A stretch of DNA of 50,597 nucleotides from a virus (lineage: Duplodnaviria; Caudoviricetes), in IMG/VR virus record IMGVR_UViG_3300021964_000106, positions 1 through 50,597 of that record; one strand, written 5' to 3'. A program made the translations under genes and the position numbers. Every line of letters starts with the position of its first letter. Within the stretch, counting starts at the first letter, position 1. Below are positions 1-50,597 of this stretch, one piece after another. A model generated the notes under the pieces. It did no database searches, was not told the origin of the DNA, and worked only from the letters and a program-made list of their open reading frames with translations.

Positions 1-31
1 TCCCATTTTCAACTTTTGCAAAATGACTCAT
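1..31 (-). CDS. 5' fragment of a fibre-associated accessory protein (paralog of 49201..49560), truncated by window edge
   Basis: Reads MSHFAKVENG vs MSHFAKVEDG at 49560; ATGA overlap with the stop of 28..810, same as in the other copy. Confidence 0.8.
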   Translation of the reverse strand, partial: MSHFAKVENG

Positions 32-810
32 GTCGTGTAACTTCCTGACGAAGTGTATGTAAGAATTGTGTTAGCACCTGATACGGTAACAGTTGGAGAA
101 CCTGTGGTAATCCCACTGTAACTTGAAGTGGGCATTCGTAATATCACAACACCTGATGCGCCAAGTTGACCATTGCCCGCAGTGTATGCCCTACCATCAC
201 CGCCATTGCCTGAGTTTGCTGGCTGTAGGTCAGTTTCTGGGTAATAATACCCATCTCCCCCTCTTGCATAAGTCACTGCTGTGCCTGTAATGTCATTAGC
301 CAGCCCGTTTGGTTGCGCAGTTCCCAAGCCTCCAGCACCGCCACCAGCACCTGAAGCATAACCTTGAGGATTTCCGGGGCCACCTGCATACCCTTGCCCT
401 GCTATACCGCTTCCGCCAATACTTGCTGAATTGAAACCTGCATTACCGCCACCTGAACCACCAGAATTACCGCCACCCGCTGAAGCCTGTCCGCCTTTGC
501 CACCTCCGGTTGACATAATTGACCCAAAGTAGCTGTTAGTTCCATTTGAATTGCTACCACCGCCCCCAACCGTTATGGTGTATACAAGTCCCGGGTCTAC
601 TGTTACAGCCGACTCAGTTGTTCCCCCACCCCCTGTAGGCGTAACGCTTGACCGTAGTCCACCAGCACCACCGCCACCACCACGAGTAGTTTGGTTGAAG
701 GGGCTATAACCACCTGAACCGCCCCCAGCAAGAACCAGATAATCAATATCATAAGGCCCAGCAGAAGCAGAAGCATTGACCCCAGCAAGTAAAGCAATTA
801 CTCCTGACAT
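28..810 (-). CDS. Glycine-rich tail fibre / receptor-binding-type protein, copy 1
   Basis: 260 aa with LVLAGGGSGG, GGGGGAGGL, YTITVGGGG and GASGVVILR motifs typical of phage Gly-rich fibre domains; lies in tail module. Confidence 0.75.
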   Translation of the reverse strand: MSGVIALLAGVNASASAGPYDIDYLVLAGGGSGGYSPFNQTTRGGGGGAGGLRSSVTPTGGGGTTESAVTVDPGLVYTITVGGGGSNSNGTNSYFGSIMSTGGGKGGQASAGGGNSGGSGGGNAGFNSASIGGSGIAGQGYAGGPGNPQGYASGAGGGAGGLGTAQPNGLANDITGTAVTYARGGDGYYYPETDLQPANSGNGGDGRAYTAGNGQLGASGVVILRMPTSSYSGITTGSPTVTVSGANTILTYTSSGSYTT

Positions 811-1142
811 TAGCTAACTGCTCCTGCAATAACGCAGACTGTGCCAGAGATAAAAAAAATAGAGCATAGTCCACGAGTGGCTAGTGTGACGTTTGCAACG
901 TCTGTGTCTGCTCCTGATATGTAGGCTGTCGTGATAGAACAAGTAATAGTTATATCACCTGTTGTATTGTTAAAAATATTAACTACATCGCCTTCACTAA
1001 AAGTAGCGTCAGGTATTGTAATGGAACCACCCGTACCTACTTGCACATACTGGCCTACATCATTGTTAGCCAATGTATAGCTAGATGTCTTTGTGCCTAC
1101 GGGGGCAACTATCCTATCTGCAATGTCTCTTGCGTTACTCAT
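810..1142 (-). CDS. Short fibre/adaptor beta-sandwich protein, copy 1
   Basis: Likely start MSNARDIAD at 1142 (ATGA overlap with upstream stop); ITIP..TFSEGDVV.IFN motif; TAATG coupling to 28..810. Confidence 0.65.
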   Translation of the reverse strand: MSNARDIADRIVAPVGTKTSSYTLANNDVGQYVQVGTGGSITIPDATFSEGDVVNIFNNTTGDITITCSITTAYISGADTDVANVTLATRGLCSIFFISGTVCVIAGAVS

Positions 1143-1726
1143 ATCTGTATCCACCCTGTAGTATTGTCTTCCTGATATGCGTCTTCATCCCAGTACGCTT
1201 CACCTTCTGGTTTAGGCAGTGGTGCGTTCCAGACAAATGCTGTGCTGTCGTAAGTCCAAGAGTCGTATGGTGACTCGTCAGGGCTTTCAGGCAGTGCGTT
1301 ATCCGGGAAGCCAGCCTGTGCAGGCACATCGCGTAGAGCATTCCTGTAGTTCTCGTAGACAGCCTTGTCATCAGTTGACAGTGGACTGTCAGGTAGAACC
1401 GCCCAATCAGTTTTAGCCAGCTTGTCATTGCGCTGGATGCGCACATTAGCCCTTTTCCCAATTAGCTCATTGGCAATGGCTTCAGGGGTTCTGTCTATAA
1501 TACTAAAAGTCTGGTAGGCAACGCCATCGCGTACTTCTATGACATCTTCAATGACCTTCTCGGTAGCTGAGTCATAGGTTGGTTTTGTGTCATCTGTCAG
1601 TCTGACCAAGTTGAGAGAGGCCAGTGTCGCGTCACTGAAGGGTAACGCAAATGAAGTGTTAGGATGGGCTTTGACAACTTGCCTCTCGCTAACTACTGTC
1701 TGTGATTCTGTGTTGTAGTATCTCAT
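1139..1726 (-). CDS. Tail fibre assembly chaperone-like protein
   Basis: R..RNDKLAKTDWAVLPDSPL...YRNALRDVPAQAGFP motif of phage tail assembly chaperones; directly follows the lectin-fibre gene. Confidence 0.8.
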   Translation of the reverse strand: MRYYNTESQTVVSERQVVKAHPNTSFALPFSDATLASLNLVRLTDDTKPTYDSATEKVIEDVIEVRDGVAYQTFSIIDRTPEAIANELIGKRANVRIQRNDKLAKTDWAVLPDSPLSTDDKAVYENYRNALRDVPAQAGFPDNALPESPDESPYDSWTYDSTAFVWNAPLPKPEGEAYWDEDAYQEDNTTGWIQI

Positions 1727-1734
1727 TGTGTTAC

Positions 1735-4182
1735 CTATCGTGCGTTTGAATATTTGAATGGGTTTTCTGCGAATGCCATGTAGATGTATGTAGCACCTGA
1801 TGCGTTCTGTGTACTGCTTTCACCTATACATTTAAACCCGTTAGATAAGAAGTCTACTCTTGTACTAGAGTTACCTACTTCTGCGCTACTTGAGTTAGGA
1901 TATAGCCATTCTTCTGCGGGGTTATATGTATCTCTTGCATTATCCATTAAAACCCAATTATAGCCTGAGGCATCTGTACGCTTCGTCATTATAAAAGCAG
2001 GTCTAAATCCGGTGTAGATGAAGGGGCCATTCCCGCTAGTGTCTCCATTCCCGGTATAGCTTCCGAAGGAACTGAAGCCTTCTTTTTCTGCCCATATATA
2101 AGCAACATTGTTGCTATTAGCTAGAGTAGAGTAGCCAATATTAAAACTCGCTGTTGTACTAGATACACCAGAAGGCCACATAGTGTAAGTACCTGTACTT
2201 GCAGCCATATCACTATTTAACGCAATGTATGAAGTTGTCGTACTAGCGAATGATTGATGCCATGTGTACCAGCTATAGCCTGATGAACTTGTAATTTTTA
2301 CAGTAACCATTGCAGGAGTAGCCCCAAGTCCATGACCTACTGTGAAGCCTCCTGATGCCGGAGCAGTAAATGTAACTATACTAAACCCTGCATCTGTATT
2401 TGCAGACACGTTACTTGTTATATCTCCGTCTGTGTTACTTGATGCAGTGCCTCCAGCTTTCCATGAATAATTAACAATACTGCTTCTGTTAAGTCCGGGG
2501 TGACTATCTATCCGATAGCCGTCAGTAATAAAGCTATCAAACTTACCCGTGCCAGATTCTTGCGCACCTGTGTCAAATCCTAATGACCATCCATCACCAC
2601 GATTGCGGTCAACAATAATCCATCCATAGCCGTTTTCATCACGGTTCTTAAAAATACCCAAATCAGGGTCAAAGCCTACGCCCGTAATATCTCTGTCGTT
2701 AGTGCTGTTGCCTTCATAAAGCAGTACGTTAAGCTGATCTTCTGGAAGCCCTGCCACAGCTGTATCGTCTATATTAGGCCCGATAGTGGGTTCTGGTAAG
2801 TTGGCTGTGGATAGGGCTAAGTGGTCTGTTGGGGGTGTGTAAGTTAAGGGTGTCTGACCAAAGTTAGTGGTTGTTTGTGAATTGTAATAGTTTGCATTAG
2901 ACATATAGTAAATGGAACTTGTCAGTCCTGTAACTGTGCCTTGAAGCGTTCCATTTTTATAAAACGATATTTGTAAGTTATCTACATCTAATGCCACACC
3001 TATAACATCATTGGTTGTAAATGTAGCGTAAGTGGCAACACTAGACCCTTCCTTATAAACAGCTCCATTCCTAAAATAACCAACACCACCACCAGTAGAA
3101 TCACCAGTATATTTACCGTTAGACGGTTGCTGAATAATTCTTGCTACACCAACACACGGATAAGACGCGGCTGAAGAAATTGCATTTATTTTTTCTTCCC
3201 AGTACCACTTACCTGATGTTACGGCTATTGTTGAATAGTCAAGGCTATCCTCTGCACTATTATTTCCAAAACTTACCAAATTACCATCAGACAATGTAGT
3301 TCTTGCAGAAGAAGCCAAAGGATTTAACGTAGCAAAGTTATTAGTAGGCGTATCAATCAGCTGATCTGAGCTTGTAAGCCCTGTAGAAGTATAGTGATTA
3401 CCATTGCCTGAAACGTCCTTACCTAAATCAGATGAATCTGCAAAGTCTAAGTAAAAACCTCCATTGCCATAAGAAATACCAGAAGGTTCTACAGGAATCC
3501 AAACACCGTTTTTAAATTCACCAAATTTACTTATATCATAAGCAGTACCATCTACAGCGTGTGCTTCTGCTAAATAAAAATCGTGACCGTAAGTTGAGTT
3601 ATTAGCTAGTGCAGGGCTAATGTACATACCCCATGCGCTATTTGTGGTTGTAAATAAATGCCAATCTGTATTTTGTGGTGTTTCTGCTGGCTGATCGGTA
3701 GTGGTGTAAGGTATCGGCACTCCGTTTAAATAGAGTTTATACCTATCGCTACCAGTTGAAAGTGTAGTATCTACAACAACATATAGATGATACCAAGCTG
3801 AAAAGTCACGCTGTTGTGAAATAGTATCTGCCCGCATTAAGTATCTTGGGGTTGGGGTGGGGCGATAATCCTGAAACTCCCAAGAACCTTCTCCATAAGG
3901 CGAATAATTACTGTAATCATAAATAGCAAACGTCGGATAACCAGACGACATTGTGTTAAAAAAAATACCAAGACCAGCTTGATGTATTTTGTTTACTTTC
4001 ATCCAACAAGAAAAACTTAATTTTTGTGCATCTGTTGGAGAACTAGCTAAAGCTGTTGATCTTGAAAGATACTTACTAGATGTTCCCTGTATCCGCACAG
4101 AGTTATCTATCGTGTACGGGTAGAAGTCACCACTGACATTTCCTGCTGCACTTTGCAGTGCTGTAATTAACTCATTGCTCAT
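1735..4182 (-). CDS. Receptor-binding protein with ConA/LamG-like and SPRY-like domains
   Basis: [16 protein letters not shown] (LamG-like), SGKWYWE...[17 protein letters not shown] (SPRY-like), [12 protein letters not shown]...[12 protein letters not shown]...[11 protein letters not shown] end. Confidence 0.8.
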
Positions 4183-6728
4183 ATAGAGTTTCCGACATAT
4201 GCACCGTAAAGAGTGCTAGATACTTTCCAGAATACCAGCGTGTCTGCTGCTGTTAGGGTAGGCGCAACATTACCGCTATTTGTTACCCATGTCATAGTAG
4301 GCCAAGTGATCGTGTAGCTTCCTGCATCTGTAAGTATCAGCACGATAGCGTCACCAGATGACAGCGAGTCAGTAAATGTAGTGTTGGCTGCTATTGTCTT
4401 GGTTTGTATTGCCCCGTTGGTAGCGTCAAAGGCTGTCCCGGTTAAAGCGTAGACCGTGGAGCGTATTGTCTTGTTGGTCAGTGTCTGGGTGTTGGTCGCT
4501 GTGGTTGTATTGGCATCGTAGCCCTGAACCGTTACACCAAGATCAGAAGTTGTTAGAGCATTAGCAACATTGAATGTTTCAAAGGCTACTACTTCAATCA
4601 AGTCACCTGCTGCTGCACCTGATGCTAGAACAATGCTTGTGCCGTTTGTAGCAGTAACGTCAGTACCGACAATTAACTTAACACCATTCATGTAAACATC
4701 AACATAACCAGCAGTGTAAGCAACAGTAAATGTAGTCTGTGCTGCTGTAGCAGTAAAGTTAGTTCTTACATAGGTATATGAAGGAATGTTTACTACCGCC
4801 CATGAAGCAGTAGTTCCATCAGTTGTTAGATAGTAACCAGCGTTACCTGTCTGGCTTGGTAAGGCATCAACATTACCAAAAGATATTGTGCCAGCACCGT
4901 CAGTGATAAGTGCCTGTCCAGTTGTGCCGTCAGATGTAGGGACTGTAAAGGTGGTAACAAAAGACTGTAGGTTGCTGTCAAAGGCCAGTACAGTGACACC
5001 GATGTCTGCATCAAGAAGGGTTGTTGGATCGTTAACTTCTGCGCCTGTAGCAATGCCAGCAAGTTTAGTTTCTTCGGCAGTTGTAAAAGAAGCAGTGGTA
5101 GCGTCCAGTACAGCACTGTGGGCTTGTACGTTCACACCAATGTCTGCATCAACTAATATCGTTGCATCGTATCCTTGTACACTTACGCCTATGTCACTTG
5201 ACTGTAATGCTGAGTCAGCCAGTGTACCTTGTGCAGCAGTAGCAAATGCTGTGGCTTCATTGCCATCAAGTAGGTCAGCGTCTAAGCCTGTACCTGCCCC
5301 ATCAACTGTGAGGAGGGCTGTAAGTATCTCAGAGGCTGTTTGGTCGGCTGTAGCACCAGCTTCTATTGCATCTAGTTTAGTTTCGTCAGCTGTAGTAAAA
5401 GAAGCTGTAGTGGCTGCAAGAACAGCAGAGTAAGCCTGAACATCTGTGCCAATTTCTACGCCTAAATTAGTTCGGGCAGCAGCAGCTGTAGATGCGCCAG
5501 TACCACCGTTACCTATCTCAAGATCAGCACCAGACCAATCAGTATTTGATATTGTACTGGCTGTAGCTAAACTGCCTAATCCTAAAGATGTTCTTGCTGT
5601 TGAACCAGCCTCGGCTACCCAGCCTGTAGCTGAACCTACAATAAAGTTACCGTCTGCATTTGATAGTCCAGCAATAGTAGTCAGATCTGAATCTAATGCC
5701 TGTTTGTTATTCAACTGAGTCTGGATATTTGATGTAACACCATCAGTATAATTTAATTCTGTAACTGTAGCTGTAATACCATCAAGTGTATTTAACTCAG
5801 AAGTTGTAGCTGTTATACCTGCTAAAGTGTTAAGTTCAGCACCAGTAGCGGTAATACTAGTGCCAGCAAAATCAATAGCATCAACATACGCAACACCATC
5901 AATATAGATGTCTTTCCACTCGGCTCCTGTTCCTCCAAGGTCATAGGTGTTAGTGGCTGAAGGAAGAATATTTGACGCAACATCGGCAGCAAGGTTAATT
6001 GTGTCTGTAGCAGCATCACCAAAAGTAAGATTGCCAGATATTGTCGCATTGCCTGTCACCGTTAAATTACCACCAACAGAGATGTCGCCTGTTGTAGTAA
6101 CAGCATCTAAGTAGGCGTGTGACCAGTAGTTTGAACCGTCACCAAGAGTGTATGTGCTATCTGCACTAGGAATAATGTTTGAAGCTACATCTGCGGTAAT
6201 AGTAAGTGTATCTGTAGCTGCATCACCAATAGTTACATTGCCATCAAAAGTAGCTGCGCCTGTAACATCAAGTGTGCTAGAAAGAGTTGTCGCGCCTGTA
6301 ACGCCAAGAGTTGTACCTACAGTAGACGCACCATCTACAGTCAATGTATCTATAGTTGCTGTGCCGTCTAAATACAGATCTTTAAATTCTAATGATGATG
6401 TACCTAAATCAATATCATTATCAGTTACTGGAACAATTGCACCATCTTGAATACGAATTTGTTCTTCAGCTGCGCTACTTACTTCTACGTAAAAACCCCA
6501 ACGGTTATTAGTGCTATCAACTGCAATTTTATTTAAGAAGTCTTCATCACCAATAACATGAATGTTACCGCCCTCGCCAGACGTACCATCATGTCTGTGT
6601 CCAGTTGTACCACTACTTGCATACGAAAATGCATTTACTAGCTGATTGTATTCGTCATTGAATAACGAAGCAGTAATAGTATCGCCATCTGCAAATGTAC
6701 TTTGTCTAGTGTAACTAGTTCCAGCCAT
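4179..6728 (-). CDS. Main tail fibre protein
   Basis: 849 aa, Thr/Ala/Gly-rich; N-terminal anchor [32 protein letters not shown]; internal DIGVxVQ(A/G)Y repeats; follows nozzle gene. Confidence 0.85.
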
Positions 6729-6734
6729 TTTCTT

Positions 6735-8330
6735 TTATCTCCTACCCGAGGGCATATAATCTATATATAAACCATTTACTGAATATGCAGCATTGTTATC
6801 ATTGCTTGAAAGTCTAAAACTAGCTACATGCCCACTCCCCTGTAACGATTGTCTTACTAACGGGTCTAGCGAACCACCAAATACATTTGTTCCAAATAGT
6901 GCTGATCCAAACAAAGATGGAGTCTGTACTTCAGTTAGTACATAATCAGCTGGTTGCGGAATAGTTGTATCTTCGTAATTAAATCTTACACGCAAAGACG
7001 GCTGCACTTCGCCTTCGGGACTTAATGAAATTTTTGCATAATGTAATGTTTTTAATGTACCTGCGTCACCAAAGTCTAGGTTCGGTGTCTTGTATCTTGC
7101 TGATATACTTTGAGCTGACCCTGACTGATAAAAGTAATTACCACTATCATGCTCGTAAATATAACCAGAGTTATCCCCATGATATGTTTTTTCAACGCCC
7201 GTGCTTAAAAATGCAGATGAAATTGCGGGAGCTTGTATACCTTCTGTTTCAGACCACTCAAATCCATTTGGGGTTAATGTTCCAATTAATCCTTTAGATG
7301 CTGAAATAGCTGATCCAGTAGGTGTATAAAATAATCTGTACTGGGATTTGTTTCTTAGTACCACACTGCTTATAGTGTAGTCAGTTATGCTAGCAGCTAA
7401 GTCTGCAACAATAGACTGTACCTGTCTGGATACAGAACTTAACTCAACGTCACCAATACGCGCTGTTGCAGCTACAAGACGAATACCGTCTGGTGCTAAG
7501 AATAAAACATCACCACCAATTTCTTGGATGCTATATCCACTTAAACAACCCACGTTAGATGTAATCTGTGAAACAGCTACAGATGCTGCATCATTAATAT
7601 TATCTAATCTATGTATTGTGTTTTGGCAAAAGATATACAAAGAATCACGGAAACTTTTTATACCTACAATTCTATCATCTATTGTTACTGAACCAGAACC
7701 AGTACCAGTAAAATCTCTGTCATCATTTGTTTTACTGTAGTAAACAGTTGAAGGCGCATTTTCAGCATCTACAATACAAATATGTTTATTATGATTTTCA
7801 ACATATTTACCAGCAGCAGGTGCGCTTATTTCTTCGTAGATAAATAATCTACTTGCGCCTGTACCATCAATATGAAAATGAGCTACCTTATCTGAACCTG
7901 TTGCAATAGTTACTGAGCCATATTCGCTATCTGTATGACCAGTAGGCGCACGCATAATTACAAACTGAGCTTGGCCTTGGTTAGGTCTATCCAGTTCTGC
8001 TTGAGAATTTAGATTAGCTTCAGTAACTCCAACATGACCTGTATCTCTGTTTATCTGCGTCCATGTTGTGCCGTCTTCGGTATAATATATACTTGTGTCT
8101 ACACATACGATAAGACCGAGTGCATAAGGGAACACGCCATGAATTCGTGATGCACCTTCTGGTCTAGTTGTTCCATAGTTAGCGTAACCGTTTATACGCC
8201 TATAGCCACCATCAGGGTCTACTTCAAAATTAATCAGCTGAGTAGCAAAGCCCGGCTGCTGAAGCATATCAAATTGGTTTAGGTTAGTGTTTAACCCGCC
8301 CTTACATGAAAGACCAAATGGTTGAGACAT
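6735..8330 (-). CDS. Tail tubular protein B / nozzle (P22 gp10-like stabilization protein)
   Basis: 531 aa, beta-rich; GGLNTN, NFE...GGYRRINGY, VGC...SIQEIGGDVLFLAPDG motifs; position after adaptor. Confidence 0.75.
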   Translation of the reverse strand: MSQPFGLSCKGGLNTNLNQFDMLQQPGFATQLINFEVDPDGGYRRINGYANYGTTRPEGASRIHGVFPYALGLIVCVDTSIYYTEDGTTWTQINRDTGHVGVTEANLNSQAELDRPNQGQAQFVIMRAPTGHTDSEYGSVTIATGSDKVAHFHIDGTGASRLFIYEEISAPAAGKYVENHNKHICIVDAENAPSTVYYSKTNDDRDFTGTGSGSVTIDDRIVGIKSFRDSLYIFCQNTIHRLDNINDAASVAVSQITSNVGCLSGYSIQEIGGDVLFLAPDGIRLVAATARIGDVELSSVSRQVQSIVADLAASITDYTISSVVLRNKSQYRLFYTPTGSAISASKGLIGTLTPNGFEWSETEGIQAPAISSAFLSTGVEKTYHGDNSGYIYEHDSGNYFYQSGSAQSISARYKTPNLDFGDAGTLKTLHYAKISLSPEGEVQPSLRVRFNYEDTTIPQPADYVLTEVQTPSLFGSALFGTNVFGGSLDPLVRQSLQGSGHVASFRLSSNDNNAAYSVNGLYIDYMPSGRR

Positions 8331-9100
8331 TAAATAAATACCACTCTATCGTCTTTGAAATATGATGGGGTAGGATCAAGAAGATTAGAACGCATGCTTC
8401 TTAGTCCTTTGTTGTAGTCATCTAATGCAAAAGCAGCAGCCTGTGGATTATCTTTAAACTGCCAAATGTAGTATCTTGCCCTAGCCATTAAGACGGGCTT
8501 GTATAAATCTGGAAACACTATTGTGTCTGAATATGCAGATAGCTCTGTTGGTAGATCCCAAGCATAAAACCAAATACGATAGGTTTGCTTAGGAATTGGA
8601 CTTAATCCAAACTTACGAGAGTCTGGACTACGAATAACAAAGCGGGGTTCTCCCCAAGCCTGTGTATCCGCATCGTCTGCATTTTCTGCGGTACGTCTAA
8701 AATCTTTCCACTCTTCTGTAGTTAAGAATTTTAAATTTCTTGAAACGTATGGAGCAGTTTCACCACTAACTCCAATTGTGGTTACATAAAAAGTATCCCA
8801 ATCAATTGAGCCATAATCGGTTGTTACATCTGAACTGGCAGCTTTTAGTTCGTACCAGCGTATACCCGCAGTAGTTTCAGCATATACATTACCATACATT
8901 GGGTCTGTTGCACCGCTTTCCGCAGTAGCAAGAAAAGGCCACTTAGGTTCATAGTTAGCTATGTCTAAGTAACCTCTATTAATACAATCTTTAGCATGCT
9001 GCTGTATGCCCGTAGCTGAAGCAAAGTTAGCAGAAGTTAATGGGACTTCATTTAATTCACGCAAAAGTTCATTTGTGATAGTTAAAAATGTTGCTGCCAT
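8330..9100 (-). CDS. Tail tubular protein A / head-tail adaptor
   Basis: TFLTITNELLRELNEV N-terminus and FGLSPIP motif; position after capsid gene. Confidence 0.75.
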   Translation of the reverse strand: MAATFLTITNELLRELNEVPLTSANFASATGIQQHAKDCINRGYLDIANYEPKWPFLATAESGATDPMYGNVYAETTAGIRWYELKAASSDVTTDYGSIDWDTFYVTTIGVSGETAPYVSRNLKFLTTEEWKDFRRTAENADDADTQAWGEPRFVIRSPDSRKFGLSPIPKQTYRIWFYAWDLPTELSAYSDTIVFPDLYKPVLMARARYYIWQFKDNPQAAAFALDDYNKGLRSMRSNLLDPTPSYFKDDRVVFI

Positions 9101-9222
9101 TATTTATCCTTTTTGAATATACGATCCCAGTTTTGTGCATACTGTTCACGCGACACCTGACTTTTGCGGGGTCTGCCCCTGTGTTTATTTCTAGCTTTTA
9201 AATTTATGCCTTTCTTTCTCAT
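9100..9222 (-). CDS. Small basic protein, 40 aa (NWDRIF motif)
   Basis: Hand-translated MRKKGINLKARNKHRGRPRKSQVSREQYAQNWDRIFKKDK; TAATG overlap with adaptor start; motif shared with 33250..33402. Confidence 0.55.
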   Translation of the reverse strand: MRKKGINLKARNKHRGRPRKSQVSREQYAQNWDRIFKKDK

Positions 9223-9250
9223 AAAAAATGGGGGCAGTTTCCCACCCCCA
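9223..9250 (-). terminator. Intrinsic terminator after major capsid gene
   Basis: Minus strand TGGGGGTGG-GAAA-CTGCCCCCA-TTTTTT: GC-rich stem, GNRA loop, U6 tract. Confidence 0.8.
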
Positions 9251-9265
9251 CCTTCCTATCAACTA

Positions 9266-10252
9266 TTAGTCAATAATGTAATACGCACCGACCATTGCTT
9301 CGGGACGTAATACTTTTACACCGTGAACATGAAGACCACGAACGATATCACCGAAAGATGATGGATCGCGGATTACTTCAGTGTTAACGATAGTCTGTGC
9401 AGTAGCAGTAGCAGACATATGACCAGCAAGACAGATACCTGTGGCATTTGACTGTGAAGGCATATTGTTAGTCTTGTACATGCTAAAGCCACGCAGCTTA
9501 CCTTCAGCTACTAGACCATTCCTGATGGAACCCTGTCCACCATTGTAGTCTACTGACAGCAGTTTAGAATCTGTCTGAGACAGTTCTTCATAGAAGTCAG
9601 GAGAAGCTACAAAGTAACGACCTTCTTCAGGTACGCTCTGCTCGTCAAGAAGACGGGCCATACGTGCCATAAGATCCAAAGGATCGGTTTCACTAGCAAC
9701 GCCAAGGTCTACTGCGCCAGCACCATCATAAACACCAGCACCAAGAGCAGTCGCAGAATCAGCACCAAGGATGTGATTCGGGGTAGCAGCGGAAAGACCA
9801 GCAACCATTTTGGTAAACACATTTTCGTCAAATGCATCACGCAGTGAATAAGCAGCAGAAGAAGCTGCAACTTCACGCCAGTTTACATGAGACATGTTGC
9901 TTTCAATATCATCAACGATGAACTTGAAGGCGTTAGCTGTGTCAACGACCAGAGTAACTTCCTGATCTGTCAACTTGGTTGATGTTACATCCTGACCACG
10001 CTCGTACTGATAAACAGTAATAGTTGGTTCTTTGATGATTTTTACAGAATCCCCATAAGCGGAAATCTCACCAGCGTAGTCAGTGTTAGTGACTGCTTCA
10101 GCAACCGCTGCCTTTCGGAAGAAGTTAAGTACCTTCTTACTATAGACGGCAGGCAGGAAGAATGAATTGGTTTGACCACTTACGGAGTTACCAAAGTTAG
10201 CATCGGTATCTGTACTCGGTTCAAAAAACTGATCGGCCTGATTATAAGCCAT
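9266..10252 (-). CDS. Major capsid protein
   Basis: FLPAVYSKKVLNFFRK..V...TNTDYAGEI...GDSVKIIKEP and FGDIVRGLHVHG.KVLRPEA motifs; GAGG RBS; follows scaffold; followed by terminator. Confidence 0.92.
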   Translation of the reverse strand: MAYNQADQFFEPSTDTDANFGNSVSGQTNSFFLPAVYSKKVLNFFRKAAVAEAVTNTDYAGEISAYGDSVKIIKEPTITVYQYERGQDVTSTKLTDQEVTLVVDTANAFKFIVDDIESNMSHVNWREVAASSAAYSLRDAFDENVFTKMVAGLSAATPNHILGADSATALGAGVYDGAGAVDLGVASETDPLDLMARMARLLDEQSVPEEGRYFVASPDFYEELSQTDSKLLSVDYNGGQGSIRNGLVAEGKLRGFSMYKTNNMPSQSNATGICLAGHMSATATAQTIVNTEVIRDPSSFGDIVRGLHVHGVKVLRPEAMVGAYYIID

Positions 10253-10279
10253 ATTGAATTACCTCAAAATTAGACAAAA

Positions 10280-11119
10280 TTATCCTTTGATTACCCTGCC
10301 TTCAGAGATAGCTTGATTAATTTCCTCTTCGTATTTATCAAACTGATCTACAGACATACGGGCAATCTCCCGTTCTGTCCAAACTTTTGCTTCTCTAGTG
10401 TCAACAGTCTTAGTCTTTGTAGAGACCATATCCGCTGCACTTGAAGTCGCAGGTCTGGACGGTTTAGAATTTTTAGACTGAGGGATACCGCTTTCAAGCT
10501 TATACAAGTCAATAGCACGGCTTGCTAAAGTAGCATTATCAGGATTGTTGTAAATCCAATTTTGTATTTCTTCAGGCTGATCTTTTGCCCATGTATGGAA
10601 ACTTTCGTCCCCACGAATCTGGTCAAAGTCGGGATGGCGTGACATCAACTCCGATTCAGCTTCTTTACGAGTAATATCAGCTTCACGTTTCTTAATGCTT
10701 ACCAACTCCTGACGAATGTCTGCAATCTGCTGTTCGCTACGCATGTGCGCTACAGTTTCTACAGTCTCATACAAATCGGGATACTTTTCCTTAAACTGTT
10801 CCAGCTCTTCAACAGACTTAGGTGCTTGATACTCTGGGGCTGCTGCCCTAGCTTGAGCAAGAAGCTGTTCCTCTTTCTGTTTAAACTCTGAAACACGATT
10901 ATCATAATGTTTCTTTAGATCGTCATACCTTTTCTTGTAATTTGTTTTACCGTCTCCCTTCGGGGCTTCAGCTTCTTTGCTGGAGGTGGCCTCTGGTTTT
11001 CTGGCGGTAAACAATGTATCAGCACTCACGAACTCTTTATCTGTTCCTTTGTGCCATTCCTTATTCATATTATAAGGATTTGCTTGTACTTCATCGTTAT
11101 CCATAACTGCTTCAGTCAT
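10280..11119 (-). CDS. Capsid scaffolding protein
   Basis: YKKRYDDLKKHY coiled coil, HPDF, and C-terminal EI..A..EGRV; GGAGA RBS supports start at 11119 (MTEAV). Confidence 0.8.
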   Translation of the reverse strand: MTEAVMDNDEVQANPYNMNKEWHKGTDKEFVSADTLFTARKPEATSSKEAEAPKGDGKTNYKKRYDDLKKHYDNRVSEFKQKEEQLLAQARAAAPEYQAPKSVEELEQFKEKYPDLYETVETVAHMRSEQQIADIRQELVSIKKREADITRKEAESELMSRHPDFDQIRGDESFHTWAKDQPEEIQNWIYNNPDNATLASRAIDLYKLESGIPQSKNSKPSRPATSSAADMVSTKTKTVDTREAKVWTEREIARMSVDQFDKYEEEINQAISEGRVIKG

Positions 11120-11131
11120 ACTATTCTCCAA

Positions 11132-11211
11132 ACGGGGCTTGTTGTCCACAAGGTAGCCATACCAATTAAGTCTCGTCAGACTAGTACGGGGCTTGGTACT
11201 ACAAGGTAGCC
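11132..11211 (-). repeat. Tandem pair of GGCTACCTTGT-N5/6-CAAGCCCCGT elements in scaffold leader
   Basis: Copies at 11132-11158 and 11186-11211; identical flanks, different loops. Confidence 0.85.
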
Positions 11212-11214
11212 GTA

Positions 11215-11874
11215 TTAACGTACACTAGGCATCTGATTAGCATCAAGCATTTGCTTACGAATTTCTTCGTCAGTCAATACACCTGTTGCAGGATCAGTGG
11301 GCCTAGTCATTAATCCACCGTCATAAGCCCTTTCTGCTTCATCCATCATTTTCTGAAGGTTTTCAGGGCCAATTTGATCGGTGGCTTTTTTAGTGATTAC
11401 AAATTCACCAGCAGATAGTCTTGCAGGTATTGAATCTGACACACCATTTCCCGGGCCATTAACCATACCTGACCCGACAAACTCTGAGGCAGTCTCTACA
11501 ACCTTGTCAAAGATTTGACTAAGCTGCGGATCTTGTCCCAAAGCATTCATTAGGTAGTCTTTTTCCTCATCTTCCAATGATTCATCAACTACGAAATCTA
11601 TATATTCTTGCATCATTTCTTCATCTGGAAGCTGTGATGCCATCGCCTCATCCATTTCTTCGGGCGGGATGTTGGGGTAAGTATCAACAGGTGCTGCTTC
11701 AGAAGCCATATCTGCCATTTCGGGAGGGACTAGCATACTTCCTTCAGCATATTTTTTCATCTTACCGCCAGCATACTTTTTCTCTTTATTTTCCATAGCG
11801 TAATATACCCGTTCACCTTTTTCTGAACCGTATTCTTTCTTCATGGCTTTCATTTTATCTTTGTTAACAGGCAT
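11215..11874 (-). CDS. Hypothetical virion-associated protein
   Basis: 219 aa; GMVNGPGNGVSDSIPARLSAGEFVI motif; acidic centre; between portal and scaffold. Confidence 0.6.
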   Translation of the reverse strand: MPVNKDKMKAMKKEYGSEKGERVYYAMENKEKKYAGGKMKKYAEGSMLVPPEMADMASEAAPVDTYPNIPPEEMDEAMASQLPDEEMMQEYIDFVVDESLEDEEKDYLMNALGQDPQLSQIFDKVVETASEFVGSGMVNGPGNGVSDSIPARLSAGEFVITKKATDQIGPENLQKMMDEAERAYDGGLMTRPTDPATGVLTDEEIRKQMLDANQMPSVR

Positions 11875-11884
11875 ATCTATACTC

Positions 11885-12040
11885 TTAAAAAATAATTATA
11901 AGGAGAACAAGTACAACTACAGCAGCTACTCCAGCTGTACCTGCACCAAGTTTTAAATCTTCTATACTATTAATAATAGCTTTTACTTTAGCACCAAGCT
12001 GATTACATAGTTCAGTAGCTTTTGTTTTTAAAAATGTCAT
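11885..12040 (-). CDS. Small protein with C-terminal transmembrane segment (51 aa)
   Basis: Hand-translated MTFLKTKA...AGTAGVAAVVVLVLLIIIF; ATGA overlap with upstream gene. Confidence 0.6.
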   Translation of the reverse strand: MTFLKTKATELCNQLGAKVKAIINSIEDLKLGAGTAGVAAVVVLVLLIIIF

Positions 12041-12291
12041 GTTCTATATTTCCTAGCTGTTGTAGCTGCCTTCTTTGGCTGTTTAGAAAACTGTTTACCT
12101 TTTTTAGTATCTTCTCTTTTCTTTCTTGTAGTAGCTGCATATTCGGCAGAAGACATAGCTTTAATAGCTTTTGCAGGTAAATATCTTTCACCTGTTGCCT
12201 TTGGCCCCTGAGTAGAAGGCTTACCACTTTTAGTAGTCCATTTCTGAGCAGTCCATTTTTTTAATGACTTCTGTGGTTTCTTTAACGCCAT
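12037..12291 (-). CDS. DUF5872-like small basic protein (C-terminal half type)
   Basis: SLKKWTAQKWTTKSG...GERYLP.KA...S..EYAAT.RKK. Confidence 0.6.
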   Translation of the reverse strand: MALKKPQKSLKKWTAQKWTTKSGKPSTQGPKATGERYLPAKAIKAMSSAEYAATTRKKREDTKKGKQFSKQPKKAATTARKYRT

Positions 12292-12461
12292 TGAGACCTA
12301 GCCTTTTCTTTTGCTTTCTTGGACAAATCACCGTAGTGAAATAAATTAACAGACTTACTGCTCATAGTTTTACCAGACATTAGCTTACCGTCTGGGTGTT
12401 TATGGTACTCACCTTTGTGGACAGTACCATCTTTTTTATAATGTTTAACGCCCATACCCAT
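12282..12461 (-). CDS. Small His/Lys-rich protein (59 aa)
   Basis: Hand-translated MGMGVKHYKKDGTVHKGEYHKHPDGKLMSGK...; TAATG coupling to upstream gene. Confidence 0.65.
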   Translation of the reverse strand: MGMGVKHYKKDGTVHKGEYHKHPDGKLMSGKTMSSKSVNLFHYGDLSKKAKEKARSQWR

Positions 12462-12640
12462 TATGATTTATATCCCCCGCCTTTAGCTTTATACTCTTTG
12501 GCTAACATCTGAGCTTTACGCGCACTCCACTGTCCGGGTTTACCACCTTTATCACCAGCCTTTATCTTTTTAAATAGCCTTTCTCGCATAGTAGGCTTGG
12601 TGTAATTTCCTGCTTTATTTACTGTTGACTTTTTTTTCAT
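12461..12640 (-). CDS. DUF5872-like small basic protein (N-terminal half type, 59 aa)
   Basis: Hand-translated MKKKSTVNKAGNYTKPTMRERLFKKIKAGDKGGKPGQWSARKAQMLAKEYKAKGGGYKS. Confidence 0.7.
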   Translation of the reverse strand: MKKKSTVNKAGNYTKPTMRERLFKKIKAGDKGGKPGQWSARKAQMLAKEYKAKGGGYKS

Positions 12641-12649
12641 GGGTAAAAG

Positions 12650-12883
12650 TTATGAAGTTTTACTTTCGTTAAGAGTTCTTCTTACATTATCTTTAAGCTG
12701 CTCTAGGCGTTCCAGAGAATTCACTCTCCCCTGACTGCGGTACAGCTCCAGTTCCGATGTTGCCCCCACCAGTACCCGTAACTCCAAGGTCTTGGCCTTC
12801 TGGAGGTACTCCTTCAGGGCTTCCCATAGTTCCGGGTTGTTCACCACCGGGGCCAGCTTGTGGGCCAGTTCCTTGTCCAGCAT
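12650..12883 (-). CDS. Small helical protein overlapping portal 3' end
   Basis: 77 aa amphipathic (ELYRSQGRVNSLERLEQLKD); AGGA upstream of ATG; fills the gap to the next gene. Confidence 0.65.
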   Translation of the reverse strand: MLDKELAHKLAPVVNNPELWEALKEYLQKAKTLELRVLVGATSELELYRSQGRVNSLERLEQLKDNVRRTLNESKTS

Positions 12884-14867
12884 TTTGTAGTCCTATGATT
12901 TGTGCCATAATAGCTGCTTCTTCTGGATCATTAAGAATTTCTTCTGGGTCAAGTTCCAGAGAGTAAGCAAGTTCGCTAATAAGTTTATTTATTTTTATGA
13001 AAGGTGCAATAGCAGGATTCTGTGCGGTCTGTAAGAACATAGTCAATCGTTGACTACGTACTTCTTTCTGCATCAAGCTATTTGTACCTGTGGCCTTAAC
13101 TTCCAAATCACCTTCTACATTTAACTTAGAATCTAGGAACTGCATGTTCCACTGAAAGTAAGCTTCTCCAAGTGGGCGTAAAAGAAAATCATCAAGATTC
13201 TTTATTACTGTTTTTATATTTAGTGAGGCTGCACCTAGTAGCATGGACATACCAGATGCGGTTCTAGTCATACTCTGTACGCCAGTTTGACCATGAGAGT
13301 AACTAGGAATACCTGTCTGTTCGTCAGCTAACTGCCGGAACCGATCAAACATCATCATGTTTTCATTAGAGGTATTGGGGAACTTTAATCCATTTATCGC
13401 TTGACCGGGAACCCCTGCTTGTCTTCTAAAGATTTTGCCGGGGTATATTTCCATACTCTGACCGCCAACAAGAGCAGACTCATCTACGTCAAAGACTAGT
13501 GAGCCAGACAATGCCAGATTATCAATAGCCATTCGTGCATGACCATTCATAATTTTCTGGGAGTCATCCATGTTTTCTGCTACGCCAATACCAAAGAAGC
13601 TATATGGATTACGCTCGTAGGAGAAGGCGTGGTATGGAATGCGATGAGGTGTGAATGGATTAATAACAGCCCTGAGTATTTTACCATTACATATCCAAGC
13701 ATTTATTTGAACTTCATCCAATGAATCCACATCTTCAGGAAGTTCCATGCCAATCTGCTCGGCATACTCAGCATCCATTATTCCCCAATACTCTAATACT
13801 TCGTACTGGCCTGAACCATAATCTTCTGAACGCTGGTCATCTTTTAACTCGTGTTCATAATCTTCTGGCTCGTAGTTCGGCCCCATCATCAGGCACTCAC
13901 GAATAGCATCCTTATCAAAGTAAGGCATCTTTGCTAACGCACGAACCTGAGACTTGTTCATTTTATGACGATGGAAAGCATACTCAGCTTCTGCTATTGA
14001 TGTTGCATTTGGATCGGGAAAGAAATCCCAGATGCTTACAAACTCAATGCGGGGAACTCGTACATCAACCGGGGAGTAGGTTCTAGTTCCGTCTTCTGCT
14101 TCTTCCCAACGATTCAAAGTCTTATTAAAATTAAATGGGCCTTTGACAATACCTGTGCCAAAAAGCGCAGCTTCAAACAATGCGCTTCTTATTTCGCTTG
14201 ATCCATTAGACTCTTCTATCTGATCATGGATAAGTTTTTCCATCCGTCTTGCAGCAGCCTGTGCTGGCTTAACTTCATACATGTTAGGGATTGGAGTTGA
14301 GCCGGGGCTTAGGTTATCAGCTACTACTGCATCAATATCTTCCTGCTGACCTTTTACATATGTACTACCTGCTGATTTTACATCTCGTCCATCACCAGCA
14401 TAACCTACATTAAAAGGGTCTTCTGTTTCAGCTTGAGGGCTGGTAGTTTCAATTCCGGGGAGGGGAGTAGAAGGATTAAGGTGGGCATATTCAGTTGCCC
14501 CTTCTGGCATCTTAGTTTCAGATATGCCAATAGGAAACTTACCCGCACCAAAAATAACATCAACCAACTGACCATAGGCTGCAAGTACTTTTGTTTTAGT
14601 TACTTTAACAAATACCCTAGACTTTTCTGACTCACGAAACTTAACATGCTTTGGGTACATACCACGATAGTTGTGGTAGCCAGTGATCCAACGCTTTTCG
14701 TCATAATCCCTTGCTTGCTGGGCTGCAATATAACGGTCAGTAATAAGACCAACAAACTGGTTGTGCAGCTGTTCTTCAAGAGTTAATACTCTAGCATCTT
14801 CACCTGCTACTTCTTGGAAGTAGATATCATCTGCTCCCATTACTATGCTGTTATCTTCTTCTGCCAT
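12693..14867 (-). CDS. Portal protein
   Basis: 724 aa after terL; GTGIVKGP, VSIWDFFPDP, FFGIGVAE, TGIPSYSHG, RTASGMSML motifs. Confidence 0.92.
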   Translation of the reverse strand: MAEEDNSIVMGADDIYFQEVAGEDARVLTLEEQLHNQFVGLITDRYIAAQQARDYDEKRWITGYHNYRGMYPKHVKFRESEKSRVFVKVTKTKVLAAYGQLVDVIFGAGKFPIGISETKMPEGATEYAHLNPSTPLPGIETTSPQAETEDPFNVGYAGDGRDVKSAGSTYVKGQQEDIDAVVADNLSPGSTPIPNMYEVKPAQAAARRMEKLIHDQIEESNGSSEIRSALFEAALFGTGIVKGPFNFNKTLNRWEEAEDGTRTYSPVDVRVPRIEFVSIWDFFPDPNATSIAEAEYAFHRHKMNKSQVRALAKMPYFDKDAIRECLMMGPNYEPEDYEHELKDDQRSEDYGSGQYEVLEYWGIMDAEYAEQIGMELPEDVDSLDEVQINAWICNGKILRAVINPFTPHRIPYHAFSYERNPYSFFGIGVAENMDDSQKIMNGHARMAIDNLALSGSLVFDVDESALVGGQSMEIYPGKIFRRQAGVPGQAINGLKFPNTSNENMMMFDRFRQLADEQTGIPSYSHGQTGVQSMTRTASGMSMLLGAASLNIKTVIKNLDDFLLRPLGEAYFQWNMQFLDSKLNVEGDLEVKATGTNSLMQKEVRSQRLTMFLQTAQNPAIAPFIKINKLISELAYSLELDPEEILNDPEEAAIMAQIIGLQNAGQGTGPQAGPGGEQPGTMGSPEGVPPEGQDLGVTGTGGGNIGTGAVPQSGESEFSGTPRAA

Positions 14868-14877
14868 TTATATTCCT

Positions 14878-16557
14878 TTAATACCCAAACTCTGAATCAG
14901 CAGGAGTATATGCTTGCTCTAGTCTTAAATGCCTTAATCTAGAAATAGGATCTTCAATTCTAGGTCTAGACATAATTAAATATCTTAATGCATCATACGC
15001 ATGGTCAGATGCGTGTGTATCTACATCTTCGGGGTTTGATTTGTCCAGAGGAATACTTTGAAGTTCCCGTATCAGATTAGGGCAAGTATTAAATATTTGT
15101 AGTCGTGGCCTTCCGTTTTGGCGTAACTTCAAGTATTCGTGGATTTGTATTTTACCGGGTATTCTTGCCTTATCAGCCCTTCTTAGTTTATGTCCTGTCT
15201 TTATTAAGGCTTCTCCTACAGTTGGGCCAGTAGCCCCTGTCTTAGCCCATGCTGCTGTATCTAGTACTCCCGGTACAGAAAAAGGATCATCTAGTTCCAT
15301 TTCAGTTATAAGATGTCCTAAATCCTCGCCAGTTAAACCTTTAAGATATAACTCACGATATATTATCAGGGTTCCGTCTGAGGGGTCAACACACCCCCAC
15401 ACACATGCACTTTCAGAGGCATACCCGTAGTCAATGCCTTTAACTCTTTCCCATCCAATAGGAATTGCAAACGGAGTTATAACGTGCGCTTCACTATCAA
15501 ACTCCGTAAATGCTGCGCCCTCTGCAATATCCCAATTGCCTTCCAGCAGTTGTCTACGCTGAACATCTGGCAGGGCTTTCAGCATTTGCTCATACCTGCC
15601 ATCTGTAGCAAGGTACGGGTTGTCGTCTAAGCGGGCTGGTATAAACTTACGGGATAGCCCATCTTCACCCTTAAACGACTCGTGCGGGGGGTTAGGATCA
15701 ATGTATCGTTTCTTAACCCAGTTCGCACCTATGCCACCCGGGTTGGCGGTACACCTCATGTACGGTGTTATCTCCGGGTCAGTTGTTCTGAGTCGGGAAG
15801 CCAGATAGTTCCAACCAAACTCAGTGGGCAGATGCGTTATCTCATCAAACCCAATCCAACTGTATGCTTGTCCTTGGTAGCGGTACACATCAGCATCTCG
15901 CTCCAAGAATCCAAATTCTACTTTAGCCCCGCTTGGAAAGTTCCAAAGCTTTTCTACTTCTCGGTACTTACAACCGGGGAACGCACGGGGGTACAACTCC
16001 CGGCTCTTGTCAATCAATTCCCTTAGTTCGGGCATTGATCGTCTTAATATCAGTGCGCGGTGGGCTGCTCTATGCGCATAACGCAATGGATCAATAAGCA
16101 TTGCGTAACTTTTACCACCACCAGCTGCACCACCATACAGTACATCTGTCTCGGGTGCAGCTAAAAATTCTGTCTGTGGCCCTTCGTTTGCTTTGAAGAT
16201 TACATTATCTTGTACTTCTTCTCGCAATGACTTCGGCACTTTGGATAAGACATCAGTATCAATTACTTTACTGCCCTTATCCTTCTCTAGCTTTGAGAGG
16301 GTCTCTTTGGACGCTCTGAGCTTTTCTCGCTGTTGGTGTAGCTTGACCCTATCCTTTTCTAACTTTCGCTCTCGCGCCTTTACAGAGCGTCTGGCGACCA
16401 TCTTTGCTTTTGTCTCAGAATGAAAGTGGTAGCCCCTGCTTTTTGACCCCTTGGGTCTGCCAGTTTTTTTGCGGGGCGTACCATCTTTCTTTAAAACAAA
16501 GTTACCGTCTTCGTCTTTTAGGTAGTCGTCCGGGTTATTGTCCCAATCGTTCGTCAC
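14878..16557 (-). CDS. terL: Terminase large subunit
   Basis: Walker A YGGAAGGGKS, Walker B IGFDEIT, motif III TANPGG, nuclease GIDYG and DHAYDALRY. Confidence 0.95.
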   Translation of the reverse strand: MTNDWDNNPDDYLKDEDGNFVLKKDGTPRKKTGRPKGSKSRGYHFHSETKAKMVARRSVKARERKLEKDRVKLHQQREKLRASKETLSKLEKDKGSKVIDTDVLSKVPKSLREEVQDNVIFKANEGPQTEFLAAPETDVLYGGAAGGGKSYAMLIDPLRYAHRAAHRALILRRSMPELRELIDKSRELYPRAFPGCKYREVEKLWNFPSGAKVEFGFLERDADVYRYQGQAYSWIGFDEITHLPTEFGWNYLASRLRTTDPEITPYMRCTANPGGIGANWVKKRYIDPNPPHESFKGEDGLSRKFIPARLDDNPYLATDGRYEQMLKALPDVQRRQLLEGNWDIAEGAAFTEFDSEAHVITPFAIPIGWERVKGIDYGYASESACVWGCVDPSDGTLIIYRELYLKGLTGEDLGHLITEMELDDPFSVPGVLDTAAWAKTGATGPTVGEALIKTGHKLRRADKARIPGKIQIHEYLKLRQNGRPRLQIFNTCPNLIRELQSIPLDKSNPEDVDTHASDHAYDALRYLIMSRPRIEDPISRLRHLRLEQAYTPADSEFGY

Positions 16558-16768
16558 GTTTGATTATCTGCCTCAGTCCTACATGGCTTAACGGTCTGCC
16601 AGTAATGTAACTTAAATACTCTGCACCTTCGCGGAGACTAAAAGAGTTTTCTTTTACTAACTTCTTGGTCTCTGCTAGTGCTGCCAGTTCAACATCAACT
16701 GGTATTAGTGTATTCGTTTCTTCATCTAAGGTGTAGCCAAACGGGATTGTACTGCTTGTTCTACGCAT
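16535..16768 (-). CDS. Small putative DNA-binding protein
   Basis: IPFGY..D.....L...E motif followed by HTH-like SLREGAEYL...GRPLSHVGLRQII, resembling the serine-recombinase DNA-binding subdomain without a catalytic domain. Confidence 0.55.
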   Translation of the reverse strand: MRRTSSTIPFGYTLDEETNTLIPVDVELAALAETKKLVKENSFSLREGAEYLSYITGRPLSHVGLRQIIKRDERLGQ

Positions 16769-17141
16769 CTTCCCTGATCATCTCTTTGGCGGGGAGTATA
16801 AATAAACCACCCTGCACATTGTTGTTTACTTCAAGCCTATCCTGTCGTCCCAAACCTGTACGATCTAATATCGTTTGGGCTGCCTGAAGTTTTAAGTTAG
16901 CTTGAGGTAGCGGAGCATCTGAGTTCATAACCTCTACTAACTTCATTGCGGCTCTAGGGGCAGACTGTGCAAGTATACCTGAAGCAAGTTCTACGATCTC
17001 GTGCTTTAGGGATTTGATTACTTGGTAGTGGCTGTTGTCACTGTACCCAGCTAGTTCCGCTGCTTTCTTTGGATCACCTCCTGTTGTTACAAGGTTATCA
17101 AGAAAACTTTGCTGTTTAATTGTTAATTCTTTATTTGACAT
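16761..17141 (-). CDS. terS: Terminase small subunit (probable)
   Basis: LT.KQQ.FL...GGDPKKAAELAGYS HTH N-terminus, AAQTILDRTGLG; upstream of terL. Confidence 0.75.
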   Translation of the reverse strand: MSNKELTIKQQSFLDNLVTTGGDPKKAAELAGYSDNSHYQVIKSLKHEIVELASGILAQSAPRAAMKLVEVMNSDAPLPQANLKLQAAQTILDRTGLGRQDRLEVNNNVQGGLFILPAKEMIREDA

Positions 17142-17148
17142 ACAGAGT

Positions 17149-17177
17149 ATTATACAGGTTATTTACAGTTTTGTCAA
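17149..17177 (-). promoter_or_regulatory. Consensus sigma70 promoter driving the packaging/structural arm
   Basis: Minus strand TTGACA (17177-17172), 17-nt spacer, TATAAT (17154-17149). Confidence 0.88.
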
Positions 17178-17184
17178 GTATTTC

Positions 17185-17213
17185 TTGACAAAAAGCTAAT
17201 TCAGCTGTATAAT
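17185..17213 (+). promoter_or_regulatory. Consensus sigma70 promoter facing the non-coding region
   Basis: TTGACA (17185-17190), 17-nt spacer, TATAAT (17208-17213). Confidence 0.85.
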
Positions 17214-17468
17214 ATAGATTACTAGCCCCCCGGGGCCACACCTAGTACATGGGCAAGCAGTATTTATAACTTTAAAAGCCCGACCAAAATCCTTAACTCC
17301 CCTAGTAATACCCAGAGTCCCCCACTAGAGTACTGGCGAGTACCCCTACAAGTACTGCCCGCCCGGTCTCTAGAAGACCCGCCCAAACTGATTAACACCC
17401 TAACCTGCGCAAATTGTATATGATTTAGTATATATATGGGGGGTAGCCCCATGGCCTCCTGCCCACCC

Positions 17469-17809
17469 CCTTAGTCTTGGAAGACTAAGGTGGTGTTGTA
17501 GACCTTGAAAGTAACTTTAGTTACTTTTAACCTCTAAAGCTTTGCTTTAGGACTCCACCAACTACTCAATCATCCTGATTGAGAACTTTCCAGACCTCTC
17601 AGACCTCTAAAGCTCTGCTTTAGGATTAGCTAGTTACCAAAGGATTTAAGAATCCTTTGAATTGTTAAAGTAAAACTTTAACCTAGACAGATTCCAAAGG
17701 AATCAGTAGCTTACAGAGTTATTTGCCCCAACTTAAAACTCTTAAACGAGTTTTAAAAAACCCCGCCAAAAACCTCTCCTCACCCGCGCATACCTGCACA
17801 TGATGCAGG
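17469..17809. repeat. Array of about 10 short perfect inverted repeats
   Basis: Stems of 6-10 bp with 2-6 nt loops, listed in findings; includes direct repeat ACCTCTAAAGCT(T/C)TGCTTTAGGA at 17530 and 17603. Confidence 0.9.
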
Positions 17810-17868
17810 GTTTCTTCGCCTGTTTTAGTGTGCATTATGCGCAGGAAAAATCACGCACCAGAAACTTG

Positions 17869-17898
17869 TTGACACTTTTTGGAATCTGTGAGTTTAAT
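17869..17898 (+). promoter_or_regulatory. Probable sigma70 early promoter
   Basis: TTGACA (17869-17874), 18-nt spacer, TTTAAT; about 65 nt upstream of first early ATG. Confidence 0.55.
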
Positions 17899-17963
17899 GT
17901 TTAGGCCTCGGCAAATTGGGGCAACAAAAACTAAAACACACACAACTCCAAAGGAGCATACAC

Positions 17964-18488
17964 ATGAAAGCAACATCCAAGTCATTCGCTAACATTGACA
18001 ACAACCGTCTTGCAACTGCAAAGCAGTTCTTCAGGGTTACCGTACACCACGCTAATCTCGTTAAAGACGAGATGAACATCCCTGAAAAATACTTTTTCAG
18101 ACTCCGTAAGCAAGTTGAAGCAGTACTTGCCCGAAACAACCCTAAAGGGTTGACTCATGGCGATGTGCAGAAGTTTCTAGCTTCAAAGAAGCTACCGAAG
18201 TATTTAATTGCAAACTTGCAGATACTCACCCTTGTTGAGCCGAAGGCTGAAGAACAACCGAAGGTTGCCAAGAAAGCCCCAGCAAAGCCGAAGGCTAAGG
18301 CTAAAGCCAAGCCGAAGGCTGTTAAGACTCAGCCAGAGGCTGTTAAGACTCAGCCGAAGGCTCCGGAGTTTAATCAAGAATTTGATGCCCGTCTGACCTT
18401 CCTTGAAGGTGAAGTCAGCGTCATGTCAGAAGACATCCAGACTATCAAGTCTGGCATGGAAATGATTCTGGAAACCCTGAAGGGTTAA
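17964..18488 (+). CDS. First early gene; Lys/Ala/Pro-rich linker and C-terminal coiled coil
   Basis: AAGGAG RBS at 17951-17956; PKVAKKAPAKPKAKAKAKPK segment; heptad-like C-terminus. Confidence 0.75.
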   Translation: MKATSKSFANIDNNRLATAKQFFRVTVHHANLVKDEMNIPEKYFFRLRKQVEAVLARNNPKGLTHGDVQKFLASKKLPKYLIANLQILTLVEPKAEEQPKVAKKAPAKPKAKAKAKPKAVKTQPEAVKTQPKAPEFNQEFDARLTFLEGEVSVMSEDIQTIKSGMEMILETLKG

Positions 18489-18533
18489 TTTAAAATTCAC
18501 GGCCAAGGACGGCCTAAACTCAAGGAGTTTAAA

Positions 18534-18692
18534 ATGGTAGTTTTAAAATTATTTAATTTAATATTTAATCGCCAATGCAAGTTAGTTGAAATTAAATCAA
18601 TAAGAAAATCAAGGAGTTATGCCAGATCAGGCTACTACCACTACATTGTAGTGAACAACACCCAGTACGTTTTCAGAGAGTTTATAATTTAA
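18534..18692 (+). CDS. Hypothetical early protein (52 aa)
   Basis: AAGGAG RBS at 18522-18527; hand-translated MVVLKLFNLIFNRQCK... Confidence 0.55.
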   Translation: MVVLKLFNLIFNRQCKLVEIKSIRKSRSYARSGYYHYIVVNNTQYVFREFII

Positions 18693-18705
18693 TTTAATTT
18701 TAAAT

Positions 18706-18768
18706 GGGTTATAATTATCTCTCAAAGGTTTTTGAGAGAGATAATTAAACCCCCAAAGCCGAAGGAGG
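18706..18768 (+). repeat. Early stem-loop/RBS element, copy 1 (variant)
   Basis: TAATTATCTCTC-AAAGGTTTTTGA-GAGAGATAATTA followed by AACCCCCAAAGCCGAAGGAGG. Confidence 0.9.
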
Positions 18769-18775
18769 CAACAGC

Positions 18776-18961
18776 ATGACCACAGCAACAGATCAAGCGA
18801 AGGGCAATTTTGGAGAATTAAAATTTATTGTGGGAAGCACAATAGAAGAATTAAAAAACGCAAGGATTGCGTTGTCTTACAACGATCCAGAAAGGTGGAA
18901 CCGAATAGCAGACACCCTGCTGGAAAGAAGCATTGAGAATTTAGAAAAATCAATTAAATAA
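18776..18961 (+). CDS. Hypothetical early protein
   Basis: 61 aa ORF with GGAGG RBS, between repeat copies 1 and 2. Confidence 0.7.
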   Translation: MTTATDQAKGNFGELKFIVGSTIEELKNARIALSYNDPERWNRIADTLLERSIENLEKSIK

Positions 18962-18971
18962 ATAAATAAAA

Positions 18972-19025
18972 GGGTGTTTATATATCTCAAAGGTTTTTGA
19001 GAGATATATAAACCCCCCAAAGGAG
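18972..19025 (+). repeat. Early stem-loop/RBS element, copy 2
   Basis: GGGTGTTTATATATCTC-AAAGGTTTTTGA-GAGATATATAAACCCCCCAAAGGAG. Confidence 0.95.
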
Positions 19026-19034
19026 AAAAGCACC

Positions 19035-19241
19035 ATGCTAGTTTTAGATTACCCCAGCAAAAAAGAACTTAAAGAAAACATTGGCGAGTCGCTTTGTTAC
19101 ATGGAAACTTCCATGTTCGGCCCAGAATATAAGTCAGATGGGACATTCTGTGGCTGTAACCGACCTCATATTACTGGTCACAAGCGGGAGTTTTTCGCTG
19201 AAGTTACTATGAAAGATGGCAAGATTTTTAAAGTTAGTTAA
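19035..19241 (+). CDS. Hypothetical early protein
   Basis: 68 aa YPSKKELKE.IG..L.Y.ETSMFGPEY...REFFA.V.MKDG.I.KV; RBS supplied by repeat. Confidence 0.75.
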   Translation: MLVLDYPSKKELKENIGESLCYMETSMFGPEYKSDGTFCGCNRPHITGHKREFFAEVTMKDGKIFKVS

Positions 19242-19249
19242 TTTTAAAT

Positions 19250-19302
19250 GGGGTTTATATATCTCAAAGGTTTTTGAGAGATATATAAACCCCCCAAAGG
19301 AG
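19250..19302 (+). repeat. Early stem-loop/RBS element, copy 3
   Basis: GGGGTTTATATATCTC-AAAGGTTTTTGA-GAGATATATAAACCCC (16-bp perfect stem) then CCAAAGGAG. Confidence 0.95.
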
Positions 19303-19308
19303 TACGGC

Positions 19309-19518
19309 ATGATTACTTTAACTAAAATTAGTTTGCTAACTGGTAACACTAACAAAATAGTGTTGCCAATAACTCAAGATGAATATGACAAAGCTGAACA
19401 AGCTAGAAAAGGAGGTATGTACATACAAGATGCTTACCCTACTCTCACAGCAGATCAAAGAGAGTTTTTAATAAGCGGAGCAACCCCAGAAGAATGGGAT
19501 AAGTTTTTTAATGTATAA
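19309..19518 (+). CDS. Hypothetical early protein
   Basis: Start MITLTKISLL after repeat RBS; IQDAYPTLTADQREFLISG.TPEEWD motif seen in small phage proteins. Confidence 0.75.
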   Translation: MITLTKISLLTGNTNKIVLPITQDEYDKAEQARKGGMYIQDAYPTLTADQREFLISGATPEEWDKFFNV

Positions 19519-19540
19519 ATTAAACTAAAGGAGACACGGC

Positions 19541-20353
19541 ATGAATTTCAACACACTAAAAGAAATCACCCGATCAAAATCAATATTCAAAGCAGTAGCA
19601 TCAGCATATAAACAGGAAGATAAGCAAGGCTGGCGTAAAGCAATGCTAAAATTTATGCGCTGGTTAAAAAGAGATAGTGCTGGTTGGTCAGTTATGATGA
19701 AAAAGGGCAACAGCAAACAGCAGTTTTTATCCTTCAGTAGCTTACCTGAAGTAAGCTGTCCCGGTGCTGGTGCTTGTCTCAAGTTTTGTTATAGCTTTAG
19801 AGCTTGGAGATATCCCGATGCATTTTTTAGACAATTACAAAACTATGTTTTGATGCAAACAGCTGAAGGTAGAGCCAAGATACTTGAAGACTTAGACAAG
19901 TATAAATCAGACAAACCAGTAGACTTTAGGTTATATGTTGATGGCGACTTTGCTAATGTTTCAGAAGTTACCTTCTGGATGGAAGCCTTGAAAGACCGCC
20001 CTTGGTTAAAAGCCTACGGCTACTCTAAATCTTGGGAAGAGTTGTTAGCTTACAAGGGCGAATGGCCTAGTAATTATAAATTAAATTTGTCTTCCGGTAG
20101 CAAGCATGATGCTGAGTTAAAAGCTAAGGTTAAAGCTTTACCAGTTACAAGGGGCAGTTTTGTAGCGGTAGATGTTGGTTATAAAGTAACCAGTGATATG
20201 CATGGCGATAGAAAACATCAGAGTTTTCTCAGAAAACTATATGGTATTAAAGCCTTCACCTGCCCCGGAAAATGTAATACTTGTACCCCAAAAGGTCATG
20301 CTTGTGGATCAGATAGATTCCAAGGCATGGATATAATAATTGCAACGCATTAA
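19541..20353 (+). CDS. GP88-like protein (Cys-rich, radical-SAM-like)
   Basis: GNSK..F.SFS.LP..SCPGAGACLKFCY, FRLYVDGDF, YGYSKS, C-terminal CPGKCNTC...C...IATH. Confidence 0.75.
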   Translation: MNFNTLKEITRSKSIFKAVASAYKQEDKQGWRKAMLKFMRWLKRDSAGWSVMMKKGNSKQQFLSFSSLPEVSCPGAGACLKFCYSFRAWRYPDAFFRQLQNYVLMQTAEGRAKILEDLDKYKSDKPVDFRLYVDGDFANVSEVTFWMEALKDRPWLKAYGYSKSWEELLAYKGEWPSNYKLNLSSGSKHDAELKAKVKALPVTRGSFVAVDVGYKVTSDMHGDRKHQSFLRKLYGIKAFTCPGKCNTCTPKGHACGSDRFQGMDIIIATH

Positions 20354-20369
20354 AATTAATTAATATAAA

Positions 20370-20423
20370 GGGTGTTTATATATCTCAAAGGTTTTTGAGA
20401 GATATATAAACCCCCCAAAGGAG
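20370..20423 (+). repeat. Early stem-loop/RBS element, copy 4
   Basis: Identical to copy 2 over 54 nt. Confidence 0.95.
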
Positions 20424-20431
20424 ACAGCGAC

Positions 20432-20614
20432 ATGACAGTTGAAACAACACCGGAATATTGGGATTGTGAATGTGAACATAATTATATTCACTACAAAACT
20501 CAGCCAACTTGTGAGATATGTGGTAGTGAAAAAGATGAACAGCCGGAGTCAATAATAAATGAAGTAATAATTCTTCTAAAGGAGAGACTAAATGCTATTG
20601 AAAGTGAAAGTTAA
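20432..20614 (+). CDS. Small zinc-ribbon-like protein
   Basis: YWDCECEHNYIH...CEICG; RBS supplied by repeat. Confidence 0.7.
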   Translation: MTVETTPEYWDCECEHNYIHYKTQPTCEICGSEKDEQPESIINEVIILLKERLNAIESES

Positions 20615-20765
20615 AAACAATTACGGTACTGAACATATCTATCCAGTAAGTGAAGAAGCTAAATTGCTGGCACAGCTAGCTGGTAGTAAAACATTGACCC
20701 AAAGCACTATAGAAATAGCTAAAAAACTAGGTTTTAAATTCTCAGTTGAGAGGGTAGAAATATGA
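20592..20765 (+). CDS. Hypothetical early protein (57 aa)
   Basis: Hand-translated MLLKVKVKNNYGTEHIYPVSEEAKLLAQLAGSKTLT...KKLGF; AAGGAG RBS. Confidence 0.7.
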   Translation: MLLKVKVKNNYGTEHIYPVSEEAKLLAQLAGSKTLTQSTIEIAKKLGFKFSVERVEI

Positions 20766-20980
20766 TAACTAGAATACACGTTAACCAACATAACATCAGG
20801 GACAATAGTAAAGATGGAGGCTCAAGGCCAGTTTTAACTGTTAAAGACTACAAACAAAACAGAAAATGTGATGAAGTATTTTTTACTAATGGACGAGTAA
20901 TATATTCCCCCGACAAACCATTGTCTTGCGGAGCTAAAGTATGGATTGAAACAACTGAACCAGTGGAGATTATACGATGA
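20762..20980 (+). CDS. Conserved hypothetical phage protein
   Basis: IHVNQHNIR.N...VIYSPDKPLSCGAKVWIET motif; ATGA coupling. Confidence 0.75.
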   Translation: MITRIHVNQHNIRDNSKDGGSRPVLTVKDYKQNRKCDEVFFTNGRVIYSPDKPLSCGAKVWIETTEPVEIIR

Positions 20981-21264
20981 GTGAGTTTAATCAGATACAT
21001 CTATTTGATGGTGCAGATTACAACCCAGAAAGAGATGGCGCAAGACTGTCAAAACAACTTCAAAAAATTTATGACCTAATGAAAGAAGGCAGATGGTGGA
21101 CTTTGCGGGAGTTAGAAGATGCAACTAATTACCCACAGGCTTCTATCTCAGCAAGCATAAGGAATTTTAGAAAAGATAAATTTGGTGGGCATACTGTTGA
21201 AAGAGAATATGTAACCAATGGAATTTATAAATATAAATTAATCTTAAAGAGGGCGGAAGCATGA
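20977..21264 (+). CDS. Winged helix-turn-helix protein
   Basis: WWTLRELEDATNYPQASISASIRNFRK.KFGG.TVERE. Confidence 0.7.
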   Translation: MSEFNQIHLFDGADYNPERDGARLSKQLQKIYDLMKEGRWWTLRELEDATNYPQASISASIRNFRKDKFGGHTVEREYVTNGIYKYKLILKRAEA

Positions 21265-21413
21265 ATGACAAACAAACTTTGATGGAACGGGTTATTGAAC
21301 AGATAAAAAAAGATGTTGCTGATAAAGAATTGCAGCCCCTTGCTCTCCTTCTTTCCAACATAGACAGACGTTTACTAGAAAGTTTTATGGAAGAAGCAGA
21401 GGAGGAATCATGA
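21261..21413 (+). CDS. Hypothetical protein (50 aa)
   Basis: Hand-translated MNDKQTLMERVIEQIKKDV...; ATGA overlaps at both ends. Confidence 0.6.
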   Translation: MNDKQTLMERVIEQIKKDVADKELQPLALLLSNIDRRLLESFMEEAEEES

Positions 21414-21559
21414 AACACTATCTTGAATTATTAATTTCGTTTATAATTAACACCCTACCCCTCGTGGTTATATATTTTATATTTATTCACTCGGGGTTTT
21501 TAAATAACATAAATACTTACATAACAAAGGAGATAGAAGAATGTCCCGTGATCCAGTAG
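21410..21559 (+). CDS. Small hydrophobic protein (49 aa)
   Basis: MKHYLELLISFIINTLPLVVIYFIFIHSG...; GGAGG RBS. Confidence 0.5.
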   Translation: MKHYLELLISFIINTLPLVVIYFIFIHSGFLNNINTYITKEIEECPVIQ

Positions 21560-21687
21560 ATATTGCAGAATTAGAACGAGACTTTGAAGAAACCTATGGC
21601 TCCCGCGAACAGCAATTTGCTGAGTGGTGGCATAGTCAAGAAAGAAAAGCAGATATGGAACATGAAACAAAGGAGAGTGCGGGATGA
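21541..21687 (+). CDS. Small acidic protein (48 aa)
   Basis: MSRDPVDIAELERDFEETYG...; AAGGAG RBS. Confidence 0.6.
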   Translation: MSRDPVDIAELERDFEETYGSREQQFAEWWHSQERKADMEHETKESAG

Positions 21688-21911
21688 ATTCAGTTAAAAA
21701 GCAATCAAAATTTATTATTAAAACTTATAAGTCGGGTGTAAAGATGGGGTTGACTGATGCTGAGACAGCAAAGAGCGCACTTGTTCTTTTCTCTACCTTA
21801 GCAATGAAACATGATCTTAATAGAGAATACGCATCGGAAGTGGCTGATGCCATTTTAGATCAAGCTTATGGGGAAGAATTCCAATCTTTAATAACAGGAG
21901 ATATGCATTGA
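21684..21911 (+). CDS. Hypothetical protein
   Basis: 75 aa ORF, AAGGAG RBS, coupled to neighbours. Confidence 0.65.
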   Translation: MNSVKKQSKFIIKTYKSGVKMGLTDAETAKSALVLFSTLAMKHDLNREYASEVADAILDQAYGEEFQSLITGDMH

Positions 21912-22105
21912 AAAGTAAAGAGCTGAAAGCAAACTGGGAAGTGTGGGTAGCTGGTCATAAGATACTGGTACACGATAAAACTTATTATGAAGCTATTGAA
22001 GAAGCTGAAGCTTTAGGCACACCTTTTGCCATAACTCAGAAGAATTATACTTATAAACAGATGAAACAACGACAAGAACTAGAAGGAGAATCTCATGCAA
22101 GTTAA
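21908..22105 (+). CDS. Hypothetical protein
   Basis: 65 aa ORF, TTG start overlapping upstream stop, AGGAG RBS. Confidence 0.55.
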   Translation: MKSKELKANWEVWVAGHKILVHDKTYYEAIEEAEALGTPFAITQKNYTYKQMKQRQELEGESHAS

Positions 22106-22364
22106 TGAAATTAGAAGAGAAATAGGTGAGTTTGATTATGCCCTTAGCGAATACAAACAGATGGTAGAATTCTACCCACTTGTTGAAAATTTGGTGGAAG
22201 CAGTTCTTGTACAGGCTAGGAGCGAGGAAGATGATTTAAGATTCTCCTGTGCTAGAGCATTAGGTAGGATTACAGGACTGCTGCCGTCAATACTTAGTAT
22301 TACAGATGTAGAAGAACGTAAAGAAAAAATAATTCAAATTACAAAGGAGAAAACCAATGTCTAA
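22095..22364 (+). CDS. Hypothetical protein
   Basis: 89 aa ORF, AAGGAG RBS. Confidence 0.65.
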   Translation: MQVNEIRREIGEFDYALSEYKQMVEFYPLVENLVEAVLVQARSEEDDLRFSCARALGRITGLLPSILSITDVEERKEKIIQITKEKTNV

Positions 22365-23268
22365 TATTGTTTCACTAAACTCTAATCGTGATAATATGCT
22401 CGGCCTATACAATCAGGGGTACGGAGCTGCTAGTTTTGATACTCATATGAGTCCACTTTATTATGCCCCAACCCCGCATGATAGAATCCAATCCGATAAG
22501 ATGGCTATCTATCGTGGCGATACTTGGGAATTTTTAGGAGCTGTTAGTAGGAAGTACAACCTAGTAACTCACCGCGAGATGATAGATAACCAACGAGCCA
22601 TTCTGGAGCGTTCTAATCTTGACTGTTCTAACATTGAAGAAAGGATTACTGTTGGTAGCAACGGCAGCAAATGCTTTGTGCATCATACTCTCCCTGCTCA
22701 TAAGGTAACAACCCCCGATGGGGACACTGCGGTGTTAACATTCCTCGGTACTAACAGCTACGATGGGACATTTAGTTTCCTATTATCTGGTGGTGCTAGG
22801 CAGGGTGCTTGTATGAATGGTCAAGTCTGGACAAAAGATGCAGCCACAATTTATAAAGCTAAGCACTCTAAGTCTTTAAATATTAATCATGCTGCCCGAG
22901 TTGTAGGCTCCGCTTTAGATGTGCTTTCTGAACAAAATAATATATGGCATAAGCTTGCCAACACAGGATGTACAGATTACGCAGCTAAAAATTGGATACT
23001 AAAAGCTCTTAATATTAAGATGGATGCTGAAGAGTTTGAAGCGCACTGTCGTGAAACTGGTAAGTCTAATAAAAATTACTTGTATCTTGTTAATGCTTGG
23101 ATGAAGTACCGCACCAGACTTCGTAGCCCAAGTAAATGGGCTTTGTATAATGCATTTACTGATTGGTCTACTCATGCTCCTGCTGCAAGAAAGAGTACTG
23201 ATATCAGTAACTTACAACGTAAACGTGAGGAAGCTGTGCAAAATATAGTGACTGCTTTAGCTGCTTAA
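22357..23268 (+). CDS. DUF932-family protein
   Basis: LGAVSRKYNLVTH, TNSYDGT, R.ACMNG, KH.KS, SKWALYNAFTDWSTH motifs. Confidence 0.8.
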   Translation: MSNIVSLNSNRDNMLGLYNQGYGAASFDTHMSPLYYAPTPHDRIQSDKMAIYRGDTWEFLGAVSRKYNLVTHREMIDNQRAILERSNLDCSNIEERITVGSNGSKCFVHHTLPAHKVTTPDGDTAVLTFLGTNSYDGTFSFLLSGGARQGACMNGQVWTKDAATIYKAKHSKSLNINHAARVVGSALDVLSEQNNIWHKLANTGCTDYAAKNWILKALNIKMDAEEFEAHCRETGKSNKNYLYLVNAWMKYRTRLRSPSKWALYNAFTDWSTHAPAARKSTDISNLQRKREEAVQNIVTALAA

Positions 23269-23314
23269 ATTTTTGATGCCGTTGCCAAGGATGGCATTTT
23301 TAAAAGGAGATATT

Positions 23315-23623
23315 ATGTCTAAGAAAAAGAAACTAGAAGTTATTAGTAGGTTAGATAAAAAACTTTTGAATCTAAAGTCAGGTGATCATTTCATAATTGA
23401 TTTGAATCACCAAGGACGTAGATTCTGTGAGGTAAAAATTGGTTACAAGCATGGTAGGATTAAACCTCTATTTGAAAGTACAGGTACTAGGGTTACTGCT
23501 AACAAACTTAAAAAGAAACTGGCTGATACCTACTGGCAAGAAGCTAGAACTGATGCCACATATAAGGCATGGGAAAAAGATAGAAAACATAGATCTAGGA
23601 ACTGGGAGAAGGCTTATGCCTAG
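23315..23623 (+). CDS. Hypothetical basic protein
   Basis: AAGGAG RBS before MSKKKK; G.RFCEVKIGYK motif. Confidence 0.65.
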   Translation: MSKKKKLEVISRLDKKLLNLKSGDHFIIDLNHQGRRFCEVKIGYKHGRIKPLFESTGTRVTANKLKKKLADTYWQEARTDATYKAWEKDRKHRSRNWEKAYA

Positions 23624-24038
23624 ACCAACATACGAAAACAAACAAAGTTTAAAAGACGAGCAAAGCTTTGGCGAGGTAATTCAAACTGCTTGGAACTGTG
23701 AGTTAATCAAGATGCCTGTGCAATATAAAATAGATTACTGTTGTTATCGGGACAAGCAGCTGATTGGTTTTGCTGAGTTAAAGAATAGGACTTGTAGCAA
23801 AGCTAAGTATCCTACTTATATGATAAGCCTGAGTAAGTATATAGCAGCTGTAAACTTATCAAGGACTCTAGGTAAACCAACTAATCTATGTGTCCGATGG
23901 ACAGACCAGAGCGGGTATTTAAGATTAGATACAATTAAAGATCCCGACATTGGTCAAGGCGGGAGGTTTGATAGAAACGATTGGCAAGATGTAGAGCCTG
24001 TAATTTATATAGATATAAATAGTTTTATGAGGATCTAA
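23616..24038 (+). CDS. PD-(D/E)XK-type nuclease-like protein
   Basis: Start MPRPTYE; Y.IDY.......FAELKNR motif; GGRFDRND..D.EP C-terminus. Confidence 0.7.
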   Translation: MPRPTYENKQSLKDEQSFGEVIQTAWNCELIKMPVQYKIDYCCYRDKQLIGFAELKNRTCSKAKYPTYMISLSKYIAAVNLSRTLGKPTNLCVRWTDQSGYLRLDTIKDPDIGQGGRFDRNDWQDVEPVIYIDINSFMRI

Positions 24039-24039
24039 T

Positions 24040-24321
24040 ATGAATGAAATAAAAAATAATATTTTAAATAACTTTAAAAATATTAAAGATAACTATAAGA
24101 CTTCTATTAACAACTACAACAAGCTACTTGTAGTACTTTCTATAAGTCTTTATATAATAAGTATACTAAGTGCTTTAATGGTCTTTATAGAGATTATAGA
24201 ACTAAAAGACTTTAAAAGCAACACCGGATTTATTCCATCCACACTTGAGTTTGTTTTACTAGCTGTTGTCAGCTGGTGGGGCAGTCAAAAGACTGCGGAT
24301 AGAATAATAGTAAAGCTGTAA
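24040..24321 (+). CDS. Putative membrane protein in AT-rich low-complexity DNA
   Basis: Two hydrophobic stretches, GAGG RBS; coding status uncertain. Confidence 0.4.
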   Translation: MNEIKNNILNNFKNIKDNYKTSINNYNKLLVVLSISLYIISILSALMVFIEIIELKDFKSNTGFIPSTLEFVLLAVVSWWGSQKTADRIIVKL

Positions 24322-24328
24322 TTTTTTG

Positions 24329-24357
24329 TTGACATGCCATAACAATAAGATTACAGT
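24329..24357 (+). promoter_or_regulatory. sigma70 promoter upstream of SSB
   Basis: TTGACA (24329-24334), 17-nt spacer, TACAGT (24352-24357). Confidence 0.65.
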
Positions 24358-24391
24358 TCAATTTCAATCAACAATACACATGAGGTGTAAT

Positions 24392-24826
24392 ATGCCAGTA
24401 GTAGCAGGAACCGCTTATTGGGCAAGCGTAACTCAGCCCAACACAACTTACGAACCAGTTTATTCTGTAAACTTAGTCGTAGATGAAACAACCGCTGATG
24501 AGTTCAGGTCTCGTGGCTTCAACATCAAAGAGATGGACGAAGGCCCAGCACTTGTTATTAAGCGTAAGGTTGAAGGCCCAAATGGTATGGTGCGCTCTGC
24601 TCCTAAACTGTTTGATGCTACCAAGCGTGAGATCAATTGTCTCATCGGTAATGGATCAAAGGTCAAAGTCCAGTACAAAGAGTGGGAGTCCAACTACAAA
24701 GGGACTAACCATAAAGGTCTAGACTTCATGGCTATGCAGGTCATTGATCTAGTTACTTACTCCAATCAGCCGGGCGATGAGTTTGATGTAGAAGAAGCAG
24801 CCGATCCTTTTGAGGCGGAGCTGTGA
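24392..24826 (+). CDS. ssb: Single-stranded DNA-binding protein (T7 gp2.5-like)
   Basis: G.AYWA.V..PN, IGNGSKVKV, MQVIDLV.Y, acidic tail; GAGG RBS before MPVVAG. Confidence 0.85.
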   Translation: MPVVAGTAYWASVTQPNTTYEPVYSVNLVVDETTADEFRSRGFNIKEMDEGPALVIKRKVEGPNGMVRSAPKLFDATKREINCLIGNGSKVKVQYKEWESNYKGTNHKGLDFMAMQVIDLVTYSNQPGDEFDVEEAADPFEAEL

Positions 24827-25026
24827 TCTACACATTTAACGGCAAGCAGTATGATGTTTCCCTCTTGGGCGAGGAAGTCAAGGAAGACTTCCTCACTCTT
24901 TCTGAAGTTCAGAATGAGGTTGCCCTGCTGGGTAAAAAGTCTTATGTACTTAAATGTTGTGCTGCTGAATTGAATCGTAAGATACAATCTAATTTGTCTA
25001 ATGAGGTTCTAATTCAGGACGAATAA
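24823..25026 (+). CDS. Hypothetical protein
   Basis: 67 aa, GTGA overlap with SSB; TFNGKQYDVS.L motif. Confidence 0.65.
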   Translation: MIYTFNGKQYDVSLLGEEVKEDFLTLSEVQNEVALLGKKSYVLKCCAAELNRKIQSNLSNEVLIQDE

Positions 25027-25073
25027 GTTCCCCTCACCTTCTACCTGTTACTCCTTGCAGGTAGTTGACCTTT

Positions 25074-25103
25074 GGGGGGGCTTTCATAGCCCCCCCTTTT
25101 TTT
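25074..25103 (+). terminator. Intrinsic terminator between SSB unit and primase-helicase
   Basis: GGGGGGGCT-TTCAT-AGCCCCCCC-TTTTTTT. Confidence 0.9.
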
Positions 25104-25118
25104 CACGAGGAAACTTAT

Positions 25119-26777
25119 ATGGCATTTATAAAAACACATGTCTACTGCCCTAACTGTAAAGGTTCAGATCCGGCAGCAATAAATGAGGATGGCTCAGCCT
25201 ATTGTTTTAGTTGCAGTGCATACATAAAAAATTATAACGAAGCTACTAAAGGTGAGGAATCTATGGCTAGCACAAAACAAGTATCGCTTGGTACAGTATT
25301 TAATAGTACCAGCGAATTCAACGCCCTGACTGATCGGGGCATCTCTCTAGAAACCGCTAAGTTTTTTGGGGTTAAATCTTCCAAGAATACTCAGGGTAAA
25401 ATCATCTCACATTCTTATCCCTACTATGTTGCCAACGAGGTAGCTGGTTACAAGTTGCGTGAGCCTAACAAGATGTTTTCTTGGAAGGGTACATCTATAG
25501 GCACTGGCTTGTTCGGTCAGAATTTATTTTCTGAAGGTGCTGCAAAGCGGATTACTATTACTGAAGGTGAGTGTGATGCGATGGCATCTTATGAAATGCA
25601 AGGTTCAAAATGGCCTGTAGTTTCCCTGAAGAATGGTGCAGCAGGTGCGGAGCGCGATGTCAAACAGTCACTAGAGTTTTTAGAAAGATATCAAGAAGTA
25701 GTTATCAACTTTGATAACGATCAGCCGGGACGAGAAGCTGCACGTAAGGTAGCTAGGTTACTCAGTCCGGGTAAGGCAAAGATTCTTTCAATGCCTGAAG
25801 AGTTTAAAGATGCCAATGATATGCTTAGGCAAGGTAAACGTCAGGCATATATGGAAGCTTGGTGGGGTTCAAAGTTATATACTCCAAGCGGTGTTGTTAA
25901 TGCTAGTGAGTGTCTTGACAGCTGGTTAAATCGGGAAGAGAAACCTTCTGTACCTTTCCCTTGGGAAGGTCTCAACAAAAAGCTTTATGGTTTAAGGCGG
26001 GGTGAGTTAGTTACTCTTACTGGTGGTACTGGCTTAGGTAAGTCTAGTGTTACAAGAGAGCTAGAGCATTGGATGCTTACTCAAACTAGAGATAATATTG
26101 GTATCATCGCGCTGGAGGAAAATCAGAATAGAACTATAGACGGACTATGTTCTATTGAAGCTAATGATAAACTCTACATAGATCACATCAGAAAATCATA
26201 TGATCCCGACACACTACGAGATATTCATACTAAGATTATGGGTAACGAAAATACTGGTCGTGTCTGGATATTCTCGCATTTAGGTGTGAATGATGTTGAA
26301 GAGATTTACAGTAAGATAAGATTCATGATTGTAGGTTGCGACTGTAAGTGGATAGTAGTAGACCATCTACACATGCTTGTATCAGCCAGCACTGAAGGCG
26401 ATGAGAGGCGTACTATTGATAGCATCATGCATAGACTACGCTCTATAGTAGAGGAGACAGGAGCAGGTATGATACTGGTCTCCCACTTAAAGAGGGCTGA
26501 AGGTAACAGAGGTCATGAGAACGGCCTGACTGTCAGTCTGAACCATCTTAGAGGTAGTCAGTCTATTGCGCAGCTTAGTGATTGCGTCATTGCTTTAGAG
26601 CGTAACCAGCAGTCAGATGATAAAGACGAGGCCAACACTACATCACTAAGAGTATTGAAATCTAGGTACACTGGTGATGTTGGTAGAGCTTCTGATTTAC
26701 TGTACAATCATGATACAGGTAGGCTCAGTGAAGTATTTCTGGATGAGCTAGATGAGGAGTTAGGGGATATACTATGA
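25119..26777 (+). CDS. DNA primase-helicase (T7 gp4-like)
   Basis: Zn finger CPNC...CFSC, TOPRIM ITEGECD / FDND..G / KDAND, Walker A GGTGLGKS, VVDHL, LRGS.SIAQLSD; GAGG RBS before MAFIK. Confidence 0.95.
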   Translation: MAFIKTHVYCPNCKGSDPAAINEDGSAYCFSCSAYIKNYNEATKGEESMASTKQVSLGTVFNSTSEFNALTDRGISLETAKFFGVKSSKNTQGKIISHSYPYYVANEVAGYKLREPNKMFSWKGTSIGTGLFGQNLFSEGAAKRITITEGECDAMASYEMQGSKWPVVSLKNGAAGAERDVKQSLEFLERYQEVVINFDNDQPGREAARKVARLLSPGKAKILSMPEEFKDANDMLRQGKRQAYMEAWWGSKLYTPSGVVNASECLDSWLNREEKPSVPFPWEGLNKKLYGLRRGELVTLTGGTGLGKSSVTRELEHWMLTQTRDNIGIIALEENQNRTIDGLCSIEANDKLYIDHIRKSYDPDTLRDIHTKIMGNENTGRVWIFSHLGVNDVEEIYSKIRFMIVGCDCKWIVVDHLHMLVSASTEGDERRTIDSIMHRLRSIVEETGAGMILVSHLKRAEGNRGHENGLTVSLNHLRGSQSIAQLSDCVIALERNQQSDDKDEANTTSLRVLKSRYTGDVGRASDLLYNHDTGRLSEVFLDELDEELGDIL

Positions 26778-28522
26778 ACTTAGTATTTGATATTGAAACC
26801 AATGGTCTTACAAACTGTAATACTATCTGGTGCATTGTCGCTTACGATATTGATGCCGAGGTATTACACAGTTTCGGCCCAAAAGAAATAGACGAGGGGC
26901 TGGAGCTGCTGACTCAGGCAGACAAGCTGATAGGTCATAACATACTTTCATTTGACATTCCTACTGTCCGAAGACTAACGGGAGTTAGTCTGTATGATAA
27001 AAAGATTGTTGATACTCTGGTTCTTTCAAGACTGTTTAATCCTATCAGAGAAGGTGGGCATGGTCTGGAGGCTTGGGGCTACAAGCTTGGTTATAACAAG
27101 ATAGATTTCCATGACTTCAATAAGTTCTCAAGTGAGATGCTTGAGTACTGTGAGCGTGACGTACAGCTTAATGCTAGGGTCTATCTTGAACTGCGTAAAG
27201 AAGCCAAAGGTTTTTCGGGGCAGAGCATCAAGCTAGAGCATGACTGCTACAAGCTGCTGGACGAGCAACGTATCAATGGATTTATGTTTGATACTACCCA
27301 TGCTTTCTCACTGGTCTCCCGGCTCAAGTCAAGATTAAATGAAGTTGTAGATCAGGTACATAAAGAATTCAAACCAAAGGTAGAAAAGATCAGGCTCTAC
27401 GCTAGAGATACTAAAACGGGCATACCATCTAAGATGGCAGCCACAGATTCAGATAAGCGTATCCGCATGACCGACAGTGAATACAAGATTGCATGTGTTG
27501 ATGGGTTTGTTGACCGTCACATTGAAACGGAATTTAATCTTGGTTCCCGTAAACAGGTCGGGGAATACCTACAAGACTTTGGTTGGAAGCCTACTAAGTT
27601 TACACCAACAGGTCAGCCGATAATTGATGAGGGTACACTCATGGAGATTGAAGGTATCCCTCAAGCTAAATTGATTGCCGAGTACCTGCTGCTCCAGAAA
27701 CGTCTGGCTCAGATTAAATCTTGGTTTAAGTTTTCATGTGAGGATGGTAGGGTACATGGTTACGTGAATTCAAACGGGACTATTACAGGACGTATGACTC
27801 ATCGTGATCCTAACATGGCTCAAGTACCAAGTACTCGCGCTCCTTATGGGGCAGATTGCAGAAAATGCTGGCGTGTACCTACTGGTTATAAACTGGTAGG
27901 TATTGACGCTAGCGGTCTAGAACTACGTATGTTAGCCCACTACATGAACGATGAGGCGTTTACAAATGAAATACTCAATGGTGACATCCACACAGCTAAT
28001 CAAAAGCTTGCAGGACTTGAATCAAGAGATCAGGCAAAGACTTTCATCTATGCACTTATATACGGAGCAGGAAATGAAAAGCTTGGACAAGTGGTTGGAG
28101 GAAACAAAAACCACGGTAAGAGACTTAGAGACTCTTTCCTTAATAATCTCCCAGCATTTGCTGCTCTTGCAAAACGAGTTGAAAGAGCGTCAGCAAAAGG
28201 CTACCTCCGTGGAATAGACGGACGTAAGATATTTATTAGATCGTCACACGCTGCCCTAAACTCACTGCTCCAAGGTGCAGGTGCAATCGTGATGAAGAAA
28301 GCACTGGTCATCTTTGATGACAAGATAAAGTCAAACAATCTTAATGCCAAGATCGTAGCCAACATCCACGATGAGTGGCAGGTTGAGGCTCTAGCTCAGG
28401 ATGCTGAACTGGTAGGTGAACTTGGTATTGATGCTATAGTAGAAGCAGGTGTTGCATTAGAACTGAACTGTCAGCTTGATGGGGAATACAATGTAGGGGA
28501 TGATTGGAGTGGTACACACTAG
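26774..28522 (+). CDS. DNA polymerase family A (T7 gp5-like) with 3'-5' exonuclease
   Basis: FDIET, GHNILSFD, YCERDV exo motifs; DASGLELR motif A, AKTFIYALIYG motif B, IHDE motif C. Confidence 0.96.
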   Translation: MNLVFDIETNGLTNCNTIWCIVAYDIDAEVLHSFGPKEIDEGLELLTQADKLIGHNILSFDIPTVRRLTGVSLYDKKIVDTLVLSRLFNPIREGGHGLEAWGYKLGYNKIDFHDFNKFSSEMLEYCERDVQLNARVYLELRKEAKGFSGQSIKLEHDCYKLLDEQRINGFMFDTTHAFSLVSRLKSRLNEVVDQVHKEFKPKVEKIRLYARDTKTGIPSKMAATDSDKRIRMTDSEYKIACVDGFVDRHIETEFNLGSRKQVGEYLQDFGWKPTKFTPTGQPIIDEGTLMEIEGIPQAKLIAEYLLLQKRLAQIKSWFKFSCEDGRVHGYVNSNGTITGRMTHRDPNMAQVPSTRAPYGADCRKCWRVPTGYKLVGIDASGLELRMLAHYMNDEAFTNEILNGDIHTANQKLAGLESRDQAKTFIYALIYGAGNEKLGQVVGGNKNHGKRLRDSFLNNLPAFAALAKRVERASAKGYLRGIDGRKIFIRSSHAALNSLLQGAGAIVMKKALVIFDDKIKSNNLNAKIVANIHDEWQVEALAQDAELVGELGIDAIVEAGVALELNCQLDGEYNVGDDWSGTH

Positions 28523-28531
28523 GAAATAATT

Positions 28532-29161
28532 ATGTCTTATTTAGTTGAATGCGAAAACTGTAACGAAGACTTAAAGATACAGCATCTTCACTGGGAAGAA
28601 CTTGTTTGTGCTGAGTGTGGTGATACAGTCAAAAACAACCTACCTGAAATGTATCGTGATTATATTAATCTACAATACAAAGATGGTATCTGGTACTACA
28701 CTGGTAATTCAGATGGAGCTAGGCGTACCCTAGAAGCGCATTTAAAAAAGAATAAGAAACGTATGTATGTAGGGGGTAAGTATGTACCTGTCAGTCATGC
28801 TACTCACAGCCCCGGCAGATTTAAAAACTACAATGACGTAGTATTCAAAGAGTATTACAAAACAAAAGATATAAAAGAAGGTAATGTATATCTTATATCT
28901 AATCCCGCTTGGAACGGCTGGCTTAAAGTTGGCAGGGCTATGTCAGTAGCTGATAGGCTAAATGCTTTTCAAACTGCATCTCCCTATAGAGATTATAAAA
29001 TTGAATACGCTATAGCAGTTGAAGATGCTCCCAAAATAGAAAGGCTTTTACATACTGCGCTGAAAAATAAGTTTCGTTCTAAGTATGAATGGTTTAAACT
29101 GGATGTTTCGGATGCATTAAATATAATAAATGAGGTGATAGATAATGAAGAAAACGATTGA
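28532..29161 (+). CDS. Zn-ribbon plus T5orf172/GIY-YIG-like domain protein
   Basis: CENC...CAEC; GNVYLISN.AW.GWLKVG.A...DRL..FQT.SP...E..LH...EWF. Confidence 0.8.
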   Translation: MSYLVECENCNEDLKIQHLHWEELVCAECGDTVKNNLPEMYRDYINLQYKDGIWYYTGNSDGARRTLEAHLKKNKKRMYVGGKYVPVSHATHSPGRFKNYNDVVFKEYYKTKDIKEGNVYLISNPAWNGWLKVGRAMSVADRLNAFQTASPYRDYKIEYAIAVEDAPKIERLLHTALKNKFRSKYEWFKLDVSDALNIINEVIDNEEND

Positions 29162-30005
29162 TACGCTGGTACAAGATATATATACCGCACTAGAACCATT
29201 AACAAATGGTGAGCCTCTTGATGTATCTGATGAATTGATTGATGAATTTGGCGAAGCAATGAAGCAAGCCTTTATCAGCTGGGCAAGACCTACAAAAAGA
29301 GATTCTAATTTTAATCTTAGAATGTCTAACATTGGCAAGCCCTTGAGAAAGCTGTGGTACGACTCCCGTGCTGAAGGTAAGGACAGTGATATGTCTCCAA
29401 GTCTTATGATCAAGTTCTTGTATGGTCATCTACTGGAAGAACTAGCCTTACTCCTAGTTAAGATTTCAGGACATGAAGTAACAGGTCAGCAAAAAGAAAT
29501 AACTGTTGACAGTATTGCAGGACATATGGACTGTAAAATAGATGGTGAAGTAGTTGATGTTAAGACTGCATCTAGTTTTGCATTCAGTAAGTTTAAGTAC
29601 GGAACTTTGGCAGAGAACGATCCCTTTGGATATCTTAGTCAGCTTGCTGGGTACGAAGCTGCTGAAGGAACAAACTCTGGCGGGTTCTTAGTTATCAACA
29701 AAGAAAGCGGAGAACTTTGTTTATTTATACCAGAAGATTTAGATAAACCTAACATCAAAGATCGCATCGCAGTAGTTAAAGATGTAGTTGCATCAGACTT
29801 ACCGCCTGAAAAGTGTTATCCAATTGAAGCTGATGGCGCAAAAGGTAACGAAAAAATTTCTAAGAATTGTTCTTACTGTAGTTATAAATACGACTGCTAC
29901 GCTGATGCAAACAATGGGCAAGGGTTACGTACATTTAAATATGCCAAGGGTCTGGTTCATTTAACAAAAGTTGTTGTCCCTCCAAACGTAGAGGAAGTAT
30001 TGTGA
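29145..30005 (+). CDS. PD-(D/E)XK (Cas4-like) exonuclease
   Basis: LRMSNIGK..RKLWY, GHMDCKIDG.VVDVKTAS, YLSQL.GY, CSYC.YK..C. Confidence 0.85.
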   Translation: MKKTIDTLVQDIYTALEPLTNGEPLDVSDELIDEFGEAMKQAFISWARPTKRDSNFNLRMSNIGKPLRKLWYDSRAEGKDSDMSPSLMIKFLYGHLLEELALLLVKISGHEVTGQQKEITVDSIAGHMDCKIDGEVVDVKTASSFAFSKFKYGTLAENDPFGYLSQLAGYEAAEGTNSGGFLVINKESGELCLFIPEDLDKPNIKDRIAVVKDVVASDLPPEKCYPIEADGAKGNEKISKNCSYCSYKYDCYADANNGQGLRTFKYAKGLVHLTKVVVPPNVEEVL

Positions 30006-30229
30006 ACGGTAAAAAAGCTAAACGGATTAGAAGACAAGCCAAGGAAATGCTAGTTGATTGGTTGCGTGAACAGGTTGAAAAGAAAGACCATCACAAGATA
30101 ACAGTTGATAATATTTTAGATAGATTATCAGACCAGACTCATTTCTTTCTTCAAGGAAAGATGACACTCGCACCCTACTCTTTTAAGTGGGCAATAAAGC
30201 AGATAAAGAAAAATGAGTTTAATGGATGA
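30002..30229 (+). CDS. Hypothetical protein
   Basis: 75 aa, MNGKKAKRIRR start, GAGG RBS, GTGA coupling. Confidence 0.7.
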   Translation: MNGKKAKRIRRQAKEMLVDWLREQVEKKDHHKITVDNILDRLSDQTHFFLQGKMTLAPYSFKWAIKQIKKNEFNG

Positions 30230-30374
30230 AGAACTAATTGAAGTACTTTTAGTTATCGGATTAGAAATTGAGAAGAATGAAAAAAATGTTTACATTAGTA
30301 ATGAAACATTAATCTACCTCTATAATTTGATTGAAGACGAATTAATAAACAGGGAAGAGGCTATAACACATTGA
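30222..30374 (+). CDS. Small acidic protein (50 aa)
   Basis: Hand-translated MDEELIEVLLVIGLEIE...; fills the gap and overlaps both neighbours. Confidence 0.55.
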   Translation: MDEELIEVLLVIGLEIEKNEKNVYISNETLIYLYNLIEDELINREEAITH

Positions 30375-30880
30375 AAGCCAAAATTAGAAACGGATTTCGT
30401 AAGCAGCGGAGGCAGCGTCCAGTACAGAAGAATGTTCCTGCTAGTTATGATTCCATATGGGAAGCTAACTTACATAACGGTCTCCTGAAAAAGTGGAAAC
30501 ATCACAGTAAGATTATTGATTACACCATAAAGCATAAGTATCACCCCGACTTTATTAGAAAAATAGGACGTACTATTTATTTAATTGAAGCTAAGGGAAG
30601 GTTCTGGGATTTCGCTGAGTACAGTAAATACATCTGGATCAACAAGTCCCTGCCCCGAGACTACGAATTAGTATTTTTATTTGCCGATCCTTCTGCACCA
30701 ATGCCCCAAGCTAAACGTAGAAAAGATGGCACGAAGCGCAGCCATGCAGAGTGGGCTGAAGCTAACGGATTCACATGGTACAGTGAGTATACTCTTCCCG
30801 ATGATTGGGTAGATATGGAATATCGTAAGAGTGAAGGGTTTATAAACGAGTATTTTGATAAAGATAAGGAGAGTGAATAA
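30371..30880 (+). CDS. Endonuclease I / Holliday junction resolvase (T7 gp3-like)
   Basis: YDS.WE, Y.PDF, IEAKGRF, WAEANGF.W. Confidence 0.85.
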   Translation: MKAKIRNGFRKQRRQRPVQKNVPASYDSIWEANLHNGLLKKWKHHSKIIDYTIKHKYHPDFIRKIGRTIYLIEAKGRFWDFAEYSKYIWINKSLPRDYELVFLFADPSAPMPQAKRRKDGTKRSHAEWAEANGFTWYSEYTLPDDWVDMEYRKSEGFINEYFDKDKESE

Positions 30881-31173
30881 TGTCTATTGATAATGCTACG
30901 CCAGAAGAATGGTATGAAGTTGGTAAAAAGATACGTGAAGAATCAAGGCTTGATGCGGTTAATTCTCCCGCACATTACAATCAAGGTGGGATAGAATGCA
31001 TTGAGGCCATTGAAGCAATGCTAAATCCAGAGGAATTTATAGGCTACTGCCGGGGCAACAGCATGAAGTATCGCTGGAGATTTAGAGCCAAGAACGGAGT
31101 TGAAGACCTGCGTAAAGCAGAGTGGTACGAGAAGCGTATGTTATCTACAATTATAAAAAAAGGAATTAGTTAA
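30880..31173 (+). CDS. DUF3310 protein (T7 gp1.7-like nucleotide kinase)
   Basis: DAVNSPAHYNQGGIECIEAI...GYCRGNSMKYRWR...KNGVEDLRKAEWY. Confidence 0.9.
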   Translation: MSIDNATPEEWYEVGKKIREESRLDAVNSPAHYNQGGIECIEAIEAMLNPEEFIGYCRGNSMKYRWRFRAKNGVEDLRKAEWYEKRMLSTIIKKGIS

Positions 31174-33065
31174 TGAGTAACGACAAACTAGGAGTGCAAG
31201 AATATCTAGGGCTTAAAATTGATTACGATAAAGAATCGGCACTGGATGTTTTTGCAATTGAAACATTAAAAGATAGATATTTCTGGGAGGGAGAGACACA
31301 TGCTCAAGAAGCTTTTGCAAGGGCTGCTGTATACGGGGCAACTTATAAAGGGGTTACTGACTTTAGTCTTGCACAGCGACTTTATACCTATGCTAGTAAT
31401 ATGTGGTTCATGTTTAGCACTCCTATCCTTAGTAACGGGGGAACTAGCCGTGGCCTACCTATCAGCTGCTTTCTTAATTATGTTCCTGATTCCCGGCACG
31501 GTTTATCTTCTCATTATGATGAGAATATATGGTTGGCAAGCGCAGGTGGAGGGATCGGTGGTTATTGGGGCAGTATTCGGAGTAATGGTGTGGACACAAC
31601 TAACGGTAGTAAGTCTACTGGTTCTATCCCATTCATGCATGTCGTAGATAGCCAGATGTTAGCCTTCAACCAAGGGGTTACAAGGCGAGGTAGCTATGCT
31701 GCTTACATGGATATCAACCATCCAGAAATAGAAGAGTTCATTGCCATGCGTAAGACAACTGGCGGGGACATTAATAGGAAGTGTTTAAACCTACACAACG
31801 CAGTTAATATAACTAACGATTTCTTAGAGGCTGTTGAAAATGACAGCGAGTGGCGGTTGATTGACCCCAAGAGTAATACTGCTATTAAAACAGTTTCTGC
31901 CCGAGACCTATGGTTTCAGATTATCAACACCCGAGCAGAGACCGGAGAGCCATACATTGTAAATACAGATACCTGTAATGCAGCCCTGCCCAAGCAGCAG
32001 CAAGACCTTGGTCTTAATATAAATCAAAGTAATCTTTGCTCAGAAATTACATTAGCCACCAACGAAGAGCGTACTGCTGTGTGTTGTTTATCTAGTGTAA
32101 ACCTAGAACACTTTGATGAGTGGAGCAGTGATGACAACTTTGTACCAGATCTGATTACCATGCTTGACAATATCCTTGAGCATTTTATTTCAGATATTGT
32201 AGACACAAATCACTTGGGTGGTTACACCGCTAACTTTAAACGGTTTAAAGGGTACGTAAAAGAAGGTAAAGAAGGTTATACAAAAGCTGCTTATTCAGCC
32301 TATAGGGAGCGTTCTGTGGGCTTAGGAGCGATGGGATTCCATGCCTACCTTCAACGTAAGGGTATAGCATTTGAAAGCATGTACGCCACCGCATTCAACC
32401 ACAGGGCATTTAACTATATTAAGTCTAAGGCAGTGGAGGCTACTGAGAAGCTAGCTGCTGATCGGGGTGAAGCCCCTGATGTAAACGGCAGCAACAGGCG
32501 CAATGCACATCTACTAGCGGTAGCTCCTAACGCCTCCAGTTCAATTATATGTGGCGGTACTAGTCCATCAATTGAACCTTTCAGAGCTAATGTGTTCACA
32601 CATAAGACTCTGTCGGGCAGCTTTAAGGTTAAGAATAAATACTTAGACGATTTAATTTATGAAATGTTCCCCGGTAGTCAGAAGAAACGTGATGATATCT
32701 GGAAAGATATTGCTGCCCATGAGGGATCAATACAGCATATGGATGTATTCTCTGATGAGCAAAAAGAAATATTTAAGACTGCTCCCGAGTTAAATCAGAT
32801 ATGGATTATAGAACATGCACACCAACGACAGGACTATATTTGTCAGAGCCAAAGTGTTAATCTATTCTTTGTACCTCCTAAAGCTACAGAGCCACAGGAA
32901 GTGCATGATGAGTACTTACAGTATGTAAATGATGTACATTGGGCGGGGGCTAAGAAGCTAAAGTCTATGTATTACTTGCGATCAGACGCTGCTAGATCAG
33001 CTGAGAATGTAAACATAAAGATACCCCGCATTGATTTAGGAACTTGTTTAAGCTGCGAGGGTTAA
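31173..33065 (+). CDS. nrdA: Ribonucleotide reductase class I alpha subunit
   Basis: STPILSN, PISCFL, SNLCSEI, APNASSS, KSMYY, C-terminal CLSCEG; no ATP cone. Confidence 0.96.
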   Translation: MSNDKLGVQEYLGLKIDYDKESALDVFAIETLKDRYFWEGETHAQEAFARAAVYGATYKGVTDFSLAQRLYTYASNMWFMFSTPILSNGGTSRGLPISCFLNYVPDSRHGLSSHYDENIWLASAGGGIGGYWGSIRSNGVDTTNGSKSTGSIPFMHVVDSQMLAFNQGVTRRGSYAAYMDINHPEIEEFIAMRKTTGGDINRKCLNLHNAVNITNDFLEAVENDSEWRLIDPKSNTAIKTVSARDLWFQIINTRAETGEPYIVNTDTCNAALPKQQQDLGLNINQSNLCSEITLATNEERTAVCCLSSVNLEHFDEWSSDDNFVPDLITMLDNILEHFISDIVDTNHLGGYTANFKRFKGYVKEGKEGYTKAAYSAYRERSVGLGAMGFHAYLQRKGIAFESMYATAFNHRAFNYIKSKAVEATEKLAADRGEAPDVNGSNRRNAHLLAVAPNASSSIICGGTSPSIEPFRANVFTHKTLSGSFKVKNKYLDDLIYEMFPGSQKKRDDIWKDIAAHEGSIQHMDVFSDEQKEIFKTAPELNQIWIIEHAHQRQDYICQSQSVNLFFVPPKATEPQEVHDEYLQYVNDVHWAGAKKLKSMYYLRSDAARSAENVNIKIPRIDLGTCLSCEG

Positions 33066-33068
33066 ATT

Positions 33069-33257
33069 ATGAGTAACTCAGATTGTAAATGCGATCCAGA
33101 ATCTTGGGGGTATGCAGACCCTCAAGATATTTGTACAGAGCCGGAGTTTGAAGACTTACATGGTACTTGTTTTAAGTGCTATCATGGACGACAATGCCAC
33201 AAAGAATACTGGGAAACATTTGGTTCTTTGTACTACGAGGAAAAAGACAATGGGTAA
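33069..33257 (+). CDS. Small Cys/His-rich protein
   Basis: CKC...C...CFKCYHGRQCH; GAGG RBS. Confidence 0.65.
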   Translation: MSNSDCKCDPESWGYADPQDICTEPEFEDLHGTCFKCYHGRQCHKEYWETFGSLYYEEKDNG

Positions 33258-33402
33258 GGGCAGTGTGCGTAGGCCATTAGCTATTACCCCTGCTCAGTTT
33301 AATAGTAACTGGGATAGAATATTTCAAAACAAAAGGAATCAAGATGGAACAGATAATAAATCTAGTAAGTCAGTGGAGCAGAGAAAAAAAGATAGTAAGT
33401 AA
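33250..33402 (+). CDS. Small basic protein (NWDRIF motif, 50 aa)
   Basis: MGKGSVRRP...FNSNWDRIFQNK; GAGG upstream. Confidence 0.65.
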   Translation: MGKGSVRRPLAITPAQFNSNWDRIFQNKRNQDGTDNKSSKSVEQRKKDSK

Positions 33403-33646
33403 CTCTACTCCAACAGTTCAGCTAGGTAAATTAGTATCTGAGATGGGCGAGTTAGCCGATAATATAATTAAAGGCCGAGCAGTAAAAGATGATATAGGTG
33501 ATTGTATTGTTGTTCTGAATACAATAGCCTTAATGAATAACACAACATTAGAAGAATGCCTAGCTGTAGCTTATGACGATATTAAAGATCGTAAAGGCTA
33601 TATGAATGAGCTAGGGGTATTTATAAAAGAAGGAGATAAAGAATGA
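33344..33646 (+). CDS. MazG-like nucleoside triphosphate pyrophosphohydrolase
   Basis: QLGKLVSEMGELA...KDDIGD..VVL...ECL.VAYDDIKDRKG. Confidence 0.85.
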   Translation: MEQIINLVSQWSREKKIVSNSTPTVQLGKLVSEMGELADNIIKGRAVKDDIGDCIVVLNTIALMNNTTLEECLAVAYDDIKDRKGYMNELGVFIKEGDKE

Positions 33647-34611
33647 GCTTACTTAGTACTAGAGATTACTACAAACCTTTTGATCATCCTTGGATGTTTG
33701 ATTACTACTTCCAGCAGAACCAGATGCATTGGTTCCCAGAAGATGTACCCCTGCACAATGATGTTAAAGATTGGCAGGACATGACGCAGGAAGAAAAGAA
33801 TCTCCTGACACAAATATTCAGACTGTTTACTCAGTCAGATGTAGATGTAGGTAGCGGATACGTTGACCGCTACATGCGCATCTTTAAGAAACCAGAAGCC
33901 CGTATGATGATGGGTGCATTCGCCAACATGGAGTCCATACATCAACACGCCTACAGCTTGTTGCTAGATACCGTGGGTATGCCTGAAGTAGAATACAAAG
34001 CTTTCTCTGAGTATGAAGAAATGTCTGACAAGCATGAGTATGTCAACAGCCTACGCATATCAGTAAAAGATAAAGGTTCAATTGCTAAGAACCTTGCTGT
34101 CTACAGTGCCTTCACCGAGGGACTACAGCTGTTCAGCAGCTTTGTTATCCTTCTAAACTTCCCCCGCTTTGGGCGCATGAAAGGAATGGGGCAGATAGTT
34201 AGTTACAGTATTAAAGATGAATCTCTTCATGTAGAAGCCATGACCCGCCTGTTCCGAGAGTTTATTCAGGAGAATCTGGATATCTGGACAGATGATTTCA
34301 AGAAAGAAATCTATCAGGCATGCCGGGATATGGTTATGTTGGAGCAGAAGTTCTTGGACTTAGTGTTTGAAATGGGCGATATCCGAGGATTAAGCCGATC
34401 AGAGATGAGTGATTATGTTCATTATATAGCTGACCGCAGACTGCTACAACTAGGCTTAAAGCCTAACTATGAGGTTAAGGACAACCCGCTGCACTGGCTT
34501 GATGATGTTCTTGGCGTAGAACACCAGAACTTCTTTGAAGGTAGAGCAACAGCTTACATGAAAGCAGGGCTGCGAGGTAAGCAGGAGAATGTTGTATGGA
34601 AGGAAATTTAA
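33643..34611 (+). CDS. nrdB: Ribonucleotide reductase class I beta subunit
   Basis: FTQSDVDV, ESIH..AY (radical Tyr), EGLQLFSSF, DESLH, NFFE.RAT.Y. Confidence 0.96.
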   Translation: MSLLSTRDYYKPFDHPWMFDYYFQQNQMHWFPEDVPLHNDVKDWQDMTQEEKNLLTQIFRLFTQSDVDVGSGYVDRYMRIFKKPEARMMMGAFANMESIHQHAYSLLLDTVGMPEVEYKAFSEYEEMSDKHEYVNSLRISVKDKGSIAKNLAVYSAFTEGLQLFSSFVILLNFPRFGRMKGMGQIVSYSIKDESLHVEAMTRLFREFIQENLDIWTDDFKKEIYQACRDMVMLEQKFLDLVFEMGDIRGLSRSEMSDYVHYIADRRLLQLGLKPNYEVKDNPLHWLDDVLGVEHQNFFEGRATAYMKAGLRGKQENVVWKEI

Positions 34612-34814
34612 TATCGTTTAAACTATTGATAAACTTACACGGTGATTTAATTACCGAGGTAAGCATGCTGCCTAAAGATAAGATATCAAAAGTATTTAAA
34701 AAAGATGATGCCCCGCTAATTCATAAAGCAATTAGCGAGGCTGAAATAAAGTTGAAAGGACTACACAAATATTTAGAGGATGAAATATCTGCGTTTAATA
34801 ACTCCAAACTGTAG
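34596..34814 (+). CDS. Hypothetical protein, last gene of plus arm
   Basis: 72 aa, AGGAG RBS. Confidence 0.65.
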   Translation: MEGNLISFKLLINLHGDLITEVSMLPKDKISKVFKKDDAPLIHKAISEAEIKLKGLHKYLEDEISAFNNSKL

Positions 34815-35151
34815 GACGCACCCCGGTTGTTAAATCATCAAGATGTATAAACCGGGAGCTGCCTTTCTGATTAATTCCTATCCCTGTAAAACCAGCACGA
34901 AGAGCAGCCTCTACTAGCAGGTATGCTTCCGTCCTTGAAACAGCAATATCAATTGCTCTACCACTAGCATGCGCCCCCGGTAAATCTTTCTTAGCTTCTA
35001 TCGGGTGATTGTTGCAGCGGTAAGCACTAGTAACAGGAAAAGGAAAGCCCAGCTCTTCGCGCAGCTGCTCTACCTTTACCATGAAATCTTCCTTCATGCC
35101 TTGGCTTCCGCAATGTGAACATTTTAATTCATCTTCTGTAAAGTACTTCAT
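34795..35151 (-). CDS. Endolysin, peptidase M15A family
   Basis: YF..DELKCSHCG, VTSAYRC..H, H..GRAIDI, FIHLD; start MKYF with ATGA coupling. Confidence 0.9.
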   Translation of the reverse strand: MKYFTEDELKCSHCGSQGMKEDFMVKVEQLREELGFPFPVTSAYRCNNHPIEAKKDLPGAHASGRAIDIAVSRTEAYLLVEAALRAGFTGIGINQKGSSRFIHLDDLTTGVRPTVWSY

Positions 35152-38100
35152 GCTGCACACGCCTTCATTACTTTACCACCATCTGCGCGTTTATTTCTTT
35201 TAGCACAAGCACTCATTATCTTACCACCAGCTGCGCGTTGCTGACGTTTATTGATAATAGCATCATACATTTTTCTACGTTCTTCTTCGGCCTGTTTAGG
35301 ATTGTCATATCCTTTGATCACTCCGCTGTCTATCAGTTTTTTAAACTTCTTTCTAGTTCCACCAGCTGATAGTATTGTACCGCTTTCAGGATCATAGCTA
35401 GGAAGTAAGTACTCTTTGCCATTTACGCCAAGCCCTCTGATATACATTGTTACATCCTTCCCATCCATCTTACCAGCCATGTCACCGCGCACTACTGCAT
35501 CGTGATAGCTTTCTAAAAACTTAAAGTTTTCTGGGTGTATGTAACCGCCCTTAGCATACCCATGTAACTCCTGACTTTGGGCGGGAGTCATATAGCGGGC
35601 TTGCTGTTCATCTATCAGCTTGGTTATACGCTCCTCTGCTTCAGCCCTACTTTTAGCATTCATCGCATAACCTAGATTGTTGTTAAACTGATCCATCTCC
35701 CGTTCGGGGACGTTGGATATAACCTCCCGGGCATTGATCAGGAACTTGGATAACTCAGGTTTTTTAGAACGCTGTGCTAACCAGCCAAGGGCAAGATGTC
35801 GTGCTGCATCTCCCTTCCCGTCCATCTCTTCCCGTTGACCATACTTCATGCCAAGGGAGTTAGCCCATTCTATATCGCTCTTTTCTATGCCAAGGTTGGA
35901 GGCAATACCCCGGCCTACAGCGTTACCCGCTCCCTTCAGTTTGTTGGCTGTAATTTTGAAGATTGACTTCAATATCTTACCGCCTTCGTTGTATCTAGGT
36001 ATTTCTATCTGCTTGTCAGGGAGATCAATAACCAGCCAGCCATCTTCCATTTTAGTTGTAGTGCCAATGTCTTTAGCTATAGACTTAGCAATCTTAGGTA
36101 TCTCTGTTTCGTATCTTTGCTGTACTTCTTCAGATCGTACTAAATCATTAACACCTGAAGGATCAACAGCTATTTCTACACGGTCAAGACCTTCATCGTA
36201 TGCTCTTTGTATTTCACCATAGATACCCCGCTTAACGTATGGGAAGTCTGTTACTGGCATGATATACTCATCACCGAACATATCTTCAAACTCTTTTAGT
36301 TCTTTAATTTCTTCTTTAGTTTTATTAGGCTTATCACGCAGCTTCTTCCCTTTCTTTATTATTTCAGCCCTTTCTATATTACTGTTCAGCTGATCAGACT
36401 GTATCTCAAGTATCCTTACTGCACCATTTTCTACATCAGTTCGTGTATGGAAAGAGAACTCTCCTTCATCACGGAAATGAGTAGATTTACCCATTACACG
36501 AGGATCGTTGTATAGCCTTACTTTATAAGTATCTAGATTTGTGTCGGGAAGAGTAATTTCTGAAAAATCTACTTTTGTTGCGTCTGGCTCAAAGTAATTA
36601 ATGCTGGGTATTTCCCAACTCTCAAGTATCTCACTAAACAACATACCATCAATCTGTTCTGGTACAGTCTCAAATTCCTCTTCTAGATCATCTATAAAAC
36701 CAATGCCTTCATATTCGTCAACACCTTTTGGTGTAAGAGTAACGTCTTCTAAAAATGGTTCTCCGTTATTTCGGATTCCAAGCTTATAATCTTTTACTAG
36801 TCCGTTATCTACAGCCCTGTCCATTTCTACTTTATAGGCGTTTTCTATTGCGTCTAATCTTGCTTGGATAAGTTCTTCTTCAGGAGGTACTACAACCTCT
36901 GGTATGTCATCCATATCAACTTCTCTAACACCAAACTTATTTTTATCTGAACGAGCAGACTTTATAGTGTTTAGAATTTCAGGAGTTAACCTACCTTTTG
37001 TTGATATTTGAGACTTAGGTATTCTACCACCAGCATCATCCAAGTTGTTACCCAGAAACTCAATAGCATCTTTTATTCTAGATGATTCTATTTCTACTTT
37101 AGGTACACCCTGTTTAATTAAAAAATTTTCAAACGACTGAACAGGTATAGGCTGTCCACGCTCAATAAGCTTATCCAAAGCATTATCTAGCTTAGAAACA
37201 ACCTTTGCAGAAGGTGTACCAAAAGCAGTAGCAGGAGGAACAAATGCACCAGAGTCGCTCATAAACGCCTCTACAGCTAACTCCATTTCATTCTCTAACT
37301 CATTAGCTAAGTCCTCATCACCTTCTGCAAGAGCATCATTTATTCTTTCAAGATAGTCAGCTTCTATTTCTTCTTCGGCAGAAATCCGAGGCGTGTCTAT
37401 ATCCCGCGCTTGAATTTCATCCAAAGCATTAGTTATTTCGTAAGTGACATCTTGTGTATCAAAAGGCAATTCATCTGCCAGTTGATTAGCTTTTTTAAAA
37501 GCTTCTATTTCTTCTCGGGTATATCCACGCCAAATACTAAACTCGTCACCACCTATCGGCCCCTGCCATCCCTGTTCTCTCATCTGGTCAACAGTCAAAT
37601 CGTGCTTCTCGTCCAGAAGCGCACGAGCGTTTAACTGTGTAAACTCTTGGACTTTAGGATCGGCAAGTTCTTCAGGGGTGTAGAAACTTTCTATCCTTTT
37701 AGCAGCTGCTTCTGCTGCTTCATCAGATATATTCTTTTTAGAATAAGTTTTAATTATGTTAAATAAGCCTTTACCCAAACCACCCAGAGCAAACCCAACC
37801 CTTTCTTCTGAGTCTACAAAAGCACCACCCGCTTGCTGGTTGTAGGGCAAGCCTGTCATTTTGTCTATACGCTCGTCTGGTTCAACAGGTGCTTGAGGCA
37901 CATCATAGACCTCCCCACCTATAGCCCTTTTAAGTCGGGGGAAATACTCTGATTCCTTCCTTTCATTTTCAGGTTTCTCTAAAGGAGTAGCAATCATATC
38001 TGAATATAAATTGTTTAAGTTCTTTACTAGTGAACTTAAAGTTTCTTCATCTGTAAATTTAACTTTTTGATATATCCTGTATACATCATCAGATGTAATT

Positions 38101-41100
38101 TTTTCGGGCCTGAATCTGTTTGATGTCATCATCAACAGTTCTTCTCTACCTATAGTTATAGAACGGTCACTAATTAATTCTTTTAAAGCCTCATCCCTAC
38201 CCATTATAGTTTCAGCAGATTTTAAAACGCTGTAAAACTCTTGCGCCCTTTTGTAGATTGCATTTTCTCTAGTGTAATAATTAGAGATTACTTCTTCAGC
38301 TGTTGTGCCAAAGCTAGGATTATCAGAAATAATATTTCTTTTTGAATTGGCATATTCTTTAGCTGCAAATATCAACCTGTCTCTTGGATTAACTTCAGTG
38401 AATTTAAAACCAGTAGTATTTGTTATAGCCTCAGAAGCAACAGGAGTTACACTCCCGGTGCTAGGGCTGGGCGTTTCAAATATAGAGTCGGCTACACGTT
38501 CTAAACTAGAAACAGAGCCGGGCAGGAAAGAATTCATTACATGAAAAGTACCATTAAATACTTTATCCCATGTTGATAAACCTTCTTGAAATAAAGCTTT
38601 GCCTTCTCCTGTCCTACCATTTTCATTTTTAGCAGCTACATAAAGGTCAGTTAGGCTCTTTGTAAGAATTGCCTCATCGGTATAAGGAGATAGAATTTTA
38701 AGCACACCCGAGCTAATACCGTCAATTAGATATTCATCTAAATCTTCACCCTGTAACCTACCACTAGTAATTTCGTTGTAGGCTGCAAGTACTGGCTCAG
38801 TAAGTATGCTATAGCTATTAACAAACTGAGTATCCATTGCGAATATTTTATCGTCAAATCTAGCATACACTCTAGGCGCATCTTTTGACCAAGGAGTTTT
38901 GGTAATAGTATCTAAACTTTCTTTTTCTTCAGGTGTCAGCCCCAGCAAGTTTGCACTAGTGGCAGCTAATCCAGACCACATAGTACTAGCAGTACCGAAA
39001 CCAGCAAGTCTTCTCAGCCCTCTATTTCTTAAAACAGAATTACCAGATGTAATTTCTTTGGATGCCTGTCTTACTATATGTGTGCTGTTCCTTATAATTT
39101 CAGAAGGGAACGAAACAAAGCTTCCCACAGGTAGCTGCCGTAATGTTTTTATTCCTTTTGGGACTCTGTCATAATTTGGAAAAGTATTCCTAATAATTTC
39201 AGCAGCCATTTCCTCCAGTTCAGCATCAGGCTTTCCGAGGTTGGCTTTCTTTAGTGTATCTAGTTCTGATAGATAGCCATTAATTTTATAAAAATCGTCT
39301 GTTGCTAAATAAAAGTTTTCAATGGCTTCTCCGGTTTTTTTAATTTTACCCAGCCCATAGCCGTCCATCTTCTTAAAGAATTTATCAACATTACCTTCAA
39401 TAGCACTTTCATAGCCTGTCTCAAGAAGCTTTCTAAATTCATTAACAGATACGTTAGTGTTTATAATTCCAAGCCTCAGATATTTTTCATAAATATCATC
39501 TAGTCCCTGCTGACCTGTTTTTGAAATCTGATTCGCTAAAAGTTTTACTGTGCCAGAAGCTTTATTAAATGGGTTCATCCCATTAGCTAAACCAAACTGC
39601 GCACCACCACTTATGTTTCTTAAATGGGTAACGTGACTAAATACAGTTTTAGATTTCTGAGAATAGCCTTTTAACGAAAGAAAGCTTCTCCAAGCATTAG
39701 AAACCATGTGGTCTTCACCAGTTGGTGAGCCAAGTTTTAAGTAAGATTCCTGCTCTTTTATCGCAGTCAGTATTTCAGGAGTGGTATACTTACCATCAAG
39801 ATTAGAATTGGTTCCTGTAATTTTTACAAAGTTACCTTCTCTAGGTCTCAATGCCCCTTCATCAAAAATATAATTTCCCTGTTTACCCAGCCTTTCTAAG
39901 TTATCAAAAAACTTAGATGTTTCAACCAGCCTTGTCATTTTACTAACAGTTAAGACAATATTTTCTGTAGGTTCTTTGATCTCCCCCATAAAAGCACGGA
40001 GAGGTTCTGGGATATCTTTTTTACCTTTTAATATTTCAGTGTTAACTTTTCTAACTTTAGAATAGTACTCGCCAAGTTCTCCGCTTTTGCTTTTTAATTC
40101 GGGCTTAGAAATTATTTCATCCAGCACATTGTTAGCTTTAACTAAAGCATCATCTTCGGACATTGTTTTTTTGTATTGATTTACTAAGTAATCCTCTGCA
40201 TCTTTTCTAGCAGCAGCTGTAGGTGTGTACCCAGAATCTTCAAACAGACGATAAGACCTGCGCAAATACTGCCCGGTGTTCTCAGCGATAGCTTCTTTTA
40301 ATTCCAAAGGAACAGCATTTGAATTTACAGCTGCTTTTGAAAGATCATCAATTAACATCCTAGCTTCGTAAACAGATTCAGCTACTTCTTTAGTTAGACC
40401 TTCGTCCATTAAATCTACAATAGAAGCTTCTTTAGACTGCTTTTTAATAAAAGACAAATCTGATGTAAGAAGTTCCTGAACTTTATTGTTAACAGCCTGT
40501 GCTTCGTCCAGAGAAGATAAGTTATCTAATTCTATTTTTAACCTGTTACTGATATGCTCTGCCCTGCCAACAGCTGCACGTTGTGCATACTGTGCATCTT
40601 CAAACGCATGAAAAGCTTTAGGTGTCCAGTATCCACGGCTAGTAAATACTTGGTTCATAAAGCGTCTAAGTTTACTACTATTCTGTTGGGCTACTTGAGC
40701 AGCACCTTCAGCAGTCTCATTGTATTCAATCTCAGGACGTTTAATCGGAGACTGTTCTTTAATGTCTTTTACATGATCTAAAATTAGATCGCCTTTTTCA
40801 CTAGATGTCAGATCAGTATAGCTTTTCTTAAACTTGTCTCTTGCAAGCTTAGATACTTTAGCGACTCCCCCTACAATTTCAATAAGGCTACCCAAGGCAA
40901 GACCTTCGCCTAAAAGTTTTATTCTTTTTTCAGCTTCTGTATCATTTTCATCGGTAGCCATATAAGATGAAATTTCCTGTACGGCACTACCTCCCCAACC
41001 AGCTTCTTCTAAAAGATTAAATAAATTTTCAGATGGGTCAGCTAATATTTGATCAACAGCCACGCCAGTAGTGAGACCACCGACAACCGTAGGCAGGGCT

Positions 41101-41582
41101 TTAATTAATTTTGCCCTACCGCCAAGAACAGAACCAGCAACAAAAGTCCCTATTTCCGCACCAACCCCAACTACTTGACCTGTTAATGTTTCTGGCTCTT
41201 TTATGTTACCTTCAGGAGTCCAAAAAGCGTTATACATTTTTTCGGGCAAGTACTGCGTCAGCCTTTCTTTTTCTAAAGGAGTGACACCCTCTCGTGCAGT
41301 AAATTCATAAGGTTTAAAATCCTCACCGGGTTCCCAGCCTGATCCCGGACTCCATTTACCAATTTTCTGTGCTGTGTTAAGAAACACCCGCCCAAAATCA
41401 ACAGCAACACTAGGATCACTAACTTGCTCCTGCTCTTCTACTGCGGGAGATTCTGCTGGTGCTGTTGTTATTTCTTCAGGGTGACGGCCTAAATAGTCAT
41501 TTATAGCTTCTTCATCGGTAAACGAGTCTGGGACATCATTTATAACTTTGCCGTTAGGTAAACGTATGCTTCTTGTAGCCAT
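35148..41582 (-). CDS. Giant internal virion (ejection) protein with modular C-terminus
   Basis: 2144 aa, last of the internal-protein block; helical core (KTVFSHVTHLRN, DDFYKI..Y..E, AAEIIRNTFPNYDRVP, FVSFPSEIIR) plus appended modules. Confidence 0.75.
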   Translation of the reverse strand: MATRSIRLPNGKVINDVPDSFTDEEAINDYLGRHPEEITTAPAESPAVEEQEQVSDPSVAVDFGRVFLNTAQKIGKWSPGSGWEPGEDFKPYEFTAREGVTPLEKERLTQYLPEKMYNAFWTPEGNIKEPETLTGQVVGVGAEIGTFVAGSVLGGRAKLIKALPTVVGGLTTGVAVDQILADPSENLFNLLEEAGWGGSAVQEISSYMATDENDTEAEKRIKLLGEGLALGSLIEIVGGVAKVSKLARDKFKKSYTDLTSSEKGDLILDHVKDIKEQSPIKRPEIEYNETAEGAAQVAQQNSSKLRRFMNQVFTSRGYWTPKAFHAFEDAQYAQRAAVGRAEHISNRLKIELDNLSSLDEAQAVNNKVQELLTSDLSFIKKQSKEASIVDLMDEGLTKEVAESVYEARMLIDDLSKAAVNSNAVPLELKEAIAENTGQYLRRSYRLFEDSGYTPTAAARKDAEDYLVNQYKKTMSEDDALVKANNVLDEIISKPELKSKSGELGEYYSKVRKVNTEILKGKKDIPEPLRAFMGEIKEPTENIVLTVSKMTRLVETSKFFDNLERLGKQGNYIFDEGALRPREGNFVKITGTNSNLDGKYTTPEILTAIKEQESYLKLGSPTGEDHMVSNAWRSFLSLKGYSQKSKTVFSHVTHLRNISGGAQFGLANGMNPFNKASGTVKLLANQISKTGQQGLDDIYEKYLRLGIINTNVSVNEFRKLLETGYESAIEGNVDKFFKKMDGYGLGKIKKTGEAIENFYLATDDFYKINGYLSELDTLKKANLGKPDAELEEMAAEIIRNTFPNYDRVPKGIKTLRQLPVGSFVSFPSEIIRNSTHIVRQASKEITSGNSVLRNRGLRRLAGFGTASTMWSGLAATSANLLGLTPEEKESLDTITKTPWSKDAPRVYARFDDKIFAMDTQFVNSYSILTEPVLAAYNEITSGRLQGEDLDEYLIDGISSGVLKILSPYTDEAILTKSLTDLYVAAKNENGRTGEGKALFQEGLSTWDKVFNGTFHVMNSFLPGSVSSLERVADSIFETPSPSTGSVTPVASEAITNTTGFKFTEVNPRDRLIFAAKEYANSKRNIISDNPSFGTTAEEVISNYYTRENAIYKRAQEFYSVLKSAETIMGRDEALKELISDRSITIGREELLMMTSNRFRPEKITSDDVYRIYQKVKFTDEETLSSLVKNLNNLYSDMIATPLEKPENERKESEYFPRLKRAIGGEVYDVPQAPVEPDERIDKMTGLPYNQQAGGAFVDSEERVGFALGGLGKGLFNIIKTYSKKNISDEAAEAAAKRIESFYTPEELADPKVQEFTQLNARALLDEKHDLTVDQMREQGWQGPIGGDEFSIWRGYTREEIEAFKKANQLADELPFDTQDVTYEITNALDEIQARDIDTPRISAEEEIEADYLERINDALAEGDEDLANELENEMELAVEAFMSDSGAFVPPATAFGTPSAKVVSKLDNALDKLIERGQPIPVQSFENFLIKQGVPKVEIESSRIKDAIEFLGNNLDDAGGRIPKSQISTKGRLTPEILNTIKSARSDKNKFGVREVDMDDIPEVVVPPEEELIQARLDAIENAYKVEMDRAVDNGLVKDYKLGIRNNGEPFLEDVTLTPKGVDEYEGIGFIDDLEEEFETVPEQIDGMLFSEILESWEIPSINYFEPDATKVDFSEITLPDTNLDTYKVRLYNDPRVMGKSTHFRDEGEFSFHTRTDVENGAVRILEIQSDQLNSNIERAEIIKKGKKLRDKPNKTKEEIKELKEFEDMFGDEYIMPVTDFPYVKRGIYGEIQRAYDEGLDRVEIAVDPSGVNDLVRSEEVQQRYETEIPKIAKSIAKDIGTTTKMEDGWLVIDLPDKQIEIPRYNEGGKILKSIFKITANKLKGAGNAVGRGIASNLGIEKSDIEWANSLGMKYGQREEMDGKGDAARHLALGWLAQRSKKPELSKFLINAREVISNVPEREMDQFNNNLGYAMNAKSRAEAEERITKLIDEQQARYMTPAQSQELHGYAKGGYIHPENFKFLESYHDAVVRGDMAGKMDGKDVTMYIRGLGVNGKEYLLPSYDPESGTILSAGGTRKKFKKLIDSGVIKGYDNPKQAEEERRKMYDAIINKRQQRAAGGKIMSACAKRNKRADGGKVMKACAA

Positions 41583-41595
41583 TAAATATTAATCC

Positions 41596-42909
41596 TTAAT
41601 TGTTAAAGCTAGAACTTGCTGCGTTAGCCATCTGCTGAGACATGTTCATTGTAAAACTAATTCGGTCAGCTAGCTGCCTAAACAATTCGTCTTTTTCTAT
41701 ACCTTGTTCAGCTAACTGAGCAATCAACCCGTCTATTTTTAATGCGTCTTCTCCTAACACATCAAACATTTGAATAGCAATACTGTCTCTAACAGTGTCT
41801 CTTATTTCAGTGGGATTGGCTGTTAAGAAAGTTGAATATTCTTTTGCAGCAGTAGCGTATTTTGCTACAGTATCTATTTTTGTTGTTTCAATACCATGTT
41901 TTTCTTTTAACTCCTGCTGAAATCTCTGATAAGCTTGAGGATTCAGCTGATTAAAAGCATCTTTACCAAAATTAAAATTACTGTCTAATGCAGCAAGCGT
42001 TTCTTTTTCTACATCAGCAGGGTCTTTTAATTTATTAAAGTCTACGCTTAGATCAGAAACAGTTTCTTTAATTTCCCCAGTATTTCTATCTGTCCTTGTT
42101 GTTGTTTTAAACCTAAGTAACGCTCCACCAGACGCAGATACTTTATCAGAAGTATTTGTAATATATTTGTCTTCATCTTTAATTTCAGGAACTACAAAAG
42201 TGCTGTAGTCATAAGAACCAACTAAATTTTTAGTCTCTCTATATTCATCCATAAATAAATTCAGACGATCTGCGTTCTGCATGATGTCGCTATTGATGAT
42301 TGCATCATAAGCTTCTTTATCAATTTCCTGCTTGGTCTTACCAGACACTTTTCTTTTGAGAAAAGATATACCAGCATCCAACAAGTTTTGAGGTCTAGCA
42401 CTTTTTTTGCTCAGTCCAATCATACTATCAAAATCTTCTTGAGAAGCTAATGAACTAGCTAGTGCATAACCTTTAGCTTGCGCATCAGCCTGTTCCTGAG
42501 CAAACTCTCTTACTTGCTGAGTAACTAAAGAATTAAACGCCCCGGCTTCACCTATTAATCCATATTCACCACGTTTATTCAATGCTTCTTTAGCTAACTG
42601 CTCAAACTGAGTGCGGTTAATACTGGCAAAATAATCTACTGCACTTTGACCAGAATTATCTATGGCTTCTTGAGTTCTTTTATAAATATCTGCATTAGCT
42701 ACAGCATTCCTAAAAGCACGTTTTTCTGCGCGAATAGGCTCGCTTTGCATAAAATTATCAGCAGCCGACTGTAAAATATTTTTGCCTACTGCGCCAGCAA
42801 TTGTACCAAGGGCAACATCTCTCTGCGCCCTGCGCTGCTGTTTAGCTATCCTTTGCTGCCTCTGACGCTGTCCTGCAAGCAGTGACTGTCCAAACTGTTC
42901 AATAGCCAT
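41596..42909 (-). CDS. Internal virion protein
   Basis: 437 aa, predicted helical; position in ejection-protein block. Confidence 0.6.
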   Translation of the reverse strand: MAIEQFGQSLLAGQRQRQQRIAKQQRRAQRDVALGTIAGAVGKNILQSAADNFMQSEPIRAEKRAFRNAVANADIYKRTQEAIDNSGQSAVDYFASINRTQFEQLAKEALNKRGEYGLIGEAGAFNSLVTQQVREFAQEQADAQAKGYALASSLASQEDFDSMIGLSKKSARPQNLLDAGISFLKRKVSGKTKQEIDKEAYDAIINSDIMQNADRLNLFMDEYRETKNLVGSYDYSTFVVPEIKDEDKYITNTSDKVSASGGALLRFKTTTRTDRNTGEIKETVSDLSVDFNKLKDPADVEKETLAALDSNFNFGKDAFNQLNPQAYQRFQQELKEKHGIETTKIDTVAKYATAAKEYSTFLTANPTEIRDTVRDSIAIQMFDVLGEDALKIDGLIAQLAEQGIEKDELFRQLADRISFTMNMSQQMANAASSSFNN

Positions 42910-42922
42910 CTATATAATCCTC

Positions 42923-43495
42923 TTACTGTTGTGCCATTAAACTGGCGGGGGCTTCTTCAGCTTCTTCTACGGGCGGTTGAGCCATCAAGCTGTTTACAGG
43001 CATTTCTTCAATTGCTGTTGTTATTTCTTCTGGCAATGCACCAGCAGGTACACCTTGAGAATTTTTTATTTTTTCTAATATTCTTTTGCTATTTTCTACG
43101 CCCATGACTTCATCCTCGGCTGCTTCTTCTGCTTCTTCGTCACGATATATAACGTAGTCAATATCAACACGTTCGGCAAGAGCCATGATCATGTAAGTCA
43201 TAGGTTCAGCTAACAGCAGCATTAAGTCGGGGTTCCACTTGCCGTTGCTAAAACCTTCAAATAAAAATATCTGAACTAAATCCATGATAGGAAAACCATT
43301 TTCAACTTCCTGCATGATTCCCATGTAATTTTCTTCTTCAGTTATAGAAACAAAGATATACTCAAGAGCGTCCCTCATTTCAGTAAACTCAGGAGCCTTT
43401 TCAAATGGCTGTGGATTCTCTGGATCGTTAGTTAAAGACTGACCGGGAATAGCACGATCAGCTTTATTTATATACTCTGCAAACTGTTGTTCCAT
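42923..43495 (-). CDS. Conserved virion-associated protein
   Basis: IPGQSLT.DP.NP.PFEK.PEFT and GF..GKWNPDLMLLLAEP motifs. Confidence 0.65.
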   Translation of the reverse strand: MEQQFAEYINKADRAIPGQSLTNDPENPQPFEKAPEFTEMRDALEYIFVSITEEENYMGIMQEVENGFPIMDLVQIFLFEGFSNGKWNPDLMLLLAEPMTYMIMALAERVDIDYVIYRDEEAEEAAEDEVMGVENSKRILEKIKNSQGVPAGALPEEITTAIEEMPVNSLMAQPPVEEAEEAPASLMAQQ

Positions 43496-43496
43496 G

Positions 43497-44663
43497 TTAT
43501 GCTACTCCCATTGCTCTTTTCCAAGAACTTAGTGGTCTATAATAAACATCCCCCGGCTGGGCAATATCAAACTGAACCATAGGGAATCCAAACTGAGCAA
43601 GAGGTGCTGCTTCTTCTACATCATATTGTCCAAGAAGTACAGGCGATGCACCGTAAGCAGAAGTCCCGCCATAACCTACTTCAGGAGCAGAGAAATATTC
43701 TTGGGCAGCAGTAGTGATCCCTGCTGTAACTGCCTCTCCTGTTAGGTTAATACCAGAAGTAGATTTTTCTAATCCAAAATCGTAGTCTAATGCTTCTGCT
43801 TTAAGTTCATCTAGTGAACGGACAGGGGTTCCTAATTTAGAGGGGTCAGCAACAGCTTCCTCAAAACTAGGCATGGACATGCCATCTTTTAATAGATTTG
43901 GTTGCGCAGCTTCAATCCCACCTTTTGTAAATCCCGGTTCATACAAGCCAGCAGACTTCTGTGCTAACAAACTATCCCCACCTGTAATAGTTGCTTGCGC
44001 ACTAGGTTCCAAAAGCGGAATCTCAGGCATCTCAGGTACGTCTACTTTTAACGAGGGGGCAGCTTCCCTTGTTGGATCAAAAGCATCCGCAAAAGGATCA
44101 TCTACTATACTATCAGTTTTTAACATAGGTCTTGATACTGCTGCTTGTGTACGCTGATAAGTCGGGTCAAACTGATTCATCCATTTAGTTGAGCCAATTG
44201 TGGTGTTCCAAGTTTTAGCAGTAGCACCTGCTGCACGTTCAAATGCCCCACCAGTACCAAAAAAGTTATTAGCTGCCCCTTCAAAATTTACTCCGGGTAT
44301 TTTATTTAAAGCAGTTTTACCTACTTCACCAATAAAGTTTTTAACACCTGAAGTAACAGTATTAAAAGCTCTAGCAGACTGAGTCACAAACTTTGTCGCT
44401 GTGCCTATGACTGCTTTTGCTCCTTGTACTAAAGCATTACCACCAGCAGTACTAGCCCAAGCAGCTACCTTTCCTAACGTCCCTCCTAATGTTTTGAGCA
44501 AGGCTCCCCCGACCCCCGGCAGGATAAACGACATAGCAATTTGACCGACAATGCCGATCTTGTCCATGAATTTACCAACTTTCTTGGCAACCTTTTTAAT
44601 ACCTTTACCAATTTTCTTAAAGACTTTCTTTACGCCTTTAAATATCTTACTAAAAAATCCCAT
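43497..44663 (-). CDS. Internal virion protein with cationic amphipathic N-terminus
   Basis: MGFFSKIFKGVKKVFKKIGKGIKKVAKKVGK followed by a Gly/Ala-rich hydrophobic stretch. Confidence 0.65.
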   Translation of the reverse strand: MGFFSKIFKGVKKVFKKIGKGIKKVAKKVGKFMDKIGIVGQIAMSFILPGVGGALLKTLGGTLGKVAAWASTAGGNALVQGAKAVIGTATKFVTQSARAFNTVTSGVKNFIGEVGKTALNKIPGVNFEGAANNFFGTGGAFERAAGATAKTWNTTIGSTKWMNQFDPTYQRTQAAVSRPMLKTDSIVDDPFADAFDPTREAAPSLKVDVPEMPEIPLLEPSAQATITGGDSLLAQKSAGLYEPGFTKGGIEAAQPNLLKDGMSMPSFEEAVADPSKLGTPVRSLDELKAEALDYDFGLEKSTSGINLTGEAVTAGITTAAQEYFSAPEVGYGGTSAYGASPVLLGQYDVEEAAPLAQFGFPMVQFDIAQPGDVYYRPLSSWKRAMGVA

Positions 44664-44676
44664 GCTTAATTACCCT

Positions 44677-47595
44677 TTAAGATGTAAAAATACCAGTAAT
44701 CATATTAATTAATCTATCTACACCACTTGTGCTGCCGGAGTCAGCTATACCAGCTTCATTAGATAGTGCTGTAGCATACAATGTTGTAATACGTTGCTGT
44801 TCATTTTCAAATGCAGTTCTGGCATAAGTAGCCTCATCGCGTAACTGCTGCCAAATATTAGACAGCTCAGCACTAGTTAAGTTAAACGCCATTTGTGCAG
44901 CAGCTTGATTAGAGGCATTTTGTGCAGCAGTATTTATTGTATTAGACTGCCTACGCCATTCAATATTAGACTGCTGAATAGCTTGGGCATTCTGAGCATT
45001 CCAAATCTCACGCTGCTGATCCATTTGCGCATTGAATTGATCATACTGAGAAGTTAACTGGTTGTTAAATTTAGCCACATCAATTTCATTTCCTGCATTT
45101 ATAGCAGCCATTCTGTTCTGCTCAGTAGCATTAAACTGCCCCATTGCGTTTACTTGCGCAGTATTAAACTGTTCCATCTGAGCATTCAAGTTAGCCATAA
45201 ACTGATCAGCTTGCTGCTGAGATGCTGCGTTAAACTGTAAGGCAGCATTAGTTGCCGACTGATCTGACAACAGCCTCTGCTGTCGCATCTGTTGATCAAG
45301 AACAAGCGTCTGTTGCTCGTTAGACAGATTAGCCATATCAAGTGTCAGAAAGTTCTGTGCATTCTGAATGGCTAGCTTTGTACGTTGATCAGCTGTAGCC
45401 AAATCCATTGAAGCCAAAGCAGTAGCATTTTGCATAGCTGCTTGCTGCCTAGCATTCATATTAGCTAATGTAGTTGACTGCATAAACTGACTGTTAGCTA
45501 ACTCAACCTGCTGTGCTGCATTAAATTTATTTAAATCAATGTTAGCTACCATAGTAGCATTCTGTACTGCACGTTGCTGATCTACATTAAGCTGGGCTAC
45601 GTTTAACTGTTTAGCAATATCGGCAGCAGCTAAGTTTGTTTGCATCTGTGCATTTAGATTTGCTAACTCAGTTTGCTGTGCTGCATTTAGATTATCAGCA
45701 CCCGCCTGATTTAACGCAGAAAGATTAGCAAGTCTTGTCTGCTGGTCTGCACTTAGGTTAGCTAATTCCATCTGCTGTTTAAGGTCAGCATTTTTAGCAA
45801 GGAACTCCGCAGCTGTTTGAAACTCAGCAAGCTTGCCTTGGTTCTCAGCTGTCATGTTAGCTAAGTCGGTCTGGCTCTGTATCTGTAGATTAGCTAACTC
45901 AACCTGCTGAGTATTAGACAGGTTCTGTGCATTCATAGCTTGCTGATTCTGCGCGTTAAGTTCGGCAGTTCTTTGCTGGTTTTGCAAGTTCTGTAATGCT
46001 GTCTGCTGGGTTTGTTCAGCTGTAGCCAATGTAGCTTGCTGTCTAAACTGACTCTGTAACTGAGCCATGTCATTAGCCATTTGAGCGGTCTGACTACCAG
46101 CTGTTTGCTGATTAGCTAAGTTCTGCATACGTCTTGTCATATCTAACTGAGAAGACTGTAAGTTAGCTTGCTGCTGGTTGTTTAAATTCTGGGTTGCTCG
46201 GGCTTGTAGAGCCTGTGCATTAGACTGCGCAATAGGTAACGCACTCTGGATAATAGCATTGAAAAGCGAATCACGGCCTACAGTAGAAGCACTCATGCCT
46301 CTCTGTGCTAGGTTCTGCTCTACTAACTCTACTGCTGGTCTAGCCCATGTAGGAACCTGTCCTGACTCTAAACCACCCAGCAGTGTTTCCATCTGAGAAG
46401 ACATCAACGCTTCAGTAGGTAGAGCAGCAACAGCAGCTTGTACTTCTACGGGCTGACTATCTATCTCAGCGGTAACAGTGGCGGGGTCTTCTACAATTGC
46501 AGCAGTAATTGCTTCAGGTATTTCACCTACTTGTGCAACCATAGTAGCAGCTTCGCCTTTAGCTGCTTCACCTTTAACAGCCCTAGCCTGAGATGCTGTA
46601 TAGCTAATCTTATCTAGTATCTGCGCCTCAACGCCTGTAGGGGCAGTACCTGTTATAGCCTGACGCTCTTGCTTTTCAGCTTGAGGCGTAGCAGCTAGCG
46701 GAACCTGACCTACTGTAACCTCTGGTACAAAAGCATCTGGACTAATTGTATAGTCAGCAGCTTGAGCTGTTACCATTTCTCCCGCACCTACTTGTGCAGC
46801 TTGGGCGGGTGCGCTAAGTGTTCTAATTTCATCTACAGTTATTTCTGGACGGGCAACACCTTGTGCTGCTGTAGTACTATTTAACTCAGCAGCTAGGGCT
46901 GCTTGATACTGAGAGGGGCTTACCGTGCCATTCTGAATAGCTGTTTTAACATTTGATACAGCTGTTGTTAACTGTGATGCAGAAACTCCTTCTGGAGGGG
47001 TTAGCGTTGAAAACTCATCAAGCTGCTGTATTGCAGAGTCTGGAGTAATTCCTGTTTCAACATCAACAGTTGCAACTTTAGGTTTCATTGCTGCTGTTAT
47101 TTGAGGAACATTTAATGTTCTACGCTGCTCGGCTGTCAATTCGCTAGCCACAGGAGCGGGTGTTTTAGCCTGTATACCTGTCATTGTAGCAGGAGCAGAC
47201 GTAGGGGTATAACTACCACCCCCCGGAGTAGTAGGGCTATAATTATAATTAGGCGTATAAGTAGGCGTAGAGGCAGGAGGAGTACTTCGTGCTGCTTCTT
47301 GTGCTGCTTCTATTCTTGCTCTTTCTGCTTCTGCTAATTCTTCATTTGCCTTAATCTGCTGTTGTTGCAAAATTTGATTAGCCTGTTGAAAATTCTTACT
47401 CCCTTCTTTAACAGCTGCCCGTTCAATAGCAGATTGGATACTTGCAACAGATGTTCCTGTTTCTTTAGCAATGTCTTCTAAACTTTTTTGACCCGCCATA
47501 TATGCAGTTACATAGTCCTGCACAGAACCACCGTTAGCATAGTTAAAACGCTTAACCCCGCTTCTTTCACGGTTATATTTTTTTTGCTGTGCCAT
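44677..47595 (-). CDS. Gln/Asn/Ala-rich internal virion (ejection tube-like) protein
   Basis: 972 aa; repeated QQ.ELANL / QFNA units. Confidence 0.7.
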   Translation of the reverse strand: MAQQKKYNRERSGVKRFNYANGGSVQDYVTAYMAGQKSLEDIAKETGTSVASIQSAIERAAVKEGSKNFQQANQILQQQQIKANEELAEAERARIEAAQEAARSTPPASTPTYTPNYNYSPTTPGGGSYTPTSAPATMTGIQAKTPAPVASELTAEQRRTLNVPQITAAMKPKVATVDVETGITPDSAIQQLDEFSTLTPPEGVSASQLTTAVSNVKTAIQNGTVSPSQYQAALAAELNSTTAAQGVARPEITVDEIRTLSAPAQAAQVGAGEMVTAQAADYTISPDAFVPEVTVGQVPLAATPQAEKQERQAITGTAPTGVEAQILDKISYTASQARAVKGEAAKGEAATMVAQVGEIPEAITAAIVEDPATVTAEIDSQPVEVQAAVAALPTEALMSSQMETLLGGLESGQVPTWARPAVELVEQNLAQRGMSASTVGRDSLFNAIIQSALPIAQSNAQALQARATQNLNNQQQANLQSSQLDMTRRMQNLANQQTAGSQTAQMANDMAQLQSQFRQQATLATAEQTQQTALQNLQNQQRTAELNAQNQQAMNAQNLSNTQQVELANLQIQSQTDLANMTAENQGKLAEFQTAAEFLAKNADLKQQMELANLSADQQTRLANLSALNQAGADNLNAAQQTELANLNAQMQTNLAAADIAKQLNVAQLNVDQQRAVQNATMVANIDLNKFNAAQQVELANSQFMQSTTLANMNARQQAAMQNATALASMDLATADQRTKLAIQNAQNFLTLDMANLSNEQQTLVLDQQMRQQRLLSDQSATNAALQFNAASQQQADQFMANLNAQMEQFNTAQVNAMGQFNATEQNRMAAINAGNEIDVAKFNNQLTSQYDQFNAQMDQQREIWNAQNAQAIQQSNIEWRRQSNTINTAAQNASNQAAAQMAFNLTSAELSNIWQQLRDEATYARTAFENEQQRITTLYATALSNEAGIADSGSTSGVDRLINMITGIFTS

Positions 47596-47597
47596 GT

Positions 47598-47759
47598 TTA
47601 CTTACCTTTAATAACTGATAGATTAGCTGAACTTGTGTGTTCATGCTCTACGGATTTTATAAAATAATAAAGTTCCATTATTTGTTTAGGACTGTACTCG
47701 CCATTAGTATATTCTAATATAGTTAGAATTAAATTGACAGGTTCAGTAGAATATGTCAT
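47598..47759 (-). CDS. Hypothetical protein (53 aa)
   Basis: Hand-translated MTYSTEPVNLILTILEYTNG...; TAATG overlap; fills the gap. Confidence 0.55.
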   Translation of the reverse strand: MTYSTEPVNLILTILEYTNGEYSPKQIMELYYFIKSVEHEHTSSANLSVIKGK

Positions 47760-48067
47760 TAGCCTTTAACCCATTTTTTAGATTTTGACTTAGTCTTACT
47801 AGGACTCCATTTTTCTTTTGCTGCCCAATAAGCTGCTGACATTTTTCCTTTGGCTATGTTTTTTGCATGCCTTGATTCAAAAGCTTTGCGTTGTCCAACA
47901 GTTTGGTTTGTCTTAACTCCCTGCTGTCCAAATCTAATTGTCTTTATTTTGTCGCCTACTTTAGCCACAACGACATGAGATTTAGTAGGATGGCTTGGTG
48001 TACGTTTTGGTTTATTAAACCCACTAACTCCAGCCTTTTTTAGTCTTGGGTCTTTTTGGGTAGCCAT
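47759..48067 (-). CDS. Small very basic conserved phage protein
   Basis: GFNKPKRTPSHPTKSHVV.AK.G..KTIRFGQQG...RKAF.SRH....MSAAYWA...W. Confidence 0.7.
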   Translation of the reverse strand: MATQKDPRLKKAGVSGFNKPKRTPSHPTKSHVVVAKVGDKIKTIRFGQQGVKTNQTVGQRKAFESRHAKNIAKGKMSAAYWAAKEKWSPSKTKSKSKKWVKG

Positions 48068-48069
48068 AA

Positions 48070-48474
48070 TTACTTCCTATCAACTTGTTTTACTTTTTCA
48101 ACTGTTCTCATTGCGCCTAGTCCTAGCATACCTAAAAGTACTGGGAGCAAAGTTTCCATGTCAATTAGCGGGATAACTACATCGTATTCTAAAAGCTCTA
48201 GTATCATATTAGTAAAAGGAATAGTTATAAAGTTACCTGCCATACCTAACACACAGACCCAACCTACTGCTGGCCTCCAGCCACTAACAAACAATGAAGG
48301 ATGCTCTGCTTCTTTCTTGTTAATCTCTAGCTGGGCTTGTACTGCTTCGTGTGCATGGCGTTCAGCCATAGTAGCTATGTCGTGTGCAAGCTGTGCCTTC
48401 TGGTCTTTGTCTTCTATAAACTTATCTAGTATTGCCGACACTGGGCCAGCGAGACCGCTAATAAGATTTATCAT
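48070..48474 (-). CDS. Holin (GTA-type 3TM family)
   Basis: LDKFIEDKDQK, NK.EA.H.S.FVSGWRPAVGWVC, LLGMLGLG.MRT.EK. Confidence 0.85.
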   Translation of the reverse strand: MINLISGLAGPVSAILDKFIEDKDQKAQLAHDIATMAERHAHEAVQAQLEINKKEAEHPSLFVSGWRPAVGWVCVLGMAGNFITIPFTNMILELLEYDVVIPLIDMETLLPVLLGMLGLGAMRTVEKVKQVDRK

Positions 48475-48725
48475 TACTTATCTCCCCAGTTCATCCATAT
48501 GCCAGCAGCAAGAGCAGTAAGAAGAGCAGTAGTAACAACTCTAGCTATTGTCTGCCCTACTGTCTGTTTAGTTGCCCGCCAAGCATCTAATAAATTACGG
48601 ACTTCTTTCATGTCTTGATAGGCATTTTCATCAGAGAGGCCAATACTTTTAAGTGCTTCTTGCGCACCTCTCTTCGCTGCACGATCAAGCAATAATTCTA
48701 GTTCTTGTTCGGTCATGTTTAACAC
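48474..48725 (-). CDS. DUF6127-like membrane protein
   Basis: ELE.LLDRAA.RGA.EAL..IGL.DE.A..D..E.R.LLDAWR..K plus C-terminal TM helix. Confidence 0.7.
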   Translation of the reverse strand: MLNMTEQELELLLDRAAKRGAQEALKSIGLSDENAYQDMKEVRNLLDAWRATKQTVGQTIARVVTTALLTALAAGIWMNWGDK

Positions 48726-49199
48726 CTACTGACTCGCTGCTATTAACGCAACAATACTTGCTAGAATAGCTCCAGCAACACCAAATAAAAAGAGAACTAA
48801 TGCTAAGTCTGTTGCGTCTTTCTTTGCCACTGCTTTAGCTCGTGCCTCTCTTAGTCTTTCGTTCTTAATGTTCCTGCGCTCTCGTAGCATTTCTCTATAG
48901 AACTCACCTTGTCCACTATAGATAAGATATTCGCGCAGCTCGTTCTCCATCTCCCTTGCTTTAGTTTTTGCTATTGTTATCTCTAATGCTTGTGACTCTA
49001 CGCTTTTACTGTTTAGTAGTTTCTTGGCGTAGCTAGCGGATTCGTTTTTAATACCTGCTTCAAGAATTGATTCATTCGCATCCCAAAACGCCCCCAATGT
49101 TTGTCCCATGTCCTGTAGTTCTTTGCCTTTGGCTATCCCTGTCTTGAGTGCATTGAAGGCAGAGTTAGCTATACTGACTGCTGCCATCACTTCTATCAT
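48726..49199 (-). CDS. Membrane-anchored coiled-coil protein of lysis region
   Basis: 157 aa; hydrophobic N-terminus, charged coiled coil, C-terminal TM. Confidence 0.65.
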   Translation of the reverse strand: MIEVMAAVSIANSAFNALKTGIAKGKELQDMGQTLGAFWDANESILEAGIKNESASYAKKLLNSKSVESQALEITIAKTKAREMENELREYLIYSGQGEFYREMLRERRNIKNERLREARAKAVAKKDATDLALVLFLFGVAGAILASIVALIAASQ

Positions 49200-49200
49200 T

Positions 49201-49560
49201 CTATTCGCCTATGGTTATCCAGCCTGTTGTGTCCTCATCCCACGTATACTTATTACCATCATCCGGCATTGGAATGGGTGCTTCCCAAATACAGGACGCT
49301 TCATTTAAAGACCAGCTTGGGTAAGGCTGTGGGGCGTAAAACGCATCTCTACCAGAATCGTAAGTATAGCCAATACCTGCGTAGTTTTTTCTCAGTGCTA
49401 CACCGCCATCTGGTTCTCTGGTTTCAGGACTGTAATGCACACCTCCATAAGTATTGTATGAAGTCTGCACCCAAGTGCCTTCCTGTGTGTCCACAAAGTC
49501 TTGTTCAGCAACAATAACTTGCGTAACAATTCCGTCTTCTACTTTTGCAAAATGACTCAT
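49201..49560 (-). CDS. Fibre-associated accessory protein
   Basis: MSHFAKV, WVQTSYN, LRKNYAGIGYTYD..RDAF..PQPYPSW.L.E..C.WEAP.PMP motif. Confidence 0.75.
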   Translation of the reverse strand: MSHFAKVEDGIVTQVIVAEQDFVDTQEGTWVQTSYNTYGGVHYSPETREPDGGVALRKNYAGIGYTYDSGRDAFYAPQPYPSWSLNEASCIWEAPIPMPDDGNKYTWDEDTTGWITIGE

Positions 49561-50339
49561 GTCGTGTAACTTCCTGACGAAGTGTATGTAAGAATTGTGT
49601 TATCACCTGATACGGTAACAGTTGGAGAACCTGTGGTAACCCCACTGTAACTTGAAGTGGGCATTCGTAATATCACAACACCTGATGCGCCAAGTTGTCC
49701 ATAGCCCGCAGTGTATGCCCTGCCATCACCGCCATTGCCTGTGTTTACTGGCTGTAAGTCAGTTTCTGGGTAATAATACGCATCTCCGCCTCTCGCATAA
49801 GTCACTGCTGTGCCTGTAATGTTATTAGCCAGCCCGTTTGGCTGCGCAGGGCCAGCACCTCCAGCACCGCCACCAGCACCTGAAGCATAACCTTGAGGGT
49901 TTCCGCCTCCACCTGCATACCCTTGACCTGCTATACCGCTTCCGCCAATACCACTTGAATTGAAACCTGCGTCACCACCACCTGAACCACCAGAGGAACC
50001 ATCACCACCTAACGCTTGTCCGCCTTTGCCACCTCCGGTTGACATAATTGACCCAAAGTAGCTGTTACTCCCATTTGAATTACTACCACCGCCCCCAACC
50101 GTTATGGTGTATACAAGTCCCGGATCTACTGTTACAGCTGACTCAGTTGTTCCCCCACCCCCTGTAGGCGTAACGCTTGACCGTAGTCCACCAGCACCAC
50201 CGCCACCACCACGAGTAGTTGAGTTGTAAGGCGTGTAACCACCTGAAGCACCCCCAGCGACAACTAGAAAATCAATATCATAAGGCCCAGCAGAAGCAGA
50301 AGCATTGATACCCGAAACTATGGAGAGTAGTCCAGACAT
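49557..50339 (-). CDS. Glycine-rich tail fibre / receptor-binding-type protein, copy 2
   Basis: 260 aa, colinear without gaps with 28..810. Confidence 0.75.
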   Translation of the reverse strand: MSGLLSIVSGINASASAGPYDIDFLVVAGGASGGYTPYNSTTRGGGGGAGGLRSSVTPTGGGGTTESAVTVDPGLVYTITVGGGGSNSNGSNSYFGSIMSTGGGKGGQALGGDGSSGGSGGGDAGFNSSGIGGSGIAGQGYAGGGGNPQGYASGAGGGAGGAGPAQPNGLANNITGTAVTYARGGDAYYYPETDLQPVNTGNGGDGRAYTAGYGQLGASGVVILRMPTSSYSGVTTGSPTVTVSGDNTILTYTSSGSYTT

Positions 50340-50597
50340 CAGCTAACAGCTCCAGCTATGACACAAACTGTGCCTGATATAAAAAATATGGTACATAGAC
50401 CACGGGTTGCTATTGTAACGCTTGCAACATCTGTATCAGTACCGGATATGTAAGCCGTTGTGATACTACAAGTAATAGTTACATCTCCAGTAGTATTATT
50501 AAAAATACTAACAACATCACCCTCCGAAAACGTAGCATCTGGTATCGTAATTGAACCACCAGCACCTACCTGAACGTACTTGCCCGTGTCAGCAGTG
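50339..50597 (-). CDS. Short fibre/adaptor protein, copy 2 (5'-truncated by window edge)
   Basis: Hand-translated ...TADTGKYVQVGAGGSITIPDATFSEGDVVSIFNN...VCVIAGAVS*, paralog of 810..1142; TGATG overlap. Confidence 0.8.
   Translation of the reverse strand, partial: TADTGKYVQVGAGGSITIPDATFSEGDVVSIFNNTTGDVTITCSITTAYISGTDTDVASVTIATRGLCTIFFISGTVCVIAGAVS

Follow-up and report, generated by a model that had tools for sequence, protein, structure and literature searches.

A conserved tile of short perfect inverted repeats over the leader and first early gene of a marine podovirus lineage

The early region and its inverted repeats

The window, i.e., the whole 50,597-nt virus record IMGVR_UViG_3300021964_000106 (Caudoviricetes), encodes a T7-like primase-helicase (25065–26777) as well as a family A polymerase, and its early genes lie beside a pair of predicted divergent sigma-70 promoters (Table 1). 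The two promoters share a palindrome (17169–17193), with TTGACA at 17185 and TATAAT ending at 17213 on the + strand and TTGACA at 17177 and TATAAT ending at 17149 on the – strand, and their –35 and –10 boxes are conserved in the relatives L004, L005, and L007. A hairpin also occurs at the position of the promoter-proximal GC hairpin in L005 and L007, where one of its + strand pairs is G.T. The leader begins with 200 nt of C-rich, unstructured sequence. The TATATA and G-run element is likewise present in L005 and L007, and the tile of hairpins described below starts directly 3′ of it. The invariant CCTGCA-CATGA-TGCAGG hairpin of the leader looks like a terminator. Just upstream of the first early gene (gene 1), the second promoter-like site combines TTGACA (17869–17874), an 18-nt spacer, and TTTAAT (17893–17898); it falls below the threshold of the promoter scan, and its hexamers are conserved in alignments A2 and A5.

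Table 1. Features of the early region (positions in the window; a dot marks features listed without a strand).
Feature	Position	Strand	Remarks
Back-to-back consensus sigma-70 promoters (predicted)	17149–17213	.	12/12 matches on each strand
GC hairpin GCCCC-CC-GGGGC	17225–17236	+	A few bases past the predicted + start (as estimated from the –10 box)
Conserved TATATA + G-run ... GGCCTCCTGCCC element	17429–17468	.	Near-invariant in alignments A2 and A5
Leader tile, non-coding	17436–17809	.	11 perfect hairpins, stems 6–10 bp, loops 2–6 nt
Invariant hairpin CCTGCA-CATGA-TGCAGG with T-rich tail	17793–17825	+	Terminator-like scan; invariant alignment block
Second promoter-like site	17869–17898	+	Read from the sequence
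Gene 1, 174 aa	17964–18488	+	Ribosome-binding site AAGGAG at 17951–17956
Hairpins within gene 1	18014–18486	.	42% of bases in hairpins
RCC-NNN-GGY mini-hairpins (n = 6), linker-coding repeats	18238–18362	.	Core CCGAAGG
Hairpin TAAACTC-AAG-GAGTTTA	18515–18531	.	Ribosome-binding site of the following ORF (ATG 18534) lies within it
Thinning continuation of the tile over five small early ORFs	18532–20430	.	

Between 17169 and 20400 the window contains 43 perfect hairpins with stems of at least 6 bp (also counted over 16900–20700), a density about 10 times that of the background. The 500-nt bins starting at 17501, 18001, and 18501 hold 8, 8, and 9 of them, respectively, compared with mostly 0–2 in the other bins and 105 across the whole window. 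The resulting tile is about 3.2–3.3 kb long, starts ~220 nt downstream of the consensus host-type early promoter, covers a 745-nt leader and gene 1, and then continues more thinly across ~2 kb more. Its hairpins are mutually unrelated in sequence and AT-rich (mean stem GC 0.32), occur in both orientations, and in many cases lie within ORFs. Within the leader tile, hairpins take up 57% of the bases and no gap is longer than 31 nt. A repeat of 71 nt, present in four copies (18691, 18956, 19233, and 20354), forms a long imperfect hairpin followed by CCCCCC-AAAGGAG.

The hairpins listed for gene 1 and its 3′ side in an earlier note on this DNA (the series from 18014 to 18515 and the AGCC-GAA-GGCT copies) are all present at the positions given there. 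Those of gene 1 with stems of at least 6 bp lie at 18014, 18055, 18082, 18137, 18178, 18396, 18437, and 18473, and shorter ones accompany them. The six RCC-NNN-GGY mini-hairpins comprise four AGCC-GAA-GGCT copies (18238, 18286, 18310, and 18352), CAACC-GAA-GGTTG (18255), and CAGCC-AGA-GGCTG (18330); CCGAAGG occurs five times among them (in the four identical copies and in CAACC-GAA-GGTTG). The four copies reported in the earlier note are thus real, but they are not independent events, as they sit in tandem repeat units of 21–48 nt (families D5 and D10).

The palindromes do not belong to the REP/BIME type, which requires many copies of one imperfect consensus outside genes, whereas those of the tile are unrelated, perfect, and largely intragenic. 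The stem motifs AGACT/AGTCT and CTAAAG were rejected as a lead to a binding site; they are recurrent, yet the window contains 9 (7.6 expected) and 10 (3.8 expected). Rfam and tRNA scans of the window gave no matches. Several short metagenome contigs starting at 17142–17160 or ending near the tile were considered as genome ends and are taken as assembly breakage at the promoter palindrome or the repeats, and the 'direct terminal repeats' of two relatives were discounted as physical ends because their overlaps of 127 and 105 nt are typical of circular assembly. A GC-skew switch at ~17.5 kb coincides with the switch in gene direction and is therefore not independent evidence of an origin. Metatranscriptome contigs from four RNA runs (three studies by the tool's count) lie mostly over the late genes and barely over the tile; these data (20 runs listed) consist of contigs only and give no information on starts, ends, strands, or levels.

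Coding constraints and conservation of the repeats

In the gene 1 protein, a conserved N-terminal domain of ~80 aa with the motifs RLATAKQF and THGDVQKF is followed by a linker rich in Lys, Pro, and Ala and then by a coiled coil at the C-terminus. The protein gave no match against Pfam, PHROG, Atlas, or PDB sequences other than hits to this coiled coil, and among isolated phages no close relative was found for the region or for the protein.

The earlier note had suggested that the gene is dual-coded, i.e., that a DNA structure is written over its protein code, and had proposed synonymous codon shuffling as a check. Gene 1 has 8 hairpins with stems of at least 6 bp compared with ~1.25 expected from such shuffles (0/300 and 0/1000 reach 8) and 14 compared with 4.1 expected when stems of at least 5 bp are counted. 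The homologous genes of L002, L004, L005, and L021 behave in the same way, with 8–14 hairpins against 1.1–1.6 expected (0/1000 each). Other genes are not equally hairpin-rich. Among the 62 ORFs of the window included in the shuffle test, an excess was found in only a few others, with the rest at expectation: no shuffle reached the observed count for the ORFs at 18776–18961 (3 vs. 0.34 expected) and 19541–20353 (6 vs. 1.03) or, in 60 shuffles, for the 2144-aa gene at 35148–41582 (17 vs. 9.3), and the ORF at 19216–19518 shows a weaker excess (p = 0.013).

Codon usage in the linker-coding part follows the repeats closely. Across homologues, including those with 25–43% protein identity, KPKA is encoded by AAGCCGAAGGCT at 16/16 sites, while QPKV is CAA..GTT in 8/8 cases and QPKA is CAG..GCT in 8/8, such that the choice between CAA and CAG for Gln follows whether Val or Ala is encoded nine bases further along. 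The pair-preserving exchange of AG..CT for AA..TT described in the earlier note is found both within gene 1 and between orthologues. In 13 homologues, the RCC-NNN-GGY mini-hairpins have G..C in 30 cases, A..T in 9, and G..T in none, with one off-frame A..C. A need to maintain the repeats thus determines the choice of codons and some of the amino acids in gene 1. The further proposal that the Pro-Lys-Ala repeats are partly a by-product of this need holds only in part: KPKA is written as one 12-mer even at 25–43% identity, but relatives without hairpins keep a Lys/Pro/Ala-rich linker as well, so the basic linker is a protein-level trait.

The tile surrounds the gene 1 homologue in L001–L005, L011–L026, and L028, which are independent assemblies, and recurs in relatives with protein identities down to 25–43%, where the hairpins differ. 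When hairpins were defined in the outgroup L004 and variation was counted among five ingroup sequences, stem columns were variable in 20/254 cases compared with 200/967 for non-stem columns (p = 6e-7), corresponding to 2.6 times less variation; at third codon positions, 4/37 stem sites and 44/137 non-stem sites were variable (p = 0.012). The covariation in homologues that the earlier note had proposed as a check is present, with 19 changes on both sides of a pair compared with 7.4 ± 1.8 in 500 shuffles (0/500) and 0–7 in slid controls. Compensatory changes also occur in the leader (17469, 17508, 17607, and 17638). Because hairpins exceed the number in synonymous shuffles, the stems are conserved and covary, the KPKA codons are fixed, and the Gln codon tracks Val/Ala, gene 1 is dual-coded, and the tile is a real, conserved, and selected array of short perfect inverted repeats.

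The leader of L005 has perfect stems of 12–23 bp, and its tile stops at a canonical terminator immediately 3′ of gene 1. L021 repeats another palindrome (AGTCTCT-AA-AGAGACT) in the linker-coding region. In L007, the promoters, G-run element, and terminator hairpin are all present and gene 1 has 57% amino-acid identity, but there is no tile; the tile is also absent from HTVC115P. Since close relatives such as L007 have the same framework without it, the tile is accessory rather than essential.

Structural signature and possible functions

Perfect hairpins outnumber one-mismatch hairpins by 259 to 31, and the mismatches include 6 G.T and 2 A.C, too few to decide on a G.T bias. One-sided stem changes yield G.T in 44 cells and A.C in 43, and the first unpaired flank is GT/TG in 27 cases and AC/CA in 36, both tests having low power because independent events are few and lie mostly at stem ends. 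The 5′ base of the loop-closing pair is C in 55 hairpins and G in 4. Among 84 C-closed triloops from seven lineages, complementary classes occur in about equal numbers (GNA 21 and TNC 19; ANA 16 and TNT 14; other 14), compared with GNA 3, TNC 0, ANA 5, TNT 2, and other 21 in the background; a C-G closing pair with 5′ G and 3′ A loop ends is accordingly found 21 times on the + strand and 19 times on the – strand. The C-GAA-G type named in the earlier note is specifically enriched in gene 1, where 5/10 triloop hairpins are C-GNA-G compared with 3/240 in the rest of the window. Purine-type loops are balanced in the non-coding leaders (+ strand 24, – strand 25) and favor the coding strand in gene 1 (34 vs. 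12), a bias which may be explained by its Lys and Glu codons. Terminator-type hairpins on the early strand, which serve as an internal control, have TTCG loops in nine cases and CGAA in none, each followed by a T-run. Folding-energy z-scores revealed no strand difference and are unspecific, as a terminase gene used as a control also reached –5 to –8. The strand specificity, G.U tolerance, RNA-type loops, and (in terminators) U-tract by which an RNA element is recognized are thus not found in the tile, which is strand-symmetric and has no excess of G.T. From these patterns we infer that selection acts on the repeats as DNA hairpins, which either strand of an opened duplex can form, and not as mRNA structure or as sites for one protein.

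The tile is co-extensive with a transcription unit, as a function at the RNA level would predict, and the hairpins might form in immediate-early RNA made from the consensus promoter, where they might protect against RNase, keep the leader free of unstructured stretches for Rho or other factors, or prevent backtracking of the polymerase. Such a role would agree with the position of the tile on the early side only and beginning past the predicted transcript start, with its termination in L005 at the terminator, with the + strand G.T pair of the 5′-proximal hairpin in L005 and L007, with leader gaps that never exceed 31 nt, and with the long 71-nt hairpins between genes, which precede ribosome-binding sites and resemble RNA processing sites. 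We nevertheless regard it as unlikely, given the equal numbers of G.T and A.C changes and of complementary loop classes, the strand-specific and differently built true terminators of the same phages, and the C-rich, unstructured first 200 nt of the leader, which misfit protection from Rho. A second alternative shares the strand symmetry: the DNA-type signature could be produced without any function by hairpin-templated strand switching, i.e., quasi-palindrome correction or snap-back synthesis, which would perfect repeats in DNA that is often single-stranded and which would be favored by stable DNA loops. Stems that are almost always perfect even at 12–23 bp in L005, although mismatches should be tolerable under selection for stability, double 'compensatory' changes that would arise in one step, and the fast turnover between L005 and L007 are all in keeping with this process. 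Conversion alone, however, does not predict stems that are 2.6–3 times less variable than flanking or third-codon sites, and it accounts poorly for hairpins to which amino-acid changes in a conserved gene contribute; moreover, the tiling of the same zone with different hairpins at 25–43% identity calls for a persistent local cause. A mutational by-product with little or no function is consequently improbable in our estimation.

The AGCC-GAA-GGCT palindromes could instead be iteron-like sites for a dimeric protein, possibly the gene 1 product itself, considering that the same 11–13 bp palindrome is repeated four to six times at a spacing of 17–31 nt in the linker-coding region, that L021 repeats its own palindrome there, and that gene 1 combines a conserved N-terminal domain with a basic linker and a coiled coil. 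This is very unlikely, since these palindromes cover a minority of the tile and the other hairpins share no sequence with one another, the change between A..T and G..C is matched across half-sites in 39/39 cases in frame, as expected of base pairing more than of independent contacts, no DNA-binding family was matched by gene 1, and lineages with different repeats share its conserved N-terminal domain. The earlier note had also pointed to the hairpin promoters of phage N4; taken literally, the hairpins would be read here by an injected, hairpin-specific RNA polymerase. A subset of the hairpins does have the C-G closing pair and G..A loop ends needed by N4 promoters (PMC4496689), and a 2144-aa protein of unassigned function is encoded at the end of the late arm. 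However, this protein has no match to RNA polymerases among PHROG, Pfam, and PDB sequences and no RxxxK..YG or DxDxD motif, its residues 428–1160 resemble virion structural proteins, and the only relatives found for it are annotated as such; at the sequence level, the largest virion-arm proteins likewise gave no PHROG or Pfam polymerase match. Conserved consensus sigma-70 promoters precede the early genes, the hairpins are numbered in dozens, unrelated, within ORFs, and in both orientations, and in gene 1 it is the coding, i.e., non-template, strand that carries the GNA loops. The N4 mechanism can hardly apply to this region.

The best explanation in our assessment, at a probability of roughly 35%, is that the tile consists of SSB-resistant DNA mini-hairpins which, by weak analogy, may mark a transcription-activated replication-start zone overlapping the early gene. 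Transcription from the strong divergent promoters would drive negative supercoiling, and the duplex would first open in the zone behind the promoters. The stable CCGAAGG and C-GNA-G mini-hairpins could then fold in the opened duplex, where they would resist SSB and provide entry or priming signals for the T7-like primase-helicase of the phage. In N4, a C-G closing pair and a loop with 5′ G and 3′ A permit extrusion from supercoiled DNA in vivo (PMC4496689). Furthermore, CCGAAGG is the primase-bound mini-hairpin of RSF1010 ssiA, and mini-hairpins, which also occur at the G4 origin, are nuclease-resistant, exclude SSB, and mark the sites where primase enters (PMC13037366). An essential origin function fits poorly with the lack of a tile in L007 and HTVC115P. 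A more general formulation, which is possible but doubtful, is a sequence-independent DNA-structure code, in which a kilobase-scale tile of strand-agnostic mini-hairpins over the first-expressed genes would act through folded single-stranded DNA, either as a priming or loading array or as a shield against a host factor acting on unwound DNA, and would be gained and lost like an arms-race trait.

If true, a structure code in an abundant marine podovirus lineage would be strong enough to dictate codons and Lys-Pro-Lys-Ala repeats. The region offers a clean natural case of a protein code overlapping a DNA-structure code, in which selection is measurable on both synonymous sites and amino acids, and relatives with and without the tile constitute a natural experiment. 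The tile also provides a testable handle on infection or on the start of replication in HMO-2011-type phages, which are among the most abundant marine viruses, and it calls for caution in annotating early phage genes and in analyzing their synonymous sites.

Comparison with known systems

Single stable DNA mini-hairpins are known from a few origins and from the N4 promoters, whereas here dozens of them tile 1–3 kb and extend over coding sequence. Our literature search found no description of such a tile, which is not proof that it is unpublished; in the main text of the main HMO-2011-type phage paper (PMC9038755), the terms hairpin, palindrom, stem-loop, promoter, RNA polymerase, and terminal repeat are absent.

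The tile resembles several systems in part. Small inverted repeats in the linker-coding part of an early gene, adjoining strong early transcription, recall the origin of phage lambda, where gene O contains iterons, a single sequence in four copies to which the product of that gene binds. Unlike in lambda, most hairpins here are unique (apart from the six RCC-NNN-GGY copies), and gene 1 has no recognized DNA-binding or initiator domain. The telomeres of Streptomyces linear replicons and the termini of parvoviruses carry tightly packed palindromes that are unrelated to one another, have purine-purine loops of 3 nt, and fold when the DNA is single-stranded; these occupy the terminal 200–300 nt, are non-coding, and serve in end-patching. 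The tile, in contrast, lies largely in coding DNA of a phage whose relatives assemble as circles. Repeat-rich non-coding DNA in the first-entering part of the genome is also found in the injection stop signal of T5 (iss, annotated at 9140–10149 in the T5 record) and at the left end of T7 (11 direct CTAAAG repeats in the first 340 nt), but the number of hairpins per 500 nt is 4 to 5 in the T5 iss bins and 0–1 in T7, and neither array reaches into coding sequence.

The early promoters of N4 share with the tile the short stems, the 3-nt loops, and the location in the early region of a podovirus, as exemplified by the hairpin AAGAAGC-TCC-GCTTCTT at nt 557 of the N4 record. However, N4 has three such promoters, which lie on the template strand and share a conserved sequence from –17 to +1 with a GC-rich heptamer at –11 (PMC4496689), and the left 6 kb of its genome contains 0–4 hairpins per 500 nt compared with 8–9 here. 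N4 also needs a 3500-aa injected polymerase, whereas the phage described here has host-type promoters and no such polymerase was found.

At the level of the motif, the tile resembles the ssiA and G4 signals, whose CCGAAGG core (PMC13037366) is the repeated motif of gene 1, in a genome that encodes a primase-helicase. Those signals are 1–3 hairpins in the defined origin of a single-stranded replicon and are read by RepB′ or DnaG, neither of which is of the primase family encoded here, whereas the tile is of kilobase scale and in a candidate origin zone of a double-stranded phage. Lastly, the leading-region single-strand promoters of conjugative plasmids (Frpo and ssi) are comparable in that folded single-stranded DNA acts in the DNA expressed first in a new cell (PMC13478746 and PMC12672017); such a plasmid enters single-stranded, and each element is one long stem-loop with –35 and –10 boxes, while here the tile belongs to a double-stranded phage with ordinary promoters.

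Hairpin excess, conservation and covariation in the early region

Judged by its large terminase, which shares 63–66% identity with Pelagibacter phages HTVC115P, HTVC103P, and HTVC104P and 44–50% with Roseobacter CRP phages and Puniceispirillum phage HMO-2011, the virus (record of 50,597 bases, completeness rated 99%) is an HMO-2011-type marine podovirus, and near-identical DNA was found in run contigs from 14 studies. A dense row of short perfect hairpin-forming inverted repeats (hereafter, the tile) extends from the early promoter through the leader and gene 1, the first early gene, into the next early ORFs. Starting at 17501, three successive 500-nt bins contain 8, 8, and 9 perfect hairpins (stem ≥ 6, loop 2–5; 105 in the window), while other bins mostly hold 0–2; with loops of 2–6, 43 lie within 17169–20400. 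Hairpins with stems of at least 5 bp cover 57% of bases across 17436–17810, where the longest gap is 31 nt, and 42% of gene 1 compared to 8–11% of three control stretches. Hairpins are sparse in the initial 200 nt of the leader, which are rich in C, and a short C-rich motif with three copies in the leader may mark a site for a protein or for Rho.

All hairpins that an earlier note had listed in gene 1 were found in place, and its proposed test of synonymous codon permutation gave 8 observed against 1.24–1.25 expected, a count reached in 0/300 and 0/1000 shuffles. The excess is thus real but not peculiar to gene 1, as the leader shows it too, together with the first six or so early genes. Among 62 ORFs, only three others were unmatched by any shuffle (18776–18961, 19541–20353, and 35148–41582), the last with a modest excess (17 vs. 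9.3 expected, 60 shuffles only), and the excess of ORF 19216–19518 was marginal (p = 0.013). AGCC-GAA-GGCT occurs four times in the window, each time as a unit of a tandem repeat.

In an alignment of eight sequences (72–99% identity), the outgroup L004 served to define the hairpins, and variation was counted in five ingroup sequences: 20 of 254 stem columns vary compared to 200 of 967 outside the stems (p = 6e-7), and three other defining sequences left this result unchanged. Third positions of gene 1 codons vary at 4/37 stem sites vs. 44/137 non-stem sites (p = 0.012). Loops vary freely (TCT to TAC, AAA to GAA, TAC to TTC), non-synonymous changes included, while stems are kept. Pairing is retained in 93.1% of cells (178 pairs, 27 hairpins). 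The covariation expected by the earlier note was recovered: both sides changed in 19 pairs vs. 7.4 ± 1.8 in shuffles (0/500) and 0–7 with partner columns slid, with the structure taken from one of the aligned sequences, which are few and related. By shuffle excess, stem conservation, and covariation, gene 1 is dual-coded, as had been proposed.

The same tie is visible in the wording of the Lys/Pro/Ala-rich linker. Across 13 homologous genes, in-frame RCC-NNN-GGY occurs as G..C 30 times, A..T 9 times, and G..T never; KPKA is encoded by AAGCCGAAGGCT in 16/16 cases, QPKV by CAA-CCG-AAG-GTT in 8/8, and QPKA with CAG and GCT in 8/8, although these counts include orthologues and may go back to four or five independent events. 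The suggestion that the Pro-Lys-Ala repeats may partly be a by-product of DNA structure thus finds partial support: the exact KPKA wording accompanies the hairpins, but the basic linker is a protein trait, since hairpin-free relatives also have a Lys/Pro/Ala-rich linker.

Coordinates of features in the early region and elsewhere in the window
Feature	Position	Strand	Remarks
Late genes	leftwards from 17141		Small and large terminase, portal, major capsid protein
Back-to-back perfect consensus sigma-70 promoters	17149–17213	both	Conserved in distant relatives (30–40% gene 1 identity); several metagenome contigs begin exactly here
10-bp palindrome	17169–17193		Arms are the -35 boxes of the promoter pair
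C-rich leader motif GCCCGACCAAAA	17279–17292
C-rich leader motif CCCGCCCAAAC	17376–17388
C-rich leader motif CCCCGCCAAAAAC	17762–17774
Second promoter-like site	17869–17898		Conserved
Early/replication genes	17964 to ~34.8 kb, rightwards		T7-like primase-helicase, family A DNA polymerase, Cas4-like exonuclease, ribonucleotide reductase
Gene 1	17964–18488	+	174 aa
71-nt element, four copies	18691–18761, 18956–19026, 19233–19303, 20354–20424		Long imperfect hairpin, then CCCCCC-AAAGGAG and start codon
T5orf172/MUG113 (GIY-YIG-like) domain protein	28532–29161	+	Directly 3' of DNA polymerase gene; likely a homing-endonuclease-type insert
2144-aa protein	35148–41582	-	Residues 428–1160 similar to structural virion proteins from Cellulophaga phages; a homologue in one Pseudoalteromonas phage annotated ADP-ribosyltransferase; possibly an ejected multi-domain protein
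972-aa protein	44677–47595	-	Weak Sigma70 region 4 match, residues 32–60, E = 4e-4, below Pfam cut-off

Relatives with and without the tile

A protein search with gene 1 returned 9 viral and 26 metagenome loci. A hairpin-dense zone (5–12 hairpins/500 nt) surrounds the gene 1 homologue in L001–L005, L011–L026, and L028, reaching down to 25–43% protein identity; it is weak or absent in L006–L009, L027, and L029–L036, and absent from the isolate HTVC115P. In synonymous shuffles, the homologues of L002, L004, L005, and L021 have 8–14 hairpins vs. 1.1–1.6 expected (0/1000 each) and that of L022 has 5 vs. 1.2 (2/1000), whereas the excess is weak in L024–L026 and was not found in L007, L008, L009, L029, and L033.

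The L005 leader has perfect stems of 12, 17, 23, 16, 14, and 10 bp, and a canonical terminator just 3' of gene 1 marks the end of its tile. L007, with 57% amino-acid identity to L005 in gene 1, retains the promoters, the G-run element, and the terminator hairpin ahead of the gene, in which compensatory changes have occurred, but ordinary sequence takes the place of the L005 palindromes; within gene 1, the L005 hairpins arise from both synonymous and amino-acid differences. In both genomes, the N-terminal domain of gene 1 also has a second, weak paralogue ~0.6 kb further downstream (505–717 of L005's record, G001).

The repeated linker hairpin seems to differ from lineage to lineage. In the distant homologue of L021, the linker-coding region (1014–1137) repeats a different palindrome, AGTCTCT-AA-AGAGACT, in tandem VSKETP units. 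In L002 (1081–1230; also L003 and L017), an extra 49-codon ORF packed with mini-hairpins separates gene 1 from the second promoter, with three C-G-closed GAA loops, one C-G-closed GTA loop, and a fifth, G-C-closed GAA loop. Copies of the 71-nt element flank small early ORFs, and L002 and L017 have further copies with different ORFs between them.

Strand symmetry of the hairpins

Nine or ten representative tiles contain 259 perfect hairpins vs. 31 with one internal mismatch, of which six are G.T and two A.C; one-sided stem changes between orthologues were G.T (44 cells) about as often as A.C (43), and the first unpaired flank is GT/TG in 27 and AC/CA in 36, all comparisons with few independent events. 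Loops of 3 nt occur in 121 of the 259 hairpins, and the 5' base of the loop-closing pair is C in 55 and G in 4. C-closed triloops make up 84/190 in tiles (stem ≥ 4, seven lineages) vs. 31/240 in the rest of the window, divided into GNA 21, TNC 19, ANA 16, TNT 14, and other 14 (background 3, 0, 5, 2, and 21). The favoured loops are purine-N-A on either strand in equal numbers. Purine-type loops split 24 vs. 25 between strands in non-coding leaders and 34 vs. 12 towards the coding strand in gene 1, a bias that Lys and Glu codons may cause. As an internal control, terminator-like hairpins with GC-rich stems and T-runs have nine TTCG and no CGAA loops on the early strand.

According to two reviews, a C-G closing pair with a 5' G and 3' A in the loop gives N4 hairpins stability and extrudability, and extrusion takes place in vivo and requires no more than physiological supercoiling (PMC4496689); CCGAAGG is the mini-hairpin of RSF1010 ssiA bound by RepB' primase, and mini-hairpins of this type, also present at the G4 origin, keep SSB off and are nuclease-resistant (PMC13037366). 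Because several measures lack a strand preference, and given the loop classes, the terminator control, and these precedents, we read the tile as hairpins of DNA that can serve on either strand.

Possible roles and comparison with known systems

We infer, with a probability of about 0.35, a replication-start zone opened by transcription. Supercoiling driven by transcription would open the DNA behind the pair of strong divergent promoters, and stable, SSB-resistant mini-hairpins in this stretch could signal to the phage primase-helicase where to load or prime, resulting in a candidate start zone that overlaps an early gene. Against this, the GC-skew switch is confounded with gene direction, and close relatives manage without the tile. 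A role of the hairpins at the RNA level, with which the coextension of tile and transcription unit is consistent, is possible but doubtful. It is unlikely that the tile is a mutational by-product, although hairpin-templated copying would leave a similar signature, and quite improbable that iteron-like protein sites, which would cover the repeated subset of hairpins, explain it.

The analogy to N4 hairpin promoters drawn in the earlier note fared worst and is very improbable. Conserved consensus sigma-70 promoters and a second promoter-like site are at hand, and the large virion-arm proteins had no polymerase match in PHROGs or Pfam; the 2144-aa protein also had no PDB-sequence match, polymerase motifs, or family match. 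Moreover, N4 itself has just three such promoters, which share conserved sequence (PMC4496689).

No published description of such a tile was found in the literature searched, and neither hairpins nor palindromes nor promoters come up in the main text of the principal HMO-2011-type phage paper (PMC9038755). Mini-hairpins at origins and promoters are already known, while a kilobase tile running through coding sequence is new as far as checked. Hairpins per 500 nt number 0–4 at the N4 left end, 0–1 in T7, and 4 to 5 in the bins of the T5 injection stop signal. T4-type phages have mobile promoter/stem-loop cassettes; the 71-nt element is similar either to these or to RNase III sites. In lambda, a replication-start zone overlaps an early gene, and the zone proposed here would do likewise.

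Follow-up and report, generated by a model that had tools for sequence, protein, structure and literature searches.

Why should a giant virion protein carry, beyond its core, the same short glycine motif again and again? The window analysed here, a stretch of 50,597 nucleotides from an HMO-2011-type marine podovirus, raises this question in the largest gene of its internal-protein cluster. Phages of this type rank among the most abundant viruses of the sea (PMC9038755), and the terms 'internal virion', 'ejection' and 'polyvalent' do not occur in that paper's text. The initial annotation read the motif as a shared cleavage or capsid-loading signal that lets cargo domains be appended to an ejection protein.

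A helical core and a string of cargo modules

All six motif copies named in the initial annotation were found in the giant protein, at the positions it had given, and the protein contains 15 GG dipeptides in total:

35148..41582, minus strand: giant internal virion protein (putative polyvalent ejection protein), 2144 residues, identified from homologues
37938..41582, minus strand: conserved all-helical core, residues 1–1215 (homologues and AlphaFold)
37914..37919, minus strand: GG codons of KRAIGGEV, residues 1222–1223
37779..37784, minus strand: GG codons of GFALGGLG, residues 1267–1268
35979..35984, minus strand: GG codons of RYNEGGKI, residues 1867–1868
35544..35549, minus strand: GG codons of GYAKGGYI, residues 2012–2013
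35223..35228, minus strand: GG codons of QRAAGGKI, residues 2119–2120
35175..35180, minus strand: GG codons of KRADGGKV, residues 2135–2136

The core is shared with at least 45 relatives at 31–59% identity across about 1000–1200 residues. Cellulophaga phages have distant homologues of the giant protein that carry the annotation 'virion structural protein'. The AlphaFold model is all-helical (pTM 0.67), as the initial annotation had supposed. A structural comparison with 935 chains ranked two highest, 8vb2_A of the PhiM1 ejectosome (Z 6.9, rmsd 8.0, 268 residues aligned) and the T7 core chain 9jyy_I (Z 6.7, 258 aligned), ahead of matches at Z 5.3 and 4.2. Judged on this model, the core bears a weak resemblance to T7 gp16 and to the ejectosome proteins of PhiM1, and a Z below 8 for a helical model may reflect only a shared arrangement. 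For neither model did Foldseek find a PDB match at E ≤ 0.001.

AlphaFold predicts at least five separate folded modules beyond the core, of which these, with two of the joints, concern us below:

37323..37775, minus strand: cargo module A, helical, residues 1270–1420, pLDDT 85–95
36003..36947, minus strand: GNAT-like cargo region, residues 1546–1860, with a low-confidence insert at 1618–1685
35973..35993, minus strand: joint YNEGGKI, residues 1864–1870, pLDDT below 50
35553..35972, minus strand: cargo module D, DUF6973-like, residues 1871–2010
35538..35558, minus strand: joint YAKGGYI, residues 2009–2015
35238..35537, minus strand: cargo module E, residues 2016–2115

Module A is common to four relatives (P0003, P0004, P0007 and P0030). 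The predicted fold of the GNAT-like region matches about 45 GNAT entries among the best 50 matches listed (VIA Z 7.7–9.0, about 110–125 residues aligned; the other five are non-GNAT), including TacT/AtaT toxins and AcrVA5. Foldseek gave E 0.2 for this region, Pfam no match, and the Atlas search only unnamed viral clusters at 0.87 or below. Module D matches Pfam DUF6973 under the cut-off (E 0.0085) as well as DUF6973 proteins in BFVD, and its model aligns with residues 379–529 of the T6SS effector BteO (9uu0_B) at Z 9.5. Predicted module by module, then, the cargo folds look effector-like, being GNAT-like and T6SS BteO-like, and the suggestion that cargo domains are appended to an ejection-type protein agrees with what we observe, namely a conserved core followed by exchangeable modules.

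In relatives the cargo includes LysM (5 of 25) and, in P0150, an ART-PolyVal domain that passes the Pfam cut-off (39.3 vs 31.2 bits); ParB_N matches are weak and below Pfam's cut-off. BFVD proteins named 'Large polyvalent protein associated domain' (LPD) match at E 4e-3 to 2e-2. In the protein of the window, ART-PolyVal, LPD, DdrB-ParB and MPTase were all absent above Pfam cut-offs, and no MPTase was seen. A search for free-standing modules returned four shorter homologues, with two matches for module D alone, and tblastn of modules D and E against GenBank phages returned none. One cargo-type module does stand free in the window:

47759..48067, minus strand: free-standing ORF of 102 residues, homologous to a cargo module of P0017

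This ORF is 56% identical over 79 residues (E 3e-24) to the P0017 module, which is fused past a GG joint, and it has no motif itself.

Modules are exchanged at the motif

In the AlphaFold model pLDDT falls below 50 around five of the six copies, and the sixth, GFALGG at 1267, lies at a domain edge where the block mean is 67. A helix begins 1–5 residues past the GG at four copies, while the copy at 1267 sits inside a helix (1258–1280). GG is followed by K, E, S, L, Y or I. Since there is no constant nucleophile in this position, autoproteolysis by N-O shift (SEA/GPS type) is ruled out. At the DNA level the copies share only 9–20 of 33 nucleotides, the tandem pair at the C-terminus excepted, and the constraint is therefore at the protein level; a DNA-level recombination signal is ruled out by the same low identity.

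Written as [FYMR]..GG.[VILM], the motif occurs five times in residues 1216–2144 against 0.18 expected, a number that none of 5000 shuffles reached, and it has no match in the core or in 28 early ORFs. The pattern was defined post hoc on data already known, and for this reason the homologue evidence carries more weight. Genome-wide the excess is modest, with 26 matches in six genomes against about 15.7 in shuffles.

Not all module boundaries have the motif. It is found at five of about nine similarity boundaries in the tail of the giant protein, while the boundaries near residues 1420, 1456, 1554–1579 and 1657–1673 have no GG and the GGs at 1252, 1344, 1518 and 2074 are away from any boundary. 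Across 122 cargo regions, 19.1% of 1328 BLAST breakpoints fall within 6 residues of a GG, compared with 8.8% of all positions. The four or more boundaries without motif, the modest genome-wide enrichment and the gp16 match at Z below 8 speak against the reading favoured below, a polyvalent ejection protein with the motif as its joint.

The initial annotation had proposed to align homologues as a check, and there the gain, loss and reordering of cargo modules coincide exactly with GG. P0037 has no module, P0013, P0014 and P0016 have D, and P0011 and P0012 have E and D, with all edges at GG; the order is D, E in the protein of the window and E, D in P0010–P0012. At the YNEGGKI joint, G1867 never varies among 26 sequences and G1868 is retained in at least 90% of them, and directly before the position of the YAKGGYI joint six relatives (five distinct sequences) terminate at ..RGY. 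Natural gene splits are of three kinds, and each time the motif is left at the start of the downstream ORF ('VKKFYEKGGSV..' in L002, 'MTKTVLRFKKGGEV..' in L006 and 'MALGGLTKL..' in G001).

Conserved elements at the ends of the cargo string

The first two motif copies enclose a peptide between core and cargo, and the last two belong to a duplicated tail:

37776..37937, minus strand: pre-cargo peptide KRAIGG-EVYDVPQAPVEPDERIDKMTGLPYNQQAG...-GFALGG, residues 1216–1269, with a motif copy on each side
35151..35237, minus strand: duplicated C-terminal tail RAAGGKIMSACA / RADGGKVMKACAA, residues 2116–2144

The stretch of about 45 residues opened by the first GG is highly conserved (274 protein clusters at E ≤ 1e-3) and is present in the giant ORF of all five near-complete related virus records, while the sequence that follows it is unrelated between relatives. 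A GG stands before it in 175 of 179 relatives and after it in 115 of 153. The profile before it is [FY]-A-K-G-G-E-V over 159 distinct instances; flanks conserved to this degree, like AERAYDGG in the 219-residue family described below, exceed what a passive linker requires. The peptide had no match in 50,697 GenBank phage records, and literature searches with its strings returned only unrelated SARS-CoV-2 papers. It has pLDDT below 60 and is not docked on the core, also in a model of residues 71–1270 (pLDDT 38–57), so that tethering in cis to the core, which was modelled as a monomer, is unsupported.

The two tail copies share 25 of 33 nucleotides, and tandem copies recur in L001/2 and L003/4, a recurrence which would fit a binding motif better than a joint. 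In 50 of 145 cargo-bearing relatives the last ..GGx[VILM] is followed by no more than 16 residues, compared with 2.0% of shuffles, and gp40 (1893 residues) of a cultured relative, Pelagibacter phage HTVC115P, terminates in ..FKSGGLLDKKRG. These tails have a basic, amphipathic character. The ends of type ..ACAA and ..ACSK were considered as a lipobox or prenylation site, but this was dropped, as there is no signal-peptide context.

The motif in other phage proteins

Similar motifs had been noted in two further late proteins of the window, and they are present there and conserved in both families:

47521..47541, minus strand: YANGGSV, residues 19–25 of a Q/N-rich internal protein of 972 residues (ORF 44677..47595)
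11215..11874, minus strand: protein of 219 residues, encoded between portal and scaffold, which has the motif at either end

In the first, NYANGGSV spans residues 18–25, and an N-terminal motif is found in 17 of 27 distinct homologue N-termini (four of six genomes); in L053, L055, L056 and L072 of this family the GG is preceded by the same basic helix as in the tails of the giant proteins. In the second, KYAGGKM, KYAEGSM and AYDGGLM lie at residues 33, 41 and 183. AERAYDGG is conserved in 16 of 18 members of this family, and inserted modules are bracketed by the motif. The 219-residue protein also carries a tape-measure-like GEFV mini-domain, which is flanked by the motif in all four siphophage tape-measure proteins examined (Gordonia, Mycobacterium and Klebsiella phages). 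Three small ORFs of related genomes have the motif at the extreme C-terminus. NCBIfam gave nothing for six late proteins.

Joint, docking signal or cleavage site

What is the role of the motif then? We propose, with a probability of roughly 0.4, that the giant protein is a polyvalent ejection protein and that the motif is the standard joint connecting its cargo modules and terminal tags. The weakly gp16-like core and the effector-like cargo folds suggest the former, and packaging and ejection we infer from two things, synteny (a late/internal-protein operon) and the gp16-like fold. A T7-gp16-like helical internal-core protein (residues 1–1215) would carry a string of independently folding, exchangeable modules, and (aromatic or Arg)-x-x-G-G-x-(V/I/L/M) would be the usual joint of phage proteins that are kept in extended form and expelled via the tail. 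In each joint a helix-breaking GG, flanked on both sides by a hydrophobic residue, would lie within a disordered linker, so that neighbouring modules could fold and unfold independently; because every cassette would end alike, in-frame insertion, deletion, reordering and gene splitting could all take place there. The joint would also connect the invariant 45-residue peptide, from core to cargo, and a basic amphipathic, KVLxSLxR-like helix that closes cargo strings C-terminally and stands at the N-terminus of some proteins of the 972-residue family. The terminal helix and the 45-residue peptide, rather than the GG itself, are candidate docking or packaging tags, and the chain is not assumed to be cut.

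Alternatively, the motif itself could be a short linear motif that binds a common partner in the procapsid or tail channel (candidates are portal, scaffold, coat or core stack), with the modules it flanks being co-packaged. Parallels would be the T4 capsid-targeting sequence, encapsulin cargo-loading peptides and the portal- or barrel-bound segments of crAss001 gp45, and precedents are described for T4 (PMC3012670), for gp45 (PMC10172136) and for the encapsidation region of the N4 vRNAP (PMC5512222). Conservation at the termini of three internal-protein families, the small ORFs with a C-terminal motif, the disordered context and the nearly invariant GG before the 45-residue peptide all fit such docking, and the tandem C-terminal copies suggest avidity. 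However, internal copies between every pair of certain modules exceed loading needs, the free-standing 102-residue homologue of a cargo module has no motif, and no partner was identified. The motif also occurs inside tape-measure proteins, which belong to tails and are not capsid cargo, and the capsid-loading role initially put forward stays putative. We consider docking through the motif possible but rather unlikely.

A GG at P2–P1 with a hydrophobic residue upstream resembles viral GG-X processing sites, and a protease cutting after GG, in maturation or after ejection, would release the modules, in parallel with adenovirus, ASFV and the glycine-rich motif of TP901-1 Tal. In Tal the processing site is NGGGNSGGGD, immediately ahead of the catalytic cargo domain (PMC11409707). 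Processing has been predicted for polyvalent proteins as well (PMC5512222), and the short stretches before GG in split cargo ORFs and in the 972-residue family would resemble propeptides. A peptidase gene is also at hand, and in most relatives it overlaps the giant gene at its 3′ end:

34795..35160, minus strand: Peptidase_M15_3 gene, probable endolysin, overlapping the end of the giant gene and syntenic in relatives

It lies downstream of the giant gene in the window, L003 and L006, the alternative being a 430-residue ORF with weak cytochrome-c matches (L002, L003). M15_3 enzymes are, however, cell-wall peptidases, and the gene occupies the expected endolysin position. Neither the late ORFs of the window nor the cargo strings of 25 relatives gave a prohead, cysteine, zincin or M23 protease, or a clan CE cysteine protease of the adenain or ASFV pS273R type, in searches that covered 23 late ORFs with PHROGs, 31 ORFs with Pfam and further ORFs and could have passed over an unrecognised protease. 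The core has no invariant Cys, His or Ser and the P1′ residue is variable. Moreover, cutting would turn the best-conserved element into a free 45-mer and the tail into 8–16-mers, and tandem terminal sites would be purposeless. As there is no evidence of cleavage, the term polyprotein is unproven, and we regard this explanation as improbable.

It is also conceivable that the motif merely tethers basic amphipathic helices which act in the host, for example by inserting in the membrane during channel formation or by binding DNA. The character of the tails agrees with this, T7-type ejection proteins form envelope-spanning channels (PMC11440229; PMC10172136), and part of the cargo seems aimed at the envelope (LysM in 5 of 25 relatives and the BteO-like fold). 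The helices are just 8–12 residues long, though, many internal joints have no basic helix following, and tape-measure joints would be left unexplained. We hold a role after ejection to be very unlikely.

A defined grammar of joints and tags would allow automatic delimiting of cargo domains in thousands of giant proteins of uncultured phages and would locate their injected anti-host arsenal; if the tags direct packaging, they would also make it simple to load foreign proteins into podovirus particles. That unrelated phages have the motif in their tape-measure proteins hints at a common principle in the construction of proteins that must pass through the tail channel.

Comparison with known systems

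Polyvalent proteins of phages and conjugative elements (Iyer, Burroughs, Anand, de Souza and Aravind 2017; PMC5512222) are likewise giant and multidomain, with several effector-type domains in mosaic, shuffled architectures and a predicted co-travel with DNA. That paper proposes zincin-like peptidase domains for processing, whereas none were found here, and in its text the joint motif, the 45-residue pre-cargo peptide and the C-terminal tail are not described ('glycine' and 'linker' have 0 occurrences). At least two unrelated effector-type domains, as predicted from the GNAT-like and BteO/DUF6973-like folds, share one polypeptide in our case, as in that class.

T7 gp16 carries an enzymatic cargo domain, an N-terminal lytic transglycosylase. 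The giant protein is similar to proteins of the gp16 type (T7 9jyy; PhiM1 8vb2, PMC11440229) in being long, helical and the product of the largest and last gene of a podovirus internal-protein cluster. It has no sequence similarity to gp16, Pfam and PHROGs gave no SLT or lysozyme family in it, and its cargo is a C-terminal string of many modules in place of one N-terminal domain.

In T4 the capsid-targeting sequence is located at the N-terminus, from which the prohead protease gp21 cuts it off. Diverse injected T4 proteins share only this short conserved terminal peptide (PMC3012670), and in this respect they are like the proteins described here. The motif of the marine podovirus, in contrast, is found at either end and internally, and the searches described above gave no protease for it. 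In polymorphic toxins, pre-toxin junctions are marked by motifs such as VENN in CdiA and DPxGL in Rhs. There too a short conserved peptide divides the delivery part from variable C-terminal modules and marks the swap point, and in the giant protein a conserved motif indeed stands between the conserved N-terminal part and the variable modules. Unlike these toxins, it is a phage virion protein and not secreted, its modules stand in series, and it is followed by the M15 peptidase gene, with no cognate immunity gene directly downstream.

Tal of the lactococcal phages TP901-1 and Tuc2009 also has a glycine-rich junction before the cell-wall-degrading cargo domain of a virion protein, but its site is a longer glycine run (NGGGNSGGGD) with demonstrated cleavage (PMC11409707), while here we see a patterned motif of seven residues. 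The gp45 protein of crAss001 is an extended cargo protein that is held by short segments at the portal wing and tail barrel and ejected partly unfolded (PMC10172136). It has no detectable homology to the giant protein, and an Atlas lead from the 219-residue protein to crAss_CARG1, at 0.82, is under the trust level.

Taken further, the GG joint, the 45-residue peptide and the basic terminal helix might together form an unrecognised portable address-and-connector system of marine podoviruses, with the joint also used in siphophage tape-measure proteins, an idea that we hold to be doubtful. Were it true, any module could be loaded into the virion and delivered to the host as plug-and-play cargo, and podoviruses would have in this system their own equivalent of the T4 capsid-targeting sequence or of the loading peptides of encapsulins.

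Genomic setting of the giant protein

The window is an entire virus record of 50,597 bases, and we assign it by sequence to the HMO-2011-type marine podoviruses because its portal-to-capsid DNA is 65–73% identical to that of Pelagibacter phages HTVC115P/103P/104P, Roseobacter CRP phages and Puniceispirillum phage HMO-2011. The minus strand carries the late genes (terminase, SU10-type portal and adaptor, scaffold-like protein, major capsid protein, fibre and tail proteins, holin, M15 peptidase) and the plus strand the early/replication block (ribonucleotide reductase, family A DNA polymerase, primase-helicase). The giant ORF is the largest and final member of an unannotated late-gene run (972, 388, 190, 437 and 2144 aa), followed directly by a small M15 peptidase gene that overlaps its stop.

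35148..41582, minus strand: giant protein, 2144 aa
44677..47595, minus strand: 972-aa protein
43497-44663, minus strand: 388-aa late protein
11215..11874, minus strand: 219-aa protein
11275-11547, minus strand: central mini-domain of the 219-aa protein
35151-35237, minus strand: C-terminal tail of the giant protein
28532-29161, plus strand: T5orf172/MUG113 (GIY-YIG-like) ORF
8-1055 and 49537-50584: common 1051-nt stretch, 88% identity

The stretch shared by the record ends spans two paralogous Gly_rich_2 genes (28..810 and 49557..50339) and could be a terminal repeat that has diverged, a genuine gene duplication, or two strain variants joined by wrap-around in the assembly. The T5orf172/MUG113 ORF sits between a 582-aa family A DNA polymerase ORF, which it follows directly, and a 286-aa ORF lacking a Pfam match; it may be a homing-endonuclease insertion splitting the polymerase gene. 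The 388-aa protein has a very basic amphipathic N-terminal stretch, then Gly-rich hydrophobic repeats (..PGVGGALLKTLGGTLGKV..). Its T7SS_signal match is weak (E 0.002, below cut-off), and it may be a membrane-active ejection protein.

The motif and module boundaries

The six copies reported by the initial annotation in the giant protein (KRAIGGEV, GFALGGLG, RYNEGGKI, GYAKGGYI, QRAAGGKI, KRADGGKV) were all found at the positions claimed, as were those in the 972-aa and 219-aa proteins. In residues 1216-2144 the pattern [FYMR]..GG.[VILM] occurs five times against 0.18 expected (0 of 5000 shuffles reach 5), but it was defined after inspection of the data, and we give the evidence from relatives more weight. 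It was not found in the giant-protein core or in 28 early ORFs. Some boundaries lack the motif: about five of nine similarity breakpoints in the giant protein carry it. Over 122 cargo regions the association is clear but partial, with 19.1% of 1328 BLAST breakpoints lying within 6 residues of a GG vs 8.8% of all positions.

Module gain and loss exactly at the motif, a test set beforehand, was observed in six close relatives, where every insertion opens directly after one GG and closes with the next. P0037 lacks any module between two flanking segments, P0013, P0014 and P0016 have module D, and P0011 and P0012 have E then D, the reverse of the window's order. Natural gene boundaries too coincide with the motif. 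In two homologous loci (L002, L006) core and cargo string are separate overlapping ORFs, the cargo ORF starting M/V-x-x-[FY]-x-K-GG, while in the related virus record G001 the split follows the pre-cargo peptide and the downstream ORF starts MALGGLTKLITKSIL, equivalent to the window's GFALGG-LGKGLFNIIK. Six relatives (five distinct sequences) terminate at ..RGY, 2-3 residues ahead of the GG present in others, and three directly after the pre-cargo peptide. A free-standing 102-aa window gene is found in the homologue P0017 as a module fused after a GG joint (56% identity, E 3e-24). Several relatives have a ~430-aa ORF after the giant gene (L002:11042-12340, L003:10974-12260), absent from the window, whose cytochrome-c-type matches are weak (E about 1e-3, below cut-off) in those relatives.

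Core, pre-cargo peptide and cargo

A word-indexed search found 49 relatives; when all 1.84 billion representatives were scanned with residues 1205-1280, 274 clusters matched at E<=1e-3, 111 of them at E<=1e-10. The conserved core (residues 1 to ~1215; BLAST match in 57 of 195 retrieved proteins) is followed at residues 1216-1269 by a strikingly conserved 45-aa peptide, ..[FY]AKGG-EVxVPQAPxEPDERIDKMTGLPYNxQAG.., which is 55-79% identical even between proteins otherwise unrelated in sequence. GG directly precedes it in 175 of 179 proteins and follows it in 115 of 153; beyond it the modules vary among relatives. The peptide lies inside a giant ORF in all five near-complete related virus records and has no match among 50,697 GenBank phage records. 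In the cultured Pseudoalteromonas phage vB_Pun_Y3 (L013, locus 1-8220), core and polyvalent cargo are separate genes in reversed order without the 45-aa peptide, as the 1027-aa core homologue, annotated ADP-ribosyltransferase, is preceded by a separate 3421-aa protein, annotated DdrB-like ParB.

The model of residues 71-1270 (45-row alignment) is all-helical (pTM 0.67), and the 45-aa peptide is not docked on the core in it. The best structural matches are the tetrameric PhiM1 ejection protein (8vb2_A) at Z 6.9 and a chain of the T7 core (9jyy_I) at Z 6.7, ahead of rows at 5.3 and 4.2; for a helical model Z below 8 is suggestive only. Residues 1201-2144 (mean pLDDT 68) are predicted as folded modules between low-confidence stretches. 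Of the six motif copies, five lie where pLDDT is below 50; GFALGG (1267, start of module A) sits in a block of mean pLDDT 67, within helix 1258-1280, and at four copies a helix starts 1-5 residues past GG. Residues 1546-1860 match ~45 GNAT structures at Z 7.7-9.0, including tRNA-acetylating toxins and the anti-CRISPR AcrVA5, and residues 1871-2010 (module D) match a portion of BteO, a Bacteroides T6SS effector (Z 9.5) that binds OmpA-type domains (PMC12541434). Among the BFVD matches are proteins whose names refer to large-polyvalent-protein-associated, ART-PolyVal-like and DUF6973 domains; Pfam, over 25 relatives, gave LysM in five, ART-PolyVal above cut-off in one, DUF6973 in one and no peptidase.

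The C-terminal tail and other late proteins

In 50 of 145 cargo-bearing proteins the C-terminus is ..GGx[VILM] plus at most 16 residues, vs 2.0% of shuffled cargo regions. This tail, mostly GGKV[LM]x[SA][LC]x[RK].., is a short helix, basic and amphipathic, and frequently has a conserved Cys 2-4 residues from the end (..KACAA, ..KACSK, ..RSNCN, ..HRNCA in the window and relatives). An unrelated 1893-aa giant protein of the cultured pelagiphage HTVC115P has the C-terminus ..FKSGGLLDKKRG. The two tandem copies in the window's tail have 25 of 33 nt in common and the other copies only 9-20 of 33; it is therefore the protein, not a DNA signal, that is under constraint.

The motif is also conserved in two other late-protein families. 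In the 972-aa family, xxxGGx[VILM] occurs within the first 60 residues in 17 of 27 distinct N-termini, and four members (L053, L055, L056, L072) have a basic helix as in the tail (KVLKALRQKR-like) ahead of GG, so that different internal proteins have this helix at one end or the other. In HTVC115P (L209, locus 12831-13280) an annotated toxin-activating lysine-acyltransferase gene lies within the internal-protein cluster, directly after the 972-aa homologue. Genes of the 219-aa family lie between those for portal and scaffold; AERAYDGG is present in 16 of 18 homologues listed (one DCG, one KKAQGGLM), and inserted modules of longer members are flanked by repeated GGS[IL]MVPxE-type copies. A six-genome census gave 26 matches vs ~15.7 in shuffles: 13 in giant/cargo ORFs, four at 972-aa family N-termini, three in the 219-aa family and six elsewhere, three of these at the extreme C-terminus of small ORFs. 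The mini-domain GPGxGxSDSxPAxLSxGEFV, central in the 219-aa protein, has matches in tape-measure proteins from 527 GenBank phage records (phages of Klebsiella, Mycobacterium, Gordonia and others), and in the four examined (Gordonia Jormungandr, Mycobacterium Lolly9, Klebsiella vB_Kp_H02 and Carvaje) [aromatic]-x-x-GG-x-[VIL] stands directly before and/or after it. A weak Atlas lead (0.82) connects the mini-domain to a domain of crAss001 cargo protein 1.

Possible role of the motif and comparison with known systems

What is the role of the motif then? We tentatively favour, with a probability of about 0.4, a standard inter-module joint, with the 45-aa peptide and the terminal basic helix as candidate docking or packaging tags. 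The motif would break helices and sit in flexible linkers, joining modules of proteins stored extended and threaded through the tail, and would fix the points at which cassette exchange or gene splitting keeps the frame; the putative tags would be the strongly conserved elements that it joins. That the motif itself is the docking signal appears somewhat less probable. Cleavage at the motif, one of the two roles initially proposed, is unlikely. TP901-1 Tal, processed at a glycine-rich site, is its closest demonstrated precedent (PMC11409707), but no protease was identified in the window's late ORFs or in the cargo strings of 25 relatives. Least probable, and quite improbable in our opinion, is that the motif merely tethers helices acting in the host after ejection.

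That injected phage proteins can carry cargo domains is not a new idea. We found no description of the joint motif, pre-cargo peptide or tail in open-access text, where searches with the peptide strings returned nothing relevant, although supplementary tables of the pelagiphage isolation papers could hold virion proteomics. Internal, ejection and polyvalent proteins go unmentioned in the main HMO-2011-type genomics paper (PMC9038755), and 'glycine' and 'linker' are absent from the polyvalent-protein paper (PMC5512222). No processing is reported for phiRIO-1 in its virion paper, which names HMO-2011 only regarding a tail protein.

The giant protein fits the polyvalent-protein concept, in which giant phage proteins with many effector domains travel with the DNA (PMC5512222); it would likewise be a string of effector domains, here on a putative gp16-like ejection-protein core. 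Tape-measure proteins, in which the motif recurs, share the proposed way of working, stored extended and threaded through the tail. For the candidate tags there are precedents in the T4 capsid-targeting sequence (PMC3012670) and in crAss001 gp45, segments of which are bound to the portal and the barrel (PMC10172136).
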